Source of the DNA: a virus
DNA: 64,000 bases
Reading direction: 5' to 3' (one strand)
Virus record (IMG/VR): IMGVR_UViG_3300025010_000048
Location: 1-64,000 of that record
Under the pieces are notes generated by a model. It was not told where the DNA came from, did not search any database, and worked only from the letters and a program-made list of their open reading frames with translations. Positions 1 through 64,000 of this stretch are shown here, piece by piece. The first letter of the stretch is position 1, and each line of letters starts with the position of its first letter. A program made the translations under genes and the position numbers.

Positions 1-58
1 GATATGCCTGATATGGTTAAAAACTTTCCGGTAAGTTTTTAACCATATCAGGCATATC
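1..58. repeat. 58-bp near-perfect palindrome at the window start (26-bp arms, TCCGGT centre)
   Basis: 1-26 gatatgcctgatatggttaaaaactt is the exact reverse complement of 33-58. Confidence 0.95.
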
Positions 59-502
59 TTTTTTATCGAAAAGTGGCTTGCTATTAACTACAAAATCGCC
101 GACATTAGGCTTGTTGGGGTTGTCTATGCCAGTTATGATTTCCCCGGCAGCCATGGATGATCTGTCAATCCATTTTTTCGTAGCATCGAGGGATGGACCG
201 GGAATACCTCCCGGCAACACCCCTCCTAGTTTGCTGTCAAGAGATTTGTATAAACCTTTTGGTTGTTCTGGTGCTTTAAATTTTGGCATAAGAGGTACAT
301 CATCGTAATTCAAAATATTATCTGCTTGACTCGGATCGCTGGTAATCTGCGGAATTTTCAGCGTCGTGTTAGTAGGAATATTTTGGTATATTTCGTTATA
401 CTTGTTTTGCAGTGCCTCATTAACTAGGGCATTGAAACCCCTATAACCTGAACCATCAACCCCACCACCAGAAGGAACCCATCTACCGTTAACTACTGGC
501 AT
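17..502 (-). CDS. putative internal virion/ejection protein, N-terminal part (3' end probably artefactual)
   Basis: Follows the 323-aa virion gene; its stop codon lies inside the terminal fold-back. Confidence 0.45.
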   Translation of the reverse strand: MPVVNGRWVPSGGGVDGSGYRGFNALVNEALQNKYNEIYQNIPTNTTLKIPQITSDPSQADNILNYDDVPLMPKFKAPEQPKGLYKSLDSKLGGVLPGGIPGPSLDATKKWIDRSSMAAGEIITGIDNPNKPNVGDFVVNSKPLFDKKDMPDMVKNLPESF

Positions 503-514
503 CTTATCACCGCC

Positions 515-1486
515 CTAAAAACCATAATTGTTGTATACACTCCACACAGTACCCAAGTCTACGCCTGACTCAGAGGCATCTGCAATATTTTCCTGTAGGA
601 ACTGCTCTTTGTTTGGCGACATTAACAGTTGAGAAATAAAATCTTGCGTAACTTGCCTATTCTGCATCTGATATTGTTGGTAAGGACTAAACCCACCAGG
701 ATTATTTTGTGCCGACAACAACGAATTAGCCGTTGGATATTGGTACGGGAACATAGCCTGTTCCTTACTCCAACCAAACCTCTCTAGCGCAAGTCTGTTG
801 TTGAAAGCATCCTGCTCCCGTTTATACGCGTCCTGCTCCTGCTTGTACGCCATATCTTCCTGATCTGCACTATACTTCCGCAAAGTATCAGCTAACGCCT
901 CCTGCCAATTCCGGAACCCCTGTGTATCCTGCTGCATCAACCTAGTCGCTTCGGCAGCAACCTTCAGATTGCGATCTTCCTTCTGTTCGTCAATCTTACC
1001 TAAAGCACCCCGGTACTTGCTGTAAACATCATCCGTTCCCTCATTGTAGTTCCTGAGTAAAATCTTCATGTTGACCGCATTATCTCTGTCTAACCTCTCA
1101 AAAGATGGCTTAAAATTATCCTTAATCGCATCAGTTCGGTAATTAGCCAGTCCTACCCCTGGGCCTTGTCCCATGCCACCTAATCCACTAGCCAGCGACC
1201 GCTTGATTGCAGAATTAGTCTGGTTGGTCTGACTTGACTGTAGATTAGACATTGCATCGGAATATGAGTTTTTAAGCTTAGTCCTGCTGTCTCCGTAGTT
1301 ACTCTTGAGTCTGCCAAGTGCCGTATCCCTGCCCTGGTATGCTTGTCTGCGTAGACCACTTAAATCAGGATTTGCTACCTGCTGATTAGCGATATACTGC
1401 CAATCGTTATATTGTTTCGGCTTATAGCTAGACAGAGCATTTTGAAGAAAGTTCTGATTTTCTTTATTTGGGTCGTAATAAGCCAT
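515..1486 (-). CDS. putative internal virion (ejection/pilot) protein
   Basis: Q/N/A-rich helical protein with a Gly-rich patch, placed after tail genes as in podoviruses. Confidence 0.55.
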   Translation of the reverse strand: MAYYDPNKENQNFLQNALSSYKPKQYNDWQYIANQQVANPDLSGLRRQAYQGRDTALGRLKSNYGDSRTKLKNSYSDAMSNLQSSQTNQTNSAIKRSLASGLGGMGQGPGVGLANYRTDAIKDNFKPSFERLDRDNAVNMKILLRNYNEGTDDVYSKYRGALGKIDEQKEDRNLKVAAEATRLMQQDTQGFRNWQEALADTLRKYSADQEDMAYKQEQDAYKREQDAFNNRLALERFGWSKEQAMFPYQYPTANSLLSAQNNPGGFSPYQQYQMQNRQVTQDFISQLLMSPNKEQFLQENIADASESGVDLGTVWSVYNNYGF

Positions 1487-1498
1487 AAAGTCACCACC

Positions 1499-1813
1499 TT
1501 ATAATGTGTCAACAATTCTTAAATCTCCCTGCGTAACGGTAGTAAACTCACTACCTCCATAATCAATGTTAACCTCTATACTGTAATCTCCTGGGACGCT
1601 CGTATCTTCTGCGGTAAGTATGTAGTGACACGTCCCGGCGACAGCACTATCTATAACGCAAGTACGTTCTAATTTGGTGTAAGTGTAACCACCTGCAAGT
1701 ATTACCTTAACTGTCGCCCCGGTTAGATTTAGCGCAACATCATCTTGGTCGGTCAAGGTAAATGACAACTGATTACCAACATCATTTTTCTTAATATGTT
1801 TTGAGACAGCCAT
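1499..1813 (-). CDS. BppU N-terminal-like Ig-fold virion protein
   Basis: KKND...FTLTD...NLTGATV...G.C.Y....DT..PG.Y..EV pattern. Confidence 0.65.
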   Translation of the reverse strand: MAVSKHIKKNDVGNQLSFTLTDQDDVALNLTGATVKVILAGGYTYTKLERTCVIDSAVAGTCHYILTAEDTSVPGDYSIEVNIDYGGSEFTTVTQGDLRIVDTL

Positions 1814-2244
1814 TACGATCCACCACCTAATTTCAAGGTATAACTTATATTATCTGTTGCCTTTAAATTAAACGATAACACCTTAACCGCTTTGAGAATA
1901 TATTCCAATTTGACCACATTAACAATTAGTATCGGCGGTAAGGCGGTTATAGTAATAGTCGCAGTTACCGCACTAACTACATTGTTAGGTATAACTGGTA
2001 TGGGCATGTCTTGTGTTGCGTTGGCGACTACTGCTATAACAATATTAGGCATATCGGGGTTAGGCATACTTGCCGTAGTCTGTGCTGTTACCGCATAGAT
2101 AATGTTATCCGGTACAGCAGGTATAGGCATACTGACTTGCACATCAGCAACTAATGCCGTTATTGTATGATCTATCTGTATATCCAGAGTAGGCATTTCT
2201 GCTGTAATCTCAGCAACTGGGGACAATATTGTAACGTCAGCCAT
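1813..2244 (-). CDS. virion structural protein with repeated (AV.A......MP.P) units
   Basis: Internal repeats of about 21 aa; located in the tail module. Confidence 0.5.
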   Translation of the reverse strand: MADVTILSPVAEITAEMPTLDIQIDHTITALVADVQVSMPIPAVPDNIIYAVTAQTTASMPNPDMPNIVIAVVANATQDMPIPVIPNNVVSAVTATITITALPPILIVNVVKLEYILKAVKVLSFNLKATDNISYTLKLGGGS

Positions 2245-2266
2245 CTAAACACCCCACCTTCTGAGA

Positions 2267-2701
2267 TTACGAAACGGTTATTTTAAATATTCCATCTGCG
2301 CTCCATTGAATTAGAAATGTACCTGCTGAACTAGACTCATCTGCTCCGAAATCAACGTAACCTAGCAACGGACTTGTCGAAGCAACACCAGTATCCACAT
2401 AAATAACTGCATATCGAGCGGTAATGGTGGCGGTTGTCCAACTTGTATCAGCGGCATCGAGTTTTATTATGTTTGTTCCGGTATCATAGGCTATTGTTTT
2501 ACTTGCTAAAGTAGCACCGCCAGCAGAATAACCAACGCCAGTTACTTCGTTAGTCACATCATCTTTATAATCATGCGTATCTTGATTGGGCGTATAAGTT
2601 GATGTGCATAGCATTACCTTTACGGTGTCTGTATCGAAATCAATTTCCTTGTTAAGCGCCTTAAGTAAGGCCTGACCAAACCATTTAGCTGAAACTGCCA
2701 T
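2267..2701 (-). CDS. conserved virion structural/fibre-associated protein
   Basis: EIDFDTDTVKVML...NEVTG.GY.AGG..L...ARYAVIY pattern common in phage virion genes. Confidence 0.65.
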   Translation of the reverse strand: MAVSAKWFGQALLKALNKEIDFDTDTVKVMLCTSTYTPNQDTHDYKDDVTNEVTGVGYSAGGATLASKTIAYDTGTNIIKLDAADTSWTTATITARYAVIYVDTGVASTSPLLGYVDFGADESSSAGTFLIQWSADGIFKITVS

Positions 2702-2722
2702 ATTAGTTCTACCTCCTTAAGT

Positions 2723-4234
2723 TTATTCTGGTGCTGGCATTATTCCAGCGGCAATCAATAATGTTTCAAGGTTAGCAATATAAGCATTCATGTCTGTTTG
2801 GTACTGCGTTATTGCGGCGAAGTTCTGATTATACTGTTTCATCGTCTTAGTTACTGCCCCGGTATAACTGCTAACCTGCCGGAAATTATCGTTTGTAGCA
2901 TCTGCCGCCTGCTTAGTGTCGGTATGGGATGCACGTTTAAATGTTAGGGTTTTTAGTTCTTTCGTTATTAGTGCAGGAACATTAGGGTTATCTCCGCCGG
3001 GGTCTGGTTCGGCATTTTTAATAAACTTAGCACTTACAACATCGCTCCATAACCCTGTTATCAAGTTATATGCCGCTACTTTCATGCTTGCGGAAACAGA
3101 CAACGTAAAAGGTATGATATATGCCGTACTATCAGTTGTAGGAGTGGTTCCATCAGTCGTATAATACGCAACACAGTCAGTATCCACATTGCCTATAGTT
3201 ACAGTTACGCTACCACTAAATGTTTCACCGCTAGGAGTTGTGGTTGGTGTATCTAGGTAAAACGCAGGGTAAGTATTTCCTTCATCTATTTTCCATTTTT
3301 CAGCAAAATCCCAGCTTAAAAATGTTGCCTGTGCTTTCATTTCTATTGTGGTTTTGGGAATACCCTTGTCTATATCAGATTGGCCGGAAGTTTCGGAATC
3401 GTAGTATGAATTAGTTATCTGGTATTCCGTGCTTGACCACTCGTAACTCTCGATGACACCTATTAAACCACCCATAGAACCGTAAACCGTAATACCTTGC
3501 GAAATTAAACCAATTGAGTAGCAATTTATTGCACTAAATTCTCCACTGGCTGATGCGCCATAATAACCTATAAGACCGCCAAAATTACATGTTGTGAATT
3601 CGTTTGTAGTTACACTAACAACACTACCTCTTGCAAAACAATCTAGTAGATAGCCAAAATCTATGTCACCTATCAAACCTCCTGCATTTCCATACATTAC
3701 CTGAACATTACCATAGGCATAGCACTCTGTGGCATTAATACCTGACAAAACTTGACCTATTAGACCACCAACATAGTTACCTGAATAAATATCTGCGATT
3801 CCATTTATATTTATCCCGGAAGAACATTTATCTATGGTTGGATTACCAAATACCTGCCCTATTAGACCACCAAGGGTATTTGTTCCGGTGATTTGGCCAC
3901 TTAATGCTTTACAATTAATTATCTCGCTGCTACTACCCGAAACCTGAGCGCAAAGCGCACCAATTGCATTAGTTCCTGTAATACTAACATTAGTTAGTCT
4001 TACGTTTTTTATCGTTGCATTACTTACGGAACCAAATAAACCCAAAAAGGAAGTTTCATTTTGACTTAAGTTGTCTATGATAAACTTGTTACCGTCATAC
4101 TGACCATCAAAAGAATCAATGGGAACCCAATTAGCATAGCCACTCAAATCAATATCGGCCATCTGGATATATTCACCAGACAGATTATTCCGAACATTAT
4201 CAAGGTCTTCTGCTGTCAAAATTTCTATTGCCAT
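2723..4234 (-). CDS. GLUG-repeat protein with chitobiase/FN3-associated domain (adsorption protein)
   Basis: Repeated GGLIG motifs; YYTTDGTTPT signature; C-terminal coiled coil. Confidence 0.8.
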   Translation of the reverse strand: MAIEILTAEDLDNVRNNLSGEYIQMADIDLSGYANWVPIDSFDGQYDGNKFIIDNLSQNETSFLGLFGSVSNATIKNVRLTNVSITGTNAIGALCAQVSGSSSEIINCKALSGQITGTNTLGGLIGQVFGNPTIDKCSSGININGIADIYSGNYVGGLIGQVLSGINATECYAYGNVQVMYGNAGGLIGDIDFGYLLDCFARGSVVSVTTNEFTTCNFGGLIGYYGASASGEFSAINCYSIGLISQGITVYGSMGGLIGVIESYEWSSTEYQITNSYYDSETSGQSDIDKGIPKTTIEMKAQATFLSWDFAEKWKIDEGNTYPAFYLDTPTTTPSGETFSGSVTVTIGNVDTDCVAYYTTDGTTPTTDSTAYIIPFTLSVSASMKVAAYNLITGLWSDVVSAKFIKNAEPDPGGDNPNVPALITKELKTLTFKRASHTDTKQAADATNDNFRQVSSYTGAVTKTMKQYNQNFAAITQYQTDMNAYIANLETLLIAAGIMPAPE

Positions 4235-4242
4235 ACTCTCAC

Positions 4243-5727
4243 CTACTTCAAAGCCTTCGGTATAACCGTAAGCGTAGCACTCTGCAACTCGTCAACTTTA
4301 TTAGTAGACTCCAACCTAACTGAGATATTTTTACCTCTGGCATTTATCCTTATTTTCTGTGTAGACAAAACACCTTCTTCAAAACTAACCGTACCTTGCG
4401 AAACTTCTGCTTCACCATCAACTGAGGTATAAACTGCTATGTCAATGTCATTTGCCGGATCAGCGGTAAGGTGCAGGGTTTTAGTATTCATAACCCTACC
4501 CTGTGAGTTTAAAGGTCCTACCGTTAGTGATGTAGTAATATCTACTTCATCATCGACTACTACAGTATCATCCATGACGAGTATCTTACCTTCTTTAGTC
4601 CCTAGATGAATCTTACCGTCATAAATGCCTGCGCTAAGGATATGACCGGAAAACTCATAAATATACCACTCTCTTTCTGCCGGGTCATAGACGTAGCAAT
4701 TCGTGGTTTCCTTGTCTGTGTCGCCTACTAGAATGTTCCTCAGCGCAAACAGCCAAAACTTATTGTCCAGAGAATAAACTCTTGGTATTAAACCCGCTTC
4801 CGCAAATTCATCTTCCAGCAAATCATCAATCGGTTGGCTAATAGGTTCCACAACCGAACCAGTATAGCGATAAACCTTACGGTCATTTCCTAACCACATA
4901 GGCATATCAGACACTAATGCGGCAGGACAGAAATCACCGTTTTCATATGCACCTACACGAGAACCTTGATGAACCTCGAAATCGTCCTCATTGTTACCGT
5001 AAATGTGCCATGTTGACGCCCCGGTTATGCAGAATAGCGACGAACCTAACGGTAATCCTGCCATCAGAGACGTTCCATCACTCATAGGTACGTTATATTC
5101 TTCTGGCCATTCGGTAATATCTCGGTCAACTATCTGCTGCTCTCCGTCAGGTACTTCTGGGTCAACAGGTTCATACTGATAGCCGTTGAATTGTGTTTTG
5201 TACGCCGGAGCCCAGTTCGGTCCAGGTATTGTCCAGAGATAGTCCTTCCATGTTGCGGTAAATAAACAACCAGGCATTGCCGTAGCACCACCGCGTAAAT
5301 CGCTGGCACTAGCAGTTTCAATACTATAGTCCAGAACTTTTGCTCCGAACGATAAAATTAAGTGATCTCTCCAGACGTTGCCGTACCCATAGCCAGATAT
5401 GCTGCTCGCCAACAATGCCCAAGGGTTTAATTCATCCGTTCTGTGGTGCAACTCACTTCCTGATTGTATGATTAATCGTTCTGTAAGTTGTGCCTGCTTA
5501 CATGAGTGTATGCTATAAATTGGTGCGGTTACGCTGGGAGGATCGCTTATCTCAACCAAACCAGGACGAGTAAACAACGCTCCGTTTTTTGTGTAGAAGT
5601 TTTTGCCGATAGATGGTTGCTTGACGTTTCTTGTGTGACTTTTATTTATACCGCCGAAACCTTTGATGTCGATAGGTTTTTTGTTATTGCCGCTATTACC
5701 CCTCTTGGGTATCTGTGCTACTACCAT
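4243..5727 (-). CDS. podovirus tail tubular/nozzle (stabilisation) protein
   Basis: N-terminal F.GGIN...N......G.L.TRPG and PISQPI motifs; beta-rich; follows the adaptor. Confidence 0.7.
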   Translation of the reverse strand: MVVAQIPKRGNSGNNKKPIDIKGFGGINKSHTRNVKQPSIGKNFYTKNGALFTRPGLVEISDPPSVTAPIYSIHSCKQAQLTERLIIQSGSELHHRTDELNPWALLASSISGYGYGNVWRDHLILSFGAKVLDYSIETASASDLRGGATAMPGCLFTATWKDYLWTIPGPNWAPAYKTQFNGYQYEPVDPEVPDGEQQIVDRDITEWPEEYNVPMSDGTSLMAGLPLGSSLFCITGASTWHIYGNNEDDFEVHQGSRVGAYENGDFCPAALVSDMPMWLGNDRKVYRYTGSVVEPISQPIDDLLEDEFAEAGLIPRVYSLDNKFWLFALRNILVGDTDKETTNCYVYDPAEREWYIYEFSGHILSAGIYDGKIHLGTKEGKILVMDDTVVVDDEVDITTSLTVGPLNSQGRVMNTKTLHLTADPANDIDIAVYTSVDGEAEVSQGTVSFEEGVLSTQKIRINARGKNISVRLESTNKVDELQSATLTVIPKALK

Positions 5728-6563
5728 GCCATTTGCACCTGAAACGATTTACTATCAATTTCCATTTCATTGACCAGTTTATTGATAGAATTCTGAAATT
5801 CAAGCATCCATCTCGAAGCATCGGCATCGTCAGAATCGTCATTACTCCTAAATCTTGAAGCAATAAACTTAGCTATGGCATATTGGCAAGCATCGGGCAA
5901 TGATATGTTCTCCGATATGCTAGAAATAGTAGGATAGGCAACATATGTAAGAGCATAGTTGTCGGCATAGGTAAAGGAAATCTTCCTGTTGCGGATAAAA
6001 AAATCATCGTAAGTATCTCCAGTAGTATCCTCTGTAGGGATATTTTCAGAGTCACCGGCAAGTCCCGTATCATCGAAGGTAGTTTCTGTAGTTGTACCGA
6101 TTAAACCTGTTGTGGTGCCTCCGTAAGTACGATAAATATTATAACTTGCAGCATCGTCAACCGCTGTCCATGACAATGCGTTATAGTTTGTTTCTGATAA
6201 CGTGGCATTGCCGGTAGTAGATGTGACTTCGGCGCATGGGATAGTTTCCCCGGAGTCCGAAGTAACTGCCGTAATTCGGTATTTATATGTAGTTGTTCCG
6301 GTAGTTCCGGTTGGTGTTACCGTTAGTCCTGCCGGTGATCCGATAGTTTTCGATAGACTCACTAAACTAAAAAAGTCGCTCGGTAGGTTGTAAGACCTCT
6401 TTGCAACCGCTGATTTGTATTCTTTTGAATTTTCTTGCCATAACTGAGAGGGAATATTGTCTTGCAGACACTCTTTTCCCCATATAAGCAAGTTAGTGCT
6501 ATCTATGGTTTCATTTATTAATGAGTCGGCAATTGATTTGCAGTTTGTTAGTGTGAAGGACAT
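5721..6563 (-). CDS. head-tail adaptor protein with inserted FN3-like domain
   Basis: Y.LPSDF motif and helical ends flank a T/G-rich LSWTAV...YNIYR beta-sandwich insert. Confidence 0.65.
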   Translation of the reverse strand: MSFTLTNCKSIADSLINETIDSTNLLIWGKECLQDNIPSQLWQENSKEYKSAVAKRSYNLPSDFFSLVSLSKTIGSPAGLTVTPTGTTGTTTYKYRITAVTSDSGETIPCAEVTSTTGNATLSETNYNALSWTAVDDAASYNIYRTYGGTTTGLIGTTTETTFDDTGLAGDSENIPTEDTTGDTYDDFFIRNRKISFTYADNYALTYVAYPTISSISENISLPDACQYAIAKFIASRFRSNDDSDDADASRWMLEFQNSINKLVNEMEIDSKSFQVQMAW

Positions 6564-6585
6564 TTTATCACCTCTTTTATGTAAA

Positions 6586-6609
6586 ATGGGAGGCTGTTAA
6601 CCTCCCCAT
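6586..6609 (-). terminator. putative intrinsic terminator
   Basis: GGGAGG/CCTCCC hairpin followed by a short T run on the minus strand. Confidence 0.45.
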
Positions 6610-6616
6610 AGTTTAC

Positions 6617-6835
6617 TTAGGGTTCAATAGGTGGCTCCTCCCAATCAGGAGGGAAATTATCCCCTAGCCATACATTTCCTAGACTAATCAAATAGTCAAT
6701 GTCCATCTGAACGAAATTGTATATAACAGCAACTCTACCATCAATTGCTATGGGGACGGGATAAATACCTAGACCGGATGGCATAACCGCTGATTCTACA
6801 GCTTCCGTATTCGGGAAAATCGCATACTTATCCAC
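6617..6835 (-). CDS. small hypothetical virion-module protein
   Basis: Abuts the LamG gene; RBS present. Confidence 0.55.
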   Translation of the reverse strand: MDKYAIFPNTEAVESAVMPSGLGIYPVPIAIDGRVAVIYNFVQMDIDYLISLGNVWLGDNFPPDWEEPPIEP

Positions 6836-7570
6836 TTATAACACCACCTTATATTTTTTTAAATCTTCCTTATTCCCCTCATAATTTTGTTGTACCTCAT
6901 ACTTACTTAGTTGTCTATTGTAAAATAACGATCTAAACAACCTAAACTTTGAGTAGTTAGCGTTCCACTTACCCACCCATAAGGACGTATTAGGTACTAC
7001 TACTTGCCCAACTAAAGTATCTACCGATTGTATTTTACCGTTTAAATAAGCAGAGACAGTTGTAACATTCCCGTTGTATTTCCAGGTGCAAGCGTAAATT
7101 AAATTTATACCGTAAGATAATAGCACTCTACCTGTTTTTGATGCTGTACCGTTAAATAAAGTCAGACCAAATTGGTTGTTTGCTGCTACAAAAGACCTGA
7201 CTTCACTATTAGTCCCTGCGGTATGATCAGAGCCTAAAATTCGTAAACCACCATAGCTATCTACAGCATTAAAAACTACCTCGAATGTACCCTCAATAGA
7301 GTTCAAAACCCCTATAGGTATAGTGGTAAAATCATCAGAGTTATAAAACAAATTATTGGCTTCTTGTGTAGGGTCTCCACTATCAGCTGTAACCATATTA
7401 CCGTGATCTCCGTGGTTACTTAAACCTGAAAAGTCAATTAATTTTTGACTATCCAGGTTTAAGGAGAACTGTTTAGCAGGAAAATAATCAGCATTTAACC
7501 CTGTTTTTGATACAAGTATTTGGCTACATTGCTGTATTGGGATAGGTCTGTTTAATTGAGGTTGCTTCAT
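6836..7570 (-). CDS. LamG/concanavalin-like domain protein
   Basis: D.SG..NHG, AYLNG and FYNRQLS..EV.QNY motifs. Confidence 0.75.
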   Translation of the reverse strand: MKQPQLNRPIPIQQCSQILVSKTGLNADYFPAKQFSLNLDSQKLIDFSGLSNHGDHGNMVTADSGDPTQEANNLFYNSDDFTTIPIGVLNSIEGTFEVVFNAVDSYGGLRILGSDHTAGTNSEVRSFVAANNQFGLTLFNGTASKTGRVLLSYGINLIYACTWKYNGNVTTVSAYLNGKIQSVDTLVGQVVVPNTSLWVGKWNANYSKFRLFRSLFYNRQLSKYEVQQNYEGNKEDLKKYKVVL

Positions 7571-8560
7571 TTAAAACAACTCCACATCAATATTAATCGA
7601 GGCGTCTTGTCCTGTTAGGGTATCAATCAAGACAATCATGCCCTCCGCACTGTTAACATCAATTTCTAAGACCTGATTTAACGCTTGACCAGCGGTACCA
7701 GACATAATCAACACAGTTTGAGCCTGTCCAGCGTACCAATCGTTATTACCATTTTGCAAGAACGGTACAATAACAAGGGTAGGTAAAGTCCTGTTATCAG
7801 TTAACGACATTTTTGTATGGATATAGGCTTTAGTTTTACCTGTACAATCCAAAGCAGTTATTGCGGCGGGGATGTAGGCGTTGTTATATGCAAAATTGAC
7901 TGAAGTTGATGCCTGACCTGTTCCAACAACTTGAACATTTACAACACCTGCACTGCCCCCTTCGCCGACAGTCCCCACCGCTGTAATAGCACATCCTGTA
8001 GCACGTTGCCCCTCAGTTATTCGGGCAACCAACAAAGGTGCGGTTGGTGTAGTTCCGACAAAAACCTCATAGTATGTTGCACCAGTTGCCTGGGGAATGG
8101 TTATGTCGATAGATTTATTGACGGTTGGCGTAACAGTTACTAAAGCACTAACACCAGCAGAACCATAAATATTCCCAGGTGCTACTCCAATACCGTGAGA
8201 GACAGCAGTCAAGGAACCTGCTGTTGCTGGTTGGTCTGCTGCGGTTATTGTTACAGTTGCAGCTTTGTCTGCTGCGGTTATCGCTGCCCTGTGTGCTACT
8301 GGTGCAGTTCTACTACCGGTTACTTTCACACTAGCCGGGTTAGTATTGGTAAACTTTTCGTCACCGTCAGTATCTACGGGAATAAATTTTCCAATAATAG
8401 CCGTGCCTGCAGCTAATTTAGCAGTTATTGAACCATCGGAGTTAAGTACCATTCCGATAACTTTATTATCTCCATCAACTCCGGCAATGGTAATAGGGTT
8501 TTGTTTTGCCGCACTCTCACCTACTGGATTTTTTCCTTCTACGATAGAAATTTTTTCCAC
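7571..8560 (-). CDS. virion structural protein (A/T/G/V-rich beta protein)
   Basis: Composition; first gene after the major capsid gene. Confidence 0.55.
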   Translation of the reverse strand: MEKISIVEGKNPVGESAAKQNPITIAGVDGDNKVIGMVLNSDGSITAKLAAGTAIIGKFIPVDTDGDEKFTNTNPASVKVTGSRTAPVAHRAAITAADKAATVTITAADQPATAGSLTAVSHGIGVAPGNIYGSAGVSALVTVTPTVNKSIDITIPQATGATYYEVFVGTTPTAPLLVARITEGQRATGCAITAVGTVGEGGSAGVVNVQVVGTGQASTSVNFAYNNAYIPAAITALDCTGKTKAYIHTKMSLTDNRTLPTLVIVPFLQNGNNDWYAGQAQTVLIMSGTAGQALNQVLEIDVNSAEGMIVLIDTLTGQDASINIDVELF

Positions 8561-8576
8561 CCCCTACATAAACAGA

Positions 8577-8602
8577 AAGGGCAGGGCGATAAACCCTGCC
8601 CT
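8577..8602 (-). terminator. intrinsic terminator after the major capsid gene
   Basis: AGGGCAGGG-loop-CCCTGCCCT stem followed by TTTCTGTTT on the minus strand. Confidence 0.75.
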
Positions 8603-8615
8603 AATATTCATTAAT

Positions 8616-9977
8616 CTAGCTAGGATTACAGCCATAGATAAAGCTGAAATCATCCCAACCATAAGAGAAACGTGCAATTGTCGCATACTTAGCAATTTCA
8701 GTGTCGAAGTCCTCAGTTGCCTTAAATCCAGGTTGCCTTCTCCAATACCAATTTAAGAATTGCTTCATTCTCTCGCTATCACACATGCCATATGTTAACT
8801 GTATGTTTCCATGCAGAGCAGACTATATCATCCCTTTCGGGGACGGCGCTTATGGACATTATTGTTTCCTCAGTCCTAGTCGTTGAACCTTCACCCGCCC
8901 TCGTCTCTATTGACTACATCGGGTGCTTGGCTGCTGATTTCCCATTGTTTCATCCACTAACTTTTCAAGCCATCACATTCACCGTTACCAGTCGTGTTGT
9001 GGCATAGTGGTTTTAGGGGGTTCCAGCAATTCACCGTCTTTGCAATTATATCTGTGAACATTTTTTCATAATCTTTTTCATGTCCATTGACCTTACTTCT
9101 ATGACAGTCATCGCAAAGCGAAATTAAGTTATTTTTGTCAAATATTTTAGATGGATCTTCTTTTACTGTTATTATATGAAAAAGATTGTCAACGGACTAA
9201 TTAGATTACTAATTGGTATCACATATATAATGGGTCCTAGTGTTTGAACCAAGCGTTAGCGTCTGTCAACCAAGGCCATTCAACTACATTGAACACGCCT
9301 TTCCAGACGTTTACGCCGTGGTCGGTTGTCCCAGGCTTTTCCTCAGTATCGGCAATAACCCTTGCAGGTTCAAATAATTCAGTCGGCACGATCAGAGTAT
9401 CCGGCATAACCAAGAATGGATTACCCTTATCGTCCTCCCAACGACGCATATTGTTTCTAACGGTAGTCACGTTAGCGGCAGTCAGCGCATATGTGCCGAA
9501 GTTTGAAGTTACGGCAGAACTTCCAGGTGCTTTCGGGTGCGATGCAGAACAAAGAGCAACCCCATCTGGACCGGCATAAGATGCGTTAAAAGCGTTATTA
9601 AACGGTATAGCAGCATGATACTGAATAGTTCTATATTCAACCATACGGAGATTACGGACACGCTTTTTAATCTCGCCGTATTGTTCGTCCTCAACTAACT
9701 CGCGCTCAATCTGTGTACCTTTAGAATATTTACGGTGAATATAGTTAGAAGTGAAACCTTTCCTAAAGTCCTCATAAGAAACTTTATTCCCTGTTGCTCC
9801 CCATTCTTCCATTAACCCTAAGTCACCGATGCCCTGATTAGTTTCCTGCGCTTTTGTGGAGTTTTCCACGTTATACATCAGACCAAGGAAGTCCTTTTCT
9901 TTCTTACCGGCCAAGTCAAATATCTTCCTTAGACCAGGTTCAAGTTGCTCTGCCCAATTGTCAGAAATTAACGGCAT
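8616..9977 (-). CDS. major capsid protein (Mu gpT-like/HK97 fold), spliced: exon 1 9977-9247, exon 2 8787-8616
   Basis: 731+172 nt = 903 nt, 300 aa; the join reads ...DANAWF-MCDSERMK...RFSYGWDDFSFIYGCNPS*. Confidence 0.9.
8788..9246 (-). ncRNA. group I intron (459 nt) in the major capsid gene
   Basis: P AAUUGCUGGAA, Q AAUCAGCAGCC, R GUUCAACGACUA, S GAUAUAGUC; P1 GGUUC/GGACC with U.G at the 5' splice site; terminal G. Confidence 0.93.
9040..9178 (-). pseudogene. remnant C-terminal half of an HNH homing endonuclease inside the intron
   Basis: HIITVKEDPSKIFDKNNLISLCDDCH without start codon or N-terminal half. Confidence 0.75.
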
Positions 9978-9997
9978 TTGTTTTCCTCCTCAAAACA

Positions 9998-10030
9998 AAA
10001 AGACCCAGGCTAAAATTGCCTAAGTCTTTT
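9998..10030 (-). terminator. hairpin/terminator between decoration and capsid genes
   Basis: AAAAGAC..AGGC / GCCT..GTCTTTT inverted repeat. Confidence 0.55.
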
Positions 10031-10064
10031 GTCATTTAATTTTTATTTTAATTTGCGGTTATTG

Positions 10065-10763
10065 CTATGCATTATAGATGTGCTTGCGGATAACAACATC
10101 CATCATTAAATCGGCAGGGTAAATATTTACTACCAACAATGGACCTGCTTCGTTGGCGATAGTAGCGTTTGCATCAATGGTATTTTCATCTTTCAGGTCA
10201 ACACCAAAACTGCCAATATTAATAACGTCACCGGAACCTCCAGCACCAAGCAGAATATACTTACTCGCGGTTGTCGGAGCAGTCGGAAATGGTTCTTCAA
10301 CGGTCAGTGTGTCGCTTGAACCCGTGTAATCCTTTACTGTGCGAATACTTCCTGCTGCCGGACCTTCGTAAATATACAGCAATGCACCATTCCAATCATC
10401 ATCAGATGATGTACTTAATGCAGTGTCAACCAAAGTAGTAGTTGTCCCGCCAGTTGCTGTAGCGTCCCTATGGTCAGCAAAAGAGCAGCGATAGACAATA
10501 AATGGATTATCATATACCCTACCGTAAGTTGTTGTCGCTGCCGGATTGTCTGCTGCTGCAATAGTCTCAGCCATTACGCCAAGTACATTAGTCGCGTTTG
10601 CTGCCGCTTTAGCAACCCTATTGGCAGTCAATACAACCATGTCGCCTGCGCTAAAAGCAACGCCGGGAGTTAATTCATAATCGACTGCGTTATCTACAGT
10701 CCCGCCAAGTTTGTTATATTTAGGTTCAAACCCATTTGTAGTTCTAGATGCAGTTAAAGCCAT
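10065..10763 (-). CDS. capsid decoration/cement protein
   Basis: Between scaffold and capsid genes; GDMV.L....KA......LGV motif. Confidence 0.65.
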   Translation of the reverse strand: MALTASRTTNGFEPKYNKLGGTVDNAVDYELTPGVAFSAGDMVVLTANRVAKAAANATNVLGVMAETIAAADNPAATTTYGRVYDNPFIVYRCSFADHRDATATGGTTTTLVDTALSTSSDDDWNGALLYIYEGPAAGSIRTVKDYTGSSDTLTVEEPFPTAPTTASKYILLGAGGSGDVINIGSFGVDLKDENTIDANATIANEAGPLLVVNIYPADLMMDVVIRKHIYNA

Positions 10764-10772
10764 TTTCTCAAC

Positions 10773-11753
10773 CTACCTTCTTTTCTTAGATTTTTTCGTT
10801 ATACCGGAGGCAAAATCTTTTTCGGACATATCTAGCCTTGCGGCGAAATGTTTTTGCAGCGGAGTTAAATCAACCTGCTCGGATTTACTTCCTACCGGCA
10901 GGTTAGCATCTTCAACCCTAAGTTTTTGGCGACCTTTAATATTGGCAAGCGTCTTTTGTTCGGCGGCAGTTTTTACTGATTTCCTTAATTCTCCAGATGT
11001 AAACTTTTCACCGATAACAAACTTCATAGCAGTTTCAAAATCAATGGCGGCACCATTTTGACTTACCGCATCAATCTCGGCAGCGTACATAATAGCATAT
11101 GGTCTAATTTGAGGATTACTATTTAATACCGCCTGCCTTTGCCTTTCGTAGTCAGTTGACTTTCCGGTAAATTCAATCTGTTGTTTTGCGCTAATCAGTT
11201 CTTGTTCAAGTCGGGCAATTCTCTGCTCCTTCTTAATTTCTTCCGAAGCAAGTTTCTTTGCCTTTGTTTCATCAAAACCAAGTGCAGCGAAATATTCCTC
11301 TTTCTCCGTCTGCTGTTCTATCCAATAGGTTTTTGCCTCTGCCTCTACCTGCGCCTGACGTTTCTCTGCCTGCTTATCAGCTTCAATTTTTGCTCTCTCA
11401 CGGGAAAGTCTATCCGCTAATACCCGGTCAATTTCTGTCTGCATTTCTGCTTTCGTGTATGTTTTTTCTTTAACGGTAGGTTCTTTTTTTAATTCCGGTT
11501 CTTGTTCAACTTCTTCTTCCCTTAAGTCCTCGTCCCCACCGGAAAAATCGTCGCTTACCTCATCGTCAGTTGGCAACTCAACGAGTTCAACGTCCTTATC
11601 GCCGTCTTTGTCTGGAATATTTGGATCGTCAATTTCGGTATCATCAACAAAACCACCGCCAGAAAAACCACCATCCGTTACCATTAAAGCGCGATTGAAT
11701 CTGCCTAAGAATTTATCTTCTGCCGCATTAATTCCTAATAAGTCTTTAAACAT
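10773..11753 (-). CDS. capsid scaffolding protein
   Basis: Acidic N-terminus, KTYTKAEM...RLSRER coiled coil, C-terminal LTP.Q...A....MSEKDF. Confidence 0.8.
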   Translation of the reverse strand: MFKDLLGINAAEDKFLGRFNRALMVTDGGFSGGGFVDDTEIDDPNIPDKDGDKDVELVELPTDDEVSDDFSGGDEDLREEEVEQEPELKKEPTVKEKTYTKAEMQTEIDRVLADRLSRERAKIEADKQAEKRQAQVEAEAKTYWIEQQTEKEEYFAALGFDETKAKKLASEEIKKEQRIARLEQELISAKQQIEFTGKSTDYERQRQAVLNSNPQIRPYAIMYAAEIDAVSQNGAAIDFETAMKFVIGEKFTSGELRKSVKTAAEQKTLANIKGRQKLRVEDANLPVGSKSEQVDLTPLQKHFAARLDMSEKDFASGITKKSKKRR

Positions 11754-11790
11754 AATTTGCCTCCCGTTTTAAACCCGTCGGTTATAATAT

Positions 11791-11870
11791 CCTTGCACAG
11801 TTTAAAGTCTTGTGCATGTTTTGGACTGTTCCTTGCGGTTTTTAACGTCTACAGCACGTTTCAGACATTT
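11791..11870 (-). promoter_or_regulatory. two tandem 40-nt H-type pseudoknot units in the scaffold 5' leader
   Basis: Units 11831-11870 and 11791-11830: GUCU/AGAC + UGCUGU/ACCGCA and AGUC/GACU + UGCACA/UGUGCA. Confidence 0.65.
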
Positions 11871-11873
11871 ATG

Positions 11874-13874
11874 CTATACATCTTGTTGTATTAATAATTG
11901 CAGTTCTGACATCATTTGTTCTGGCGGTAGGGACATTAGGTATTCCCTAATCTCCGGAGGCAATTGAGATAAAATTTGTTCTATCTCGTTACCTTGTTGT
12001 GAAACTTCTTCCTGCTCAGGAGGTTGTTCTCCAGGAACAGAACTTCTTTTCATTGCTTCCTGCTCCATTTCCATCCGTTGCTGTTCTTCCTTCTGCTTAT
12101 TCATTCTCTCCATAATTTCGGGTATGGGAGGGAACTTGCCGTATTCCATAACATAGAAGAAAGTTTCCGGATCAATGACACTTGCTACCAATAAATCCTT
12201 AGCTATTTCCATATGATACATGCGGTCACTCGGTATTACCGATGAAACTTTACAGTAACAATCAAAGTCAGGGAAGTATTCCTCAAAATCCTTTTGGTAG
12301 GTATTGGCATCTAACATCCTGCCGTCCGGCATTATTGTTTCTCCGGTATTTAACTTTCCTACCTCATTAAAAGGCATGGTTATGCCGTTTTCTTTGTCGT
12401 AAACCTTTTTCATTTCATCAGCATTGAAGGTGTTATACTTATAACCTTCTTTGTCGTTCTTGCCATTAATCCGGTAAGTTCTTTGCTCTGTGTAAAACTT
12501 GCCGATTAGGCGGTTAGTAAATTGACCGGCATCCTCATAGGAAGAATTAATTTCCTGCTCTGCTGTCCTTAACCTTATCTTAGCTTGGGAAACTAGCTCG
12601 GCAATTGCCTTAAATGCGGTTACGCTGCCGGGAGTTCTGCCTTGACTTACATCAAAACGACCTATCATGCCCTCCATAGAGGACTGTAAACGCCCCATTT
12701 CCTGTATTAGACTGCCGGGAATAGGTTGTCCATGCTCTCGCTTAACCCCTTGAATATCGGCAACCGGGAACCACATGCCGGGGGCAGTACCACGTTCCTC
12801 AATTAACCTCTTTTGTCTAGGAGTAAGCGACCTTTCATCATACCAGGTTTGCCCAATGGCCCCGTGAATATGACCTTCAAGTATAATCTCAGCAGTCTTA
12901 TTCCTAACAATTTGCGGATTCTTAAGATAGAACGCATCGCCAAATCCCCAAACGCTATTTTCTCTTGGGTATCTCTGCCGCACAAAAAACGGAAATACCG
13001 GAGTTTCTCCGGGGTCGAAGTACATATAGTTACTGTGTCTAAGATAAACTCCTTGATGTTCTCCTGCCCATAAAATAACGTGTAAACCTATTCCCTGGTC
13101 TTGTTCTCCTGGTGCTAAAATCATCGGTTTGCCAATATACCATGTTTCAATAACGGGAACCTGTTCTTGGTTATATGAGCGACTAAAACCTTCGGTATCA
13201 AGTTGGTCAGTATCCAGCAAATCATCGTCGTGCAACCCTTGTTCTTGAACCAACTTTGCCCTATCGGGGAAGTTCTCTTGTATATACTCCATTGTGCGCC
13301 ATACGGGTTTATGGCAACGATTTCCCTCATTTATATCCTCCCGACAACGTGCATCAGGCACTAGGCATAACGGGTGCAATGCTTTCCAGCGAATATCGCC
13401 TTCCCATCTGTTCGGACCTTTGCCACCTCGCCAATTAGAGTCCCAATAGATATGCCAAATACCTGTGCCGTACAGAAAAAACCACCGAAGAAACTTAATT
13501 CTCTCGGAGGTTAGTTTGTTCTTATAGAATAAGAATTTTTTAAGGTCGGTCATAATATTAGATTTTTCTTCGTCACCCGGTTCAACGCCCTGGTCTATTA
13601 ACTCTATCTCGTTAGCAAACTCGGCTACCGTACCTTCTATTAGAGAAAAGGTAATATTCTCAACGCTGTTCGGTCTATTCTGTTGCTGTGCCTCGGTTCT
13701 TAGCGGATTACCATTCGGACCAAGTAAGTCCCAATGCCTAGAAGTATAGAGTTTATACATTTCCCGCATTTCATCGACATAAAATTGCCTTGCCGCTTTA
13801 TCATCGTCATACCAATCCATACAAATTCTAACGGCATCACTTTCTGCCTGTGAATTTCCTCTTACGTTTTCCAT
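11874..13874 (-). CDS. portal protein (P22-like podovirus type)
   Basis: 666 aa; YGTGI...W, QGR.PGSVTA..AI..L motifs; Q/E-rich C-terminal barrel. Confidence 0.88.
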   Translation of the reverse strand: MENVRGNSQAESDAVRICMDWYDDDKAARQFYVDEMREMYKLYTSRHWDLLGPNGNPLRTEAQQQNRPNSVENITFSLIEGTVAEFANEIELIDQGVEPGDEEKSNIMTDLKKFLFYKNKLTSERIKFLRWFFLYGTGIWHIYWDSNWRGGKGPNRWEGDIRWKALHPLCLVPDARCREDINEGNRCHKPVWRTMEYIQENFPDRAKLVQEQGLHDDDLLDTDQLDTEGFSRSYNQEQVPVIETWYIGKPMILAPGEQDQGIGLHVILWAGEHQGVYLRHSNYMYFDPGETPVFPFFVRQRYPRENSVWGFGDAFYLKNPQIVRNKTAEIILEGHIHGAIGQTWYDERSLTPRQKRLIEERGTAPGMWFPVADIQGVKREHGQPIPGSLIQEMGRLQSSMEGMIGRFDVSQGRTPGSVTAFKAIAELVSQAKIRLRTAEQEINSSYEDAGQFTNRLIGKFYTEQRTYRINGKNDKEGYKYNTFNADEMKKVYDKENGITMPFNEVGKLNTGETIMPDGRMLDANTYQKDFEEYFPDFDCYCKVSSVIPSDRMYHMEIAKDLLVASVIDPETFFYVMEYGKFPPIPEIMERMNKQKEEQQRMEMEQEAMKRSSVPGEQPPEQEEVSQQGNEIEQILSQLPPEIREYLMSLPPEQMMSELQLLIQQDV

Positions 13875-13893
13875 AGTTCACCACCTTTTAGGC

Positions 13894-13958
13894 ATAAAAA
13901 ATAGAGGTAGAGTATAAGACAATGCCAATAATGACACTTTCCTACACCCTACCTCTAT
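13894..13958 (-). terminator. long intrinsic terminator/attenuator directly upstream of portal
   Basis: ATAGAGGTAGGGTGTAGGA...TCTTATACTCTACCTCTAT followed by TTTTT. Confidence 0.8.
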
Positions 13959-13984
13959 CGTTCTCGATTCGAGATATTGGTTAT

Positions 13985-14422
13985 TTAGTTATCGTCTAAA
14001 TCATCACATAGTGTTGCGTAGAAGTTTTGGACTGCTTTTATTGTACGATCATTGCGCTCTGCCCGTTCTTCTGGAGTATATTGCTTCCTTGGAGGATAAG
14101 CGTCTATATGCCATTTTTGAGCATAATACCAAGCATAGAAATCATTATAACCCCATACAGTAATAGCTTTTTCGCACTCACTAAATAATCCGTTTTCTTC
14201 CCAAACATTTTCTTCCGCATAACCTGTTTCAATGTTCTTGAAGGGATAGTTACTACCCTCGTATTTAGCCTCTAAGTCTGCCTCATGCTCAGAATAGACT
14301 AAAACACTATGCCCCTCATGCTCTTTTAGGAGAGTAGGCATCATGCGGATAGTGGTTGTATCCTTGCCAATATCATAATATTTCTTGCAGTCCTCACACA
14401 CAAAAGTATATTCAGTTCCCAC
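13985..14422 (-). CDS. hypothetical CxxC...HEGH zinc-binding protein (paralog of 20260-20703)
   Basis: F.C.DCKK.Y..G and EHEGH shared by both. Confidence 0.6.
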   Translation of the reverse strand: MGTEYTFVCEDCKKYYDIGKDTTTIRMMPTLLKEHEGHSVLVYSEHEADLEAKYEGSNYPFKNIETGYAEENVWEENGLFSECEKAITVWGYNDFYAWYYAQKWHIDAYPPRKQYTPEERAERNDRTIKAVQNFYATLCDDLDDN

Positions 14423-14439
14423 AATAACACCGTCCTCGG

Positions 14440-14724
14440 TTATTTAGTTTCCTTCTCATACCTGTCAATCCAAGGTTTTAATTCTTTATGGAATTCTGAT
14501 GGCAATAAAAAATCATTCAGTACCAGTTCGCCAATAAATAAAATCTTATCTTCTGTACAGTTTTTATGTAGCCAATCATAGAATTTTACACGTTTTTCAT
14601 GTATTACTGCTTGCCTACGCATATATTCATCGCGTCTATCAAGACTTTTTGAAAAACTTTCCCTAAACTTATCAAAAGCATCAACAGTTAATTCTACTGT
14701 CTGTGTGTTCGAATGGTTTTGCAC
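14440..14724 (-). CDS. hypothetical protein
   Basis: ORF preceded by an AGGA-loop hairpin/RBS. Confidence 0.55.
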   Translation of the reverse strand: MQNHSNTQTVELTVDAFDKFRESFSKSLDRRDEYMRRQAVIHEKRVKFYDWLHKNCTEDKILFIGELVLNDFLLPSEFHKELKPWIDRYEKETK

Positions 14725-14744
14725 TATGTCACCGTCCTCGGTTA

Positions 14745-14858
14745 TTATTTCTTCTTCCCGTAACCCATACCCTTTCCCATTTCTTTCTTTTCGGACTTAG
14801 GCATCGACATACCTTTACCCATGCCCTTCATACCTTTACCGCCCTTACAACCTGCCAT
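14745..14858 (-). CDS. 37-aa Gly/Lys/Met-rich basic peptide
   Basis: MAGCKGGKGMKGMGKGMSMPKSEKKEMGKGMGYGKKK with GGAGGTG RBS; below the ORF-track cutoff. Confidence 0.6.
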   Translation of the reverse strand: MAGCKGGKGMKGMGKGMSMPKSEKKEMGKGMGYGKKK

Positions 14859-14870
14859 TGTTACCACCTC

Positions 14871-15005
14871 CTAATCTAATTTAATATCCTTAGTAGGACT
14901 TATCATAACTACCCTGCCGCCCTTTGCTTTGACGGTAAGTGTTCCCCATCCTCCAAGGTTGCGTAGTTCTAAAATGACTTTCTTTTCTGCATCAGTTAGT
15001 TGCAT
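14871..15005 (-). CDS. DUF2292/YezD-like small protein (44 aa)
   Basis: ILELRNLGGWGTLTVKAKGGRVVMISPTKDIKL fits the G...I....G.VV.I....K pattern; GGAGG RBS. Confidence 0.6.
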   Translation of the reverse strand: MQLTDAEKKVILELRNLGGWGTLTVKAKGGRVVMISPTKDIKLD

Positions 15006-15172
15006 CGTTTACCTCCATAAACCCTTTCTGCTTCTTTGCCGGAAAGGATATAACTTTCTCCTTTAACCATACTCCTATATTCAAAACTACCATTCCACTC
15101 TTGAATTTCCTCTGCCGTTGCTAATTGTATGCTTTTTATTTTAGCCACTTTTATTACCTCCGGTTATCCGTT

Positions 15173-17185
15173 TTAGTTATTGCATTCAGGCATATCACAA
15201 ATAAACATCACATGATTAATAGGTACTCTTACGGTATCGCTAAACATAAGTTCGTTAGTTGTTAAAACAACAGCATCACTAATAATATAGCAACCGTCCT
15301 TTTCCTTATATTCTCCGGTGTAGTATATTTTATATTCACCCAATAAAAACATAATTTTTATTTTTAATTTTGGATTATGACTAACAGAAATCCATTGTAT
15401 ATTATTAAGACTAAGCATTAAGTCACGTTCTCTTAATGCCTGTCTAATTGTTAATTCGCTCATTTAAGGTTCTCCTTATCTATACTTTGTTTCCTCAACA
15501 ACAAACCTATTCCCCCGCTTCCTGCCGATAACCATTATCTTAATCAACTTATCATCCGCTAAATATCCCAATTCCTTTGGGCAGATAGATAACGGTATTG
15601 ATATAGAGTTGTCAGACTCTTCTTCTGTTTCCGGTTCTTCGGCAACGTCCGGCACTTCAATAAATTCTTCATCGTTGATAGTTTCGCTTATGTGACTGTC
15701 CTTGCCTGCCTCTTTCTTACATAGTCGGCAATGAAGGAGAAACTTACTTACGCTATCGAAATCAGTTTCCGGTTTTCCGCATACCTTACACTTTCTCACG
15801 AATAAAACCCCTTTTCTTCCTCTCTTGCGTTGCGTTCCTCGGCAGTTTCTACCTGTTTTACATCGTCCTCATGCGTACCTTCGGGGTATTCAAGGGGAAT
15901 GTCAACGCCCTCTAGGGATAGGACTGCTCGCATAAGTTTAAGTTGTGTATCGACAAGAGTTTTGATTGTGTCGGCATCCACTTCGGTAGGGTCATTAATA
16001 AACGATATTTTACCAACTTCATTGCTCATGTCGGTAATGTTCAAGAAAGGGAAAGTAGCTAAAGAAACAACAACTTGATGTAAAGCATCAATCTGATCGT
16101 CAAGTACCTTTTTATATTTAAGAATATCTACCATTATAGGTTCTCCCTTCAATCAGAAAATCAACTCCATACCTAGGTACATAGTATTTTTCAAACATAT
16201 TCTTATCTTTTAACCAGATAACTTCTTCCGGTCTAGTAGGTTTTTTGTAAAAACCAACAAATTCTTCATATTCTTCTGGAGTTATACTAGAATCGTTATA
16301 TCCACACTGTATACGAGTAATTAAATAAGACCAATCATCGCAATCAATAACTGGGCCAATATTACCCGAAGTAACACGCCTAACAAATACTCTCTTTCCT
16401 AAAGATTTTTGATATTCAATTTCATCTATAACCATTTTTATGTGAGCAGGAACTAGTTCATCTACATGGTAAACCATTTTTAACTTATCAAGAGTTCTGT
16501 ACTTTCTTCCTGGTTTCCATAATGCTGTTATCATTTTTATAGCATTTTCACATCCAAGAGCAACATCCAGTACGTGAGATTGCGGCATTGATAATAAATA
16601 ATTCCTAAATTCTTGCAATGTTTTCATTTGAGTTTTCTCCTTCTGGATTATTGAATATAATCGTACTTATATCTTGTGGATTAGACATATCTATACCAAC
16701 AAAATATTGTGATATGCGATAAATAGCATCAATTAGAGTCTGCATCTTTTTCACTTTCTCTAATGCGCTATTACAATCACCGAGGTCAATTCCTCGTACT
16801 TGCTTACCTAATGGTGCTTCTCCATTAAGTTCTCCGTCAGCACCATAAAATTTTACGACCATTGTTATTTGAGAAACCTTTTCCGCATTTTCAAATACAT
16901 GATCCATTATAGGTTATCCCTTATAGAAGTATTAGATTTTTCTTCTAAACCTTCAATTTTTTGAAATGTTATTGAACTGTACTCAATCCCGATTAACTCC
17001 TGCATTTTCCAATAAACAGCCCTTGTGATTTCTTGAATTGCTTTTACTTTCTCCTGTAAATTTTTGTAATTACTTAATCTCATTCCTTTTACATATGTTT
17101 TTAATGGTACTTCTTCTCCTGTCTTATCGTCAAAGGTATAAGTAGATACCTTTGCACCTATACAAACAATACTGTCATCTTGCAT
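15173..17185 (-). CDS. run of six hypothetical genes (15173-15463, 15476-15799, 15796-16152, 16118-16627, 16605-16907, 16907-17185)
   Basis: Tightly packed co-oriented ORFs; the last two resemble each other (V.G..L......EKVK..Q....A.Y......GI). Confidence 0.6.
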
Positions 17186-17209
17186 ATTTTAAGTCCTCCC
17201 TTTTTAATG

Positions 17210-18856
17210 TTACATTCCGTAGAATCCCGGTAATCCTTCTTGTTCCTCATCGTCCTCATCTTCTGCCCATTGTTCCATTGACTGAGCATTCAACCTTCTG
17301 CCCTTATCTTGACCAGGGAGAAAGGGAATGCTGTCGTTATTCTTAAAGGCAGTAGTCATATGAATATGTACTCCGATAGCACACATTATAATTACATCAT
17401 CATGCTGCCCACCCCTTGCCGCTTCTTTTCCGTTTGGGTGTCGGACAAAATTCATCGCTTCATCAACAAAGCGTTTCCAATAACACTCGAATACTCCTTC
17501 ACGCACAACCTTTTTAATGGCATCAACGATTAACGGACGAGTCTTAGGAGTTGTATACCATCCTAGCTTCTGCCTTGTTTGGTCGCTGCGCTTATCGTAA
17601 ACTTGCGTTCTGTATATATCATAGTAAACACGTTTAAGGTGACTGATTGTAGTTAGACCATGATTATTGCCCTCCGGTACTAGCATAGGCAGACCGTAGT
17701 ATACGGCTAGTCTGTGCATATAGTCGGCTAAAACGTCCGGTTCAACGTGTCCATGATAGACAGCATCTAACCTTAATCTATGCCGGTTAACAACGCCCAC
17801 AGCATCGAAGTCGCCATGCTCTAAACCTTCGGCAACGTCAGCAGGTATTAGATATTCCGCGCCCTTCTCAGGATGGAACCATATCTCGTATTCGCCCTTT
17901 TCTTCGGGTTGCCAATAGACTTGTACCTTTGCCGGACTTGTCCATATGAGGTTTCCACGCTCGCCGGGATAGCAGTTCTTCTGCATTTCAGCTATTCTGC
18001 CGATATTAAAAGAACATTTACCGGGCATAATAAAACGCCCATATTTCCGCGCTTCTAACTCCGCCTCATCCATAGACGCTTCAAGGCGTTTCTTTTCATT
18101 TGCTGATAAATAAGGGTTATCGTTCCATTCAACCATTATCAAGAATATTTCATCGTCACGTTTTTCAATAGGTTTCGAGTCATTAAGATAGATGTCGTTA
18201 TATACCCATGTCATACCTTGTAGCGGAGTCATTGTTCCAAATAAATCACCCTCGGTATCCATAAGGCGCATCATTATTTCCGTGTATATATCCTTGGGAC
18301 TTTCTTCGTCAAGCCACGCCCAATGCTGAGATGAACCTTGAAACTTCTCTCTGCCTTGGTCGTAGGACTTAAATCCGATAATCCCACCCCCGACAAGGCG
18401 TATAGTGTCGATAATGCCTGTACTGCGGTAGGTTATCTTTTTAATCTCCCTTAATGGCAATAATCCAGGTATTCCGGTTTCAACATCACCCAATATTTTC
18501 TTTTGAGTAACGTCCCTTTGTACCTCGAAGGATACTGAACATACCCAACCACGGGTAGGTTTTCCGCCAAAACGAGTTATCAGAGGTTCGTACTTCTCTC
18601 TTAAATCATCCGGCCAATCTATAAGATAAGGGCGTATTCTCTCACCTAATGCAAGGAATACTGCCCTAATTGCGCCAGATTCCGTTTTTCCTGTACGATT
18701 CCCACCCAGTATCCAGCTATTCCTTTTATTGGATAATAGAAACTTTTCTTGCTTATCGTAGGGCCGGATAAAACGAATATGTTCTTCTTTTTGCCGCCGT
18801 TCTAGTTCATTAATAAACCGTAACGCTTCTTTTTCCTTTGCTGTTAGTTTTGCCAT
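17210..18856 (-). CDS. terL: terminase large subunit
   Basis: Walker A GGNRTGKT, Walker B WLDEE, TMTP coupling motif, nuclease ADVAEG...HDD. Confidence 0.95.
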   Translation of the reverse strand: MAKLTAKEKEALRFINELERRQKEEHIRFIRPYDKQEKFLLSNKRNSWILGGNRTGKTESGAIRAVFLALGERIRPYLIDWPDDLREKYEPLITRFGGKPTRGWVCSVSFEVQRDVTQKKILGDVETGIPGLLPLREIKKITYRSTGIIDTIRLVGGGIIGFKSYDQGREKFQGSSQHWAWLDEESPKDIYTEIMMRLMDTEGDLFGTMTPLQGMTWVYNDIYLNDSKPIEKRDDEIFLIMVEWNDNPYLSANEKKRLEASMDEAELEARKYGRFIMPGKCSFNIGRIAEMQKNCYPGERGNLIWTSPAKVQVYWQPEEKGEYEIWFHPEKGAEYLIPADVAEGLEHGDFDAVGVVNRHRLRLDAVYHGHVEPDVLADYMHRLAVYYGLPMLVPEGNNHGLTTISHLKRVYYDIYRTQVYDKRSDQTRQKLGWYTTPKTRPLIVDAIKKVVREGVFECYWKRFVDEAMNFVRHPNGKEAARGGQHDDVIIMCAIGVHIHMTTAFKNNDSIPFLPGQDKGRRLNAQSMEQWAEDEDDEEQEGLPGFYGM

Positions 18857-18871
18857 GTTGTCACCTAAACG

Positions 18872-19600
18872 CTATGCAGTAGCCAACGTACCTTCCAACT
18901 GAACCATAAACGCCGGTGGGTTAGCATTTGTGCCGTTAGTAATAGAAAACTTAACTATCTCACCTGCCGCCAATATCTTGTAGGTTGCGGATAATGCGCC
19001 TAAACTTGCCGCCGTACCGGATGCCGGAAACGCTGTTCCAGTATTGTATGTTTTGGTAACGATAGCACTTGAACCATTCTTAACCACGACAACGCAGGTA
19101 TTAGAATCGTCAATACCTGCCGGTGCGCCCTGAGATAGTACTTTAATGTCGGTTAATGTTAGTGCGTAACCAGTAGGTATTACCAGTAGTGGTCTATCTG
19201 CTATGTCTGCATCTGCTGATAAATCCTCAATTTGATAGGAGAATATTTTAGCATTAGCAGCGTTTAGTTGCGCTGCGGTTATAGTGGAACTTGCTAGTTT
19301 ATTTAACTCTGCAGCGGTTGCTGTAACCGAAGTTCCTGCAGCTGCACCTAGTTTTAAGTCTGCTACTGCCAATACATCTACGTTTTTATTGGTTCCTAAA
19401 ACGAGTGCCTTACCTGCTACCGCTGTACCGGCAACTGATGTGTCGATTAAATTAAGTTCTGCTGCCGATGCGGTTACTGCTGTACCGGATTGATATAGCA
19501 CACCTGTTGGACCTGCTACCTGTACCTCTGCACCTTCTGGACCGGCGAATAATCCTTCTTCGCCGGATGGTTTGCCGATGTGTGTATATTCTTTTGCCAT
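18872..19600 (-). CDS. putative head fibre/cement structural protein
   Basis: Repeated T.VTA.AAELN.L motif plus C-terminal beta domain. Confidence 0.55.
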   Translation of the reverse strand: MAKEYTHIGKPSGEEGLFAGPEGAEVQVAGPTGVLYQSGTAVTASAAELNLIDTSVAGTAVAGKALVLGTNKNVDVLAVADLKLGAAAGTSVTATAAELNKLASSTITAAQLNAANAKIFSYQIEDLSADADIADRPLLVIPTGYALTLTDIKVLSQGAPAGIDDSNTCVVVVKNGSSAIVTKTYNTGTAFPASGTAASLGALSATYKILAAGEIVKFSITNGTNANPPAFMVQLEGTLATA

Positions 19601-19613
19601 TGATTGTTCCTCC

Positions 19614-19949
19614 TTAGAATGTTAATTTATTATCCTTAAGTACCTGATATAATCCTGCTTCGAGTGCCGTTATTTGCCGATGTTCTAAATTAATTTCAAG
19701 ACTTTGATTAATTGCCTCAATTATCTCATGCAGAAAAGTTGATTCAATCTGACTTTGAGTTTTATTTTTATTTACTCGGATAGTATTGGTGTTTGGATTC
19801 ATGCTACCATAATTGCTTGTTTCGTTATCGTCAAGCATAATGACTTTGAAATCATGCCCAAGGATTTTAAGGCTATTTGGTATTTTAGGGCCAATCCATT
19901 CACATGCCAATCCTTCCGGAAATTTATGCTCAGAGCAATTCATGCACAT
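19614..19949 (-). CDS. zincin-like metallopeptidase-family phage protein
   Basis: STFLHEIIEAI (HExxE variant) motif. Confidence 0.55.
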   Translation of the reverse strand: MCMNCSEHKFPEGLACEWIGPKIPNSLKILGHDFKVIMLDDNETSNYGSMNPNTNTIRVNKNKTQSQIESTFLHEIIEAINQSLEINLEHRQITALEAGLYQVLKDNKLTF

Positions 19950-19976
19950 TCTTTACACCGTCCTCGGTATTTTTAT

Positions 19977-20243
19977 TTAACAGTCCCATTTATCCAGGGC
20001 TAATTTCTTCCTCGTTGGTCTGCCCTTTTCATCCTTCATAGGTCCCGGCATACCACCCATACGAGCACAGAAGGACTTTCTTCTTGCCGCTGATTTAGGT
20101 GATTTTTTAGCTTGTTCCTTAGATACGGGAGGTTTAAGATTACTGCCGGGGTTTTCTTTTTCGTAGGACTTACGACCTTTCTCTGTTAATCCTCCAGTTT
20201 TACTTTTCCCTTCTGCCCTAGTCCAAGCAGGAGTTTTAGGCAT
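19977..20243 (-). CDS. DUF6321-like basic protein
   Basis: GGLT.KGR..Y...NLKPP...RRKSFCARM.G...AL.KW.C. Confidence 0.75.
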   Translation of the reverse strand: MPKTPAWTRAEGKSKTGGLTEKGRKSYEKENPGSNLKPPVSKEQAKKSPKSAARRKSFCARMGGMPGPMKDEKGRPTRKKLALDKWDC

Positions 20244-20259
20244 ATTGTCACCACCTGTT

Positions 20260-20703
20260 TTAGTCTATAAATTTAGGTATCAATAAACCACTTTCCGTTT
20301 CCTCTACATATATATCTATATCATTTACAACATCATCAACGGTAACAGACTTAGTTATCTTTGGACTACTATCACAACTTGTATCAGACTCCATATTGAT
20401 ATACTCGTATTCGGAGAATCCTTCGCACAATAATTCATCTTGCCTACCATATACTCCATCTACATATAGATTGCCGTTACTCTCCGAACAATGATCATCT
20501 GACCATGCAAACCAATCATGTCCTTCATGTTCAATAAGACATTTATGGAAATTTTGATTCTTAGACAAACTCTTGTTTTCACCATCTAAGGCATCGTATT
20601 CTTTAATTGTTCCTACATGATCAAGCCAACTTAAATATGAACCATATCCAAGATAATAAGTCTTTTTGCAGTCAACACAGGTGAAATTTCCACTCCTACC
20701 CAT
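20260..20703 (-). CDS. hypothetical CxxC...HEGH protein
   Basis: Paralog of 13985-14422. Confidence 0.6.
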   Translation of the reverse strand: MGRSGNFTCVDCKKTYYLGYGSYLSWLDHVGTIKEYDALDGENKSLSKNQNFHKCLIEHEGHDWFAWSDDHCSESNGNLYVDGVYGRQDELLCEGFSEYEYINMESDTSCDSSPKITKSVTVDDVVNDIDIYVEETESGLLIPKFID

Positions 20704-20784
20704 ACACTACACCCCTGTTCTCAGTGGTCTCGGAATTTATAGAGAAATTTTTAAAAATTTTAGGTTGCCGGAAAAATGGTTTTT

Positions 20785-21078
20785 CTAATCTGAAATGGGG
20801 ATGGGGTGGTACTGTAATTCCGCTATCCTTAACTCTATGTCATTCTTAATAATGTTCATTGCATCATCGAATCTGCCGTTAACAATAACCTCTCTGCCGA
20901 TAGATATGTTAATATCGTACCTGTCGGATGACTGGTTCTTAGATGCAGTAACCTTAATAAAGTCAGATAGGTATAGTTCATTTGTAGGTTTCTGGGAATA
21001 TAGTTCGTTGACATACTTATCAAACGACTTCTTTATTTCGGGAGATAGTTCTTTTTGCCAGTTAGATGATGTTAGCAC
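20785..21078 (-). CDS. hypothetical protein
   Basis: GGAGGTG RBS fused to an AGAA-loop hairpin. Confidence 0.55.
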   Translation of the reverse strand: MLTSSNWQKELSPEIKKSFDKYVNELYSQKPTNELYLSDFIKVTASKNQSSDRYDINISIGREVIVNGRFDDAMNIIKNDIELRIAELQYHPIPISD

Positions 21079-21417
21079 ATTGACACCTCCGTTCTCGGTT
21101 GATGGATAATGGATGTTTTAATATGAATGATATAGATTGTTGATAAAATTTATAAATTGGTGTGATCTGTGTTGGTACTATATATACTAATGCAACCCCA
21201 CCCCCGGTACCGATTGTCTCATAGGGGGGGTGATCGCACAGGCACAGCTACAGGGCCGGCGCACAGGCCAGCACAATGGTACAATGTAGGTTAACAACCC
21301 TAGGGTTGCGACTACTACAAATAATGGTAGATTGTCTTTTTGGGGTGGACTACTGCCGGTTTTATTATTGACAGCTTCAAGAAACCCAGTAAACACAAGG
21401 CCTACAGCGTTTTAGGT

Positions 21418-21445
21418 AGTTAACATAATATTTATTATCGGTACT
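21418..21445 (-). other. dif-like XerC/XerD recombination site
   Basis: AGTACCGATAA-TAAATA-TTATGTTAACT: 11-6-11 layout with a canonical XerD arm. Confidence 0.8.
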
Positions 21446-21448
21446 TAG

Positions 21449-21841
21449 TTATTCTCCTAATACTTCCTTGGCTTTTCGGGCTAATTCTGCAGAAGTGAGT
21501 TCCAACTCCACAGGGCCGCCGTCTTTGCCGGTCAGCTGAAGTTGTTGTGTATCGCTCCAGCCGTGGTTTTTCATCCAAAAAATAGCTCCGGCAGGATTCT
21601 TGCCGGAAAACAAGCTAGACTCCACAAAACGCTCTACTTTTGCCTTTGCCTTTTTAAGAACGTGTGAAAACTCTTCTACTTCGGACCAATCAATCAGTCC
21701 TCGTCTATCCGTCCCAATCGCCAAAGCTAATCCTGTAATTGTTAAAGGTTCGCCCTTTTCTTCACACTCAGCAAAATAAGCATCTATTAAAGGTTGCATT
21801 TCTTCGCCGCTCTTATATTTTCTCGGTCTACCTCCTGGCAT
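21449..21841 (-). CDS. terS: terminase small subunit (DNA-packaging gp3-like)
   Basis: GRPRKY...YF..C......TITGLALA.G...GAIF.MKN.GW.D...TGKDGGP. Confidence 0.9.
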   Translation of the reverse strand: MPGGRPRKYKSGEEMQPLIDAYFAECEEKGEPLTITGLALAIGTDRRGLIDWSEVEEFSHVLKKAKAKVERFVESSLFSGKNPAGAIFWMKNHGWSDTQQLQLTGKDGGPVELELTSAELARKAKEVLGE

Positions 21842-21989
21842 AACTTCACCTCATCTCAATACTTCTACAAACAAAAAAACTCAGCTCTACCCACAAAGCA
21901 GGCAAAACTCAATTCTCAATCAAATTTAACCCCTCTCACAGCCCCATACAGCCGAGATAATCATGTTGCAGGTGTTTTGTACCTGCAAG

Positions 21990-22580
21990 TTATCCCTTAG
22001 CCATATACGACCGGTTAACGTAATAATGACTACCCTTTTTAAACATCACACCGGTATTAATCAACGGATTAACTCTGTTGTAAGCATTTCGCTTAGTCTC
22101 TCCGATTTTTTCAGCTATATCATTAATTGTTAATTTCTCCTTAGTTTTCCGGTCTATTAGTGCACCGCTATGCCAATCAATTAAAGGCGCAACCGATATT
22201 AAAAAACCTATATCGTTATAACTGAGTCTGTCAGCTAATTCCATTAGTTTTTCGTTATACAGTTTAACGTATGTAGGTTTATTTGTGCTTCTTTTTTTTG
22301 GAGGGTTTTTATTCTCTCCTTTTTTATGCCAAAAACCGTAATATTCGTGTTCTATCTCCGCATCTCTAATGTGAATGTATTCAGATTGCTTGTCCGGCGC
22401 TTCTTCCCTCGTAAATATAGCTTGTGCGGTTGTAGCGTTTACACCTAACGGAAATATACCGTTTTCCGGTTTATTATGCCAGACTTCAGCTATCATTTCC
22501 CCTGTTTCCGGATCTATAACTTGTCTGCGCTTTCTGCCATAACCAAAGTCATCATCCAGTATCAAGCATCTTTTAATCAA
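21990..22580 (-). CDS. winged-HTH protein, RepL/MarR-like
   Basis: YVKLY motif and C-terminal HTH with YYVN wing. Confidence 0.5.
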   Translation of the reverse strand: MIKRCLILDDDFGYGRKRRQVIDPETGEMIAEVWHNKPENGIFPLGVNATTAQAIFTREEAPDKQSEYIHIRDAEIEHEYYGFWHKKGENKNPPKKRSTNKPTYVKLYNEKLMELADRLSYNDIGFLISVAPLIDWHSGALIDRKTKEKLTINDIAEKIGETKRNAYNRVNPLINTGVMFKKGSHYYVNRSYMAKG

Positions 22581-22808
22581 ACAAAAATCAACTCACTTTT
22601 TCGATATATATAATAGCAAATCACACCTTAAAACCGCAAAACCTTGATATTGCTGGGCTAAAGCCTATTTTAGTTGTGAACGAATCGTTCACATAGTATT
22701 TAATACTAGATACATAAAAAATAAGCTAAATATACATAATTACAACTTCCCCATATTAATATAATACTGCATGTAGTAAATTACTACCCTATACGGTAAT
22801 TGAAAAAC

Positions 22809-23258
22809 TCACAAAGCAACACTTCCAAACAGCTGCACCGCAAACCTATGTATAGCACTTTTCCGCAAATTATAGATGCTACGTTCCGTGCTGTAGTTCA
22901 GTTTCTCCGCGATCTTCTCCTTGGTCAACTGGTCTATATACCACATTCTCAATACTTGTCCAAAAAGCTGACACTTATCCGTCCGCGATATCGCCTCCAA
23001 AGTCTCATCAATCTCCTTAAGCTGTTGCGCTGTCAATTCCCGATTCTCCTGCAACTCCACAATATTATAAAACAAAAAGCCGGTATTATCGTTTCTACTC
23101 CCTCTTACTCCGGTTTCGTCCAAAATAGCTGCTCGCATCTGCCGGGGACAAGTAGACATAGACAATCTCCGGATCTGCCTGTCCATATTTTCCACGGCCA
23201 ACTGCATGTCCACATAAAACTCTAAAACTTTCTCCGCCTGCTCAATATAATCTATCAT
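22809..23258 (-). CDS. ArpU/RinA-family late transcriptional activator
   Basis: Y......EKIAEKLNYS.ERSIY..R..AI..FA; upstream of terS. Confidence 0.8.
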   Translation of the reverse strand: MIDYIEQAEKVLEFYVDMQLAVENMDRQIRRLSMSTCPRQMRAAILDETGVRGSRNDNTGFLFYNIVELQENRELTAQQLKEIDETLEAISRTDKCQLFGQVLRMWYIDQLTKEKIAEKLNYSTERSIYNLRKSAIHRFAVQLFGSVAL

Positions 23259-23615
23259 TTTACTCCTCCAATATTATCAGCTAAATATATCTATATTATA
23301 TATATTTTTCAGCGAAATCTCAATAATCAGCACCGGCAAGTTAATAAGACAGTTAATAAACCGCTAACCATGCGGTTTATTCTTTTTACCTTCACCCGCA
23401 ACAAAAAACACCCTCCACAACAGCCTCATATAGCCACACAAAACACCCTTCAAGTAGTTTTATACCTGCAATTCCTGTTTGACGTTCTGAAAGCTATTTT
23501 AAGGCATTTGTCTTGTTTCTTCTATTATATGCGGCGAAAAGTTTATACAATACGGTATTTACACCATAACGATATAGTAGTATTATATATCTATCATCAA
23601 AAAGGAGTTGATTAA

Positions 23616-23804
23616 ATGGCAGTAGGTCCAAACACAACGCAGATAACTTTTTACGTCAGCAAAGACTTAAAAGAGCGAGTCAAGCGGGCAGTCGAAAAAT
23701 TAAATAATTCCGAATTGGGTAAAGTTTCCATAGGTACGATCGGCACAATAGCCCTGGAACAATACCTCGCAAGCCTTGAAAACACTACAAAAACTCAGGG
23801 ATAA
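23616..23804 (+). CDS. ribbon-helix-helix regulator
   Basis: TQITFYVSKDLKERV strand-helix pattern. Confidence 0.6.
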   Translation: MAVGPNTTQITFYVSKDLKERVKRAVEKLNNSELGKVSIGTIGTIALEQYLASLENTTKTQG

Positions 23805-23834
23805 AAATTCCCTGATAATTTTTTAAATAAAGTG

Positions 23835-23866
23835 TTGACACTGTGTTTATACTGTGATAATATAAT
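23835..23866 (+). promoter_or_regulatory. sigmaA-type early promoter
   Basis: TTGACA with a TAATAT/TATAAT -10 region; ACTGTG direct repeat in the spacer. Confidence 0.65.
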
Positions 23867-23905
23867 AATCAAGAACAGCGAGACACAAACGAAGGGGGAA
23901 ACGAA

Positions 23906-26900
23906 ATGACCAATAAAGAATTAAAACAGCAGGCATTAGACCTAAAACTGCAAATGAGTCGCCGCCGGGTGGCATGTGCTAACGGTAACGACATAATAAA
24001 GTTAATGCAATGTCACCAAGCAGGAGACTACGCACCAATGCAAGAAACCAAACTATATAATAAATACTCCGGCGAATACTGCGAATACTTGGAAATATTA
24101 AACAAACAACCTGCCTGACGGGCTGTAGACAGCGAAAACGGGGAAACCCGTTAGCAGGATAAACTAAATACGAGGGGGATAAAAAATGATAAAAAGAATT
24201 TTTAACGGCGAAGGTTACACGATTACATTAGTAACTGACCTGGGTAATACGGAAATTCCAGGAAGAAGTATAACTGAAATAGAAGTACCGGAAGGCGCAC
24301 AATTTAACTCAGATAACTTCTATATACATGAGGACGGGTTGTGGTACGCTAAAACAGAAGATTGCTTCACCGGCGCAGATATGGAAATCTACTCCGAATA
24401 GTCGAAACCGGGGCAACCTGGTCAGCAGGAATGGCTACCTGCTCTGAGGATGACAGCCAACCAACAAGCTACCAGGCGAGGCGTTCCCTGGATGCAAGAC
24501 AGTATCACCAAGCAGCACAGCGCACCGACAGCAGCAAACTAGGCGCAACGTCCAAGTACAGGTCTTTGACAACTACACAAGTAGGCGGTTTAGGTTTTAC
24601 CTGAGGGCGCGACTTTGAGGTAAAACTTAAAAGGGGGAATTAGAATGATGTTATTGTGGGTAAATGAAAGAGGTAAAGGCGAAGATGGAGCAGCAGGTTA
24701 TAAGGTAGACAGTATTGAAGATGCAGTAAAGAAATTTATCAAGATGTTTCCTTACGACAACATAGTTGGTTATGTTGCAGATGATAAAAGTCATGACAAA
24801 AGAACAATCTTTGTAAGTAAAAATAAGTTTAAGAGGATGGTCAGAAAAGAGTATGGCGGGGAATTTTACTGTGACATAGTTTTATAATCTAACCTCACGG
24901 TTAGATTTTACCTCTGCATCCTGCCGGGCGTGGAGGTAAAATCTAAAAGGGAGGTAATGCTATGTATAAAAATTTATATCTGGAAGTATCAGAAAAGACA
25001 AGAGGAATCGGCTATCACTACATCGTAACTGCAGGAGCAACAGCCAACACAGCATTTAAAACAGAGCAAGGTTATAAAAATTTCCTTGAGCGTACAGGTC
25101 TTACGCCGGAATTCCAGCAAACAGTCAATAGTCGTGAATATGGCAAAGTTGACTGCTATAAACTACATGGGAAGTATAATGAAAGATATTTCAAAAGCAT
25201 GGAAGAAATTCCGCAGGATGCAAAACAATATGTCGGACTGTCTAACGGTTCTTATGTTGACTGTTATTATGCCGACGTTGACGAGGTTAGAACCATGTTT
25301 TTACCTAACCCAAACTATAAAGAAGTTTACAAGCCAAAGGATTACCGCACTTACTCGGTTTTAAATTAGTAAGGGTTAAGCCCTTGTCTAGCTTAAAACT
25401 CCCCGGTAGCTGTAGCGAGCAGTAAAACCGGGGAGCAGGTAAAAATATATTCACCAATATTATAATAAATTATAGGGGGTAACACAATGAGCGCATATGT
25501 AGTAGAAAAGAAAACCATTGACCGTATTGTAACATTTGCCGAAACTAAGGGCGCAGAGCATTTTTGGAGTAGGTACCCGGCAATCCATGAAGTATTTGCA
25601 GGTGATTGTAATAAATTAGGTCAAAAACTGCTAGTTATGAATAATAAGGCGGTTGATGCCAGATACAACGAAAACAACCCAATCGAATTATATAACTATA
25701 GCCATACACCAGCAAGTAAAATACAGGTTTATAAGTCCATGCAGTGTTTTTTATATCAATGTACGGAGGGAGATATACCAAAATCCAAACTATATAAGGA
25801 GTTAGAAGAATTAATTGGTGATTTAGCGGCAGACATTGTCTATAATCTGCCGGAATACGGAAAAGCACAATGGGGTTAGAAATACAGGGGTTAGGGGTTA
25901 ACCATAAACCCCAGTTTTACCTGAGTTATCCGGCAGGATGGCTGAGTTAAGACTAAGTGAGGGGGGTTATTTTAATGAAAATCATAATTTGTAAAGGCAC
26001 GGCAAATATACCGGCAAGGTTTTGGTGCTGGATAGTTTGCGAAGAAGAATTTACTAAGGACATAAAAAATCAAGGATTTGTAAAATCAGAATGTACTAAG
26101 TATTTATCCAGAGAGCAATTAAATTTCTTGAATGACTAGAAGGTTAAAGGTTCGCGGTAATCCATAAACCGCAGTTTTACCAAAGCGTCACAAGAGGGCT
26201 TTTTTGTAAAATTAAAATAAGGGGGATTCATTATGATTAAATTAACAGTAAAGAAATTAAACGATTTTACCAATGTTTGTCCAGTTATTGCACGTATTGA
26301 GGTAACAGAAACTAACCAGGAAATCCCGACAACTAACATTTTCAGGCATGACAGAGAAAGTAATAATTTCATGAAAGTTGATTTATCCGGGGACAATGAC
26401 CAATATCATTATTCCTCTTATGCAGTTGAAGAAGGATTTATGTCACCCGAAGGAGCCAATGAATTCATTGAAAAAACTCTTGAAGAAATCAGGGAAGAAG
26501 TAAATAGACATAGAGGTTGTCAATGGGACGAAGAATCCGAATATATAGTGAAAATATAGTCTTTCGTTATCTCCTGCAGTGTCAGGGGATGCCGAAGGAT
26601 TGTAAGAAGAAGAAGGAGGGCAACACTATGACAGCAGCATCCGCAAACCGCATTTTAAGGGCCATACGCAGGCAAGAAACGGCGAGAGGTGCAAACGTAC
26701 CTGAACTACAGAAATACCGTCTTAAAATGTACTACCCCGAAATAATATGCGCCAGCACGACTATCCCTGCCGGGTGCAGCAAGGATACAGTCTGGGCAAC
26801 TTCGCCGCTGGATGCCTTAAAATTCGCCGTGTCTCATTGGAAGATGGCAGAATGGGTGGAGGTGATAGTATGAAAATCAGACTTATCGGACCGAGAATAA

Positions 26901-27808
26901 TTTCACCTGAGCGCAGGTTATTTGTCGGCTAACTTATATTTCCATATATTTTTTGCTTGACAGGTGATGCACCAAGCAGTATAATAAGTGCATCACCCAT
27001 GCAGGAGGAAGTTATGACAATACCAAAAGACAAAATACGTATCAGCATAACCTTTCCAAAAACGCTTGCCGCACAACTAAAAAAGCAGGCGGCAGAGGAA
27101 GGGAAGGGAATTTCAGAGATTGTTATTAAAAAAATCATGCCGGGAACGGCGAGGGAGGAAAAATTATGAATTTACCGCACAAAGTAGCTAACGATAAACC
27201 TGTTTTTTCCGGATGGGAAGTGTTGGCCTTCTGCAATGTCGCCGGAAATGCACCAGCGCACCGCAGTTTTGGAAAGCGCGACACGTACCACGAGGCACGG
27301 GAGTTATTTGACTCCCTGCCCGAAGTGGTGGAATTTTAATTGAGGGAGGAAAAATAATGTTTAATAAAAATACAGCTTCAAAAAATTTAAAAACCGCCGC
27401 CAAGAATTGCGGCGTGAAAGGTGACTGGAAATGGGAACCTTGCAACGCCGGCAGATCGGTCGGCGATCTGCCGGCAAATATGACTGCAGCAGTCATACAT
27501 AAGAACGGCGAGCAATACAAAATTACCGCCGATGAACTTCGTTAGTTTTAACGGCTTGGGGTCAGCCGAAAAAACCCCGCCAGGAAATTAATTAGAGGAG
27601 GAATTGAGATGTGTTAGATAAAATAACAAGCGTAATAGACGGAATATCCACAGTCATAACTTTTGACCCACAGGATGCCCAGCATCCAATATGGTTAGAG
27701 TACCCCTTTGAGGCTAAGCTGCAAAAATGGAGCAGCGAGGGGTGTTTGCTCCGGAACGACAATATAATTATCAACAGTTTCGACCACCTAAACTACCTGG
27801 CAGAGTAG
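23906..27808 (+). CDS. early region of about 12 small hypothetical genes (e.g. 23906-24118, 24186-24401, 24645-24887, 24962-25369, 25487-25879, 26233-26559, 26628-26873, 27166-27339, 27357-27545, 27611-27808)
   Basis: Most have a strong GGAGG/GGGGG RBS; separated by structured spacers. Confidence 0.7.
24110..24158 (+). ncRNA. type I hammerhead ribozyme (core variant CUGACGG)
   Basis: CCUGC-CUGACGG-GCUG(UAGA)CAGC-GAAA-ACGGG(GAAA)CCCGU-UA-GCAGG. Confidence 0.72.
24401..24459 (+). ncRNA. type II hammerhead ribozyme with loop I/3' tail pseudoknot
   Basis: GUC-GAAA-CCGGG(GCAA)CCUGG-UC-AGCAGG(AAUGGCUA)CCUGCU-CUGAGGA-UGAC-AGCCA; UGGCU pairs with AGCCA. Confidence 0.88.
24561..24574 (+). promoter_or_regulatory. 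boxA-like antitermination element
   Basis: GGTCTTTGACAACT resembles Firmicute rrn boxA. Confidence 0.6.
26957..26997 (+). promoter_or_regulatory. consensus sigmaA promoter with inverted-repeat operator
   Basis: TTGACA-17-TATAAT; GGTGATGCAC/GTGCATCACC arms flank the -10. Confidence 0.88.
27014..27169 (+). CDS. ribbon-helix-helix regulator
   Basis: RISITFPKTL...LKK.A..EGK.ISEIV; AGGAGG RBS. Confidence 0.75.
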   Translation: MTIPKDKIRISITFPKTLAAQLKKQAAEEGKGISEIVIKKIMPGTAREEKL

Positions 27809-27837
27809 TCCTTCGCGGTGTTCTGAATATTGGTCTT

Positions 27838-27864
27838 AGCCGCCTCCGGGCGGTTTATTTTTTT
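27838..27864 (+). terminator. intrinsic terminator ending the early operon
   Basis: AGCCGCC-TCCG-GGCGGTT followed by a T-rich run. Confidence 0.8.
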
Positions 27865-27877
27865 CCCAAAATTACCT

Positions 27878-27908
27878 GCAATATGGACAAACCGCCTCCG
27901 CATAAACT
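27878..27908 (+). promoter_or_regulatory. putative sigmaE (mother-cell sporulation) promoter of the FtsK operon
   Basis: ATA-17 nt-CATAaacT; no sigmaA consensus nearby. Confidence 0.45.
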
Positions 27909-27939
27909 AAACGAACAACACAACGAACGGAGGTACGCC

Positions 27940-29329
27940 GTCAACTACTCCCACCTACGCTTCGCTTAGAGGTGTGAGCTTGTAACTACCCGGAAGTGCA
28001 AACGAGATAATCTCTCCTTCCTTAGAATGGTGTTACATTAGGGCAGGTTGACATCTACCCACTTATAAAGGTTATACCCCTATAAGTACTTCAACGATGT
28101 ACTCTATTCCTTTTCGTTGAAGATTCATTGCTCCTATACGGTCATCATTTGATTTGTATCCACAGTTACGACAGCAAAAGATGTGAGCTTTCTTATTGCG
28201 ATTACTTCTCTCTGTATGTCCACACTTGGGGCAAGTTTGAGAAGTGTACTTAGGATTAACAGCTATTACTTTTGAATTATTTAGTAATACCTTATATTCT
28301 AACATTTGTCGTAGCTGATAAAATGACCAGGAGACTGTCTCGTATCTATCTTTAACTCTAACACGTTCTGTAGCATTACGAATACCGGCAAGGTCTTCTA
28401 TTGCAAAAAGAGTATTAGCCCCATATTGATTAACGAGTGCCTTTGATACTTGATGGTTTACATCATGCATCCAACGGTTTTCTCGTTGACCAATTCTCTT
28501 CAATCTTCTGCGAGAAGAAGCTGTACCTTTTTGTTGTAGTTGTTTACGCAAGTATTTGTAATAAGAACGTTTGGCTTTAATTTTTCTACCATTAAAGAAT
28601 ATTGACTTACCTTTTGAATCATAGGTTACTGCAATAAAGTTAATACCTAAATCAACGCCAACAATACTATTGATATCATAATCTGATACCATATCAATCT
28701 CTTTAGACATTGGTATGTGTAAGAAGAACTTACCGTATTTATGCACTAACTTTGCTGTACCAAAAGTCCATGAGTTGTCAAAGTATCTTTCCATACCTTT
28801 AATATCAAATGGTACTTTAATGCGTCCATCTAATGTATTAATAGAGAATATGCCTTTCGTAAGTAGATAATCTCTATTCCATACTAAATCATATTCTGGT
28901 TTTTTAAACTGTATTTTAGTCCAATCGTGCTTATTGCTTTTAAGAGTCTTGTATCTTGCTATTACAGTTTTCATAACCGACTGGGACATTTGAGAACGCA
29001 AAGAGAAGTTGCTACGCAAATCATTGTAGGCTATTTTTTGTAACTTTGATTGAGATAACTCTTTTGTATTAAAGATTATATCAGACACAAAGTTACATCC
29101 TTTACGATAGGCATTAAGAGTTCCCTGGAGTAATATGATTTGTGCTGATGTTGGATTGATTTTGATTTTAGCAGTAACAGTTAATTGCATAGTATACACC
29201 AACTTTCACTAACTATAGAAAGTATATCATATTAGTGAAAACATGTGCAACAAGAATATTAAAGAAGAAAGGAGGGAAGGCGCATTCCTCCCCGACTTTA
29301 GAAGATCGGGGTATCCTGCGCCGACCTAG
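27940..29329 (-). mobile_element. IS200/IS605-family, TnpB-only (IS1341-type) element
   Basis: Left-end hairpin 29279-29322; right end finishing GGGAGTAGTTGAC; TTCAT abuts the left end; removal restores GGAGGTACGCC-ATG. Confidence 0.85.
28072..29202 (-). CDS. tnpB: TnpB RNA-guided nuclease
   Basis: RuvC GVDLG, IEDL, DRIGAMNL; zinc finger CPKC...CRNC; catalytic residues present. Confidence 0.95.
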   Translation of the reverse strand: MVYTMQLTVTAKIKINPTSAQIILLQGTLNAYRKGCNFVSDIIFNTKELSQSKLQKIAYNDLRSNFSLRSQMSQSVMKTVIARYKTLKSNKHDWTKIQFKKPEYDLVWNRDYLLTKGIFSINTLDGRIKVPFDIKGMERYFDNSWTFGTAKLVHKYGKFFLHIPMSKEIDMVSDYDINSIVGVDLGINFIAVTYDSKGKSIFFNGRKIKAKRSYYKYLRKQLQQKGTASSRRRLKRIGQRENRWMHDVNHQVSKALVNQYGANTLFAIEDLAGIRNATERVRVKDRYETVSWSFYQLRQMLEYKVLLNNSKVIAVNPKYTSQTCPKCGHTERSNRNKKAHIFCCRNCGYKSNDDRIGAMNLQRKGIEYIVEVLIGV

Positions 29330-30460
29330 ATGAAGAAACAAAAAACCAACATGTTAGGCGAAGCACTGGAGGGCATAAAAACAGCATGGAGGCACCGCAA
29401 AGGCTACGAAATACCTGCCGCAATACTAGACACCCTAGACGCTCTTTACCCCCTCGATAAACCCAGACCATTACCGATCCGTAAAGGAATTCAGTGCACA
29501 GAAACCGGCTGGCACATGATATTTACACTTAGACCAGGCACATCATTTAACACCCTAAAAAATCAGCAGGAATATTTTGAGGATGCTACCGGGCTAAATG
29601 TGGAAATGAGCAAAAAAGCAAACTTTCTACACATCAACATAAACACTAACGAGATACCGAAAAAGCTACCGTACAGCTGGAATTATAGCGGCAATATAGA
29701 CCTACCAATACCTGTCGGACTTAGTAAGCAAGGATTGGAAGTGCTACCGCTTGAAGAATCTCCGCATTTACTTATTGCCGGTGTTCCTGGGTACGGAAAA
29801 TCCAACTTTTTACATGTCCTTATTACTTCCCTGCTACCAGTAGCAAGAATCAGCATTATAGACTTAAAGCGGTTGGAGTTTGCCTACTTAAAAGATTATG
29901 CGGCACTAGCTAGGACGGAGGAAGAATCTCTGTTATTAATGCAGTCAATAGAAAAGGGCATGGAACAACGTATCAGAACACTAGAGAGGGCAAAAGTAGT
30001 CAAAATTCAAGACTACAACAAGAGGGCGAAGGAACCATTGCCTTTTATCGTTGTTGTGATTGATGAATTAGCGGAAATTAGCTGTACTAAAACAATTAGA
30101 CTTATCGACAGAATAACCAGACTTGCCAGGGCGGTTGGAATTTCAGTAGTTGCGGCAACACAAAGACCGTCAACGAAGGTTCTCCCGGGAGATACCCGGG
30201 CAATGTTTCAAGCGCGACTATGCTTCCAAGTTGCCGATGAACTCAATAGTCGTATGGTGCTAGGTGAAACCTGTTCCCTTGCCGCATATCTACCAGGTAT
30301 AAAAGGCAGGGCAATTTATAAATTCGGCATGGATACCCAGGAAGTCCAGACTATGCACCTTCCGGTCAGTCAGGCCAAAAAATTGTTAAAGGGGGTGAGT
30401 ATGGATGCTTTTACCGAGTGGACCAATATCACACCGAGCGCGCGGCTATTACCGCGATAA
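29330..30460 (+). CDS. FtsK/SpoIIIE-family ATPase
   Basis: PHLLIAGVPGYGKS, IIDLK, VVIDELAE, RLARAVGI, ATQRP. Confidence 0.92.
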   Translation: MKKQKTNMLGEALEGIKTAWRHRKGYEIPAAILDTLDALYPLDKPRPLPIRKGIQCTETGWHMIFTLRPGTSFNTLKNQQEYFEDATGLNVEMSKKANFLHININTNEIPKKLPYSWNYSGNIDLPIPVGLSKQGLEVLPLEESPHLLIAGVPGYGKSNFLHVLITSLLPVARISIIDLKRLEFAYLKDYAALARTEEESLLLMQSIEKGMEQRIRTLERAKVVKIQDYNKRAKEPLPFIVVVIDELAEISCTKTIRLIDRITRLARAVGISVVAATQRPSTKVLPGDTRAMFQARLCFQVADELNSRMVLGETCSLAAYLPGIKGRAIYKFGMDTQEVQTMHLPVSQAKKLLKGVSMDAFTEWTNITPSARLLPR

Positions 30461-31079
30461 CGAAATTGTATGGCGAGTAAGTAGTCACCGATGCCTAAAC
30501 ACAGAGCAAATACAGATATTACTATTTCCTATGACCGCATCAGGTAAGCGGAAATGTCAACAGCGACTAAAGATATTAGTCGGTCCCAAACAAAAACGCC
30601 TACAGCGTTGGAGATATGACTTAGAACAACCTTATGCTTACTACCGGGAGCGACTAGAGCAGATGCAACATACCGTATTATTAAATTGGGCGGTTATCTG
30701 GATAGAACGAAACTTAAAGTCATGGGAGGAAATTCACTCCGTTAGCTATAATCAAGGCATGGGAGTATTAATTTCCGATTGCTTTATTGCCATAAAAAAC
30801 ACTATCACAGGCCAATTCAGATTTTTATTCATCGAAATGGACATTCATCACCCGGCAAACGAATTCGACAAGGTACGGAAGTACAACAAACTATTCGAGA
30901 AACTGCCGGAACAATGGTGGGTTAAACAAACCAAGAGATTCCCTAGGACCCTGCTAGTCACCGACAACGAGCGCAAGTTAAAGAAAATTAACGAGTTGAT
31001 TGAGTCTGAAAACCGTAACGGGTTAGAATTTAAAAGTTATCTTGTTAGTAATATCAGAAAACAAACTATAGGAGGTTAA
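30405..31079 (+). CDS. replication-relaxation (Replic_Relax)-family protein
   Basis: RD..I.......L..EQI HTH, H, D, IEMD...K..KY PD-(D/E)XK-like motifs; overlaps the FtsK gene. Confidence 0.75.
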   Translation: MLLPSGPISHRARGYYRDNEIVWRVSSHRCLNTEQIQILLFPMTASGKRKCQQRLKILVGPKQKRLQRWRYDLEQPYAYYRERLEQMQHTVLLNWAVIWIERNLKSWEEIHSVSYNQGMGVLISDCFIAIKNTITGQFRFLFIEMDIHHPANEFDKVRKYNKLFEKLPEQWWVKQTKRFPRTLLVTDNERKLKKINELIESENRNGLEFKSYLVSNIRKQTIGG

Positions 31080-31082
31080 ATC

Positions 31083-31544
31083 GTGTTAATACAGGTTCCA
31101 GCGGCAACAAAAATAGTTGGATTAATCATGGCGGGTATTATGATGATGTCAGGCTTAAATAATATTAGTGACAACAATAAGTCTGTAGTTTATAAAAATG
31201 ACGGATATTATGAAATTATAGACGAAACCAGCAAAAGTACGATCTATACCTATGTAGACATACAGGAAAATCCAAGCGAGCATACTATGGATTGGCTTGA
31301 TGGAGTTGTGGTATTCAGAAAAGACGGAGAAGTATTGAACTGGGAAGAGTCAGGAATGGGAAGGCATACAGAAGATTCTATTCCTATGTATGAATTATAT
31401 GAGAGTTTAGATGAAGAAGAAAAAGCTATTTTTGATCGTCGCATGGACAGTATGAATACAGTAGAAAAATACAAAAGTTTTCTAAAAGACATTAAAAAGC
31501 AGGCAACAAAAACCAAGATAAATGAAAGATGGTTTAATAAATAA
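31083..31544 (+). CDS. membrane-anchored/secreted protein
   Basis: N-terminal hydrophobic helix followed by a soluble domain. Confidence 0.55.
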   Translation: MLIQVPAATKIVGLIMAGIMMMSGLNNISDNNKSVVYKNDGYYEIIDETSKSTIYTYVDIQENPSEHTMDWLDGVVVFRKDGEVLNWEESGMGRHTEDSIPMYELYESLDEEEKAIFDRRMDSMNTVEKYKSFLKDIKKQATKTKINERWFNK

Positions 31545-31561
31545 GAATGTGAGGTGTTAGG

Positions 31562-31861
31562 ATGCAAATAATTTTAGCGGCAATAATTGGGTTACTCTTA
31601 TCACCGACAGTGTCATTTGCTTTATCGGAAGGACTTCGAAACACACTTTCCAATACTTTCGGTTGGGGCGGCATAGGCAACAAAATAGTAATTCTCATGG
31701 TTCTAGCTGTCGGCAGTTGGGTTGCCGAAATGGTTGCAAATGCCTGCGGAAAAGGTAATATAGCCACAATAATAAAAGTAGCGACTATTTTTACAGCAAT
31801 AATTTTAGTCATTGGGGTAGCTTTAGATTTACTAGATCATATATCAAATATTTTTATTTAA
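31562..31861 (+). CDS. SpoIIIAC/AD-like membrane protein
   Basis: Hydrophobic helices joined by ACGKGNIATII, as in the SpoIIIAC/AD helical hairpin. Confidence 0.5.
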   Translation: MQIILAAIIGLLLSPTVSFALSEGLRNTLSNTFGWGGIGNKIVILMVLAVGSWVAEMVANACGKGNIATIIKVATIFTAIILVIGVALDLLDHISNIFI

Positions 31862-31874
31862 AGAAGGTGTTTAG

Positions 31875-32084
31875 ATGGTCAGTAAAATAATATTTACTAT
31901 AGTAGTTTATTGCTTACCAGAATTGCTTGCATTATCCCTACTTGGGTTAATAAGTTATGTTGTTTGTGTTGTCACCGATAGAAAAAGTATAGGTTTAATG
32001 GCTATTTTACTTACTATTTTTTGTGGCATAGACATAGCATTGACTAAGATTAGCGGATTAATTAGTAAGTTAATTGATTTCTAA
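31875..32084 (+). CDS. small membrane protein
   Basis: Two hydrophobic segments. Confidence 0.55.
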   Translation: MVSKIIFTIVVYCLPELLALSLLGLISYVVCVVTDRKSIGLMAILLTIFCGIDIALTKISGLISKLIDF

Positions 32085-32375
32085 GTTAGTTGGTCAGTCA
32101 ACCTATTATTCAACTTGTCCGAATCCGAATTGCCGTATAATCCGTACTCCTTCCTCCGTCCGTCTTATATAGATTTTTGATTGTTTGTCCATTGCCTTGA
32201 TTTTATTGACGTTTCGGAATGATATTGTTCTTTTAAAGTCTCAGGGTGCGATCAATGGTACGATCTAAAAAACGAACAGGGCAGCGAATGGATTTTATGA
32301 CCCGAAAGGGTTATTTTTTATTGTATTTTTCGTATGAATATGTTAAAATATAAATATTAACACAAGGAGGGCATT

Positions 32376-32519
32376 ATGAACAAAGACACTGTAGTTATCC
32401 GCGTGACTCCTGAGTACAAGAGGAAACTTCTTATCTTGGCTGCGGAGAAACGGAAAAGCCAGAAAGAGTTGGTGCTTAAAGCTATGGAGAAAACTTATGG
32501 AATTAAGGAGGAAAACTAA
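32376..32519 (+). CDS. ribbon-helix-helix-like regulator (47 aa)
   Basis: TVVIRVTPEYKRKL...A......KELV..A; AGGAGG RBS. Confidence 0.6.
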   Translation: MNKDTVVIRVTPEYKRKLLILAAEKRKSQKELVLKAMEKTYGIKEEN

Positions 32520-35500
32520 TGAACACCATAGACGCATATGTTAAAAAAGTTGTCGGCAAGCGTGATGTAGATGCTAACAAAGAGTGGAATTTAAACAAAA
32601 ACGACGCTCTTTATGGCAGACAATATACAGTAGTTACTGTTGAATATGTTGATATGGGCGGTGCCGGTACTACTTATTTATGGTTTAAGAAAGGCGAGGA
32701 ACCGGAGATTGAATCGAGGTATACGTTTCAACATTAGGAAGGAGGAAAACAATTGTTAAGTCTAAAACTAGCTAAACAATTAAAGGATGCAGGTCTGAAA
32801 TGGTTGCCCGAAGATGGTGACTTTTTTTCAACCGGAATAGATCAGGAATGGGATAATATCTTTGTTGTATCAGGTAGTCATAACTTAGTTCCTGAATTGG
32901 GCGGCAAGAGGTGGTTTTTTAATGGACATCTTTGTAACCGTGACGGAGGTTGTATTGCCAACTCCACCGCTTCAATGTGTATGAATATGAAGGGGATACA
33001 GTCAGATCGTTTTGAGGACGGAATAATAAATTCCGTAGAAAGATTTGTATTTGTACCGAGACTAGACCAGTTAATTTCTGAGATTGTAAAACGTGGCTAC
33101 AGGTGGTTCCCTGACATGAATTGTCTTGAGGAATCAGCAGGTAAAACTTTACTGTGGATTATTGGGAAGAAGGAAAACTAATGCGTCAAATTAAATTCAG
33201 AGGCAGAAGGGTAGATAGCGGCGAGTTTGTTTATGGTAGTTTAATATTAGCACCAAATGGTTCATATAATACTGCTTTTATTGCCATAGATGAATATACT
33301 GACAACGATTATACCTTATGTGGCAATGATGGTGAAGTTAGAATATTTTCTAAAATTTATCCCGTTATCCCTGAAACAGTAGGTCAATTCACCGGCCTTC
33401 GCGACAGCAAGAGAACCACCGAGTTTCCCGAAGGGCAGGAAATCTATGATAAAGATTTAATTTCCGATGGTTACAATAATATCGGCATAGTCGAATGGTT
33501 AGACGGAGATAACCCAGGATTTTACCTACACTGGACTAACGTAGAAACTGGCTGTTTTGACGGCATTGGGGAGTGGGGTACTGTGGTTGGCAATAAGTTT
33601 CAGCATCCCGAACTATTGGCAGGTGAAAACAATTGAAATTAGAATTAACCTTATTCGAAAAATATTACATAAAAGAATTTAAGGAGGACGATAAGGAAAA
33701 TTTTCAAGGTTGGCGTTTCATCTACTTTATTAGTAAACCATTTCGATTTAGGTGGTTTACTGATTGCGGAGATTGGTTCTTATATATTCATTGCGGTAAA
33801 AGGTATTGGCGGTTTAGTAGCGCAGGATATGTAAGCAGTAAGGAGGAAAACCAATGAAGTGGATTTTACTTCTCGCTATAACCGCTATTGTTTTCGCTGC
33901 CGGGATTGTGGTTGGTTTGAGGCGCGTTAGGAAGGGTAGGAAATAGGTGAGTAAATTTATATACGATATGATCTGTATGACTGAGGGAGAAAAACTTATT
34001 CACTATTGGTGGTTATGGCTAGGAATAATTATTGTAAGTTTCGGTAGTATTTTATGGAAAGTTATCAGAGATAAGGCAGGTGAGTAAAATAAGAAAAGAC
34101 TACTGCATGGACTGTGGCATAGAACTTATAGGAGACCAAGGACAGTACGCCCAATGTAAAACTTGTTATGATGCCATGATTTACTCGATAGAATCTAAGC
34201 GCGAGGAAATGGCGGCATTAGAGGCAAGCATGGAACGCAGAATGAGACTTAATGAGATACTGACTAATGTTTTTGCTATTTTCGTAACTATCGTTCTGGC
34301 GATTATATTTGCAATTGTATTAAATATACTGCCGGATAATAATATAGCTTTAGCTTTTAGTGGAGTTTTCATTATCTTGCTAATATATATAATGTTTTGG
34401 TTGGAGAGGTGTTGATAGTATGGAGGTTGGGCAGAAGGTTTATCTTGATGGAAATGGAACAGTTGTCGGAATACTGGAATATGAGATTAAAAGTATTGGT
34501 AGGAAATATTTTTATATTTGGCGTGAAGAAAATGAGCGCACAATAAAGAAATACAACATAGAAGGTCTTAGGGAAATTAATGACTTTAGATCTTCTGACA
34601 TATATTTTGATAGACAAAAGTTATCTGATAGTATTGAATACCGTACACTAAAAGATAAATTAGGGAGAGCATTTAATTGGAGGAATATAAGTAACCTATC
34701 TCTCCAACAACTTCGGCAGATCAATGCTATTATTGAGGGGTGATTAACATGCTATACGCCGACTGGTTAAAGTCGCTTAAACCGGGGGATAAGGTTTGCT
34801 ATATAAGGCGCAGGGACACAGTGTACACTATAGACTTTGTTAAAAAGGTGACTCCTTCTGGGATTGTGCGCCTAGAGAGTGGGTTATCGACAGATAAGGA
34901 AGGTTGCTATAAATCTTCTAATATGGGTTGCTCATTTAAAATACGTCAAATTACTCAGAAAATTTTAGATGAAATAGATCGTCATAAGGCAATAAATAGG
35001 TTAAAGGGATTCAACCTATATTCTCTCAGCAAAGAGCAACTAGAGAGGATAATGGATATTATTGAGGGAATGGAGTGATGGACTACGAAAAACTACTAAA
35101 CGAATGGGGAGAAAAGGTTAATGATTCTATTAACAGGGGCGGATTAACAGAGAAATATATATATGGAAAGGATATAGAAATATTATGAATACAAAGACGC
35201 ATTATGAGGATGGATATGAATGTTTAAATGAATTATGTGAATGTGGTGGTACTATAAGATATACTTCTTGGAATAAGAATAGTGTACTTGGAGCAATAGT
35301 ACTGTTTAGACAATGTTTTTGTTTGCAATGTGGTAAAGAAATGAAAAAATTACGTGAAACTAAAATACATACAATAGATAGTAAATATGGTATATAAAGT
35401 AATGTTATATTAACTCATTGGTTAGACAGTGAAGGTAAGTAGCTAAAGGGATTATTATTAAGGGGGTGGAGTGATGAAAACTTCGGAAGTAGTACCGTCT

Positions 35501-36676
35501 AAATGCAAAAAATGTGATGACTTTAAGTCTATCGGCGTAAGTCCATATAAGGATATTTACCGCTGTATGCATCCTGGCGGACCATGTTTTAAGGAGGTAA
35601 ACAATGAAAACAACACCAATCCGTAGTTGCCAGTCATGCGGCAAACCATTCGCTCACGGCGATATAGTGTATTTTGTGCCGCTGGATAATAATGTAGTGT
35701 GTCTAGATTGCGCTATCCCTCACCTTAGAACGGAGAAACGCATAGTTGAGCATGGAACTGCCTTAAACAACACAATCCAATTCTACAGCATACCGGCATG
35801 GACTAAGTTTATTGCCCAGGACCATAACGGCAAATGGTGGGCTTTTGAGGAAAAACCAGAGTTGACCAACGGCAAGGAGTGGAATACTTTTGTGGGCAGG
35901 GTGGCGCAGGTTATGCCTGTGTTGTCTAGCACATTGAGGGAGGTTAACCGTTAATGGAATGTATTAAACTAAAGAACGATATAGATTTTACCGAATTAGA
36001 CAAGTTTGGGTTTATGGAAGATCCGACAAATTGCGAACCGGGCGACCACTACTATCACCTAAATAATTATTACAATCAAATTGGTGATTTTAGGATAACG
36101 GTAAACACGCACAGCAGGCGCATAGATATATTGTGCCTAGCAAGGAAAGCGGAATTATATAATATCTACAACCTTAAACCGTTATACGATTTAATTTCGG
36201 GAGGTATGGTTGTGGTGGGGGAGGTTAAGCGTTGAACGATAAATTTTGCGGTAACTGCGAACATCTTTCCCTTACTGAGCAGGAACAAAATATACTTAAA
36301 AGGAGGGGCGAGAAATATCCTGTTCTTAAACAGGTTTTCCATAACGGTAATCACCCGAACATTGTTAGACTTGCTATATGTGAACAGGGAGTGGTTAGTA
36401 AATTATGGGGGTTAGATTATGAAAACTAGGTTAATAGTTTTTATAACGGTACTTATTATTTTAGTTGGCTATGCCGGTAAACAGGTTATAGCGGGCAAAA
36501 TAAGCCCGGTTGAAGCAGAGCAAAAAGAAAGAAAGTTAACCAAAATATTGACCATAAAGCAGTTAAATTCTCTCGATTATGGCTGTTATATCTTTGAAAG
36601 CGGTTATTATAGGGGAGTTATATTAAAGTATAGTGACGGTCATGGTACTCAATACTCTATTGGTTATGGTGGTTAA
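32519..36676 (+). CDS. operon of small hypothetical genes, including tandem paralogs 34420-34743 and 34740-35078
   Basis: Overlapping start/stop codons; shared G.KV...LS..QL..I..IIEG pattern. Confidence 0.6.
33181..33636 (+). CDS. YopX-family protein
   Basis: IKFRG...VGQFTGL.D...EIY..D...VVGN....PELL. Confidence 0.9.
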   Translation: MRQIKFRGRRVDSGEFVYGSLILAPNGSYNTAFIAIDEYTDNDYTLCGNDGEVRIFSKIYPVIPETVGQFTGLRDSKRTTEFPEGQEIYDKDLISDGYNNIGIVEWLDGDNPGFYLHWTNVETGCFDGIGEWGTVVGNKFQHPELLAGENN

Positions 36677-37460
36677 ATAACTTTCTCCACCAAGGCAACC
36701 TCTGACGGTCCCGCATTTCTGAGATATATTTCTCAATGCGGGACGTTCTGTTTTCTATGTCGATTTCCTTCTGCCGGGTTTCTATTTGGTCAATCTTATA
36801 CCGCAACTCCTGATTATCTTGCCGGAGCAGGTTTATGGATTCGGTAAAAAATTTCTGTTGCTCAGACAATGCCGTAATAATTTTATCATCTACTTCGGCC
36901 ATAATATTCCTGGTTACATCAATAATGGGGATTGGTTGTTGTATTTGCGGTGAATATTTTTCCGGTTCGATAATTTCAACTATTCTATTTTCTCGAATAG
37001 TTAAGTTATCCACAGGTTCGCAAACTTCGTTATTTTTGTTTTCGCTAATTTCGTTTTCGTGCTTTTCGTTAACTTCGCCATTTAATACTGCTTGAATAAC
37101 CTCCGAAGTTATAAAACGCCGCTTATTCTTTTCTCGAATAATAATTATCCTACCTTCTTTTTCGCGCAGTTCTAGTGTGCGAATACTAACGCCTAGTATT
37201 TCTGCCGCTTCTTGAATGGTATATCTATCTTTCGTAGTTTTCATAGTCACACCTTCCGGTTTCGCAGTTTTCGCAGAATGTGATCTTAGATCGTCTAAGT
37301 AAGATTTAATCTTATTCTTTTTAAGATCATAATAATTATGATTATTATTATTATTTTCGTAGTTGTTTTTCGCTAAGATCGTTGTTTCGCTTCGCACTAT
37401 TCGTAAATAGCTTTCGTACTTATTGTAGTTTTCGCTAACTTTCCTTAATGCCTGTCCCAC
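36657..37460 (-). CDS. HTH + coiled-coil protein, pSK1 Par-like (possible internal start at 37243)
   Basis: YTIQEAAEILGVSIRTL HTH, coiled coil, C-terminal PWWRKLF amphipathic tail. Confidence 0.6.
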   Translation of the reverse strand: MGQALRKVSENYNKYESYLRIVRSETTILAKNNYENNNNNHNYYDLKKNKIKSYLDDLRSHSAKTAKPEGVTMKTTKDRYTIQEAAEILGVSIRTLELREKEGRIIIIREKNKRRFITSEVIQAVLNGEVNEKHENEISENKNNEVCEPVDNLTIRENRIVEIIEPEKYSPQIQQPIPIIDVTRNIMAEVDDKIITALSEQQKFFTESINLLRQDNQELRYKIDQIETRQKEIDIENRTSRIEKYISEMRDRQRLPWWRKLFNHHNQ

Positions 37461-37511
37461 TAATAACCCCTCCGCATCTAAAATTTATAACTAAAAACCA
37501 AGCGGAGAGTC

Positions 37512-37630
37512 TTGACAATCAGACCAACATTGCTTAGAATAATAAACAGCAAAGCAGGCAGGGGCAACACCTCCGCTTTAGGTAAAGGACACTCAATCTT
37601 TGGTCGGGGAGAGTGTCCTTCGGTCATTTA
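37512..37630 (+). ncRNA. countertranscript (antisense) RNA with its own promoter
   Basis: TTGACA-17-TAGAAT; AAGGACACTC/GAGTGTCCTT hairpin with TTGGTCG loop; antisense to the leader of 36657-37460. Confidence 0.7.
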
Positions 37631-37677
37631 GTTAGCAATTATTTTACCATTACTTTTTGCATATTTCAACAAATTAA

Positions 37678-37712
37678 TTAAACCCCTCCACGCTGGAAGG
37701 GGTTTTTATTTT
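37678..37712. terminator. bidirectional terminator
   Basis: AAACCCCTCCA-CGC-TGGAAGGGGTTT with A/T flanks. Confidence 0.7.
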
Positions 37713-37938
37713 ATCCGAAAGAGCAACAACCGGAACTGTCACGGAAAGCATTATAACACTCCGCACTATCTGCCAATGCCTGCTTGCCGTTATTGACCCT
37801 GTTTGCAGGTTTTAGGGCGGTTTCATTCAGTGTCTTAATGCCTTCCTCGCTTATATTTCGATTAACCGTGTAAACCTCGTTGTCTGCCACGAATTCAACA
37901 TAATCACTAAAATTTCTAAAGTCAATCTCCAAATCCAA
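37711..37938 (-). CDS. hypothetical protein, probably SOS-regulated
   Basis: GGGGGG RBS; LexA-box-like site just upstream. Confidence 0.5.
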   Translation of the reverse strand: MDLEIDFRNFSDYVEFVADNEVYTVNRNISEEGIKTLNETALKPANRVNNGKQALADSAECYNAFRDSSGCCSFG

Positions 37939-37954
37939 CCCCCCTTTTCTTTTG

Positions 37955-37968
37955 CGAACACTTGTTTT
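37955..37968. promoter_or_regulatory. LexA/DinR (Cheo) box-like site
   Basis: CGAAC-ACTT-GTTTT versus consensus CGAAC-N4-GTTCG. Confidence 0.55.
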
Positions 37969-38044
37969 ATGTCATATATATAATATACGAAATATTGTCC
38001 GGAATTTCAAGGACATTTTTACCTAAATTTCCGACAAAATATAA

Positions 38045-38425
38045 TTACAGATTTCTCGCTTTTGTAATAGTATTGAGCAGTTCGGCCACAATCTCAGGTG
38101 GTATACGTTCCTCGTATGCTTTCTTGGCTAACATCATCCAAGGTAAGGATGCTTCATCTAACAGCATTTGCCGCAATTCTTCTGTCATGGCATCGTTAAC
38201 CTCTTTTACGTCAAAGTATGTTCTGATTGATTCCTTGTGGAAATACAAAGGACTTATGTTTAATGCTTTAGCTAACTTTTCAATAGTTTCAATACCGGGA
38301 TTTTTACGCTCACCCCTTTCAATTTGACCAATGGTATTTAGGGCCACTTTAGCTATTTCAGCTAATTTTTCCATCGAGTACCCACGCCTCATTCTTAGAT
38401 TGTGCAACTTATCCTTCAATTCCAT
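38045..38425 (-). CDS. XRE-family prophage repressor (cI-like)
   Basis: LR..RGYS..KLA.......I..IE.G...NP....I.KLA.AL. Confidence 0.88.
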   Translation of the reverse strand: MELKDKLHNLRMRRGYSMEKLAEIAKVALNTIGQIERGERKNPGIETIEKLAKALNISPLYFHKESIRTYFDVKEVNDAMTEELRQMLLDEASLPWMMLAKKAYEERIPPEIVAELLNTITKARNL

Positions 38426-38512
38426 CTCATTTCCCCCATTCCCTTATCTAGTATGCCAGTATATATTTTATTTCAATTATCCACAATTAAGTATATAAAC
38501 TACCCAAAACGG

Positions 38513-38541
38513 TTGACATTATACCTTTCAAGGTATATACT
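38513..38541 (+). promoter_or_regulatory. rightward lytic promoter
   Basis: TTGACA-17-TATACT; TACCTT/AAGGTA palindrome in the spacer; perfect DnaA box at 38477-38485. Confidence 0.8.
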
Positions 38542-38620
38542 TACTCTATTGGACGAGCAATATTTTTTATCCACCTCCTACCTTTAAGAGTAGGATTTAA
38601 CCGAAAAGGAGGTTTAACCC

Positions 38621-38860
38621 TTGAATCTAAAGTTGGTCGGGCAGAACATTTGCCGACTGAGAAAACAACAGGGTATTTTACAACAGACACTATCTGAGCT
38701 AACCGGGTTAACTCAATCTAATATATCAAATATCGAAAACGGTAATACGGGTGACATTTACCTGGGAACCTTAGTAAAAATTGCCGTTGCCCTTAATTGC
38801 AGAGTATCGGATTTGACTTGGGAATCTAGTCATCAATCAAATGTGCCAGAAACAGTATAA
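38621..38860 (+). CDS. Cro-like XRE HTH protein
   Basis: HTH_3 pattern, divergent from cI. Confidence 0.85.
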   Translation: MNLKLVGQNICRLRKQQGILQQTLSELTGLTQSNISNIENGNTGDIYLGTLVKIAVALNCRVSDLTWESSHQSNVPETV

Positions 38861-38977
38861 CACACTTTTGTTTTTAAATGTGCAATTATGGGCATTTTTA
38901 TAAAAGTTTTTTGAATGACTCAATATTGATTGAGCAATAAAAAAACCGGGATGGATGCCCGGTTGCCGGTTAACTAA

Positions 38978-39145
38978 CTACTGCAATATTCTCCTAGCCT
39001 TACTAATATTAACATCAATATGCTTTTTAATAGCTTCCTCTAGTTCTTCGGTAACAGTTTTATTGTTTGCAGCCGCAATCATTCTTAGTTTTTGCATCAA
39101 TTCAGCATCTAAATTCAAACTGGTTTTTGCTTTTTCGGCCATCAT
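38978..39145 (-). CDS. ribbon-helix-helix protein (55 aa)
   Basis: KTSLNLDAELMQKLRMIAA....TVTEELEEAI. Confidence 0.7.
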   Translation of the reverse strand: MMAEKAKTSLNLDAELMQKLRMIAAANNKTVTEELEEAIKKHIDVNISKARRILQ

Positions 39146-39208
39146 ATCACGTCCCTACAAAATTATTTTTATATTTTCATTTTTCCATTATAACTTCAAA
39201 AAAAGATA

Positions 39209-39237
39209 TTGACAAGGTGAGGATATACCATTATACT
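39209..39237 (+). promoter_or_regulatory. sigmaA promoter of the minigene/Com operon
   Basis: TTGACA-17-TATACT. Confidence 0.85.
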
Positions 39238-39309
39238 ACATATAGGGATTGGCAATGATTGCACATTAAAGAAACATACATACAAACTACCAAACAGGAG
39301 GCACGCCAA

Positions 39310-39333
39310 ATGGTCAAATGTCGAAGCGACTGA
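39310..39333 (+). CDS. 7-aa minigene MVKCRSD
   Basis: AGGAGG-8 nt-ATG GTC AAA TGT CGA AGC GAC TGA. Confidence 0.65.
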   Translation: MVKCRSD

Positions 39334-39373
39334 AACCTACCGGTTGGTTAAAAAAATAACCGGAGGTGAGAAA

Positions 39374-39397
39374 GTGATTAAGTGTAGGAGTGATTGA
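39374..39397 (+). CDS. 7-aa minigene MIKCRSD
   Basis: GGAGGTG RBS; GTG ATT AAG TGT AGG AGT GAT TGA. Confidence 0.65.
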   Translation: MIKCRSD

Positions 39398-39447
39398 AAA
39401 ACTAAAGACCATACACAAACCAAATATCAAAAAGGGAGGAAGATAGC

Positions 39448-39495
39448 ATGGTAGTACGGAGCACATATATTACAATAACTAAATTGAGAGGTTGA
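39448..39495 (+). CDS. 15-aa minigene MVVRSTYITITKLRG
   Basis: GGGAGG RBS; its 3' end carries the RBS of the Com-like gene. Confidence 0.5.
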   Translation: MVVRSTYITITKLRG

Positions 39496-39500
39496 CGCCT

Positions 39501-39671
39501 ATGCGACATAAGGAAGCACGTTGCAGTAAATGTAAGAAACTTCTTGGGCGGTACAGCATAGCGCAGGACTTAGAGATTCAATGTCCTCGCTGCAAGACTT
39601 TAAATATAATTAACGATTATCTACAACTAAATAATTTAAACCCAGAGAGCCTTAGAGTCCCAGCGGTTTAA
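39501..39671 (+). CDS. Mu Com-like zinc-ribbon regulator (56 aa)
   Basis: RCSKCKKLL...EIQCPRCKTLN. Confidence 0.85.
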   Translation: MRHKEARCSKCKKLLGRYSIAQDLEIQCPRCKTLNIINDYLQLNNLNPESLRVPAV

Positions 39672-39691
39672 TATTTCGAGAGAACCTAGAG

Positions 39692-39731
39692 TTCCAGTGA
39701 AGTATTAATACTACTGGGATTCTTTTTGTTT
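39692..39731 (+). terminator. terminator/attenuator after the Com-like gene
   Basis: TTCCAGT.AAGTAT/ATACT.ACTGGGA stem followed by TTCTTTTT. Confidence 0.7.
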
Positions 39732-39742
39732 ATTTTTAGGAG

Positions 39743-39988
39743 GTGAAAAAAATTAGCGGCTCTATAAGAAAAATAGACTCAACAGGTCGTGTCGTTATGC
39801 CGGTTGATTTTAGAGAGCAACTTGGTTGGAAACTTGGCGACGAGGTTGAAATTAACATACTGGGTAACGAAATATTAGTCAAGGCATATCGGCCAGGGTG
39901 TTACATGTGCGGTTCACAGACCGACTTAAGGCCGTACAGGGGATTTCAGATGTGCCAGAATTGCCGGGGTGAGATAGGGGCATTGTAG
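39743..39988 (+). CDS. AbrB/MazE-family regulator with C-terminal zinc ribbon
   Basis: RKID..GRVV.P...R..L....GD.VEI; CxxC...CxxC. Confidence 0.88.
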   Translation: MKKISGSIRKIDSTGRVVMPVDFREQLGWKLGDEVEINILGNEILVKAYRPGCYMCGSQTDLRPYRGFQMCQNCRGEIGAL

Positions 39989-41029
39989 GACTTATTTTAT
40001 AGAAAAGGAGGACGAGCAGGATGGAGTTTAAGGAGTGGGATAGGGTTGTTATCGAAAGTATTCCTCCATCACTAAAAGGCAACAAAGGAACCATTGCAAG
40101 TTCAAAAATTGATATGTTTATGGGTAGTATATTTTATGCCGTTAAATTAGATGATTATGTAGATTATGCACACGATTGCAATGGTTTGTGTGAAAATGGT
40201 TATGGTTATTGGATACATAATAAATATTTAACCATTATCACCAACAAAGAGGAAACGGCATGAATAGCAACGACTACACAGAACTAGCTAAATACACGGC
40301 ATCATGGGCAAACTCAATTCGATTGGGTAATGCTGAGATTGTTGCCGAAACATTGGAAAGGGTATCGGTGCGCTGTATGGAGTTTGCGAGTGTGCCGGAC
40401 GAGTGGGAAAGATGCGCTGCGAAAAATGCGGAGCAGAAAAAGTCGAAGTTGACTTTACCGGCACCGAAATGGAAGTGGTTGGCGGATTTCTTTTCGAGAG
40501 GGAAACAACCGACAGTGTGATGGTCTGTCCTAACCAGGAGTGTTTTGAGAGGGTTGAGAGAGAACCGGATTTTATACCATTTTGAGGTGATAGAATATGT
40601 GGATAGGTAAAAGCAAATGCTGTCTTAGGTGTATTAATTACAAGGCATATTTTAAATTTCCACTTGCAATTATAAAATCATGCGGAAGCAAAGTATCTTG
40701 CATCAGATACGGAGATTGCGATAAGTGTCTTGACTTTAGGTGTGATTGTTTTAAACCAGAATCTCAAACAGATTCAAGTCATAGTCTAGACACAATACCA
40801 TTTTAGCAGGAATAGCCATGAAAATAACCATAACAGACATACCGGACATGGATGATATTAACATTGAGGATGCCGGAAAATTCATCCTTATAACTTCTGA
40901 ATCAAAAGGATTGCGTCTTGACGGAAATCCTAATTTAGAATTCCTGTCTTTTGCCAGTAAAAGACTAAACTATGAGGTAGACAGAAAGTTGTTTACAGAA
41001 GATAGTCGAAACAAAAAGGAGGATTAACT

Positions 41030-41629
41030 ACGAACGAGAAAATTCAGGCCAACATCGAAAGATTTAAGCAGGCAGTAAAGTTTATCGACCGTCCCGGCAT
41101 AGACAAGTTATCCGCACACTTAGAGTTAAACGGTTTCTTCTGCGCCCCGTGTAGCGGTCAGCACCATTGCAATTGGCCGGGTGGGTTATTAGAACATAGT
41201 TTAAATGTTATGGATACCGCTATCGGTTTACATGCAGCATTTAGGGCGTACAATCTTAGCCTGCAAAGTATCGCGTTTGCCGCACTACACCATGACGTAG
41301 GCAAAATCGGTACTCACGGAAAACCGTACTACATTGACAATGTTTCCGAAAAAACGGGCAAGACCAGCGAAGCAAAACCATATAAGCATAACAATATGGT
41401 TGAATGTGACCACAGCATTATGAGTCTACACATACTAAGCAGGTTCGTACCAATGACCGAGGACGAGCGACAGGCGATAGTATATCACAATATGCTATAT
41501 ATCCCTAGCGGCAGGGACGTAAATGGCAAGGAACACCCATTAACCATGATTGTCCATTTTGCTGATTTGTGGTGTAGCCGGGTGACTGATAAGGGCGTTG
41601 TGCCGGTTAGTAGCGAGGTGATGTTTTAA
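41030..41629 (+). CDS. HD-domain hydrolase (ACG at the expected start)
   Basis: Frame open from ACG 41030: FF.AP.S..HH....GGLLEHSLNV...ALHHDVGK...ADL. Confidence 0.8.
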   Translation, partial: TNEKIQANIERFKQAVKFIDRPGIDKLSAHLELNGFFCAPCSGQHHCNWPGGLLEHSLNVMDTAIGLHAAFRAYNLSLQSIAFAALHHDVGKIGTHGKPYYIDNVSEKTGKTSEAKPYKHNNMVECDHSIMSLHILSRFVPMTEDERQAIVYHNMLYIPSGRDVNGKEHPLTMIVHFADLWCSRVTDKGVVPVSSEVMF

Positions 41630-41820
41630 TGGAAAAACTAAGACAGTGCATGTATCAAGGTAATAAATACGAATTTCATAGATGGTTTCAAGAGGGTAGT
41701 TCGTCTGAAGATGGCGTTGATTTAGGAGCCTTACTTGAAGATGAAAACGGGAACATAATAAAGGTTTGGAGGGTTACAGATATTCAATTCATTAAGGATT
41801 AGCGAGGTGATGTTTTAATG
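41611..41820 (+). repeat. 21-bp perfect direct repeat flanking a 57-aa ORF (41629-41802)
   Basis: TAGCGAGGTGATGTTTTAATG at 41611 and 41800. Confidence 0.9.
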
Positions 41821-42125
41821 ATAGTGGGGTAAGCGTATGGGCAAATATGCTGAACTAAACGAGTATCAGTGGGCATTGGTTATCTTATCTGGTAACGCAA
41901 AACCTTACATGAAAGCAGAAAAATTGCTAAAATTATGCGTTACTACCAAAGATTTAAAATTTAAGCGGTTACTCAAAAAATCTATCACCGCTTATCAGAA
42001 ATATGTTCCTCGCGGACAAGTAAGAGAAGTAAAACCTAAGACACATAGGGAGTCATGCGGTTTTATTATATTTAACGACAATAAACTAAAAGAATATATT
42101 GGACTAAGAAGGGAGAACTTAATTT

Positions 42126-43142
42126 ATGGCAATTAAGGGCATATCAGAACGCCGCCGCCTTCCCCGACAGGGCAAAATTAAAATAGGCGAAAAGGTACAG
42201 AAGGAAAACCGGAACGGCAAAATGGTCGAGTATCCGGTAGCACTTGACCATTTCAAAGTACCCGAAGAAGTGGCAAAAATTTATGGACAAGACCCAAAGG
42301 AAATAGACATTATTTTCCCGGTTAACGACTTAGAGCAGATTTTCCCTCAATACATGAAAAAGTACGGCAAGGTCGGACTACATTGTAAGGGTGACGGAGA
42401 AACCGGAACGGCAATGATTGACGGCGAAATGGTGGAACGAGCTTGTGACCCTGACGATCCTTGGTGTAAAGGTTGCCAACCAAAGGGAACGCTTAGCTAT
42501 ATCGTGCCGAAGGTAAGCAGCATGAGGGTATATCAGACTACTACGGGCGGTTGGAATAGCATCGTAAATATCAATAGTAGTCTTGATATGATTCGCGGCA
42601 TGACAGGCGGTAAAATCGCTTTTATCCCGCTAAAACTAAAAATTGAACCGCACGAGGGAACCATTATTACCGATGGCAAACAGTTTAAGAAAACCGTCTT
42701 TGTCTTGCAGGTAGATATTGAAGGGACTATGACAGACTTTATTGCCAGGCATCAGCGCAAAGCGTTACCGCCATCCGAACAGTTTTTACAGATTCAAGCG
42801 GCAGGGCAAGAATTTATGGACCTGCTTGATAGGGCAAAAGAGCAACAAGTCAGAGAAGAACAGACAGAATTAATAGAGCATGAGGATAATGACTCAGAGG
42901 AGCAGTTAGAGAATATTCATCCTATCTATGCTGCCGGACTAAATAAAGGATTGACTAACGAAGAAATTACCGTTTTGATTTGGGTTGCCTCTAAGGGTAC
43001 GACAAACTCCACAGAGAAGGCAAACGACAAGGCGGTTGATATGATAGTTAAGTCTATTAATGACAATAGTCTAGAGGGACTGCAGGGCATTGTGGCGGAA
43101 CGTCAGGCAGGTTACGACGAGTGGTTATCGTCAGCAAGTTGA
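42126..43142 (+). CDS. Gp3-like/recombination-directionality-factor-like protein (putative recombination/annealing)
   Basis: IKG....RLPR.GKIKIGEK...P..LDHF...C.GDGE...C...C...T..WNS. Confidence 0.7.
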   Translation: MAIKGISERRRLPRQGKIKIGEKVQKENRNGKMVEYPVALDHFKVPEEVAKIYGQDPKEIDIIFPVNDLEQIFPQYMKKYGKVGLHCKGDGETGTAMIDGEMVERACDPDDPWCKGCQPKGTLSYIVPKVSSMRVYQTTTGGWNSIVNINSSLDMIRGMTGGKIAFIPLKLKIEPHEGTIITDGKQFKKTVFVLQVDIEGTMTDFIARHQRKALPPSEQFLQIQAAGQEFMDLLDRAKEQQVREEQTELIEHEDNDSEEQLENIHPIYAAGLNKGLTNEEITVLIWVASKGTTNSTEKANDKAVDMIVKSINDNSLEGLQGIVAERQAGYDEWLSSAS

Positions 43143-43774
43143 ATTTTACCGCAACACCGGAGGACATCGCCATACTAGACAAAACAATCTCCGATGTTGC
43201 CAGGATATGCGCGGAGTTGGATAAATGGTATAGGGAGGTTTAGGTTAGTGAGCATTGCATGTGATTGCAGTAATAATGATGGCGATTATCCTGAGTTTTC
43301 TAAGGAAACATTTCCAAATGCAAGGAAGCAATATATTTGTTATGAGTGCAGAGAGAGAATTAAACCGGGAAAAAAATACCATAACGTAACTGGCAAATGG
43401 GACGGAGTTATGGACACTTACCGAACTTGCATGGCATGTTATTACATCCGTAAACATTATTGTCCTAGTGGTTATGTTTTTGGTGAACTTAGACACAATC
43501 TTAACGAGTGTTTAGGGTTTGACTATACCGAAGTGCCGGACGAGGAGGACGATGATTAAATGTCAGCAGTACAGTTAATTGTCAATAACGGCAAACTGAA
43601 ACTCCTAGGCGGTGATGATGCCATGATGCGAGTTATTGAGAACTTCTCACCCATTGAGAGAGCGTTTCGGTTGGTTTTCGAGGACTTATACAGCTATCCC
43701 GATGGCACGAGATTAGACGTACATGGGAGTGTGCGGGGAGAACATATCTTATGGGGCAGGGTGGAGGTAGCAAG

Positions 43775-44104
43775 TTGAATAATGATTTCATTTGTATAAA
43801 TTGTGGTAAATGTTGTGGTCCTGTGCCCATATCAAATACCGATTGGGATAAAATTATATTAACAGTAGGTGAAATGTCAAAACGGGAAATAGACAGACTA
43901 ATCAGTCAACCAAGCTGCGCGATACATGCACATAAACCGCTAATTTGTAGACTACAGGGAACTCATAAGGGATTACATTGCCCGAATATGCCGGGGGGTG
44001 ATACTGGCGGCGATACTGAATTCTTCAAAGAGTTTGGTGAGCATGGCGAAAATTTCAAAGGACTGCTAACCGAGGTTATTAGTTGGAACGATATTTTACC
44101 CTAA
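43775..44104 (+). CDS. YkgJ-family cysteine-cluster protein, internally shortened paralog
   Basis: CINCGKCC...CAIH..KPLICR. Confidence 0.7.
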   Translation: MNNDFICINCGKCCGPVPISNTDWDKIILTVGEMSKREIDRLISQPSCAIHAHKPLICRLQGTHKGLHCPNMPGGDTGGDTEFFKEFGEHGENFKGLLTEVISWNDILP

Positions 44105-44403
44105 TTGGAGGCGAAAACATGCAGGTAGAAATAGGAAATTCAGGTTACAGAATTATAACAGACCCGCGCAATTTTATCTTGCAAGAGAAACGCATTTGCG
44201 GAGAAAAATCAAAAACTCCCGGTGCAGTTATGTGGGACGATATTGGTTATTATTCCTCTCTTGGTGGTGTGATAAATGGATGCCTGTCTCATGGCCTTAA
44301 ATTGGCCGATTTGGAGAGCGTACAGGCACTTAAAAATCATTTAGATACTTTAGGTACCGAAATCCTAAAAAGCCTCCAGAAACACTATGAGGGGGTTGAG
44401 TAG
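44098..44403 (+). CDS. DUF5405-like phage protein
   Basis: YRI.TD..NFIL.E......GYY..L. Confidence 0.55.
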   Translation, partial: TLIGGENMQVEIGNSGYRIITDPRNFILQEKRICGEKSKTPGAVMWDDIGYYSSLGGVINGCLSHGLKLADLESVQALKNHLDTLGTEILKSLQKHYEGVE

Positions 44404-45380
44404 ATGACTTGCAAGCAAATAATAGAGGGCGGCAATGTAGTTGGTTTTGTTTGTGACGTTGCCGGTAATCATGTTGAGGATAAGAAATTGAATTTACTTG
44501 ATATGGACTTAAAGGTTATTGGTGAACCTAAACGTGCTTGGGATGCTGGGGACTGCGGTCAATGGGAAATACCTGTCGAATGTCCTAAGTGTGGTAAGGG
44601 TGCGGTTACACTTGAAGGTTACATGTTTGCCCATGAACAGAATTCTATAAGTTGTGATCATTGCAAATACAAGCTAGATCAGCAACAATTGGACAGGCAG
44701 AATGAAATTGAATCCATCAAGGAATTGCTTAATAGATGGAATAAGGCAGAATATGAAATTTTTAAAGAAAAAATCACCGATCAGCGAGCAGAAGAATTTA
44801 TTATCAATGTAAATAAGTTTTGTAGATGGATGCACAGACAGGGATACGTTTTCTGTTTTCAAGATAGTATTTTTAGGGCGTTTGCTCTATTGATTGATGA
44901 GCAGGAGAAAATATCTAAAGAAATAGGGGAACACATTAAGAAGGTGCTTAGGAGGTAGTTAAGTGAGATATTTACATGCTGACTTAGAGGTTTGCAAGAA
45001 GGTAATAGATGGAAAATGGCATACCGATAGTGAAGGTGTAAGCGTATTTTCCGACATGGATTTTATGGGAGAAGTTACTATTTGTGACTGTTACCATCTA
45101 TGTACTGCTAATTTTATTGCCGAGTCTCGCGAAGGTTGGCCAGAAGCAATTAACCGAGCAATTGCGGCAGAGTCAGAGGTTGAGGGATTGCAAGAGTTAA
45201 TATCTGGATTAGAATTTTGCGTTTATAATGGCGGTCAGGCTAACAACGGTTATCAAGAAAGTTATGAATGTCCTTATTGTCATGGTTCTAAACAGGATGG
45301 GCACTTTGAGGACTGTAAAATTAGTCAAATTATAAAGAGGTGATCGGTTAACAAATTATATTGTGAAGGGTAGGAATAGT

Positions 45381-45533
45381 ATGTCGGATGCCGAGAGAAA
45401 AAGCCTACTAAAGAAAATTAAGTCAGCCAGAAACAGGATGCACGAAACGGCTATGAAGTATGGTATTGGTTCAACTAGGACATTGGAAGTGTCGCAGGAG
45501 TTGGATTTGTTGATTAATCGGTGGTACAAATAA
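45381..45533 (+). CDS. Spo0E-family aspartyl-phosphate phosphatase (50 aa)
   Basis: I...R..M......G......L..SQELD.LIN signature; below the ORF-track cutoff. Confidence 0.88.
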   Translation: MSDAERKSLLKKIKSARNRMHETAMKYGIGSTRTLEVSQELDLLINRWYK

Positions 45534-45555
45534 CAAATTTAAGGAGGTACTATCA

Positions 45556-45705
45556 ATGTACAAATACAGAATAAATAAAGATGCGCTTGCCGTGAGGGAC
45601 TAGAAGGGCAGAATTCTATTCTACAGGTCAGAGCAGGAAATGCTTAAGATTATCAATGAAACTTTTGGCCTTAACCGGAAGGTTACTGCTTTGATAGTTG
45701 ACTAG
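45556..45705 (+). pseudogene. small gene with in-frame TAG at 45601
   Basis: AAGGAGG RBS; MYKYRINKDALAVRD*KGRILFYRSEQEMLKIINETFGLNRKVTALIVD*. Confidence 0.5.
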
Positions 45706-45725
45706 GGTAATTGGAGGGGTAGGGT

Positions 45726-46226
45726 ATGGCTAAAAACTTTATTAATCTCACGAACGGTATAGAAAAAATACCTACACTTGATGAATACTCCTTTATCCGC
45801 ATACAATCGACTGCCTGCGAACAGAAAAGATGGGACTTCATATTACAGGACTTAGATAATAATTTCTTAATGTGCGCTGCGCTTAATTATGAGTGTTTAA
45901 TCTTTGATGCCGGAGCAAATAAGTCAGTTCCAAGGGCAGTATATCAGGGAGTCGAATGGATAAAATTTGTATTAAATAAGTATTGGCTAAATAAAGACAC
46001 CATTCCAATAGTTAGAGGTCATAATTGTTATGGATATTTCAATCAAGCATATAATCAGTTGAGTAATAGTACTAAGAAAAAACTAGACTATTTCAAAAAA
46101 TTCCTTTGCACAGATTCAATAAATATTCATTGCATAACATGGCCAACAAGGCATGATGGAAAAGCTGACTTCTACAAGGAGGTTCTCATTGATAATACCT
46201 ACATGAGAAATAAGTTTAATAGTTGA
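45726..46226 (+). CDS. hypothetical protein
   Basis: 166 aa; GGAGG RBS. Confidence 0.65.
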   Translation: MAKNFINLTNGIEKIPTLDEYSFIRIQSTACEQKRWDFILQDLDNNFLMCAALNYECLIFDAGANKSVPRAVYQGVEWIKFVLNKYWLNKDTIPIVRGHNCYGYFNQAYNQLSNSTKKKLDYFKKFLCTDSINIHCITWPTRHDGKADFYKEVLIDNTYMRNKFNS

Positions 46227-46262
46227 CTAGGAGGTAGATCATGGACATAAAGAGAACCCCGT

Positions 46263-46436
46263 TTATTGCCGGGGTTCTCTGGGAGCAGGAATGTTGGCGA
46301 GGGCGTATTTGAGAAGATGCCGAATTGCTTCTGCTGTCGGTGGTGTTTTGTCGAATGACTTTCTAAATTCCTCAATCTCGTCAAGAAGTTTTTGACTAAT
46401 AGCAAAGTTAAACCTTTTATCGTTTTTGTCTGACAT
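46263..46436 (-). CDS. ribbon-helix-helix protein (57 aa)
   Basis: KRFNFAISQKLLDEIEEFR.......AEAIRHLL; GAGGTG RBS. Confidence 0.7.
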   Translation of the reverse strand: MSDKNDKRFNFAISQKLLDEIEEFRKSFDKTPPTAEAIRHLLKYALANIPAPREPRQ

Positions 46437-46551
46437 GATATCACCTCATAAATGTGTCGTTTGTGTAAATTATACATGGAAATAGTTGAAAAATCAATTA
46501 TAAAATGTTATAATATATGTGTGAGTGACACAATGTTTAGGAGGTAGGACG

Positions 46552-47127
46552 ATGGTATTTAAGAGCATAAATAACCATGATTTAATAAAAGAAATTACCG
46601 ACAAACCAAGGTCTTTATTTTTCAATAATTTTTTAATGCAATATCAAAGTGATATAGAATCGTTTGTACCGTACAGAAATGGTGGATATATTTTTAGTCA
46701 TAGCGAAATTAAAACCATAATTGCCGGACTGAGAAATTTCTTAGAGCAAGTTTCTGATGAAGAAATTAAATCTCATAACTTAGAAATAAGTAACCCCACA
46801 AGAGACAATAGTAAACCTAAGTCTATAAAGAAAAGCACAAAACCGGGATATATTTATTTCATTGCTTCCGGAAATGGTATGTATAAAATAGGGCGAACAA
46901 AGAACCTTGAAAACCGTTTAGCCGATTACAGGAGATTGCCTATTGAGACTGAAATACTACATTCAATTAGAGTAATAAATATGGAAAAGGCAGAAAAATT
47001 TTTCTTAAATATGTTTGCAGAGTATAACATAAAGGGCGAATGGTTTAGGTTGGACAATAATAGAGATTTGCAAAGAATTATTAATGGAGAATACCCTCCA
47101 GAAATTATTAAATTATTGGAGGCATAA
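46552..47127 (+). CDS. GIY-YIG (T5orf172-type) nuclease-domain protein
   Basis: GYIYFI.....YKIGRT....RL...E...F......GEWF. Confidence 0.85.
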   Translation: MVFKSINNHDLIKEITDKPRSLFFNNFLMQYQSDIESFVPYRNGGYIFSHSEIKTIIAGLRNFLEQVSDEEIKSHNLEISNPTRDNSKPKSIKKSTKPGYIYFIASGNGMYKIGRTKNLENRLADYRRLPIETEILHSIRVINMEKAEKFFLNMFAEYNIKGEWFRLDNNRDLQRIINGEYPPEIIKLLEA

Positions 47128-47128
47128 A

Positions 47129-47911
47129 ATGTCTGATCGCATAATCAAAATCCATAAGCGAGAAAACCCTTATGTGCAGATTGATAAGAGTATTCTGAAT
47201 AACGAAAAGTTATCATGGAGGGCAAAGGGGTTACTTGTATACCTGCTTAGTTTGCCTAATGATTGGAAGGTTTATCTTGACGAAGTAACTAAACATTCAA
47301 CAGATAAGATAACATCTACAAGATCAGCTTTTTCCGAATTAAAAGATGCAGGTTACGTTAAAAAAGTTTCCACGAGAGATGATAAGGGACACATAACCGG
47401 ATGGGAAACCATTGTGTATGAAACCCCCAACATAGAAACAGAAAGTCCAGATAGTGGGGAGTCCACATTGTCTGAAAATCCAGATGTGGGGAAACCACAT
47501 TGTGGGGAAACCGACACTACTAATAATAATTATACTAATAATGAAAAACCTAATAACATTAAAACCATTGCTGATAAAAAATCATCATCAGCACACAAAC
47601 AGGTTATTGACCATTATCACAATAAGTTTATTTCTGTTTTTGGTAAAAAACCGTTTATTGATGGTGGCAAGGATGGGAATTTAGTTAAGAATTTGCTAGG
47701 CAACTGTTCATTAGAAGAACTGCTTGACCTACTAGATAAGTTTTTCGATTCAAATGACCCATATGTTATTAACTCAGGTTATACTTTGGGAGTTTTTAAA
47801 ACACAGATCAATAAACTTAAAACGGTAGGGGTTGAGCGAAATAAGGATCAACAACTCACCACCGAAGAAAAAGCAAAAAGAGATTTATACAGTAAACTCT
47901 ATGCTAACTAG
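47129..47911 (+). CDS. replication initiator (wHTH) with internal iteron-like repeats
   Basis: N..LSW.AKGLL.YLLS.P.DW; GTGGGGA(A/G) repeats at about 47450-47520 followed by an AT-rich tract. Confidence 0.85.
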   Translation: MSDRIIKIHKRENPYVQIDKSILNNEKLSWRAKGLLVYLLSLPNDWKVYLDEVTKHSTDKITSTRSAFSELKDAGYVKKVSTRDDKGHITGWETIVYETPNIETESPDSGESTLSENPDVGKPHCGETDTTNNNYTNNEKPNNIKTIADKKSSSAHKQVIDHYHNKFISVFGKKPFIDGGKDGNLVKNLLGNCSLEELLDLLDKFFDSNDPYVINSGYTLGVFKTQINKLKTVGVERNKDQQLTTEEKAKRDLYSKLYAN

Positions 47912-47922
47912 GTGATTAATAT

Positions 47923-48618
47923 ATGTGCGAAATTTGCGGAGATAGGGGCATAGTCCAGATAGAAGGTACTACCTTCAAAGTTTGCGACTGCATGATAAAG
48001 CGAAAAATAATCAACAAATTCAAAGACAGCAAACTAAGCAAGCAAATGTTGTCAAGTAGATTCGATAACTTTAATTATGACTACTACAAAGATAACCTTG
48101 CCGAAATTAAGAAAGCAGTAAAATTAGCACAAGACTTCTCCGATGCGGTTGTAAATGGACAGGCAGCAGATGGATTAATACTGACCGGCAGGGCAGGACA
48201 CGGCAAAACATACTTAGCCTGCTGTATAGCAAACGTACTTATTCGCAAGAACATAGCAACACTATTTACCGTAGTACCGGACCTGTTAGACCAAATTAAG
48301 AGTACATACAACAAAGGCGAGGGCCAGGACTACAGCGAGAAAGACTTATTAGATACTGCCAGAGAAGTACAAGTATTAATTCTTGATGACTTGGGGGCGC
48401 ATCAGTATACCGAGTGGGCCCAAGGAAAGTTATTCACTATCTTAAATCACAGAATAAACTTTAACCTGCCGACGGTCATAACAACTAACCTTAGTTTAGA
48501 GGAAATGGACAAGTTTATCGGGGAACGCGCTGCAAGTAGAATTATTCAACTCTGTCAACCGATTAAGGTTGAAGCTGATATGGATATTAGGATGCAGAAA
48601 AGATTATCTAAGGCATAA
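47923..48618 (+). CDS. DnaC/IstB-like helicase loader ATPase
   Basis: CxxC...CxC, GRAGHGKT, LILDDLG, TTNL. Confidence 0.92.
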   Translation: MCEICGDRGIVQIEGTTFKVCDCMIKRKIINKFKDSKLSKQMLSSRFDNFNYDYYKDNLAEIKKAVKLAQDFSDAVVNGQAADGLILTGRAGHGKTYLACCIANVLIRKNIATLFTVVPDLLDQIKSTYNKGEGQDYSEKDLLDTAREVQVLILDDLGAHQYTEWAQGKLFTILNHRINFNLPTVITTNLSLEEMDKFIGERAASRIIQLCQPIKVEADMDIRMQKRLSKA

Positions 48619-49165
48619 CCACGTCCCGGCCAACCGAAAACAGTAGAAATATTCTGAATATAGGAGGATTGTTATGTTGGAAATAGGTCCGAATTTGTTG
48701 GATTTAATTAAGTCTATAGCTGAATTTGCTGCACTTGTAGTGATTTGCTGGATTATTTTTAAGTAGGAGGATACAAATGGAACCAGTAGTTAAATACCAT
48801 TGTCCGGTATGTGATAAGGAATACGACACACCGGAAGAAGCGGAAAAGTGTTTTGTGCCTTTATATGAGAAGTTTAAGAACGGCGATATAATCAGCGGCG
48901 GTTACAATAGTGTTTATGTCGTTAAAGATGCCGAGGAAAGAAATGCCGCTGCCGCAACAGTCAGAGAGGTATTTGAATACTGTATAGCAACTGATTCGCT
49001 CAGGAGGAAAAGAGAAAGGTGTGTCTTGGTCGGCGGTTTTTGGTGTGGTGCCAAGAGATACCCTCTTGAAGAAGCTAAAAAGTTAGTCAGTGACTTACGC
49101 CGCCGGTTGAAAAATGCGGAGAAGTTTTTGGAAATGGTGAAGGAAATGTATGAGGAGGATAAAGT

Positions 49166-49573
49166 ATGAGCGAATTTATCTGCATGAACTGCGGAAAATG
49201 TTGTGGTCCTGTGCCTGTCTCAAATACGGACTGGGACAAGATAGTAACAGCAGTAGGAAATATGAACTTTGCCAACATTGAACATCTTGTTAAGCAGAAA
49301 AGGGAAAGCATGACCTGTATTTTACGCGACACTTTTTATAATAAATGTGCAATACATGAGCATAGACCGCTAATTTGTCGCTTACAGGGAACTCAGGAAG
49401 GATTGCCTTGCCCGAATATGCCGAGATACGCCAAGGGTGATAATGGCAGGGTTGCCGTGAATCGTGACTTTGGCGAGAATGGCGAGTATTTCAAGGGAAT
49501 TTTGAGTGACAGTATTGGTTGGAAAGAAATTCTGGAAGTTGTTAGGGAGAGGAAGGAGGTAAACAATGCGTAG
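49166..49573 (+). CDS. YkgJ-family cysteine-cluster protein
   Basis: CMNCGKCC...C.......CAIH..RPLICR. Confidence 0.8.
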   Translation: MSEFICMNCGKCCGPVPVSNTDWDKIVTAVGNMNFANIEHLVKQKRESMTCILRDTFYNKCAIHEHRPLICRLQGTQEGLPCPNMPRYAKGDNGRVAVNRDFGENGEYFKGILSDSIGWKEILEVVRERKEVNNA

Positions 49574-49973
49574 ACCAACAGTATACCTTTCCGGTAAAAT
49601 GGCCGGTTTGAGTAAAGAAGAAATGAACGACTGGAGAGAGAAAGCGGCGGGAGACTTAGTTGAGGCAGGTTTTTGTATACTTAATCCGGTAAATACCGAC
49701 TTCGGAAGCAATGTAACCGATAGGGAAATCATTGACAGTAACGACTATCAGATTGGACACAGTGACATTATCCTTGCTGAGTTAGACTATGAGCAAATTT
49801 CCATCGGTACAATTTGCGAGATTGTGGAGGCGAGAAGGCAAGGTAAACCCGTAATAACATGGGGTACTGCCTATAACATCATCAATCATCCGCATATTCG
49901 GGGCAGGATTACTAGACACTTTGAGTTTTTGGTCAATGCCGTTCAGTACATTATCGAAAACTATTACTTGTAG
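49566..49973 (+). CDS. nucleoside 2-deoxyribosyltransferase-like protein
   Basis: VYLSG.M...WR...NP...D...I..SD......SIGT..E...A...GKPV. Confidence 0.82.
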   Translation: MRRPTVYLSGKMAGLSKEEMNDWREKAAGDLVEAGFCILNPVNTDFGSNVTDREIIDSNDYQIGHSDIILAELDYEQISIGTICEIVEARRQGKPVITWGTAYNIINHPHIRGRITRHFEFLVNAVQYIIENYYL

Positions 49974-50314
49974 GAGGTTATGTATTGCTAGAATTATTTG
50001 ACAAAGCACTACTTTATACAACTGTATGTTTAACCTGCTTGCCGTGGATTGTCGTTATTATAATAGGCATTAGGGGCGGTAAAGTAACTGTTGAGTTTGG
50101 GAGAAATAATAAGGAGGCAACCACAAATGCCAAAACAGAAACGCCACAAACAACCTAAGCTGAAAATCATAGTTGACCTGCCCAATGACGGCAACCGGAA
50201 ATGGTACGACGAGAAGTATCGGAATATGTTCCGGGATCGCAGGGGAGTTTTGCTGCACGACTATAGGGACGGAATGTCGCCGGGGTATTGCGTGGCAGCG
50301 GTGGAGGTATTTAA

Positions 50315-52225
50315 TTGATTAACGAATTAATAATGGGATCGCTATTTGACGGAGTTGCAATGCTCCCTTTTGCAGCAGAACTTAACGGAATTAGAGCAGT
50401 GTGGGCCAGTGAGATAGAAAAGTTCCCGATAGCGGTAAGTAAACACCATTTCCCTGACATGAAGCACTTGGGAGATATTTGTGGCATAGGATTATGTACT
50501 TACATTACACATTTTAGCGGAACTAAGTGTAATTTTTATATAAACACAGCTAAAGACATTCTGGTTAAACCAGTAGATATAATCACATTTTCAAGCCCTT
50601 GTCAAGATTTGTCAGTCGCCGGTAAAAGGGCAGGTTTGGCGGGAGAGCGTTCTGGTTTGTTTTCTGAGGCGGTAAGAATCATAAAAGAAATGAGGTTTGT
50701 CACAGATGAAATGTACCCAAAATACGCAATCTGGGAGAACGTACCAGGAGCATTTAGCTCAAACAAAGGACAAGATTTTAGAACCGTGCTTGAAGAAATC
50801 ACAGCGTCCGAAATTCCAATGCCTAAGTCTGGAAAATGGGCAAACGCCGGAATGGTCAGAGGGGATGGGTATAGTGTTGCTTGGCGAGTCTGTGATGCGC
50901 AATACTGGGGAGTCGCCCAGCGTCGTAAGAGAATCTTCCTTGTCTGCGATTTTAGAGGACAACGTGCCGGAGAAATACTTTTTGAGTGCGAAAGCGTGTC
51001 AGGGGATTTTGCGGAGAGCGGAGAAGCGAGGCAAGAAGTTGCCGGGAGTGCTGGAAATGGCATTGAGACAACAATCAGGATATTTGACATTGGAGATAGA
51101 CGCAGAGTCGCAGACGAGTCAGTAGGCGTAACACCTACACTGACAATGAAAATGGGTACGGGTGGAAATAATGTCCCCGTAATTTTAAAGCGAGATACAA
51201 TAGCCTTTAACGGCAGACAAGACCCTGTTTATGGACAAGTTACCGGGGCGCTTGATACCGATCGAGCGACACAGTGCATTGCATACCCTGAACCTGCAAA
51301 CGCTCTTCTCGCAAAAGGTAATCTGTCATATCGTGCTGATGTAGATAATTTAGTTTGTGCTGTAGATATCCGCAACCTTTACGAAACTGAGGAATTAAGT
51401 GAAACGCTGCAATCCAAGCAAACAGGTGGTTACTCACTTAACTATCAAAATCCTGTCAGGGTTCCGATTGGAGGAATTAATTATGGCAATGCCGACAAAA
51501 CCAACGCCAGAGAAATATTGTTCGCACTGTGGCGAGAAATTGGAACGGAAGCGTTTTGCAAATGGGCGGTTAGAGTCGTTGAATACTTTCAACAAAAGGG
51601 AATACTGCAACCAGAAATGTATGGCGAAGGGGTTCGAGAGCAAACCGAAACCGAGATCGGAAAACTGGGAAACGAATCATTCCAGATCGAGAAAAATTGT
51701 TCCACCGGGTCCTTGCGAAATATGCGGAAAACCGAATGCTTTAGATGTACACCACAAAGACGAGGATTGGACAAACAACGAACCAGAGAATCTTCAAAGG
51801 ATTTGTCGGAGTTGTCACAACTTAAAGCACAGGCAGAGAAAGCGTTGCGCCATTTGTGGGGAAGTAGCAAAGGGTTATGGATTATGTACAAAGCACTTAC
51901 AGAGATACAAGAAGCACGGAGATCCGATGATAGAAAGGATAAATCCGAGGAAGAAATGCAAAGTATGCGGAGAACCTGCTCACTCGAAAGAGCTTTGTGG
52001 GATGCACTATATGAGAGCGAAAAGAGCAGGGAGCCTGTAAGATATGCGGTGAGACGACTCCTACCCCTGGAATGCGAGCGACTGCAATCGATGCCGGACG
52101 GTTGGACAGATATCCCCGATGCATCCGATACAGCACGATACAAAGCAATCGGAAATTCGCTTGTGATGAATATAGCTGATTGGATATTTAGTCAGATAGT
52201 AAAGGCAGAGAAAGGAGAACTCTAA
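50315..52225 (+). CDS. C5 cytosine DNA methyltransferase with a very long variable region
   Basis: SLFDG, SPCQDLS.AG, WENVPG, Q.RKRIF, RRL.P.ECERLQ, RYKAIGNS. Confidence 0.92.
   Translation: MINELIMGSLFDGVAMLPFAAELNGIRAVWASEIEKFPIAVSKHHFPDMKHLGDICGIGLCTYITHFSGTKCNFYINTAKDILVKPVDIITFSSPCQDLSVAGKRAGLAGERSGLFSEAVRIIKEMRFVTDEMYPKYAIWENVPGAFSSNKGQDFRTVLEEITASEIPMPKSGKWANAGMVRGDGYSVAWRVCDAQYWGVAQRRKRIFLVCDFRGQRAGEILFECESVSGDFAESGEARQEVAGSAGNGIETTIRIFDIGDRRRVADESVGVTPTLTMKMGTGGNNVPVILKRDTIAFNGRQDPVYGQVTGALDTDRATQCIAYPEPANALLAKGNLSYRADVDNLVCAVDIRNLYETEELSETLQSKQTGGYSLNYQNPVRVPIGGINYGNADKTNAREILFALWREIGTEAFCKWAVRVVEYFQQKGILQPEMYGEGVREQTETEIGKLGNESFQIEKNCSTGSLRNMRKTECFRCTPQRRGLDKQRTRESSKDLSELSQLKAQAEKALRHLWGSSKGLWIMYKALTEIQEARRSDDRKDKSEEEMQSMRRTCSLERALWDALYESEKSREPVRYAVRRLLPLECERLQSMPDGWTDIPDASDTARYKAIGNSLVMNIADWIFSQIVKAEKGEL
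50697..51125 (+). CDS. alternative-frame ORF nested in the methyltransferase (putative beta-type polypeptide)
   Basis: NTGESPS...SSLSAILE..VPEKYFLSAKACQGILRRAEKRGK.LP..L..AL. Confidence 0.65.
   Translation: MSQMKCTQNTQSGRTYQEHLAQTKDKILEPCLKKSQRPKFQCLSLENGQTPEWSEGMGIVLLGESVMRNTGESPSVVRESSLSAILEDNVPEKYFLSAKACQGILRRAEKRGKKLPGVLEMALRQQSGYLTLEIDAESQTSQ
51483..52040 (+). CDS. HNH endonuclease nested out of frame in the methyltransferase
   Basis: Own GGAGG RBS; CEICG...DVHHKD....NN..ENL..ICRSCH; C-terminal C..C......GLC..H repeats. Confidence 0.88.
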   Translation: MAMPTKPTPEKYCSHCGEKLERKRFANGRLESLNTFNKREYCNQKCMAKGFESKPKPRSENWETNHSRSRKIVPPGPCEICGKPNALDVHHKDEDWTNNEPENLQRICRSCHNLKHRQRKRCAICGEVAKGYGLCTKHLQRYKKHGDPMIERINPRKKCKVCGEPAHSKELCGMHYMRAKRAGSL

Positions 52226-52551
52226 TGAAAAACAAAACCACAAAACTACTCCTAACTTTAGGGGTACCGCCGGAAACATCCGGTTATTTATACGCAAGAG
52301 AAGCAATCTTACTAACCCTAAATACCCCGAACTCCTCATACCGTTGGTGCGAAACCTACGACAAGGTAGCGGAAAAATTCAGCACCACCGGCAAGAGAGT
52401 TGAAAGATGTATCCGTCATACACTCAAGAAAACGCAGGAAAGCGGAACTGTAGAATATGTTGAAATGTTTTATAAGAACACAACTAAACCACCTATTGTA
52501 AGTCGCTTTTTAGCTACAGTTGCCGAGTATCTAAAAATGCAGGATAGTTAG
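52225..52551 (+). CDS. Spo0A C-terminal DNA-binding-domain protein
   Basis: LL.LGVP....GY.Y.REAI...Y..VA.KF.TT..RVERCIRH...KP..S.F.A.VAE.L; no receiver domain. Confidence 0.9.
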   Translation: MKNKTTKLLLTLGVPPETSGYLYAREAILLTLNTPNSSYRWCETYDKVAEKFSTTGKRVERCIRHTLKKTQESGTVEYVEMFYKNTTKPPIVSRFLATVAEYLKMQDS

Positions 52552-53555
52552 TCAGTTAGAATCGGAAATAACAGCAAAATTAGCCTTGTACAGGCGACTA
52601 AATATTGCAGGAATAGTTTCGTACCTGCTGTCGTGAATGGGGCGTAGAAGGGGGTTTAAAATGCCACCATTGAAAAGGGTTTTATTGAAAGAAGAACTGG
52701 AATACATGAAGCAATGGGGAGGTAAAGCATCACTCTCCAATATTGGAGTAAATTTACTAATGTCCGAGCAACAACTAGGCGCATATATGAAAAAACACGG
52801 CATACCGAGGGCTAATAAGGGTGCTAGACACCTTGCCGCGCCTGATAAATACGAAGGACCAACATCTTATGTGCAGAGAGGAAAGGACAATAGATTCGTG
52901 AATCTTTTTTCTAGGCAGAGAATCGAAGGAAATATTAGACCGCCAGATAAACCCTGGAGCATGGAAGAAAGTTTCGCTAATCCGATAGTATGTGTGAGCG
53001 CAACCGCAGGCGTTATGATTTGGCGAAATAGTGGCAAGGGTGAGTGTCTATGATTAGGGTTAACGACACAGTAAAACCTCTCCGTGGTCGCAATAAGGAC
53101 AAGGAGGGCGAGGTAAGGTCGGTATATAAAAGCGGAAAATGTTATATTTACTTCGGTAAAAGTAACTATAATTCTTATTTTCCGAGAAATTTGGAGGTGG
53201 TAACAGGTGGGGAGAGGCGGGGCGAGGATTAAGAAGTTAGAGCGCGATAACAAAATATTACTTAAGATAGTTTCTGAACATGCTGTTTCCATTTCTGATA
53301 TTTCTCGCAGATTAGATGGTTATGCTGTGCTGTTTAAAACACTAATAAACGATATGACAACAGCAGGAAATAACGGGAAAACACTTCAATCAGACATTGC
53401 ATTTCTGAATAAGAAGTTGGACGAAATTGAATGTTCCGTTGCCGCATTGAGAGCAGAGCAGGATCATGCGAGGCGTGGATTGTGGAGAAGGTTTTGCGCT
53501 AGGGTTAGGTTGTTTTTCGTGTGATGGATTACCTTTTTAGGTATAATATGTATAG

Positions 53556-54242
53556 TTGGAGGTAAAATTGAGATACATTGTTAGTGTATCAACAGGCAAA
53601 GATTCTACTTGTTTAGCACTATACGCCATAGCAAAATATGGGCGCAAAGATTTAGTTTTTGTAAGTGCTGATACTGGTTGCGAATTTCCGGAAACATACG
53701 AATACCTATATTATCTCGAAAGAAGATTAAATATAAAAATAAACCGCGTCAAAAGCGATAAGTGGGATTATTTTTCCTATTGCCGCCACAGAAGCAAGTT
53801 TCCCGACATAAGAAATAGGTTTTGCACTTCCGACCTAAAGCAAGCACCATTAGCAAAATGGATAACTCATGCAGGTATTGACCGCTATAACGACATTATG
53901 TTAACAGGTGAGCGCAGGGAAGAAAGCGCAAAAAGATCGCAATATAAAGAGATTTACTATAACCCTAAACTCAGGATTGCCGGTTGTCGCCCATTGCTAA
54001 AACTAACTACCAAAGACGTATTTACGGCAATTAGACAGGGTGGACTTGTACCGAATCCAATATATAAACACTTTACCCGCCTCGGTTGTTATGGATGCGT
54101 ATTCAATACCGTTGACGAGTGGGTGCAGTTAAGCAAGTATTACCCTGATTTGTTTAATAAGATTGCAGATTTGGAAAATGAGATTAATTATACTGTCCGG
54201 CAAGGAGAAACATTGAGACAGTTAGTTAATCGGAAAATTTAA
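53556..54242 (+). CDS. PAPS reductase-family (PP-loop) protein
   Basis: SVSTGKDS, DTG.E.PETY, RFCT..LK, G.RREES..R, RLGC..C. Confidence 0.88.
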   Translation: MEVKLRYIVSVSTGKDSTCLALYAIAKYGRKDLVFVSADTGCEFPETYEYLYYLERRLNIKINRVKSDKWDYFSYCRHRSKFPDIRNRFCTSDLKQAPLAKWITHAGIDRYNDIMLTGERREESAKRSQYKEIYYNPKLRIAGCRPLLKLTTKDVFTAIRQGGLVPNPIYKHFTRLGCYGCVFNTVDEWVQLSKYYPDLFNKIADLENEINYTVRQGETLRQLVNRKI

Positions 54243-54257
54243 TGGGAGGAAAATAAT

Positions 54258-54968
54258 TTGCTAAAACCTACAATTATAAATTGTTTCGACATACCGGAAG
54301 TTTGGTATAGGTCGCTATCTGAGTTATATCATACTCATAGCGGCGGCGATAACCGGGAATACCTTGTGCAGCATGGTAGTTTTGAAAATCAGCATAAACG
54401 AAGGGAATTGGATTATTTTATGGCGGTTATCACTAACCCAGGCAATAGACCGTTAACTCCGATTATACCGGAAGGTTTGAGCGTAGCACCTCCGACAGAT
54501 ATGGAGAAAATTGAGAAGTATTTCGCCGAATACATCTATGGTTCAGAGGTTGCTGAGAATGAGGATTACACTTATGGAGAGCGCATACGAATTAGCTTAC
54601 AGAATGTCATAGAGATTCTAAAAAGAACTCCTGACACCAATCAGGCCATAATTGAAATAGGTCAACCTTTAGATATTTACCTGACAGATCCACCTTGCTT
54701 AAGGATGATTGATTGCCGCATCAAAGACGGTATGTTGCACTTCATAATCTACTTTAGGTCATGGGACATATTTGCCGCACTTCCTGAGAATTTAGGTGGG
54801 TTGCAGTTACTTAAAGAGTATATGGCGACAGAGATTGGTTATGAGGATGGAGGCATGATAATTTCCTCTAAGGGAGCACACGTTTACGATTATGTATGGG
54901 AGCAGGTTAAGCAGTTAGTTAGATATAAGGATACCGAAGTAATACAGGAGGTAGATTTAATTGAATAG
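54258..54968 (+). CDS. thymidylate synthase-family protein (short, archaeal-like type)
   Basis: YTYGERI, DPPCLR, YFRSWD...LPENL, AHVY. Confidence 0.85.
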   Translation: MLKPTIINCFDIPEVWYRSLSELYHTHSGGDNREYLVQHGSFENQHKRRELDYFMAVITNPGNRPLTPIIPEGLSVAPPTDMEKIEKYFAEYIYGSEVAENEDYTYGERIRISLQNVIEILKRTPDTNQAIIEIGQPLDIYLTDPPCLRMIDCRIKDGMLHFIIYFRSWDIFAALPENLGGLQLLKEYMATEIGYEDGGMIISSKGAHVYDYVWEQVKQLVRYKDTEVIQEVDLIE

Positions 54969-55431
54969 TTTGCAAAGATATATAAAAATACTAAAATTTA
55001 CCGCTAGTCAGTCGAAATGCAAACGCCGCAAGATCGGTGCTCTTGCAATACTAAATAAAGGATATATCTACAAATATAATAGTATTCAAAAGGGCGATTA
55101 TGGTATCTGTGATGAATGTCCAAGGATAGGACAGGAACACGGAAACTGGTCAGGTAACCAAGAATGCCCGGCGATACACGCAGAAGAAGCGGTTATCTTG
55201 AACGCGGCGCGTGGAGGCTATTCTCTGGAGGGTGAGACGTTACTCGTTACTGATAAGCCCTGCAACCGATGTTCTAGGTTAATAGTCGGAGCAGGATTTA
55301 AAAAGGTTATTTATTTAAGCGATATCGGAAGTAATAATGGCATAGACTACCTCCGCAAATGTGGCGTTGAAGTTGAGCAGTACCAAGATGCCGTTATTAT
55401 AGAAAATCCAGATGAAGGGGTGCTGGAATAA
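54961..55431 (+). CDS. dCMP deaminase-family protein
   Basis: S.C.RR.IGA, IHAEE, PCNRC. Confidence 0.88.
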   Translation: MNSLQRYIKILKFTASQSKCKRRKIGALAILNKGYIYKYNSIQKGDYGICDECPRIGQEHGNWSGNQECPAIHAEEAVILNAARGGYSLEGETLLVTDKPCNRCSRLIVGAGFKKVIYLSDIGSNNGIDYLRKCGVEVEQYQDAVIIENPDEGVLE

Positions 55432-55829
55432 TGAATATCCATGAAATCAGAGAGTTAGGCAAAAATTTCTGCCAAACAGTTGGTTCAGCACACTACAGGG
55501 AGAACAGTATTGACCCTATAGAGTACGCCATAGCTAACAATATGATTGAGGATTTTTGCCTGATAAACATTATTAAGTATGCCAGCAGGTTTAAGCATAT
55601 CCGTAACCTTGACGATTTGAAGAAAGTTTCCGATTACTCACATATCCTGTGTGGGGTGGAGTTAGAGAAAAAGAATAAAGTTTATCCCGTACTTATACAG
55701 CAGAAACAAAGCAATCACCTGAAAAATTCTGATATTTGCGGTGATTGTAAAAAGGAAGGTAATTGCGACGAACCATGCGAGAAGTTGTATAAGTCTAATA
55801 TTCCAAATAGACCGGAGGTAACTGACTGA
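55431..55829 (+). CDS. DUF3310-like protein
   Basis: G..HY....I.PIEY.......F...NIIKY..R......DL.K. Confidence 0.75.
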   Translation: MNIHEIRELGKNFCQTVGSAHYRENSIDPIEYAIANNMIEDFCLINIIKYASRFKHIRNLDDLKKVSDYSHILCGVELEKKNKVYPVLIQQKQSNHLKNSDICGDCKKEGNCDEPCEKLYKSNIPNRPEVTD

Positions 55830-56262
55830 TGAAAAAATCCTGCTTAACCTGCAAGCACGGTAAATTTAAGCAGGTTAATGTGTTAGACTATTGGGAGTGT
55901 TCCGAGTATTCTATTTTTTATGCCGGGCAGTGCCGGGCGGGAAACTTTGGATTGTGGGAGGCAAAAGAAGATGCCGATATATAACGATGGCGACACCAAG
56001 GTTTGTATTTTTGGCAAGGGTGATATTTCAGTATGTACCCTTAAATACAATGGAGGTTATTTTAATACGGTGCTTGGTTTAGTGCAGGACACGCAAAGCA
56101 ACCCTATCGGAACCGAAAACAAGCATCATATTGGACTGAGTGCAGACGAAATGGAAACACATGTAATGATGTATTTCGATAATGTGGCATCGGTAGACTT
56201 TGTTATCAGTAGACTTCAGGTTATTCGTGCAGATTTGGTTAGGATGCAGGAGGGTAAAGATA

Positions 56263-56616
56263 ATGGAAATGAATAAGTATCAAGAGTTAGCGGCAAGGAC
56301 TGATACCGTAATAAATACTGATAGATTAATCAAATATGGCCAATTGCTTAATGCCGCCATAGGTATGGTTGGTGAAGCGTGTGAGTTCTTAGAGGTTGTT
56401 AAGAAAATAGTTTATCATGGCCATAACTTGGATAATGTGACAAAAGATAAACTTGTCAAGGAGATTGGCGACACAAAATGGTATTGTGCCAAAGCAGCTA
56501 GACTGTTGGGCGTTCCGTTAAGTTATGTTGCCGCTATTAATATCGAAAAACTTAAAAATCGTTACCCAGATGGATTTAGTGAGGACAAAAGCATTAACCG
56601 AGATATGGACAAATGA
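56263..56616 (+). CDS. MazG-like NTP pyrophosphohydrolase
   Basis: YQ..A.RT, G..GEA.E....KK, EIGD..WY, NIEKL..RYP.GF. Confidence 0.9.
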   Translation: MEMNKYQELAARTDTVINTDRLIKYGQLLNAAIGMVGEACEFLEVVKKIVYHGHNLDNVTKDKLVKEIGDTKWYCAKAARLLGVPLSYVAAINIEKLKNRYPDGFSEDKSINRDMDK

Positions 56617-56739
56617 TCCAAGTTTGGACATGCAAATGCGGTCAGAAAAATCAAGCCAACGTATTCTCACCGGGAGCAACGACAATAAAATGCTCCCGGT
56701 GCTACACCGATTATATTTTAACGGTAAAGACTACCATTA

Positions 56740-57249
56740 TTGAAGTGTTTGGAGGTAGGGATTTTGAAAATAAACACGATAGTACCTAGTAGCACAGTGG
56801 ACGGTCCAAATTTTAGACTCGTAATTTTCGTTCAAGGATGCGCTCACGGTTGCGAAGGTTGCCATAATCCGCAAACTCACGATAGAAACGCCGGGTACTG
56901 CATTAGTCCGAAAGCGTTGGCAGGCATCATATTAGGGCATTTACAGGACGATCCTTTACTCACAGGTATTACATGGTCTGGCGGCGAACCATTCGACCAA
57001 ATCGAAGAGTTGAACGCAGTTAACGAGTTAATTATCCGGGAGCGTCCCGATGTGAGCATTATGCTGTATACGGGATACGTTATGACACCTGAGAAGTTGC
57101 GGAAACTTAGGCATATTGAGTATGTGGTGGATGGACCGTTTATTTTGGCGCAGCGGGACATTGGGTTGAAATTTCGGGGCAGCGCAAATCAGCAGGTTTG
57201 GCAGAAGGTTAACGGGGAGTACGAAAATATTACGGAGTTGTGGAGGTAG
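56740..57249 (+). CDS. nrdG: anaerobic ribonucleotide reductase activase (radical SAM)
   Basis: VDGP..R..IFVQGC.H.C.GCHNP, SGGEP, YTGY, DGPF...FRGS.NQ. Confidence 0.88.
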   Translation: MKCLEVGILKINTIVPSSTVDGPNFRLVIFVQGCAHGCEGCHNPQTHDRNAGYCISPKALAGIILGHLQDDPLLTGITWSGGEPFDQIEELNAVNELIIRERPDVSIMLYTGYVMTPEKLRKLRHIEYVVDGPFILAQRDIGLKFRGSANQQVWQKVNGEYENITELWR

Positions 57250-57651
57250 AGAAAATGAGCGTTGATGTAAATACAGTAACGGGAATTTTGGATGAAGTTA
57301 GTAAGAGGTTGAGCGAACCTGCCAAACATACCTACAGCGTTTTGGTTAAGCAGGCGGTTGCTGATGGGGCAGGAGATTTAGTATTATGCTCTCTGTGTGT
57401 TGCCGGAATAGGTTTTGCACTTTATTTTATTCCAAAATTAATGAAAGTTTGCGCTGACAATGATAGTAAAGGCAATGAAGGTATAGCTGCATCTAGCGCG
57501 TTCGTAATACTTATGCTTGGTATTTGGGCTGTTTATTCTGTTTTATTCTTACCCTTTGACCTTATTGATGGAATAAAACACATCATCAACCCAGAATATT
57601 ATGCAATAATGGATATTATGTCAAAGATTAAGTAGGTTTGGAGTTGATTTT

Positions 57652-57987
57652 ATGGCAAATATAGGCGGCGGCAAATCATACAAGAAAGTCCTCAATGCCG
57701 AGCAACAGGTCAAAGCGGAACACTTTATGCGTTGCCTGCTCACCAATGACCGCAAGGCAAAACAGGCAGGTTTAACCGTCAACATAAACGAATTCCTAAA
57801 CAACTATGCCTGCGAATACGGCAATAGTGGCAGTTTATCCGAGCATTTTAAATTATCAGACTACCGTAAACGGATGATTCTTACCTTATGCAATAGCGGA
57901 AAGTCACCTCGCTCAATAGCTGATGACTTTGGTATGAATGTCGATAGAATTTATAAGTATCTCAAAAAATGCGGTGCTTGTCGGTGA
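57652..57987 (+). CDS. C-terminal HTH protein
   Basis: GKSPRSIADDFGM....IYKYLKK. Confidence 0.6.
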   Translation: MANIGGGKSYKKVLNAEQQVKAEHFMRCLLTNDRKAKQAGLTVNINEFLNNYACEYGNSGSLSEHFKLSDYRKRMILTLCNSGKSPRSIADDFGMNVDRIYKYLKKCGACR

Positions 57988-58182
57988 GCAAGAGAAAGAA
58001 AAGAAAAACTCCCCATGTCGGGTGGTGCTTATCTGAGTACCATCCCGGCAAGTTGGGGTAAGGTAAAAGAAAAGAATTGCCTGAGCAAGAACGGTAAATT
58101 TAAACCTTGCCGCCATTTTGAAGTGAATATGGATCATCCGAAGTGGGCGAGGTGTGGGTTTGTGGATATTGGTGGGTGCTAG
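57978..58182 (+). pseudogene. frameshifted Cys/His-rich small gene
   Basis: ...WCLSEYHPGKLG* continues in the +1 frame as KVKEKNCLSKNGKFKPCRHFEVNMDHPKW. Confidence 0.5.
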
Positions 58183-58590
58183 GGGGTTGGTTGTGAAATG
58201 AGAAAACATGAACCCAAGAAATGCGTAAAATGCGGAGAAGCATATATTCCTACGAGTGGTCCGCAAAAATTTTGTACCAAATGTTTACCTCCTGCCTGCG
58301 AGGGATGTAAAAGAATTAAATTAGCGGTACAGGAAGAAAGAAATAGGATAATCGAAATACTTCTCGCAAATAAGGTTTGTATGCACGATTTAGAATATGG
58401 TAATTGTCCTAAAGTTTCCTGTGAAGGTTGTTGGCAGGAGTACCTTGATGAGTAGTCAAGAAAACGGACAGGTGCCGGTTAAGCTAACCGCTTCTGATAT
58501 TATTGATTATGTCGAAAGGAACTGCTTTTTATATAAAGGTCAGTGGTGGTTAGATAGAAAAACCTATGGTCATTTGGAGGAATGTGAAAA

Positions 58591-59130
58591 TTGAAGGTAG
58601 TTGGCATAGACGCTAGTTTGACGAGTACCGGAATAGGATCGATGATTTATGGAGAGCTAGATAATTGCCTTGTTACTAGCTTAGTTAAGAGCAATAGGAC
58701 AGGAGTTTACCGCTTAATTGAGATAAGGGAAAGAGTTTTTAAGGCGGTTGTCGGTGCCGACTTAGTTTTAATTGAGGGATACTCTTATGCTTCCCCTAAT
58801 CAAGCGCATCAAGTGGGAGAGTTGGGCGGTGTTCTTCGGGTTATGTTTGCCGAATGTAACTTGAAAGTTTTGGAGGTTGCGCCTAAACAACTAAAGAAAT
58901 TCGCAACTGGAAATGGCAGCTCAAGTAAAGAGCAAATAGCCGTTGCCGCATACAAGAAATGGGGTATAGAGTGCCGTACAAACGATGAAACGGACGCTGC
59001 GGTACTTGTGCATATCGGACTAGCTTATATGGGTAATACAGACAGCTTAACGGCATATCAGCAGGAAGTTATTGACGCTCTGCATGGCAAGTCGGAGGTC
59101 AAGGTAAAGCGGAAGAAGAAAGAAAAATGA
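58591..59130 (+). CDS. RuvC-like Holliday junction resolvase
   Basis: GIDASL.STG, IEGY, P..LKKFATG.G...K, DE.DA. Confidence 0.88.
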   Translation: MKVVGIDASLTSTGIGSMIYGELDNCLVTSLVKSNRTGVYRLIEIRERVFKAVVGADLVLIEGYSYASPNQAHQVGELGGVLRVMFAECNLKVLEVAPKQLKKFATGNGSSSKEQIAVAAYKKWGIECRTNDETDAAVLVHIGLAYMGNTDSLTAYQQEVIDALHGKSEVKVKRKKKEK

Positions 59131-59985
59131 GACTAACGGCAGACCAAGAAAACCAACTAACCAGTGAATTTATCGCGTTCTGCGAGACTCACCGGGATAA
59201 GTTGGCAGGGATGAAAGATAACTCTGACCGCATGAATTTTATGATGTTGAAACTGAGGCATATTCCGCAATATTTGATGTTGAGGAAAGTTAGACCCTAT
59301 TTGGTTAAGGGGGATTAAATTTGTATCCGTATTGGATTATACATGGTGTTATTTTTATATCTCAATTGCCTCCAGAAATACAGGAAACTCTTAAAATACT
59401 TGTTGATAATATGCGTGAACAAGAAGAATTATGTAAAAGATTTAGTATTATAGATAATTTATGTGAATATGATACGTCCATATACCTTTATGAAGAAAAC
59501 CTACCCTTATGGCGAAGGACTGAATATCAAGAGAATACACGCAAACTTAAATCAGCCGTAAAATTTAGGCGTGATAGACATACGACAAGGGCAAATTTGT
59601 GGTCTGGGGAAAGGAAAAGGCAATGCTTAGAGACACAATAGGTCCAAATCCACTAAGAATATGCGACACTAATCCCCTAGACTACAAAACAGTCAACGGT
59701 AAATGGGTGCTGATACCGGGATGGTGGAGAGAAATAAAAGATCCTCCGAAGTTTGTTGAAACTAAGGCAAAGGGAAAGAAAGGGTGATGTAATGAGTTAT
59801 GTCGGAACTCCAAGGATATGTGAACGGTGCATGAACAGCCATGTTGACGGTGGCAAGGCAAGAGAGATAACCTGCCTTGATGGAAATTCAATCTACTTTA
59901 AGCAGGACGTATCAATGTTGAGAATGGCATCCTGTTTGGTGCCGAAACAGAAGGGTAAGAAGTACGCTACTAGACGATAGAACAT

Positions 59986-60013
59986 GCCGGGGTTATTGCC
60001 CCGGTTATTTTTA
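59986..60013 (+). terminator. terminator at the end of the rightward operon
   Basis: GCCGGGGT-TATT-GCCCCGGT followed by TATTTTT. Confidence 0.8.
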
Positions 60014-60706
60014 TGCAACAAAAAACGATACAGACCGTGGACGCTGTACCGTTTAGTGGGGTAGTATACTTTGGATTATTTTAGTGCCAGTAAGATAATC
60101 CGCGATAATGTTATATTCGACGTGCGGTAGGGATTGTCCTGCTTACGGTAGGACGGGGTGTGGTTTGATAGCCTTAATACTTTCCATAACTTTCTTGTGC
60201 AATTTTTTATATCAGGACAATCATTGTCAAATTTATCAACGTCAGGCCAAATAAAGATATATCCGTTTTCATGTAATGTTAAGTCATATTGCTTAAAACC
60301 ACACAACTCTCTCAGTCTATCCTTCTGTTTATCGGTAAGTTGTGCAAGGTCGGATGGTTTCAAGTCGTTGTTTCAATATTCCATCTCCTTCTCATATTCC
60401 TCCAGGTTAACTTCCCCATCCTCGTCAACTAGCCGACAATCTAGTAATGGCTTGAAGTTTTCTCTGTCGGATATGGTGCAACGGTTGGAGAGGAAACTAT
60501 TTCGGTAGAATGGACATGCGGTGCATTTCATTGGTTAATCCTCCTGTAAAAATCAGCACACCAAACATAATTATCCTCGTTTTCTACACTTCTATGATCA
60601 TAGAGATTACCAACAAAGTCCTTAATTCTTCCTTCGCTTGTATATCCCTTAGACTTCATTTCTTTAATATGATTATTTCTTTCTTCCTCAGAGTCAGTGT
60701 CCTCCT

Positions 60707-61832
60707 TTACTGAACGGCATATTTAAGCATTAACAGAGCAATTCCATAATTAATTAACGCACCTGCCGGAACTCCGCAACCCCAAGCAATAGCCATATTT
60801 TTAAAAAAACTTCTTTCATAAGAAAGTCTGGATAAAATTAATACGGGAGTTAGACCGCCAAAAAACATTCCGGTCAAGAAAGTTATACCGTTGATTGTGT
60901 CTATGGTCAATTACTTTTCCTCCTTCTCTATTTCTTTGATGTCAAAAACAATCCCTTCGCACCACGGTTGTCCATCCTCAAAAACATCAAATGTGGCATG
61001 GGGAATAGATGTTTCGTAAGTCCAAAAATATTTTCCTTTATTGCAAATAACTTTAATGGACCTAGTTTTCTTTTTAGCTATTAGGGAATATTTACATTCA
61101 CACTCGCAATCTTCAAATAGACCGTCCTTATTAAGTAAAATTTCCCCTCCATTATAGCAACCAACTTCATCATAAATAAAACCTCTCAGTTCTGCATGAT
61201 CGTCTGAATAGCCGAAAATAACAACAAAACCAAGTTCTTTAGCCTGCAATTCTTCTTCTTTAGTAATCTCTTTTCCCATTTCTCTTCCATTTAGTATTGC
61301 CGCAAATTCAAATATGTTCAATTTACTTTTCCTCCTTCTTTTTCTTGGGTTTAGTAACTATCAACCCAATTAACTGATCTTTATTTATACTGCCCACGTA
61401 ATTTAATTTACCCACATTGACTGCCCGCTTACACCACTCAAAACCTTGGCAAGTAAAGCAAAATTGGCTTATTGATTCTTCTCCCTCAGGCAATCTTAAA
61501 TCAAGTTCCTTCACCGAAACGCAGTCCCAAAGTTCTAAAAACTTCTTAACCCGTTCAACTAGCCTGATATAATGGTTGTCACGATAAATATAAGTACCTA
61601 TGCCCCACTTGCCAGACATTTCACTCTGTTGTCCATTATTAAATTTTATTTTATCGTTATGCCAATTATAAATCTCCTTAGTTGTGCAACATTCTAAATC
61701 AGGGGTAAAATCGTGCGGATCGTCAGGTAAAGCAAGTCCGTATCCGACATATATTGCCCTATCTTCTAAATAAGGTAATATCTCTGCAAGAAAATCATAA
61801 TGTAGTGCTAACGTTAAATACTCTCTCCTCAA
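60707..61832 (-). CDS. leftward hypothetical genes (60707-60910 membrane, 60911-61321, 61323-61832)
   Basis: Coupled ORFs; the upstream gene ends carry an identical AGAAGGAGGAA RBS. Confidence 0.65.
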
Positions 61833-61969
61833 TTGGCTTCCTCCTTCTTCAATAATTCCTCAATAGCCTTCTGAACAAGTCTAGTCTGAGGTATCATCGT
61901 TTTATCCGAGAGTTTCTTTAATCTCTCAATAACTTCCTCGTCAATGGTATATGTTACGGATTTTTTCAT
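61829..61969 (-). CDS. ribbon-helix-helix regulator (46 aa)
   Basis: KKSVTYTIDEEV.ERF.KLS.KT.IP..RLV..AI. Confidence 0.78.
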   Translation of the reverse strand: MKKSVTYTIDEEVIERLKKLSDKTMIPQTRLVQKAIEELLKKEEAN

Positions 61970-62063
61970 ATCGCACCTCCTAGAATATTATACAATAGTT
62001 ATATTGCTAAGTAAATACTTTTTATACCGCAAACGGTAAATTTATACCGCAAAATAAAGGACA

Positions 62064-62258
62064 AAAAAATAAGACCTTCGGGAGGTCTTGGAATAATTAT
62101 TGAGTACACTACTAGAAGTTTCCTGTCGGGCAATGACTACCGACCGGGTAAATCGCTAATGTGTTAAAAAGATTGAAGTAAGGAGGATGTCACCTGCCTC
62201 TCATGTTAGATTTGTTGGAGTTATTATATTATTCGCCATCGTGGGTTGTTTTTCCTGC
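62064..62258 (-). ncRNA. putative sigmaH-driven small RNA (about 155 nt) with terminator
   Basis: GCAGGA-18-GAAT promoter (62258-62231); no convincing ORF; AAGACCTCCCGAAGGTCTT + T-run terminator. Confidence 0.5.
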
Positions 62259-62279
62259 TTGATGGTAGTATAATATGAG

Positions 62280-62406
62280 TAAGCGGTGACAGAGTGGTAT
62301 CGTTAAAACCGTGGGGTACGGTGAGAAATCTGTGGGCGTGGGCTTTTGTTGTCCCGGTTCGGAAGGGCGCAGATGGAATTGCAAGGTTCGAGTCCTTGTC
62401 CGCTTA
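62280..62406 (+). ncRNA. tRNA-like RNA lacking a normal anticodon arm
   Basis: TAAGCGG/CCGCTTA acceptor, D loop AGAGTGGTA, T arm GCAAGG-TTCGAGT-CCTTGT; starts just after a TATAAT at 62269. Confidence 0.7.
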
Positions 62407-62526
62407 TTAATGCCACTATCACTACATCCCTTGGTTTATATCAAGGACTAGGTGATTAGGGCATTTAAAATCCGACATTACTGCAACATGAATCAATTCA
62501 TGGTTTTGTGTCGGATAGAAGGTAGA

Positions 62527-62649
62527 TTGGGTGGAGGCGCAAAGAGTGACGCTATATCTAAGACCTGGAAGTGAGTCCGTTTCGATTCGGACATAGAGCA
62601 TGGTTGCTAGTGCCAGGCATTTGTAGGGTTTAATTCCTTACCCACTCAA
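62527..62649 (+). ncRNA. second tRNA-like RNA with a large branched insert
   Basis: TTGGGTGG/CCACTCAA acceptor, GCG..CGC D arm, GTAGGG-TTTAATT-CCTTAC T arm, internal GTCCG-TTTCGATT-CGGAC. Confidence 0.6.
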
Positions 62650-62743
62650 AGCATATCTACCAATTGTCCAAGAGACGCAATGCAGGGCGTTGAGGATTAA
62701 CGGCAGTAATCGTTACTTCTGCGCGTGAGGTGTGACCTGTCGG

Positions 62744-62778
62744 GCAAAACTCTCTCTAACCGGGGGAGTTTTGTTTTA
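62744..62778 (+). terminator. terminator of the ncRNA cluster
   Basis: GCAAAACTCTCTC/GGGGGAGTTTTGT followed by TTT. Confidence 0.7.
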
Positions 62779-62801
62779 CCGTATAAAGGAGATAATGGCG
62801 T

Positions 62802-63170
62802 ATGAAAATAAGAATAAATAAGCAAAATAAAGACGCATATATTAAAACATTAACTGATAGTTTGGTTAGATTTATAGATTTCTGTAATAAATCTAACGAT
62901 GATAAATATGTTCCATATAGAGATATTGCAGAAGATGTTTTAGTTAACTATAATAAAATATCATTAAACGTATTGCAATTTTGCTTTGACGTAAAAAATA
63001 TAGACTGCATTGTATATCCTAGCAATATGCTTCGCGTTATGTATGCTTTTAGGGATTATGTCTATAACGGAAAAGAATTGCTATCTATATATGAGCAGCA
63101 GGAAAAATCTAAAAAATATCACCATTTTGATTTTAGTGTAAAAAAACCTAAGACATTGACCAATATTTAA
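62802..63170 (+). CDS. hypothetical AT-rich moron
   Basis: AAGGAG RBS; lower GC than flanks. Confidence 0.6.
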   Translation: MKIRINKQNKDAYIKTLTDSLVRFIDFCNKSNDDKYVPYRDIAEDVLVNYNKISLNVLQFCFDVKNIDCIVYPSNMLRVMYAFRDYVYNGKELLSIYEQQEKSKKYHHFDFSVKKPKTLTNI

Positions 63171-63348
63171 ACATAAAAACCCCGGCAACCATCCGGAAAT
63201 TCCGGACAGTTAACCAGGACTGCTTTTTTATTTCCGCAATTTTGGTACCGACATTCATGTCGAGAACAATAGTTCGTAAAATAAAATAAAAACCCCGGCA
63301 ACCTGTAAGGAATACTCACAAGTTCCGGGGTTGAAGTTAATTCGCGTA

Positions 63349-63564
63349 TTATAGTTTTTCCGTTTTGTCAGTATCCTTATTCATTTCTGAGCCAACCAAG
63401 AATCTACCGCCAGCAGCTAGACCTATGCTTGTGCCGAAAATGAATATCAACTCTCTTATGCTGTCTAATGGTTTACCTGCTAGACAGGTGTATAGGTATG
63501 TAGCCAAACAAACAGCCATACATGCCGCAAAAAACCAGTCCATTTTAGTGAATTCTTTTTTCAT
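63349..63564 (-). CDS. putative holin
   Basis: Two TM segments, charged C-terminus, AGGAGG RBS, downstream of the amidase. Confidence 0.55.
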   Translation of the reverse strand: MKKEFTKMDWFFAACMAVCLATYLYTCLAGKPLDSIRELIFIFGTSIGLAAGGRFLVGSEMNKDTDKTEKL

Positions 63565-63575
63565 TGTCGTACCTC

Positions 63576-63896
63576 CTATTTTATTAGGCAAATAATTAAC
63601 TGCCCCAAATGTAGACTTTGGTCAATCCATAAATCCTTCGTTAGTGCAAATGTTTTATCTTCTTTTCTAGTCTTCCATCTGTCAATGAAGAAGTGACCTA
63701 TTAGCAACATAGCAACCTTCCATCATGCGAATAAGCTAAAATAAATAAGTCCGGCAGATATTACGCCGGACCACATAAACGCATGAGAGAAAAGCAGGTA
63801 GTCAAATTTACCCTTCATGTTAGCCAGAAATTCACCCTGCAGCGGAAAGTCTGCTATGAAATGTAGGGCGATTAGAAAGAATAATGTTGTTATCAT
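63576..63896 (-). pseudogene. DUF3307-like membrane protein with in-frame TGA at 63723-63725
   Basis: HFIADFPLQ...H...FA*WK...HFFID.WK...IDQ.LH motifs lie on both sides of the stop. Confidence 0.75.
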
Positions 63897-63897
63897 C

Positions 63898-64000
63898 TTA
63901 AGCCCTCACTTTCAATTCAAAAGCCATGACGATTCCATAAGCGATCTCGTTGGCCAACTTATTGAGAAATACGGAATCTTTCAGCTTTTCCGCATCCTTC
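63898..64000 (-). CDS. C-terminus of an N-acetylmuramoyl-L-alanine amidase (endolysin), partial
   Basis: KDAEKLKDSVFLNKLANEIAYGI resembles the last helix of Amidase_3. Confidence 0.6.
   Translation of the reverse strand, partial: KDAEKLKDSVFLNKLANEIAYGIVMAFELKVRA

Follow-up and report, generated by a model that had tools for sequence, protein, structure and literature searches.

The analysed window (positions 1 to 64,000 of the IMG/VR virus record IMGVR_UViG_3300025010_000048) contains a family of small RNA hairpins and a 44-aa protein, f0, which exist as such and are under selection. Together with an intrinsic terminator, the hairpins and f0 make up a set that, judged from sequence comparison, is possibly a new gene switch. 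f0 is the candidate trans-acting factor, and its plausible role would be to bind the hairpin, drive read-through into the head genes and tune the translation of accessory genes.

All six hairpins listed by the sequence-only reading are present on the minus strand at the positions given; five of them are at ribosome-binding sites, as had been claimed, and lie 9-13 nt 5′ of start codons. ACCGAGGACGGT, our type A (ACCG-AGGA-CGGU), occurs three times: at 14429-14440, 9 nt 5′ of the GTG of a 145-aa gene (13985-14422), at 14731-14742, 5′ of a 94-aa gene (14440-14724), and at 19957-19968, 5′ of a 111-aa HExxH gene (19614-19949). The type B hairpin CCGAGAACGG (CCG-AGAA-CGG, 21089-21098) precedes a 97-aa gene (20785-21078) and its 3′ arm is the beginning of the GGAGGUG ribosome-binding site. 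The type C hairpin CTGAGAACAG (CUG-AGAA-CAG, 20715-20724) adjoins the ribosome-binding site of a 147-aa gene (20260-20703) and is found also 5′ of unrelated genes in the related contigs L125, L126 and L044. The sixth copy, ATCGAGAACGAT at 13957-13968, had been placed at the base of a terminator, and it does overlap the foot of a 27-bp stem with a U-run behind it.

We recovered two further hairpins on the same strand. CGGATAACCG (CGG-AUAA-CCG, 15161-15170) adjoins the GAGG ribosome-binding site of a 50-aa gene (14996-15148); as this gene overlaps f0, the hairpin marks the start site of f0's own operon. In L125 its stem is swapped to CCG-AUAA-CGG, immediately 5′ of f0. TAAGGAGAACCTTA (UAAGG-AGAA-CCUUA, 15465-15478) contains the ribosome-binding site of a 96-aa gene (15173-15463) and has a fold z-score of -3.5; the orthologous site in L044 is ACGG-AGGA-CCGU.

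The hairpins are found on the coding strand only, with zero on the plus strand, and are confined to the interval between the small terminase gene terS (21449-21841, minus strand; Pfam GP3_package, 7.8e-20), which is its upstream limit, and the portal gene (11874-13874, minus strand; Pfam P22_portal, 1.5e-21; PHROG 156). The large terminase TerL (17210-18856, minus strand) lies within this interval. Counted by gene, at least seven small accessory genes of this interval have such a mini-hairpin on their ribosome-binding site, with a stem of 3-4 bp closed by a G-C pair, an A-N-R-A loop and no U-run. Part of the Shine-Dalgarno sequence falls within the loop or an arm of every type, so that folding and ribosome binding are mutually exclusive. 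No promoter-like site was found at the hairpins.

We asked how far this signal exceeds chance and the purine-rich composition of ribosome-binding sites. The exact 13-mer ACCGAGGACGGTG has three occurrences, and allowing up to two mismatches gives five, a count reached by none of 100 shuffles. The whole genome contains nine hairpins; 200 shuffles gave 2.7 on average and the most extreme of them also nine, so the hairpin count by itself is only modestly significant. Two matches, 65504-65515 and 13270-13279, look like chance, one containing a start codon and the other lying within the portal gene. Stems with at least three extra pairs number six (shuffle mean 0.67, maximum 4). Some members, e.g. 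AGGAGAACCU, are scarcely more than a Shine-Dalgarno sequence plus two chance pairs. The case for the hairpins rests on their strand, clustering, position at starts and conservation.

Enrichment was also measured against control cores. At least two extra flanking pairs surround GAGRAC cores in 47 of 202 unique contexts; with six control cores the figures are 3-11 per 51-194, or about 5-6 %. GAGRAC cores with extra pairs make up 41 of 64 start-proximal contexts versus 19 of 171 elsewhere, and when distinct flank combinations are counted once, the numbers are 13/49 for GAGRAC and 21/337 for the controls. In a loop census of 61 start-proximal hairpins with no preset motif, AGGA was found 23 times, AGAA seven, AUAA four and AAGA three times; among 1829 background hairpins the same four loops have shares of 1.0, 1.4, 1.3 and 0.4 %. 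Clade loci contain 3.6 hairpins per 10 kb, and distant TerL loci, over a total of 860 kb, contain 0.45 per 10 kb. The distinct-flank counts, the invariance of type A and the core identity of the terminator-adjacent element (see below) already contradict an origin by chance. Conservation, covariation, the excess over control cores and the depth to which that element is conserved also speak against it, and we regard such an origin as extremely improbable.

The hairpins are kept in about 20 related contigs, with compensatory changes in their stems. The suggestion that the stems covary around a fixed core was borne out by eight different complementary stems around one core, and in L124 the pairing of one site is kept only via G-U wobble on the mRNA strand. 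Type A is unchanged in 30 unique contexts, while the spacers vary. The hairpins stand 5′ of variable genes; the core genes terS, TerL, portal and the neighbours of f0 do not carry them.

Insertions and deletions of gene cassettes end exactly at the repeated start-site hairpins. In L123, two identical 22-nt repeats enclose a 451-bp cassette that is absent from L124, and the same repeat-bounded behaviour is seen in L122 versus L125 and in G000 versus L126. The start-site repeats are thus crossover points for cassette gain and loss, which is a side effect. This behaviour resembles that of the PeSL elements of T4-type phages, described in PMC2839356 as units of a sigma-70 promoter plus a terminator stem-loop that flank variable small genes and bound their insertions, deletions and replacements. 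The elements of the window differ in being 10-15 nt ribosome-binding-site hairpins with neither promoter nor U-run.

The copy next to the terminator turned out to be the inner part of a larger 21-nt stem-loop, site E (P1ext, 13953-13973, minus strand), composed of an outer helix CUC/GAG, an internal loop GA/A, an inner helix AUCG/CGAU and the loop AGAA. The start-site hairpins have neither this outer helix nor the internal loop. Site E is followed by the intrinsic terminator (13894-13959, minus strand), a 27-bp stem with a U-run ending 20 nt 5′ of the portal start codon, which leaves no room for a promoter; portal is the first gene past it, and the operon directly behind it here is that of portal and the head genes. 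The terminator folds at -45.4 kcal/mol (z -8.5), and nine pairs of its stem show compensatory change across seven relatives. The 7 nt at its base double as the 3′ strand of site E; the overlap takes 3-7 nt of the 27-bp stem, and the remainder would still be a long stem with a U-rich tract. In the clade the order f0, cassettes, E, terminator is kept, with portal after or before. In four relatives (L221, L222, L224 and L253), f0, the terminator and type A hairpins are all present, and an unrelated 18-nt stretch takes the place of E. A search of 13700-21500 with the Rfam covariance models gave no match at E ≤ 1.

The 44-aa open reading frame of f0 (14871-15005, minus strand) exists as it had been described. 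Its description as DUF2292-like stood when tested with a family profile and failed as a direct Pfam match: PF10055 (DUF2292 / YezD-like) did not match f0 at E ≤ 0.01 or at E ≤ 10, the gathering cut-off of 22 bits was not reached, and a six-frame search of the whole virus record for PF10055 found none. The profile of seven f0 sequences of the clade recovered 56 proteins at E ≤ 0.001. Fifty of these were scanned against Pfam, five long multi-stretch proteins and one clade member being left out; PF10055 was found in 25 at E ≤ 0.01 and in 15 at 22 bits or more, and other families in none. This transitive profile evidence indicates homology of f0 to PF10055 that is detectable through intermediates only. 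As a lead only, the top ESM Atlas cluster of f0 (score 0.81) carries PF10055 on 11 % of its members. The one named DUF2292 relative found is the sulfur-starvation protein OscA, a weak NCBIfam match for P0024.

The AlphaFold2 model of f0 (pLDDT 92) predicts a helix (residues 5-16) and a beta-hairpin formed by strands 21-28 and 31-39. Foldseek with this model gave nothing at E ≤ 0.001 and the PDB profile search nothing below E 0.2, and neither returned a recognisable RNA-binding fold or a solved structure that could serve as a reference. The protein has two arginines in 44 residues and a net charge of about +3. It was found in 10 of the 12 related loci searched; the two without it are a contig ending inside TerL and a relative with 40 % identity.

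The sequence-only reading had proposed checking the co-occurrence of the motif with DUF2292 homologues. For the terminator-adjacent copy this was found in 50 of 52 distant metagenomic f0 homologues, where the E core lies within 10-30 nt 3′ of the gene and is followed by an intrinsic terminator. All 52 E matches are on the strand of f0, with a loop of 4 or 5 nt. The core is identical at 17/17 positions between the window and the distant loci L258, L264 and L274, while the coding tail of f0 shares 38-42 of 75 nt with them (about 50 %), including 8-14 of 25 third positions. The inner stem is invariant in all 50 distant loci and covariation is restricted to the outer helix between lineages, which is GCC/GGC in distant loci and CUC/GGG or CUC/GAG in the phage clade, with pairing kept. 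In the distant family 4 nt are shared by the 3′ strand of E and the 5′ arm of the terminator.

The setting of these loci is different. Here f0 is the first gene of a rightward operon in tRNA-integrated serine-recombinase elements, and the module adjoins an HTH_3 repressor, an M78 peptidase and a serine recombinase at the tRNA. A Cro-like gene usually starts just past the terminator; in five of six distant loci an HTH_3 gene begins 16-45 nt after the T-run, which, as before portal, leaves no room for a promoter. Rfam searches of five distant loci returned tRNAs and one chance-level row, and nothing else. Co-inheritance of f0 and the hairpin is partly trivial because the two are only 10-30 nt apart in most loci. 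As 50 of 52 distant loci keep the trio and the E core is identical in three of them and the window, f0, hairpin and terminator constitute a portable module, which evidently moves as one unit between unrelated genomic contexts.

The elements might instead act as DNA, as cassette recombination sites, as packaging-recognition repeats near the terminase or, in the case of E, as an immunity-region operator. Their clustering around terS and TerL, their location at cassette junctions and the place of distant E between a repressor-side gene and a Cro-like gene fit this reading. We consider it very unlikely, however, as the strand bias is strict (none on the plus strand, E always on the gene's strand), the position is fixed relative to start codons, one site pairs solely via G-U wobble, and a loop of either 4 or 5 nt in E would be poorly tolerated by a duplex operator. 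Moreover, there is no recombinase nearby in the phage interval, and the phage E lies in the late region, far from any repressor.

We tentatively prefer, at somewhat less than an even chance, the explanation in which f0 acts both on E with its terminator and on the start-site hairpins. The protein, always encoded just upstream, would bind the hairpin. At E it may stabilise the stem-loop at the cost of the terminator foot, or it may mark the elongating polymerase; once f0 had accumulated, the polymerase would pass the terminator and transcribe the operon behind it, in the manner of a delay switch comparable to lambda N with nut or to antiterminators of the RAT type. On the start-site hairpins, f0 would lock the Shine-Dalgarno sequence and so damp the accessory genes, including its own operon. 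The conservation, strand, position and covariation of the hairpins, the f0-E-terminator trio of the distant loci and the identity of the E core speak for this explanation. Against it are the four relatives that have f0 but not E, the partly trivial co-inheritance, the short overlap of E with the terminator stem, the invariant inner stem of E, the weak folding of the start-site hairpins and their lack of E's outer helix and internal loop, and, for f0 itself, the few arginines, the negative fold searches and the sulfur-starvation role of its one named relative.

A cis-only explanation has no need of a dedicated protein. The hairpins would be attenuators masking the Shine-Dalgarno sequence, or devices of translational coupling melted by a ribosome ending at the upstream TAA; they would persist as shared 5′ ends of cassettes, and E would be part of f0's own terminator or a 3′-end stabiliser. 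The cassette boundaries at the repeats (L123/L124, L122/L125, G000/L126) speak for it, as do the overlap with the Shine-Dalgarno sequence in every type, the restriction to variable and not core genes, and a TAA directly 5′ of most hairpins, also in cases in which the ORF before it has already ended. However, the loop and closing pair do not vary in B, C and E, the types that have them outside the Shine-Dalgarno sequence, and type A has not decayed in any of 30 contexts in which its spacers drift. Identity of the E core at about 50 % coding identity exceeds the needs of a terminator accessory, and the start-site hairpins are weak by themselves (-4 to -6 kcal/mol; z -0.2 to -2.1 for four of five). 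Taken together, we find a cis-only role possible but doubtful.

It is also conceivable that the binder is not f0 but a host factor or another phage RNA-binding protein, of CsrA type at GGA loops, a chaperone of ProQ/Hfq type at the hairpin plus terminator 3′ end, or a ProQ-C-like protein encoded by the phage itself. A GGA in a hairpin loop over a ribosome-binding site is what CsrA recognises, and AGGA loops in this position are the commonest class here (23/61); the phage also encodes a Phage_ProQ_C_like protein (34420-34743; Pfam 6.6e-13). Such a binder is nevertheless improbable, since AGAA, AUAA, AAGA and AAAA loops lack GGA, no CsrA family match was found among the window proteins scanned, and the motif is tightly linked to f0 and to no other gene.

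The preferred f0-based explanation has parallels in known systems. In lambda, processive antitermination at early terminators depends on N, a small, arginine-rich RNA-binding protein, on nut and on host Nus factors. The module resembles it in having a small protein at the operon head, a short purine-loop hairpin (as boxB) between promoter and terminator, a terminator gating the next genes with the logic of delayed read-through and, in the distant loci, an immunity-region setting beside repressor and Cro-like genes. It differs in that f0 has no match to the N family or any other in Pfam and is not arginine-rich, and its hairpin touches the terminator itself. In RAT systems (BglG/LicT/SacY; also PyrR and HutP) a protein stabilises an internal-loop hairpin whose 3′ strand overlaps the 5′ arm of the terminator. 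Site E is similar, but the overlap is just 3-7 nt of a 13- or 27-bp stem and the protein has 44 aa; no CAT/PRD antiterminator family was found by Pfam among the 21 interval proteins or 93 others scanned. For the start sites, the translational operators of phages (the MS2 coat protein hairpin, T4 RegA) and CsrA sites may be compared, since here too a small protein could lock a hairpin on or beside a ribosome-binding site; no sequence or family relation was found.

The start-associated sequences (SAS) of Cluster K mycobacteriophages are also short asymmetric repeats in one orientation, a few nt 5′ of the starts of unrelated genes. According to PMC3203893 and PMC12699233, SAS is a 13-nt motif before non-structural genes, with a Shine-Dalgarno core between complementary outer bases, and its function is still open. 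The 13-bp consensus given in PMC3203893 differs from tAACCGAGGACGGTG, as do host and phage group, and the hairpins of the window have covarying stems, occur in the packaging interval alone and are linked with a protein gene and a terminator.

DUF2292 proteins are widespread, and the titles and abstracts of the two papers found to mention the family reveal no functional study. One of its subfamilies now gains a testable role, with a cis partner defined to the nucleotide, natural variants that do not have this partner and a module present in two independent genomic settings. More speculatively, and in our view rather doubtfully, this subfamily may be a new class of very small RNA-hairpin-binding regulators, forming with the 21-nt stem-loop and terminator a self-contained and portable delay switch for the early operon of serine-integrase, prophage-like elements. 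In one phage lineage the switch would have been transferred to the late operon, and further copies of the hairpin would have spread to the ribosome-binding sites of exchangeable accessory genes, so that a single 44-aa protein would control both terminator read-through and a small set of translationally regulated genes. Should f0 bind the hairpin, the pair would be among the smallest protein-RNA switches of termination, situated in a family of integrated elements at their lysis-lysogeny region. Whether or not f0 binds them, the start-site hairpins are a second and structurally explicit example of start-associated sequences, and they show that one short regulatory element can also serve as a junction at which phage accessory genes are shuffled.

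The virus record behind the window comprises 72,330 bp and is rated complete. The hairpin region is part of a late gene block on the minus strand, which starts with a DUF1492 sigma-like activator (22809-23258) and the small terminase terS (21449-21841), continues with small genes, the large terminase TerL (17210-18856) and about 12 further small genes, and leads through a large hairpin with a U-run to the portal gene (11874-13874). One gene of the phage encodes the C-terminal domain of Spo0A (52225-52551, plus strand, 8.4e-19), which together with strong GGAGG-type ribosome-binding sites suggests a spore-forming Firmicute host; this gene might interfere with sporulation. The second candidate RNA-binding protein of the genome is a Phage_ProQ_C_like protein (34420-34743, plus strand, 6.6e-13). 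A group I intron (8799-9132, minus strand; Rfam RF00028, 61.8 bits, E 3e-13) lies between the ORFs 8616-8786 and 9237-9977, the latter with major-capsid domains, and from this position the intron seems to interrupt the capsid gene. TerL measures 548 aa in the window and 681-910 aa in relatives. The 907-aa version (L126:8390-11113; TerL is also long in L124, L125 and L127) has Hint/intein and LAGLIDADG domains and, judging from these, this terminase contains an intein with a homing endonuclease. A TnpB/Cas12f-like gene with OrfB_IS605 and TNB domains (28072-29202, minus strand) sits inside the phage, and about 600 nt from it a long perfect palindrome (27445-27475, centre ~27460) may mark where an element ends, or may be a terminator.

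All six minus-strand hairpins claimed by the sequence-only reading are present where it had placed them. We added two more, UAAGG-AGAA-CCUUA (15465-15478) and CGG-AUAA-CCG (15161-15170), the latter upstream of a 50-aa gene overlapping f0, the gene for a 44-aa DUF2292-like protein (14871-15005, minus strand). The plus strand has no such hairpin, though about half of the genes lie there. The whole-genome count was 9, compared with a mean of 2.7 and a maximum of 9 in 200 shuffles; stems with at least three extra pairs numbered 6 (0.67 in shuffles, maximum 4). The signal from the count alone is modest, and it is the comparison with relatives that decides. We regarded the matches at 65504-65515 and 13270-13279 as chance, and the noncoding stretch 21100-21450 did not fold unusually (z +0.45).

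Searching with TerL, we recovered about 12 contigs with 77-96% TerL identity, all with the same hairpins just upstream of start codons. The stems had been said to covary around a fixed G-AGRA-C core, and indeed eight complementary stems were seen (CCG/CGG, CGG/CCG, CUG/CAG, UCG/CGA, AUG/CAU, AGG/CCU, GAG/CUC and GGG/CCC); the 14 stem rows listed were chosen for pairing, so their counts are descriptive only. Among GAGRAC cores in unique contexts, 47 of 202 had at least two extra flanking pairs, compared with ~5-6% in six control cores. Paired cores made up 41/64 in start-proximal contexts and 19/171 elsewhere, and when each distinct flank combination was counted once, 13 of 49 hairpin cores were paired versus 21 of 337 control cores. 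Hairpin density was 3.6 per 10 kb in clade loci versus 0.45 in 860 kb of distant TerL loci. A tetraloop census with no preset loop compared 61 start-proximal with 1829 background hairpins. The loops AGGA (23/61; background 1.0%), AGAA (7/61; 1.4%), AUAA (4/61; 1.3%) and AAGA (3/61; 0.4%) were enriched near starts, with ratios that overstate independence because the hairpin contexts share descent.

The start-site hairpins differ in how they include the ribosome-binding site. Type A (AGGA loop) has the consensus tAACCGAGGACGGTG and was found in 30 unique contexts upstream of at least 12 unrelated gene families, the 13-mer being invariant and its spacer to the start codon variable. It is a GGAGGTG ribosome-binding site split by one C, and that C is the loop-closing base. 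In types B and C (AGAA loop) the ribosome-binding site opens with bases of the 3' arm, and for ACGG-AGGA-CCGU and AGG-AGAA-CCU it is the 5' arm and loop that contain it. Because the hairpin overlaps the ribosome-binding site in each type, the sequences make folding and ribosome binding mutually exclusive in all of them, and this exclusion presumably has an effect. Alone, the start-site hairpins are weak (-4 to -6 kcal/mol). The type A 14-mer had more than 118 matching stretches in IMG/VR, nearly all single chance matches; two copies occurred in clade contigs only.

In both complete genomes the hairpins are restricted to the terS-portal interval. They precede variable genes, not core genes, and the ends of gene insertions and deletions coincide exactly with them. 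A 451-bp cassette absent from relative L124 is flanked in L123 by two identical 22-nt repeats, and the same behaviour was seen between L122 and L125 and between G000 and L126. In cassette behaviour the hairpins match the PeSL elements of T4-type phages (PMC2839356). In their working they resemble the start-associated sequences of Cluster K mycobacteriophages, the function of which was still called unverified in 2025 (PMC3203893, PMC12699233). The accessible literature on conserved stem-loops at phage ribosome-binding sites held nothing closer than the T4 review.

Among the small genes of the interval, one encodes an 88-aa DUF6321 protein (19977-20243, minus strand). Its DNA matches deposited Synechococcus phages (75-81% over ~100 nt) and is alone in the interval in having such similarity; the rest has no relative among INPHARED phages. 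Two hairpin-preceded genes of 145 aa (13985-14422, minus strand) and 147 aa (20260-20703, minus strand) encode proteins with no family match. Both proteins start with a similar CxxC motif, F-x-C-x-D-C-K-K-x-Y, so the two genes may be paralogues of distant origin.

The f0 protein itself has no Pfam match, even at E 10, so the label DUF2292-like did not hold as a direct match. A profile from seven clade sequences recovered 56 proteins at E <= 0.001; PF10055 was found in 25 of the 50 matches scanned, in 15 at the family cut-off, and no other family was found. As remote homology the label is therefore fair. The predicted structure, a helix and a beta-hairpin, is a confident model, for which a structure search gave no match at E <= 0.001; the sequence profile had nothing below E 0.2 in the PDB, and tblastn found no relative in INPHARED phages. 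In the accessible literature DUF2292 is mentioned only in passing. The literature on YezD held nothing relevant and that on OscA incidental mentions only. Immediately after f0 lies a 40-aa Gly/Lys/Met-rich ORF with GKGM repeats (14745-14867, minus strand), which is in the same place in several relatives of both gene arrangements and has no family match.

Every relative spanning the interval has kept f0 and also has the motif, so co-occurrence within the clade does not discriminate. The proposed co-occurrence test, applied to metagenome contigs, gave 21 clade loci and 52 distant f0 loci (37-67% identity, GC content 43-61%). The proposed association of hairpin and gene was recovered in 50 of the 52 distant loci, where GCCGAAUCG-loop-CGAUAGGCGC stands 10-30 nt after the f0-like ORF, with a GC-rich stem of 13 bp and then a T-run behind it, always on the strand of the f0-like gene. 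This core is the sixth hairpin of the window (13957-13968), the inner part of the 21-nt stem-loop E (13953-13973, minus strand). The window core CGAATCGAGAACGATAG is identical at 17/17 positions in L258, L264 and L274; over the last 75 coding nt of f0 the same comparison gives 38-42 identical positions, with 8-14/25 at third positions. The loop of E in distant loci is AAGA (25), AAAA (12), AGAA (6), AAAC (2), AGGA (1) or 5 nt long (6), and the inner stem is invariant. An outer helix of 3 bp, with a GA/A internal loop, encloses this stem; 48 distant-family matches have it as GCC/GGC, 14 clade loci as CUC/GGG and the window as CUC/GAG, so two pairs were swapped between lineages in a compensatory way. 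E also shares its 3' strand with the intrinsic terminator (13894-13959, minus strand), whose foot it forms; the shared stretch measures 7 nt in the window, as against 4 nt for the distant family, and the terminator stem has nine compensatory pairs in the clade.

No Rfam family matched, and the distant-family E pattern had no match in IMG/VR. A 19-nt E pattern gave two matches in species-representative genomes, both in unrelated, GC-rich surroundings where no phage protein was matched, and we treated them as chance. A leader micro-ORF in the terminator (GTG at 13937) was ruled out by a stop after six codons in L124. In a natural allele (L221, L222, L224 and L253) unrelated sequence with a different small hairpin, CCU-UAGU-AGG, takes the place of the 22 nt of E, and the flanking AACTAAATAACCAAT is kept along with the terminator. 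L256, one of the two distant loci lacking E, has three tandem 15-nt repeats right after the f0 stop codon. L235 and L253 are two different f0 modules ~73 kb apart on one 142-kb metagenome contig, which could combine two related phages through an assembly error or come from one host with two prophages.

Six distant loci were annotated for context and four of them scanned for tRNAs. Each of the four has a gene for a Lys, Asn, Ala or Gln tRNA. Upstream, on the opposite strand, 5/6 loci have a large serine recombinase (the sequence of L301 begins past this position), 5/6 an M78 ImmA-like peptidase and 5/6 an HTH_3 repressor. Genes of the other strand begin with f0, behind which lie E and the terminator. 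In 5/6 loci the start codon of an HTH_3 Cro-like gene is 16-45 nt past the T-run, and a Gp3-like directionality factor comes afterwards in 4/6, then primase-type genes. The distant loci are integrated prophage-like elements with the module at their switch. Their space between terminator and next gene is too short for a promoter, as are the 20 nt from U-run to portal start in the window, which contain no promoter-like site. In window and distant loci alike, the operon downstream must be reached by read-through of the terminator. Clade members keep the order f0, cassettes, E, terminator whether the portal lies after the module or, in an arrangement with another TerL, before it.

The co-occurrence test thus bears out part of the sequence-only interpretation, and its mechanism is still a proposal: f0 would bind the hairpin, and once bound would promote terminator read-through and damp translation at the start-site hairpins. 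We consider this tentative, somewhat short of an even chance. Against it, f0 has no known RNA-binding fold, the inner stem of E shows no covariation, and co-occurrence is inflated by the physical linkage of f0 and E. Moreover, f0 is retained in the allele lacking E, as are its terminator and its type A hairpins, and the small overlap of E with the terminator would leave a long stem and a U-rich tract in place. The main alternative, only a little less probable, would have everything work in cis: the hairpins would attenuate or couple translation and serve as junctions for recombination, with E as part of f0's own terminator. A host factor binding the hairpins, or hairpins acting as DNA elements, is less likely. 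The module resembles lambda N with nut, as well as RAT-type antiterminators, in logic and position. Its protein passes the family test of neither, and the module is a member of none of lambda N, RAT, start-associated sequences or PeSL.

The comparisons show f0, E and the terminator as a portable unit under strong selection, placed where it gates an operon, and hairpins of E's inner type on the ribosome-binding sites of swappable genes, f0's own operon included.

Follow-up and report, generated by a model that had tools for sequence, protein, structure and literature searches.

A small gene of a tailed phage, gene 2 (71 aa, plus strand, 24186..24401), lies between two different members of the hammerhead lineage, a minimal type I motif upstream (plus strand, 24110..24158) and a type II pseudoknotted motif downstream (plus strand, 24400..24462). 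We give a probability of roughly 0.55 to the reading that this pair cuts a polycistronic transcript on both sides of gene 2. The sequence anatomy of the motifs, their homology to motifs in related contigs, the covariation of their paired bases and the persistence of the bracket while the enclosed genes change are direct observations, and they carry the argument that follows.

Genome setting and anatomy of the two motifs

The window, a stretch of 64,000 nucleotides, comprises bases 1-64000 of a 72,330-bp IMG/VR tailed-phage record that CheckV rates as complete; the phage is of groundwater origin. Genes for the large terminase, the portal and the head occupy a minus-strand arm that extends to ∼23.3 kb. 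A plus-strand arm begins at ∼23.6 kb with many small unknown genes, followed by genes for an FtsK-like ATPase, a DnaD-like replication protein and a methyltransferase-primase. At the head of this arm with its replication genes is a sigma-70-like promoter-like site (plus strand, 23835..23863), preceded just upstream by a terminator-like hairpin (23795-23815).

The promoter-like site matches the consensus (TTGACA, 17 nt, TAATAT, with TG before the second hexamer) and is the probable start of the operon, bearing in mind that promoter-like sites are no more numerous in this region than in shuffled sequence. Because this site lies upstream and no terminator-like site occurs between it and 25235, gene 1 (70 aa, plus strand, 23906..24118), gene 2 and gene 3 (24645-24887) are probably co-transcribed. 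The operon is termed early from its position only, gene 2 being the second gene behind the promoter-like site. No Pfam or PHROGs family was found for genes 1 to 3, and a blastn search of a phage collection with 1.3 kb of the region returned no match.

The upstream motif has the anatomy ascribed to it in the earlier note, which described a type I hammerhead whose CUGA holds the TGA stop of the 23906-24118 reading frame. Stem I, the open stem, pairs 24110-14 with 24154-58 (5 pairs). It leads into the core CUGACGG at 24115-21, in which U4-G5-A6 are the stop codon of gene 1 (24116-24118). Stem II pairs 24122-25 with 24130-33 under a UAGA loop; GAAA at 24134-37 supplies G12-A13-A14; and stem III pairs 24137-42 with 24147-52 under a GAAA loop, with A24137-U24152 as the A15.1-U16.1 pair. 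Position 17, where H is required, is A24153, and the predicted cut follows it. The single departure is from the consensus core C3-U4-G5-A6-N7-G8-A9, in which G24121 replaces A9, a substitution that the earlier note had rightly flagged. We class 24110-24158 as a variant-core homologue of type I hammerheads, short of a confirmed ribozyme. The minimum-energy fold of the stretch is the exact hammerhead shape (z = -4.07), and none of 200 shuffles folded as well. A possible contact between loop II and the tail, judged by eye, would join UAG of the loop to CUA at 24164-66 in 3 bp, and the same candidate contact in the L133/L008 group, also judged by eye, would join GGU to ACC. Because stem I has only five pairs and the tertiary contact at most 3 bp, type I cleavage at cellular magnesium could be very low.

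Downstream of gene 2, the type II pseudoknotted hammerhead (RF02276) sits where it had been placed, at the TAG of the 24186-24401 reading frame, with every structural element of its class present. Stem II pairs 24401-03 with 24452-54 and is the open stem; G24401, its first base, is also the last base of the TAG stop (24399-24401), which thus overlaps the first stem of the motif. GAAA at 24404-07 provides G12-A13-A14, and stem III pairs 24407-12 with 24417-22 under a GCAA loop, A24407-U24422 being the A15.1-U16.1 pair. C24423 occupies position 17, where H is again required, and the predicted cut follows it, so that the anatomy of the two motifs gives the same cleavage sites, after 24153 and 24423, as had been predicted. 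Stem I pairs 24424-29 with 24438-43, and the core CUGAGGA at 24444-50 agrees with the consensus at every position. An additional U (24451) separates A9 from stem II and recurs in seven of nine distinct type II sequences. The pseudoknot joins loop I to the tail behind stem II through 5 bp (24432-36 with 24455-59). The fold energy of the motif is unremarkable (z = -0.83).

An Rfam scan, which had been proposed as a check on both motifs, gave a divided answer. The type II motif scored 36.5 bits with RF02276, just under the gathering score of 37 (E = 1.4e-5 on 901 nt), and was reported neither by Rfam scans of the whole window nor by an RF02276 profile search of its own genome. Seven type II relatives score 35.7-44.8 bits, four of them above 37. 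No Rfam model, the hammerhead models RF00163 and clan CL00010 included, matched the type I motif in 23800-24700 even at E <= 10. Its canonical-core relatives L133, L134, L139 and L140 were equally unmatched, with the sole exception of an HH9 match in L134 (16.1 bits, E = 6.4); since relatives with a canonical core are missed alike, the silence carries no information on G9 and probably reflects the minimal architecture. In the same interval and at the same threshold, no other RNA family was found beyond two weak matches at chance level. We consider the type II copy very probably active.

The two sites are the only ones that a hammerhead descriptor for three topologies found on both strands of the whole 72,330-bp genome. 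With a relaxed core (A or G at position 9), the hits per genome in 100 dinucleotide shuffles averaged 0.02 for type I, 0.11 for type II and 0.04 for type III, and a chance origin of the motifs was rejected on these frequencies of 0.02-0.11. A loose pattern of the type I core occurs at 118 or more viral loci, and none of the 118 matches listed folds as a hammerhead; it is thus the sequence pattern that is common, and not the fold. Searches of the window with two covariance models added no type I or type II copy to these two. Three related records searched over their whole length have one type II copy each, and two of the three have one pistol ribozyme. An exact 25-mer from the 3' half of the type I motif was found among viral contigs only in the L004 contig.

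A conserved bracket around changing genes

Relatives were collected with the 71-aa protein, the conserved type II piece and the 19-nt leader that precedes gene 2, this leader being sought in viral and metagenome contigs. They have a common layout of promoter, gene 1, self-cleaver, leader with ribosome-binding site, gene 2 and type II motif, in which the upstream self-cleaver begins at, or a few bases from, the stop of gene 1. This self-cleaver is a type I motif in seven distinct versions: those of the window, L004 (= L136, L137), L139 (= L141), L134, L140, L133 and L008 (= L138). Three further versions have a pistol ribozyme in its place, scoring 60.6 bits in L002, 50.5 bits in L005 (= L142) and 46.5 bits in L007 (= L009, L010, L012, L135), where the Rfam cut-off is 34.5. 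Variations on the layout include L140, in which the next downstream boundary is a pistol and not a type II hammerhead, and L132, in which no ribozyme was seen upstream of the leader.

At all nine loci that show both boundaries, the gene ends at or against the type II motif, with an overlapping TAG in seven cases and an abutting TAA in two. The slot held by gene 2 contains five unrelated gene families across these nine loci, and genes 1 and 3 differ between loci as well. In L002 and L007, homologues of gene 2 (54-61% identity) are bracketed in the corresponding place. Cargo and upstream ribozyme class occur in varying combinations: the gene 2 family of the window is found with a hammerhead or with a pistol, and the gene family of L005 and L134 is likewise paired with either. 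The locus has the hallmark of a phage hammerhead cluster, two motifs of the same orientation around one gene of changing identity. Because two unrelated self-cleavers occupy one slot, the comparison points to cleavage as the selected function.

Non-coding modules besides the ribozymes are also shared. The 19-mer (plus strand, 24161..24179), a conserved leader and ribosome-binding module, has one copy in the window, and in related contigs it stands behind type I hammerheads, pistol ribozymes or a promoter. Behind the type II motif is a non-coding spacer (plus strand, 24463..24588) that is unlike the conserved structured RNA found at that place in relatives; the whole of 24455-24645 folds with z = -0.78. 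A 14-bp hairpin (plus strand, 24589..24631) directly precedes the ribosome-binding site of gene 3. The gene 3 hairpin is also present in L004, L005, L134, L136 and L139, and a related one (24892-24955) precedes gene 4; both hairpins of the window might additionally be sites for a protein nuclease.

Among sequencing runs that contain the stretch, no RNA run was listed, and the contigs placed on it all come from DNA. When depth is summed over metagenome contigs from four runs, increases of 5- to 15-fold coincide exactly with three intervals, 24121-24178 (type I 3' half with the leader), 24411-24468 (type II motif) and 24585-24642 (the hairpin that precedes gene 3). At these modules contigs end or run on into other sequence. 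Given the depth peaks and the contig breaks, the three non-coding modules are common to many other genomes of these communities. The pattern fits modular exchange at the DNA level, and it is also compatible with a role in RNA, which does not depend on it.

Both folds are supported by covariation in the aligned sequences. For the type I motif, a covariance model built from the five closest sequences recovered both divergent sequences, with scores of 41.6 and 31.3 bits. Across the seven distinct sequences, 96.1% of cells are paired (shuffled mean 75.5%) and nine of 15 pairs show two-sided changes. On four of five measures none of 500 shuffles reached the observed value, and 47 of 500 did so on the remaining one, further pair types; in slid controls the paired share is 28-50% of cells. 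The nine distinct type II sequences (the window and eight others) pair in 98.2% of cells, with two-sided changes in six of 19 pairs, against 25-60% of cells in slid controls; the observed values were reached by none of 500 shuffles for three measures and by at most 2 of 500 for the rest. All pseudoknot cells pair in these nine sequences, with one two-sided change, in L007. All these values carry a bias in favour of structure, both alignments having been fitted to models made from the same sequences. In its stems I and III and its leader, the window is identical to L004, and three inner pairs of its stem II differ on both sides from all other copies while still pairing perfectly. Since these three pairs changed on both sides, stem II pairing has been kept in the window's own lineage.

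Among the seven distinct type I versions, only that of the window has G at position 9; the other six have A. A contig from another study's run covers 23860-24163 with zero differences, G24121 included, and a second contig, possibly from the source sample, matches the same interval equally well. As the independent study's contig also has G, the variant is no assembly error. G12, the pairing partner of position 9, is unchanged, and G9 is thus uncompensated. Being unique to the window phage among the seven distinct relatives, G9 may mark a type I ribozyme that is slow or dead. Work by Ruffner et al. from 1990 is said to have found a substantially lower rate on changes of A9. A9 belongs to the invariant core that defines hammerheads (PMC3088659; PMC7151607). 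Other relatives have core or stem variants of their own, U10.1-U11.1 in L004 and L139 and U15.1-A16.1 in L008; natural variants of both kinds are active, though slower (PMC3088659), and a phage hammerhead with an A6C change prefers Mn2+ (PMC7151607). A full-text search of the literature found no published value for A9-to-G in the hammerhead core, and the available text and supplements of a pairwise-mutagenesis paper (PMC9901934) give none for position 9. We regard it as an even call whether the G9 copy would cut at a useful rate, and at best it would do so slowly.

Proposed processing and rival readings

Were both motifs to cut as predicted, a 270-nt RNA (plus strand, 24154..24423) would be released, consisting of a 32-nt leader, gene 2 and a 22-nt trailer. 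The type I motif would cut near its own 3' end (after 24153), so that the gene 2 message would begin with a 5'-OH, followed by a short leader of standard form. Cleavage by the type II motif, near its own 5' end (after 24423), would place the end of the message, a 2',3'-cyclic phosphate, 22 nt past the stop codon in the GCAA-capped 6-bp hairpin of stem III. The neighbouring fragments would keep most of each ribozyme body, and tetraloop hairpins would likewise form the end of the gene 1 fragment. As each stop codon (24116-18 and 24399-401) lies upstream of its cut, every message would retain its stop. While terminating at one of these stops, a ribosome would sit on the 5' portion of the adjoining ribozyme, and for this reason translation and ribozyme folding would have to alternate. 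Pistol ribozymes too cut close to their 3' end, the site being placed within the 3' substrate strand by PMC4604425.

The likely effect of such processing would be that the stability and translation of gene 2 become independent of its neighbours, and a stabilising effect of the 5'-OH and cyclic-phosphate ends, as the earlier note had suggested, is plausible. The same note's idea of a self-processed early transcript gains from the relatives, which keep a self-cleaver on each side while both the gene and the upstream ribozyme class change; the single transcript, its cleavage and the effect on expression are what we infer from these sequences.

How many cuts the transcript would receive depends on the type I copy. 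It is possible, though on the whole unlikely, that only the type II motif works and that the type I copy is a recently disabled relic, in which case genes 1 and 2 would share an RNA with a single cut, located behind gene 2. Such a relic would agree with a G9 found in just one of seven distinct family members, at a position of the invariant hammerhead-defining core (PMC3088659 and PMC7151607), yet all three helices are intact and stem II contains three lineage-specific compensated pairs. The work of Perreault et al. (PMC3088659) bears on both sides: hammerhead-like RNAs with disruptive core changes were inactive, and other core variants once thought lethal cut slowly, which is no proof of activity here. 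The short stem I and the lack of a clear tertiary contact are in line with a relic, and the reproduction of G9 in an independent study's contig, which argues against an assembly error, is not. A second reading concerns the fate of the released piece, which the earlier note had suggested could circularise. RtcB joins 5'-OH and cyclic-phosphate ends, and the end chemistry of two self-cleavers would suit a host RtcB-type ligase making the 270-nt RNA into a circular, translatable mRNA. We find this highly improbable: the folded piece forms no end-to-end helix, its first 20 nt being unpaired and its 3' end lying inside its own hairpin, and the two ribozymes rebuild no joint ribozyme fold, unlike those of viroid-like circles. 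The published search tells against it as well, circular or spliced products from clustered phage hammerheads having been sought and not detected by Perreault et al. (PMC3088659).

The shared modules could also matter mainly as DNA, serving as homology for the swapping of small early genes, with RNA cleavage secondary or incidental. The same flanks do surround five unrelated gene families, with an upstream ribozyme type that re-assorts with the cargo, and it is at the three modules with 5- to 15-fold higher depth that contigs break or join other sequence. Pure recombination linkers, however, need neither covariation nor catalytic cores nor the replacement of one ribozyme class by another, and DNA and RNA roles are compatible with each other; we hold a mainly DNA-level role to be improbable. 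Processing of the message on both sides of gene 2, our preferred reading, might be joined with such exchange. A 5' self-cleaver, the leader, any small gene and a type II motif would then make up a natural plug-and-play cassette, in which the ribozymes insulate the message, their DNA provides homology for cargo exchange between co-occurring phages, and G9 is a tolerated, perhaps deliberately slow variant. This combined picture is speculative, and we think it rather doubtful as a whole.

Comparison with known systems

The biological role of many phage self-cleaving ribozymes is described as still open in two reviews (PMC6155905, PMC6765202). For that question the locus forms a small, clean comparative set, with three solutions (canonical type I, variant type I and pistol), a constant leader and five different cargo genes in one slot. 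The natural variants that occur here side by side (G9, U10.1-U11.1 and U15.1-A16.1) bear on whether phages tune the speed of cleavage.

A gene-flanking arrangement of hammerheads is in itself not new, having been published in 2011 (PMC3088659). Hammerhead clusters in prophages enclose individual genes, or small blocks of them, whose identity changes (Perreault et al. 2011, PMC3088659), and that work reports cleavage of clustered phage hammerheads in vitro and in E. coli, type II pseudoknotted forms, natural core variants and a proposed processing into single-gene mRNAs. The present locus resembles those clusters, as they are described there, in its same-orientation hammerheads, its one small gene of inconstant identity and its phage context, and also in the type II motif whose loop I forms a pseudoknot with the 3' tail and in the U10.1-U11.1 and U15.1-A16.1 variants, which occur here in relatives. 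It differs from that description in that a minimal type I motif is paired with a type II motif and that the ribozymes contain or abut the stop codons. In the parts of the PMC3088659 text covered here, G at position 9 is not mentioned. The local interest lies in the G9 core variant, the clean orthologous swap of pistol and type I, and the constant leader before a variable cargo.

Pistol, twister and hammerhead ribozymes have been found associated with shared gene neighbourhoods in phages (Weinberg et al. 2015, cited in PMC4604425), and a review holds the exact self-cleaving motif to be unimportant (PMC6765202). Our locus is like these associations, as cited there, in having different self-cleaver classes at equivalent genomic places. 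Whereas the associations of Weinberg et al. (2015), as cited, are statistical links to genes, the present case is one syntenic slot with one bracketed gene per genome. At this one orthologous slot, pistol and type I hammerhead interchange before the same leader.

Outside the ribozymes, RNase III cuts the early polycistronic mRNA of phage T7 between cistrons, and the pieces keep a 3' hairpin. The processing proposed here is similar in that an early transcript would be cut between cistrons and a 3' hairpin kept; unlike in T7, the predicted cutter is the RNA itself, and the ends would be 5'-OH and 2',3'-cyclic phosphate. The proposed decoupling of gene 2 from its neighbours is comparable to the action of engineered ribozyme insulators. 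Finally, promoter-early stem-loop (PeSL) cassettes reportedly mediate modular gene shuffling in T4-type phages, as Arbiol et al. are said to have described in 2010. The likeness to these cassettes lies in conserved short regulatory modules beside variable small early genes; in contrast to them, the modules of this phage and its relatives include predicted catalytic RNAs, and recombination is suggested here by contig patterns only.

Ribozyme variation around the bracketed gene

To the variation among relatives in the self-cleaving motifs that bracket gene 2 (24186-24401 in the window), the metagenome contig L140 adds a pistol ribozyme (966-1033, 63.3 bits) in place of the type II hammerhead, giving the order type I hammerhead, gene, pistol ribozyme. 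As the pistol here lies downstream of the gene, the downstream boundary is also able to switch ribozyme class. In L002, another related contig, the type II copy (1716-1784) has a stem I whose 5' strand is that of one variant and whose 3' strand is that of another, with two mismatches; this hammerhead has the appearance of a recombinant, and its function may be compromised.

Structured RNAs downstream of the ribozymes

Immediately 3' of the type II hammerhead, six relatives (L002, L004, L005, L134, L136 and L139) carry a conserved, structured non-coding RNA of ∼95 nt, adjoining the ribozyme at about 1790-1890 in L002 and about 1255-1350 in L004. A CCCC/GGGG helix closes the structure, and the inner hairpins vary in sequence with their pairing retained. 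This RNA of the relatives had no match in Rfam; in the window, its position is taken by an unrelated spacer.

Further along the window, a long hairpin (24589-24631) lies immediately 5' of the gene 3 ribosome-binding site, and a related long hairpin (24892-24955), which base-pairs with the Shine-Dalgarno bases, occupies the same place before gene 4. The first is kept in five relatives with a C-G to U-A exchange, and is present in multiple copies in metagenome contigs. Both hairpins may be nuclease or translation-control sites.

Other elements of the window

A group I intron (8799-9132, minus strand; Rfam 61.8 bits against a cut-off of 50) is flanked by ORFs 7571-8560 and 9237-9977. Because the latter ORF (minus strand), immediately upstream of the intron, matches major head protein families, we suggest that the intron may interrupt the capsid gene. 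At the extreme start of the record, a near-perfect 58-nt palindrome (1-58) gave a spurious microRNA match on both strands. Within the probable early arm, a 376-aa ORF (28072-29202, minus strand) carries OrfB_IS605 and Cas12f1-like TNB domains, which mark its product as a TnpB-type protein; it adjoins an FtsK/SpoIIIE-like ATPase (29330-30460).

Follow-up and report, generated by a model that had tools for sequence, protein, structure and literature searches.

Organisation of the leader

The locus lies within a window of 64,000 nucleotides (positions 1 to 64,000 of the IMG/VR record IMGVR_UViG_3300025010_000048) from a temperate phage that infects spore-forming bacteria. On the plus strand a promoter is followed by three very short open reading frames, here called mg1, mg2 and mg3, and then by a gene of the Com family, and the same layout is present in five distinct metagenome relatives. 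The window and these relatives make up a set of six distinct leaders, drawn from a few related samples, on which the comparisons below are based. The features of the window are as follows.

39215..39187, minus strand: divergent promoter, 11/12 matches, serving a gene for an RHH protein at 38978-39145
39209-39214 and 39232-39237, plus strand: sigma-70-type leader promoter, TTGACA, 17 nt, TATACT, 11/12 matches
39252..39262: 11-bp palindrome, GCAATGATTGC, operator-like, just 3' of the -10 element, within the portion of the 5' UTR that is specific to the repressor
39296..39301, plus strand: SD of mg1 (SD1), AGGAGG, 8 nt before the ATG; GGAGG invariant in 6/6 leaders
39310..39333, plus strand: mg1, ATG GTC AAA TGT CGA AGC GAC TGA, seven codons and TGA, encoding MVKCRSD
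39335..39367, plus strand: hairpin predicted to mask SD2, in which GGAGG (39362-39366) pairs with ACCU.CCGGUUG, beginning 2 nt past the mg1 stop
39362-39366, plus strand: SD of mg2 (SD2), GGAGG, 7 nt before the GTG
39374..39397, plus strand: mg2, GTG ATT AAG TGT AGG AGT GAT TGA, seven codons and TGA, GTG start, encoding MIKCRSD
39434..39439, plus strand: SD of mg3 (SD3), GGGAGG, kept in 6/6 leaders, with a predicted unpaired probability of 0.92 in the window
39448..39495, plus strand: mg3, 15 codons and TGA, MVVRSTYITITKLRG; 5 nt separate the TGA from the com ATG at 39501
39501..39671, plus strand: Com-family zinc-ribbon gene, 56 aa (Pfam PF10122 Zn_ribbon_Com, 35.5 bits against a cut-off of 22.9)
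39654..39728, plus strand: intrinsic terminator closing the leader-com unit, a hairpin followed by a T-run

The promoter, the two minigenes led by ribosome-binding sites, the 15-codon minigene and the Com-like gene given in the preliminary description are all present in the sequence and, as stated there, the minigenes have no signal peptide. The -35 elements of the leader promoter and of the divergent minus-strand promoter overlap, and the TTGAC of the former is invariant in all six aligned leaders. Five of the six also keep the palindrome, a putative operator to judge from its sequence and position; in the exception, L084, it is replaced, and the divergent upstream gene there encodes an HTH protein where that of the window encodes an RHH protein. 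The 5' UTR is CA-rich and without structure, and the minigenes lie close to the 5' end with near-ideal SDs. Some stretches of the leader also keep their nucleotide sequence, among them CATACATAYAAAC 5' of SD1 and TGAAACC 3' of mg1. No terminator was found inside the leader, and the region 39200-39500 has no Rfam match at E ≤ 1, so that assignment to a known RNA family was rejected.

The Com-like protein additionally matches phrog_6417, annotated as 'translational regulator' (E = 9.5e-12). Its counterparts in the relatives are 82-91% identical, and the four cysteines C8, C11, C28 and C31, which form two CxxC pairs, are invariant in all six, as the sequence of a member of this family should have it. 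In the terminator, R' (39714-39723) pairs either with R1 (39654-39663), which lies in the last com codons, or with the repeat R2 (39688-39697). RNAalifold, applied to the six sequences, gave 24 pairs, four of them with two-sided compensatory changes, and the R1:R' stem contains no broken pair. The earlier placement of the minigenes at the head of a lytic operon is upheld as regards the order of promoter, minigenes and com, but the unit is closed by this covarying terminator before the next early gene.

SD-preceded mini-ORFs are not in themselves unusual: a loose regular expression, applied to the window, found 110 such ORFs with lengths of 2-25 codons, of which 69 lie on the plus and 41 on the minus strand. 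What deserves attention is rather the presence of two adjoining intergenic mini-ORFs with the same peptide. The back-translated pattern of the heptapeptide has two matches in the window, mg1 and mg2, whereas none of 100 shuffles gave two, and these remain the only two sites in the full 72,330-bp record. Chance is excluded as the origin of the pair.

Conservation of the heptapeptide

All 12 copies of the heptapeptide in the six leaders conform to M-[V/I/A]-[K/R]-C-R-S-D, with a single replacement of the final Asp by Tyr. The mg1 peptide is M[V/I]KCRSD in every leader, with all variable sites synonymous apart from the V/I exchange, while mg2 of the relatives encodes M[I/A/V][K/R]CRS[D/Y], with an ATG start in all five. 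The four synonymous codon differences between mg1 and mg2 and the shared TGA that had been listed for the window are correct. The stop is TGA in 12 of 12 copies, a codon that ends 21 of the 94 window ORFs of at least 80 aa.

The pattern of substitution was assessed at the C-R-S-D codons. Across the 12 copies, all five possible synonymous single-base changes are seen, against one of 31 nonsynonymous changes (hypergeometric P = 1.6e-5). Transitions alone give four of four synonymous and none of eight nonsynonymous changes (P = 0.002), and transitions and transversions combined yield P = 1.7e-4. For mg1 and mg2 together dN ranges from 0 to 0.148 and dS from 0.41 to saturation, values that may be compared with those for com (dN 0-0.055, dS 0.47 to saturated). 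Arg is encoded by CGA, AGA or AGG in different copies, and it is thus the amino acid, not the tRNA, that is conserved. Among the differences listed for metagenome DNA contigs, those within the minigenes (39321 T>C, 39322 C>A and 39391 T>C) are all synonymous and correspond to variants already known. Since the peptide is kept while the DNA changes, selection acts on the peptide itself, and we conclude from these alignments that mg1 and mg2 are under purifying selection at the peptide level. The proposal that conservation lies in the peptide and not in the DNA, and with it that the minigenes would be functional and translated, was first made from the two copies in the window and is in this way borne out by five distinct relatives, each of which keeps the heptapeptide with synonymous changes.

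Within each genome mg1 and mg2 differ at 4-7 of 18 bases and dS between them is saturated, indicating that the duplication is older than the clade and that both copies have been retained. The signals for translation are kept as well: SD1 is GGAGG in 6/6 leaders, SD2 is GGAGG or GGGGG in 6/6 and SD3 is kept in 6/6, and ATG and GTG starts interchange in mg2 and mg3. With SDs and starts present throughout and the peptide rather than the nucleotides conserved, mg1 and mg2 have the properties of translated uORFs, a reading taken from the sequences. The spacer between mg1 and mg2 measures 38-41 nt and the second spacer about 48-52 nt, despite the existence of two unrelated types of spacer sequence. 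The six natural leader variants amount to a ready mutational series.

The third minigene provides a built-in negative control, sharing the leader and conserved in position yet neutral in sequence. Its start, stop and 15-codon length are kept in all six leaders, while its dN (0.18-0.99) and dS (0.10-1.4) are about equal. It overlaps the com SD (GAGAGG, 39486-39491) and its TGA falls between that SD and the com ATG. This stop position and this dN/dS are those of a sequence-neutral uORF for translational coupling, and mg3 is assigned to that class on its sequence.

Predicted RNA structure

The hairpin that masks SD2 in the window has a predicted MFE of -14.4 kcal/mol (z = -4.4). SD2 is paired in the MFE fold of all six leaders (-7.8 to -14.4 kcal/mol), the other five achieving this through two unrelated spacer sequences. 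With a ribosome footprint modelled on the mg1 stop, the unpaired probability of SD2 in the window rises from 0.01 to 0.69. The same footprint raises SD2 accessibility in four of the six leaders, and only in these does folding support a relay that would unmask the mg2 ribosome-binding site; in the two type-B leaders the accessibility barely moves (0.42 to 0.49 and 0.42 to 0.44). A ribosome modelled on the mg2 stop changed the accessibility of SD3 and of the com SD in none of the six leaders; no RNA switch is predicted to link mg2 to com. The coding sequences of the minigenes show no consistent pairing with any downstream SD. Pairing over a longer distance, between mg1 and the 3' portion of com, was considered and rejected, being predicted in L083-L086 only and absent from the window and from L087. 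The paralog-specific codons AGG-AGT-GAT of mg2 also form an SD-like sequence, AGGAGTGAT.

Distribution

The region 38600-40300 had no blastn match among INPHARED phages. The pattern of SD plus heptapeptide matched no stretch in IMG/VR and nothing in a collection of one genome per species covering 185,579 species; a relaxed version retrieved eight IMG/VR stretches, all inside unrelated coding regions and none with the leader layout, and the mg3/com junction retrieved a single, unrelated IMG/VR stretch. As the heptapeptide with its SD is not found upstream of other genes in either collection, it does not appear to be a general stalling module. The alignment of Com proteins found two distant archaeal MAG loci only (35-38% identity) in the 185,579 species genomes, and tblastn with the Com-like protein gave one weak match, to a Pseudomonas phage, among phages. 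Among 80 Com-like loci of IMG/VR a KCRSD-like mini-ORF occurs in none, in any frame, and none of the 16 upstream regions inspected among Com-like loci of IMG/VR holds a comparable leader. IMG/VR searches with the AbrB-like protein alone and with an alignment of five AbrB-like sequences gave none; in Paenibacillus phage Wanderer the annotation table places an AbrB-like gene in mid-operon.

Within the window, Pfam and PHROG scans of 100 ORFs contained no TPR receptor, modification enzyme or exporter, nor any ThiF/E1-like protein, and no phage tRNA or suppressor tRNA is present. The literature searched, supplements apart, holds no phage example of such a leader.

Function of mg1 and mg2

Among the functions put forward for the minigenes in the preliminary description, a role at the level of the ribosome, by arrest or pausing, would fit the sequences best, while the suggestion of a Cys or metal sensor found no support. 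The reading that we tentatively prefer, with somewhat less than even confidence, is that mg1 and mg2 are translated and act in cis as leader minigenes, with ribosomes pausing at their UGA stop. This is suggested by the conserved SDs and starts, the selection on the peptide, the fixed TGA, the spacing, the old duplication, the masking of SD2 and the precedents discussed below.

The pause or arrest, its trigger and its downstream effect are each something that we infer. On completion of the heptapeptide x-[K/R]-C-R-S-D, when peptidyl-tRNA(Asp) occupies the P site and UGA the A site, termination would be slowed or arrested by the nascent peptide, whether of itself or under the influence of a ligand bound to the ribosome or of the activity of release factor 2. 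The hairpin over SD2 would then be melted by a ribosome waiting at the mg1 stop, giving a relay to mg2. Ribosomes parked on the two 5'-proximal minigenes would then set the stability and the translational flux of the transcript comprising promoter, minigenes, com and terminator, and mg3, free in its peptide sequence, would feed ribosomes to the Com-like gene by coupling of termination and reinitiation. Against this stand the weak relay in the type-B leaders, the lack of an RNA switch between mg2 and com, a leader without a terminator, a peptide that is polar and lacks Pro, the small number of leaders (six) and the failure to find the arrangement elsewhere.

We know of no intrinsic termination-arrest motif that the heptapeptide matches. 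Excerpts of two papers on drug-dependent stalling describe contexts into which it fits: chloramphenicol stalling is favoured by a penultimate Ala and, less so, by Ser or Thr (bioRxiv 10.1101/2021.06.17.448903), the heptapeptide having penultimate Ser, and its [K/R]-x-R conforms to the '+x+' macrolide motif (bioRxiv 10.1101/2021.11.29.470318).

It is unlikely, if still worth serious consideration, that the heptapeptide is instead the product for which the genes exist, an unprocessed intracellular effector or signal expressed from two copies on the first early transcript and binding a phage or host protein such as a switch regulator or the Com-like protein. Purifying selection on the peptide with retention of two copies is what such a gene would show, as are strong SDs at the extreme 5' end of an early transcript and a core, [K/R]-C-R-S-D, indifferent to whether residue 2 is V, I or A. 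However, the minigenes are not accompanied by any constant partner gene, the regulator upstream being RHH in the window and HTH in L084, and the 100 scanned ORFs hold none of the receptors, modifying enzymes or exporters sought; the masking of SD2 and the conserved spacings would be superfluous for a pure product gene, and the invariant TGA is left unexplained. To our knowledge, directly translated trans-acting peptides as short as this are almost without example in bacteria. The more particular proposal that the heptapeptide, needing no precursor, export or processing, serves inside the cell as a signal or effector whose target in trans is a regulator controlling the choice between lysis and lysogeny or the switch from early to middle expression, we regard as doubtful; the role as an intracellular ligand raised in the preliminary description is possible. 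Were the heptapeptide to act in trans, its genes would be among the smallest functional genes and would constitute an intracellular counterpart of arbitrium-type control.

The constraint on the peptide could alternatively reflect nothing beyond fast, clean initiation and termination, with mg1 and mg2 serving, without programmed arrest, to load ribosomes onwards to mg3 and com or to shield the mRNA from the 5'-to-3' decay of Bacillota. The 5'-proximal position, the near-ideal SDs and the CA-rich, unstructured 5' UTR would suit this, mg3 shows that sequence-neutral coupling ORFs do occur in the same leader, and for the first of the ermA leader peptides a role in mRNA stability is among the published models (PMC8274638). 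Yet it is mg3, with dN about equal to dS, that behaves as a purely positional ORF, whereas mg1 and mg2 have a dN much lower than dS, and a loading function would not account for the four residues that are kept with little or no change through different codons. We consider this explanation rather improbable.

Very unlikely, in our judgement, is a toxic action of the lambda bar type, in which strong early expression of the minigenes would tie up peptidyl-tRNA(Asp) or release factor 2 and thereby slow host translation. The setting is appropriate, the minigenes having SDs and belonging to an early transcript of a phage; tRNA(Asp) reads the final sense codon in 11 of the 12 copies and all 12 stop at UGA; and overexpressed arrest peptides can deplete tRNA, as excerpted for TnaC and tRNA(Pro) (PMC11890864). 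However, in the series of 3- to 8-codon minigenes excerpted from PMC2490762 inhibition weakens with length, which places seven codons at the weak end, the three Arg codon families mean that tRNA identity at position 5 is not conserved, the phage's own translation would be harmed too, and the masking of SD2 restricts expression. The first two of these points also weaken the earlier proposal of peptidyl-tRNA drop-off.

That the reading frames are accidental and untranslated, the repeat being an RNA or DNA element (such as a site for protein binding or a linker for recombination) or belonging to a gene on the minus strand, is scarcely credible: the partial nucleotide conservation of the leader and the SD-like sequence retained in mg2 are set against variation that is three-periodic and synonymous, interchangeable ATG and GTG starts, an SD retained for each ORF and the lack of an Rfam match.

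Several other candidates were rejected. In the relatives, stops break up the 50-aa ORF that occupies 39314-39466 on the minus strand. Extension by UGA readthrough or selenocysteine is contradicted by the lack of conservation of the extensions between the two spacer types, and a +1 frameshift or ribosome hop from Asp-UGA would lead into frames that reach nothing conserved. An arbitrium/RRNPP peptide is incompatible with 7-codon ORFs lacking a signal sequence and with the absence of a TPR receptor from the 100 window ORFs. Genes for microcin C-type heptapeptides have seven codons, lie beside a ThiF/E1-type adenylyl-transferase and specify a C-terminal residue suited to adenylation; here none of the 100 ORFs encodes a ThiF/E1-like protein and the peptide ends in Asp.

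Comparison with known systems

Very short uORFs with conserved peptides are known mainly as sensors of antibiotics or metabolites that precede resistance or metabolic genes. The present locus differs in standing at the entry to the early operon of a temperate phage, in its two maintained copies and in its fixed UGA stop. If the peptides pause ribosomes, as the cis-acting reading of mg1 and mg2 would have it, the phage would read the translation state of its host on committing to early expression, for which the input might be stress, the activity of release factors or a small molecule bound to the ribosome; the literature searched describes no such input to phage decisions.

Among known systems, those most like this one are MsrDL, toiL and the erm attenuators with two leaders. 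The comparisons with published systems made here draw on excerpts of the papers cited. MsrDL is a hexapeptide uORF of msrD that stalls ribosomes at its own stop codon, the identity of which matters and is conserved in evolution (bioRxiv 10.1101/2021.11.29.470318). Shared with it are a length of 6-7 codons, a stringent SD and a function that resides in the amino-acid sequence and not in the codons. The MsrDL peptide is, however, hydrophobic (MYLIFM), terminated by UAA and single-copy, while that described here is polar, terminated by UGA and duplicated in tandem. Further, MsrDL senses a known drug and prevents a terminator before a resistance gene, as opposed to a phage early leader without an internal terminator, and its stall has been demonstrated, whereas both stall and ligand are putative in the present case.

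The two leader peptides of erm attenuators differ from each other and are longer than the minigene products, which are near-identical heptamers. For ermA two models are given, a relay in which the first stall activates the second, and stabilisation of the mRNA (PMC8274638). As in ermA, ermD and ermB, two leader ORFs follow one another, with the SD2 hairpin here adjoining the mg1 stop. The second erm stall frees the SD of a methylase, the gene regulated; in the phage the corresponding gene is Com-like, and mg2 is tied by no structure to the SD that follows it.

The uORF toiL has 8 codons, of which the first seven specify conserved residues, and acts as a sensor of translation stress by unmasking a downstream ribosome-binding site (PMC12121999). 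The very short uORF with conserved residues is a common feature, but toiL base-pairs with the ribosome-binding site that it regulates and acts with Rho, whereas the coding sequences of mg1 and mg2 lack consistent pairing with a downstream SD.

PepNL has 14 residues and is thus longer than the heptapeptide; there is no sequence similarity, and a 7-residue chain could not make the tunnel contacts of PepNL and TnaC in the same way. Both of these arrest at UGA via release factor 2, and near-cognate readthrough of the UGA relieves the arrest of PepNL (PMC11890864); the UGA invariant in 12 of 12 copies suggests a comparable stop-specific logic.

Like the minigenes of lambda bar, mg1 and mg2 are SD-preceded, belong to a phage early transcript and would act through the translation apparatus. 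The bar mechanism is tRNA-dependent, in contrast to the conservation here of amino acids across codon families. With com-mom of phage Mu the locus shares a gene of the Com zinc-ribbon family (PF10122), here placed after the leader; in Mu, Com activates the translation of mom at a late stage and has no uORF leader. The heptapeptide may also bear some resemblance to the leader peptide of cat-86.

Leader layout and relatives

The arrangement given in the preliminary description, in which a promoter is followed by two heptapeptide ORFs with ribosome-binding sites, a 15-codon minigene and a Com-like gene, is present in full in the window sequence.

Features of the leader (promoter to com) in the window
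39209-39237, + strand: leader promoter, TTGACA-17-TATACT, 11/12 matches
39310-39333, + strand: mg1, first seven-codon minigene, ATG GTC AAA TGT CGA AGC GAC TGA (MVKCRSD), AGGAGG and 8 nt before the start
39374-39397, + strand: mg2, second seven-codon minigene, GTG ATT AAG TGT AGG AGT GAT TGA (MIKCRSD), GGAGG and 7 nt before the start
39448-39495, + strand: mg3, 15-codon ORF, GGGAGG upstream
39501-39671, + strand: com, 56-aa protein (Pfam PF10122, Zn_ribbon_Com), ATG five bases past the mg3 TGA

The com product scores 35.5 bits against PF10122, for which the cut-off is 22.9. A single mini-ORF preceded by a Shine-Dalgarno (SD) sequence is commonplace, a loose regular expression finding 110 of 2-25 codons in the window, and it is the pair that is remarkable. 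The back-translated heptapeptide pattern occurs at only two places in the window, mg1 and mg2, a number reached in none of 100 shuffles; the full virus record (72,330 bp) contains no others. Another SD-preceded mini-ORF, of 8 codons (43552-43578), starts MIKC as mg2 does and overlaps the start region of an ORF at 43560-43778; this is probably chance.

No close kin of the phage were found in INPHARED, in IMG/VR or among 185,579 species represented by one genome each. The search for relatives by ribosome-binding site, heptapeptide and stop that the preliminary description had proposed was carried out on metagenome contigs from JGI, with GGAGG-N(3-10)-heptapeptide-TGA as the pattern, and returned six stretches (L083-L088), all of them with promoter, 5' UTR, mg1, mg2, 15-codon mg3 and Com-like gene in that order. 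The leaders of L085 and L088 do not differ, which makes six distinct leaders, the window included, for the comparisons below; they come from a small number of samples of groundwater and sediment. The related phages are mosaic: in the parts that they share with the window, DNA identity is for the most part about 64-83%, a few short segments exceeding this. Synonymous sites of com are at or near saturation (dS 0.47 to uncomputable), so the divergence is deep enough for unconstrained sequence to have changed.

Selection on the minigenes

The mg1 peptide is M[V/I]KCRSD in all six leaders, and that of mg2 is M[I/A/V][K/R]CRS followed by D or, once, Y. Among the 12 copies of the C-R-S-D codons, all five possible synonymous single-base changes are present (TGT/TGC, AGA/CGA, AGA/AGG, AGC/AGT and GAC/GAT), against one of 31 possible nonsynonymous changes (GAT to TAT in L084 mg2; hypergeometric P = 1.6e-5). 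With transitions taken apart from transversions, the respective counts are 4/4 and 0/8 (P = 0.002; combined 1.7e-4).

Pairwise Nei-Gojobori dN and dS across the leaders
mg1+mg2, codons 2-7: dN 0-0.148; dS 0.41 to saturated
com, first 35 codons: dN 0-0.055; dS 0.47 to saturated
mg3, codons 2-15: dN 0.18-0.99; dS 0.10-1.4

These counts and dN/dS values bear out the earlier claim that it is the peptide rather than the DNA that is conserved, and the TGA stop shared by both minigenes, likewise remarked upon, recurs in 12 of 12 copies; by comparison, 21 of the 94 window ORFs of at least 80 aa end in TGA. In mg3 the SD, start (ATG or GTG), TGA and 15-codon length are kept in 6/6 leaders. It provides an internal control: an ORF maintained for position only evolves neutrally in this leader, unlike mg1 and mg2.

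Within each genome, 4-7 of 18 bases distinguish mg1 from mg2, dS being saturated, and their codons are paralog-specific (AGA or CGA, AGC and GAC in mg1; AGG, AGT and GAT in mg2), which indicates that the duplication predates the clade and that both copies have been maintained. The AGG-AGT-GAT codons of mg2 (39385-39393 in the window) form an SD-like AGGAGTGAT directly 5' of the UGA; AGG is found in all six copies of mg2, and mg1 retains the non-SD-like AGA/CGA-AGC-GAC. A 50-aa opposite-strand ORF over the minigenes was ruled out, being broken in relatives, and no Rfam family matched the leader.

Spacers and RNA structure

The two inter-minigene spacers are of two unrelated sequence types, A (window, L086, L087 and spacer 1 of L084) and B (L083, L085 and spacer 2 of L084), despite which their lengths are kept at 38-41 nt (spacer 1) and about 48-52 nt (spacer 2). 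In the minimum free energy fold of spacer 1 the mg2 SD is paired in all six leaders (-7.8 to -14.4 kcal/mol, z -1.4 to -4.4), its partners being two unrelated sequences that start 1-10 nt past the mg1 stop.

Unpaired probability of the mg2 SD, free and with a modelled ribosome footprint on the mg1 stop
Window, spacer type A: 0.01 free; 0.69 with ribosome
L087, spacer type A: 0.06 free; 0.45 with ribosome
L084, spacer type A: 0.21 free; 0.53 with ribosome
L086, spacer type A: 0.42 free; 0.67 with ribosome
L083, spacer type B: 0.42 free; 0.49 with ribosome
L085, spacer type B: 0.42 free; 0.44 with ribosome

A relay from mg1 to mg2 is supported in part by this modelling. A modelled footprint on the mg2 stop left the SDs of mg3 and com unchanged in 6/6 leaders, and no RNA switch connecting mg2 with com was seen in the folds of the six leaders. 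In whole-transcript folds the minigenes had no long-range partner that recurred across the leaders. Pairing of mg1 (UGUAGA..ACUG) with CAGUAGUCUACA, about 300 nt 3' and inside com, is predicted in L083-L086 only, with a probability of up to 1.0 in L084; as neither the window nor L087 has this pairing, it is probably dispensable.

Possible mechanisms

Any mechanism must cover the following facts: the heptapeptide is selected at the amino-acid level, with Arg drawn from three codon families; both copies are maintained; the stop is always UGA; the SDs are strong and the second is masked; the spacing is kept; and a neutral coupling ORF lies next to the minigenes. Most of these facts would be covered if the nascent heptapeptide of mg1 and mg2 acted in cis, pausing or arresting the ribosome at the stop codon, a reading that we favour tentatively. 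The minigenes may resemble the cat-86 leader.

Such leader devices of 6-8 codons exist, and the literature cited here describes stalling at a uORF stop of conserved identity in MsrDL (bioRxiv 10.1101/2021.11.29.470318), a translation-stress sensor in toiL (PMC12121999), arrest on UGA in PepNL (PMC11890864), and relay and mRNA-stability models for the two ermA leaders (PMC8274638). The penultimate Ser and the [K/R]-x-R of the heptapeptide fit drug-dependent stalling contexts described in two reports (bioRxiv 10.1101/2021.06.17.448903 and 10.1101/2021.11.29.470318, respectively), resemblances taken as leads only.

Action of the heptapeptide in trans seems unlikely. Rather less likely still is that the minigenes provide ribosome loading or 5' protection free of arrest, a proposal that the contrast with mg3 speaks against. 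Toxic minigenes of the bar type are improbable, as both the switching between Arg codon families and the ORF-length dependence given in a published study (PMC2490762) tell against them. That the minigenes form a non-translated element is scarcely credible.

On sequence grounds the locus would be filed as a peptide-conserved sensory or regulatory uORF, a type already known, with its tandem duplication, UGA ending and phage setting being unusual. A full-text literature search, which covered the main texts of papers, found no leader of a phage early operon that carries conserved minigenes of the arrest type.

The com terminator and flanking regulators

Genes flanking the leader
38045-38425, - strand: cI-like gene, upstream of the leader
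38621-38860: cro-like gene, upstream of the leader
38978-39145: RHH/Arc-like gene, divergent from the leader, with its own promoter
39743-39988: AbrB/MazE-like gene, after the com terminator

An intrinsic terminator lies directly 3' of com (39654-39728; also in L083-L087), the final com codons forming its 5' arm. It covaries: of the 24 pairs in its RNAalifold structure four show compensatory double changes, and every pair of the main stem is intact. The loop holds a second copy of the 5' arm (39688-39697) which also tracks the 3' arm. With this duplication, termination could proceed regardless of com translation; alternatively, the arms could be two candidate binding sites for the Com-like RNA-binding protein, with possible antitermination. 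Promoter, minigenes, com and terminator make up one short predicted transcript unit 5' of the AbrB/MazE-like gene and replication genes.

The leader promoter overlaps that of the RHH-like gene, -35 against -35, and a bidirectional terminator is present in the cI-like/cro-like upstream region. An 11-bp palindrome (39252-39262) lies downstream of the overlapping divergent promoters (region 39187-39262). In L084 (1025-1330) the divergent gene encodes an HTH protein, and the palindrome region and first part of the 5' UTR are replaced, homology resuming about 30 nt 5' of mg1. Given this swap, the minigene-com cassette is tied to the early operon and not to a particular repressor; the regulator and putative operator form a mosaic module ahead of a constant cassette.

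Host and other phage genes

The host probably belongs to the spore-forming Bacillota, because the phage encodes a protein made up of a Spo0A C-terminal DNA-binding domain (52225-52551; PF08769, 67.9 bits) and homologues of the AbrB-like protein occur in phages of Paenibacillus, Bacillus, Listeria and Clostridium. The Spo0A-domain protein suggests interference with host sporulation control. At 28072-31079 a minus-strand transposase adjoins an FtsK/SpoIIIE-like ATPase and a Replic_Relax-domain protein, a module that is less usual in a phage than in a conjugative or mobilisable element. A nucleotide-metabolism or modification cluster (49566-57249) encodes a nucleoside 2-deoxyribosyltransferase-like protein, a 636-aa DNA methyltransferase, a PAPS-reductase-domain protein, a thymidylate-synthase-like protein, dCMP deaminase, MazG and a small radical-SAM/4Fe-4S protein; modification of the phage DNA is possible.
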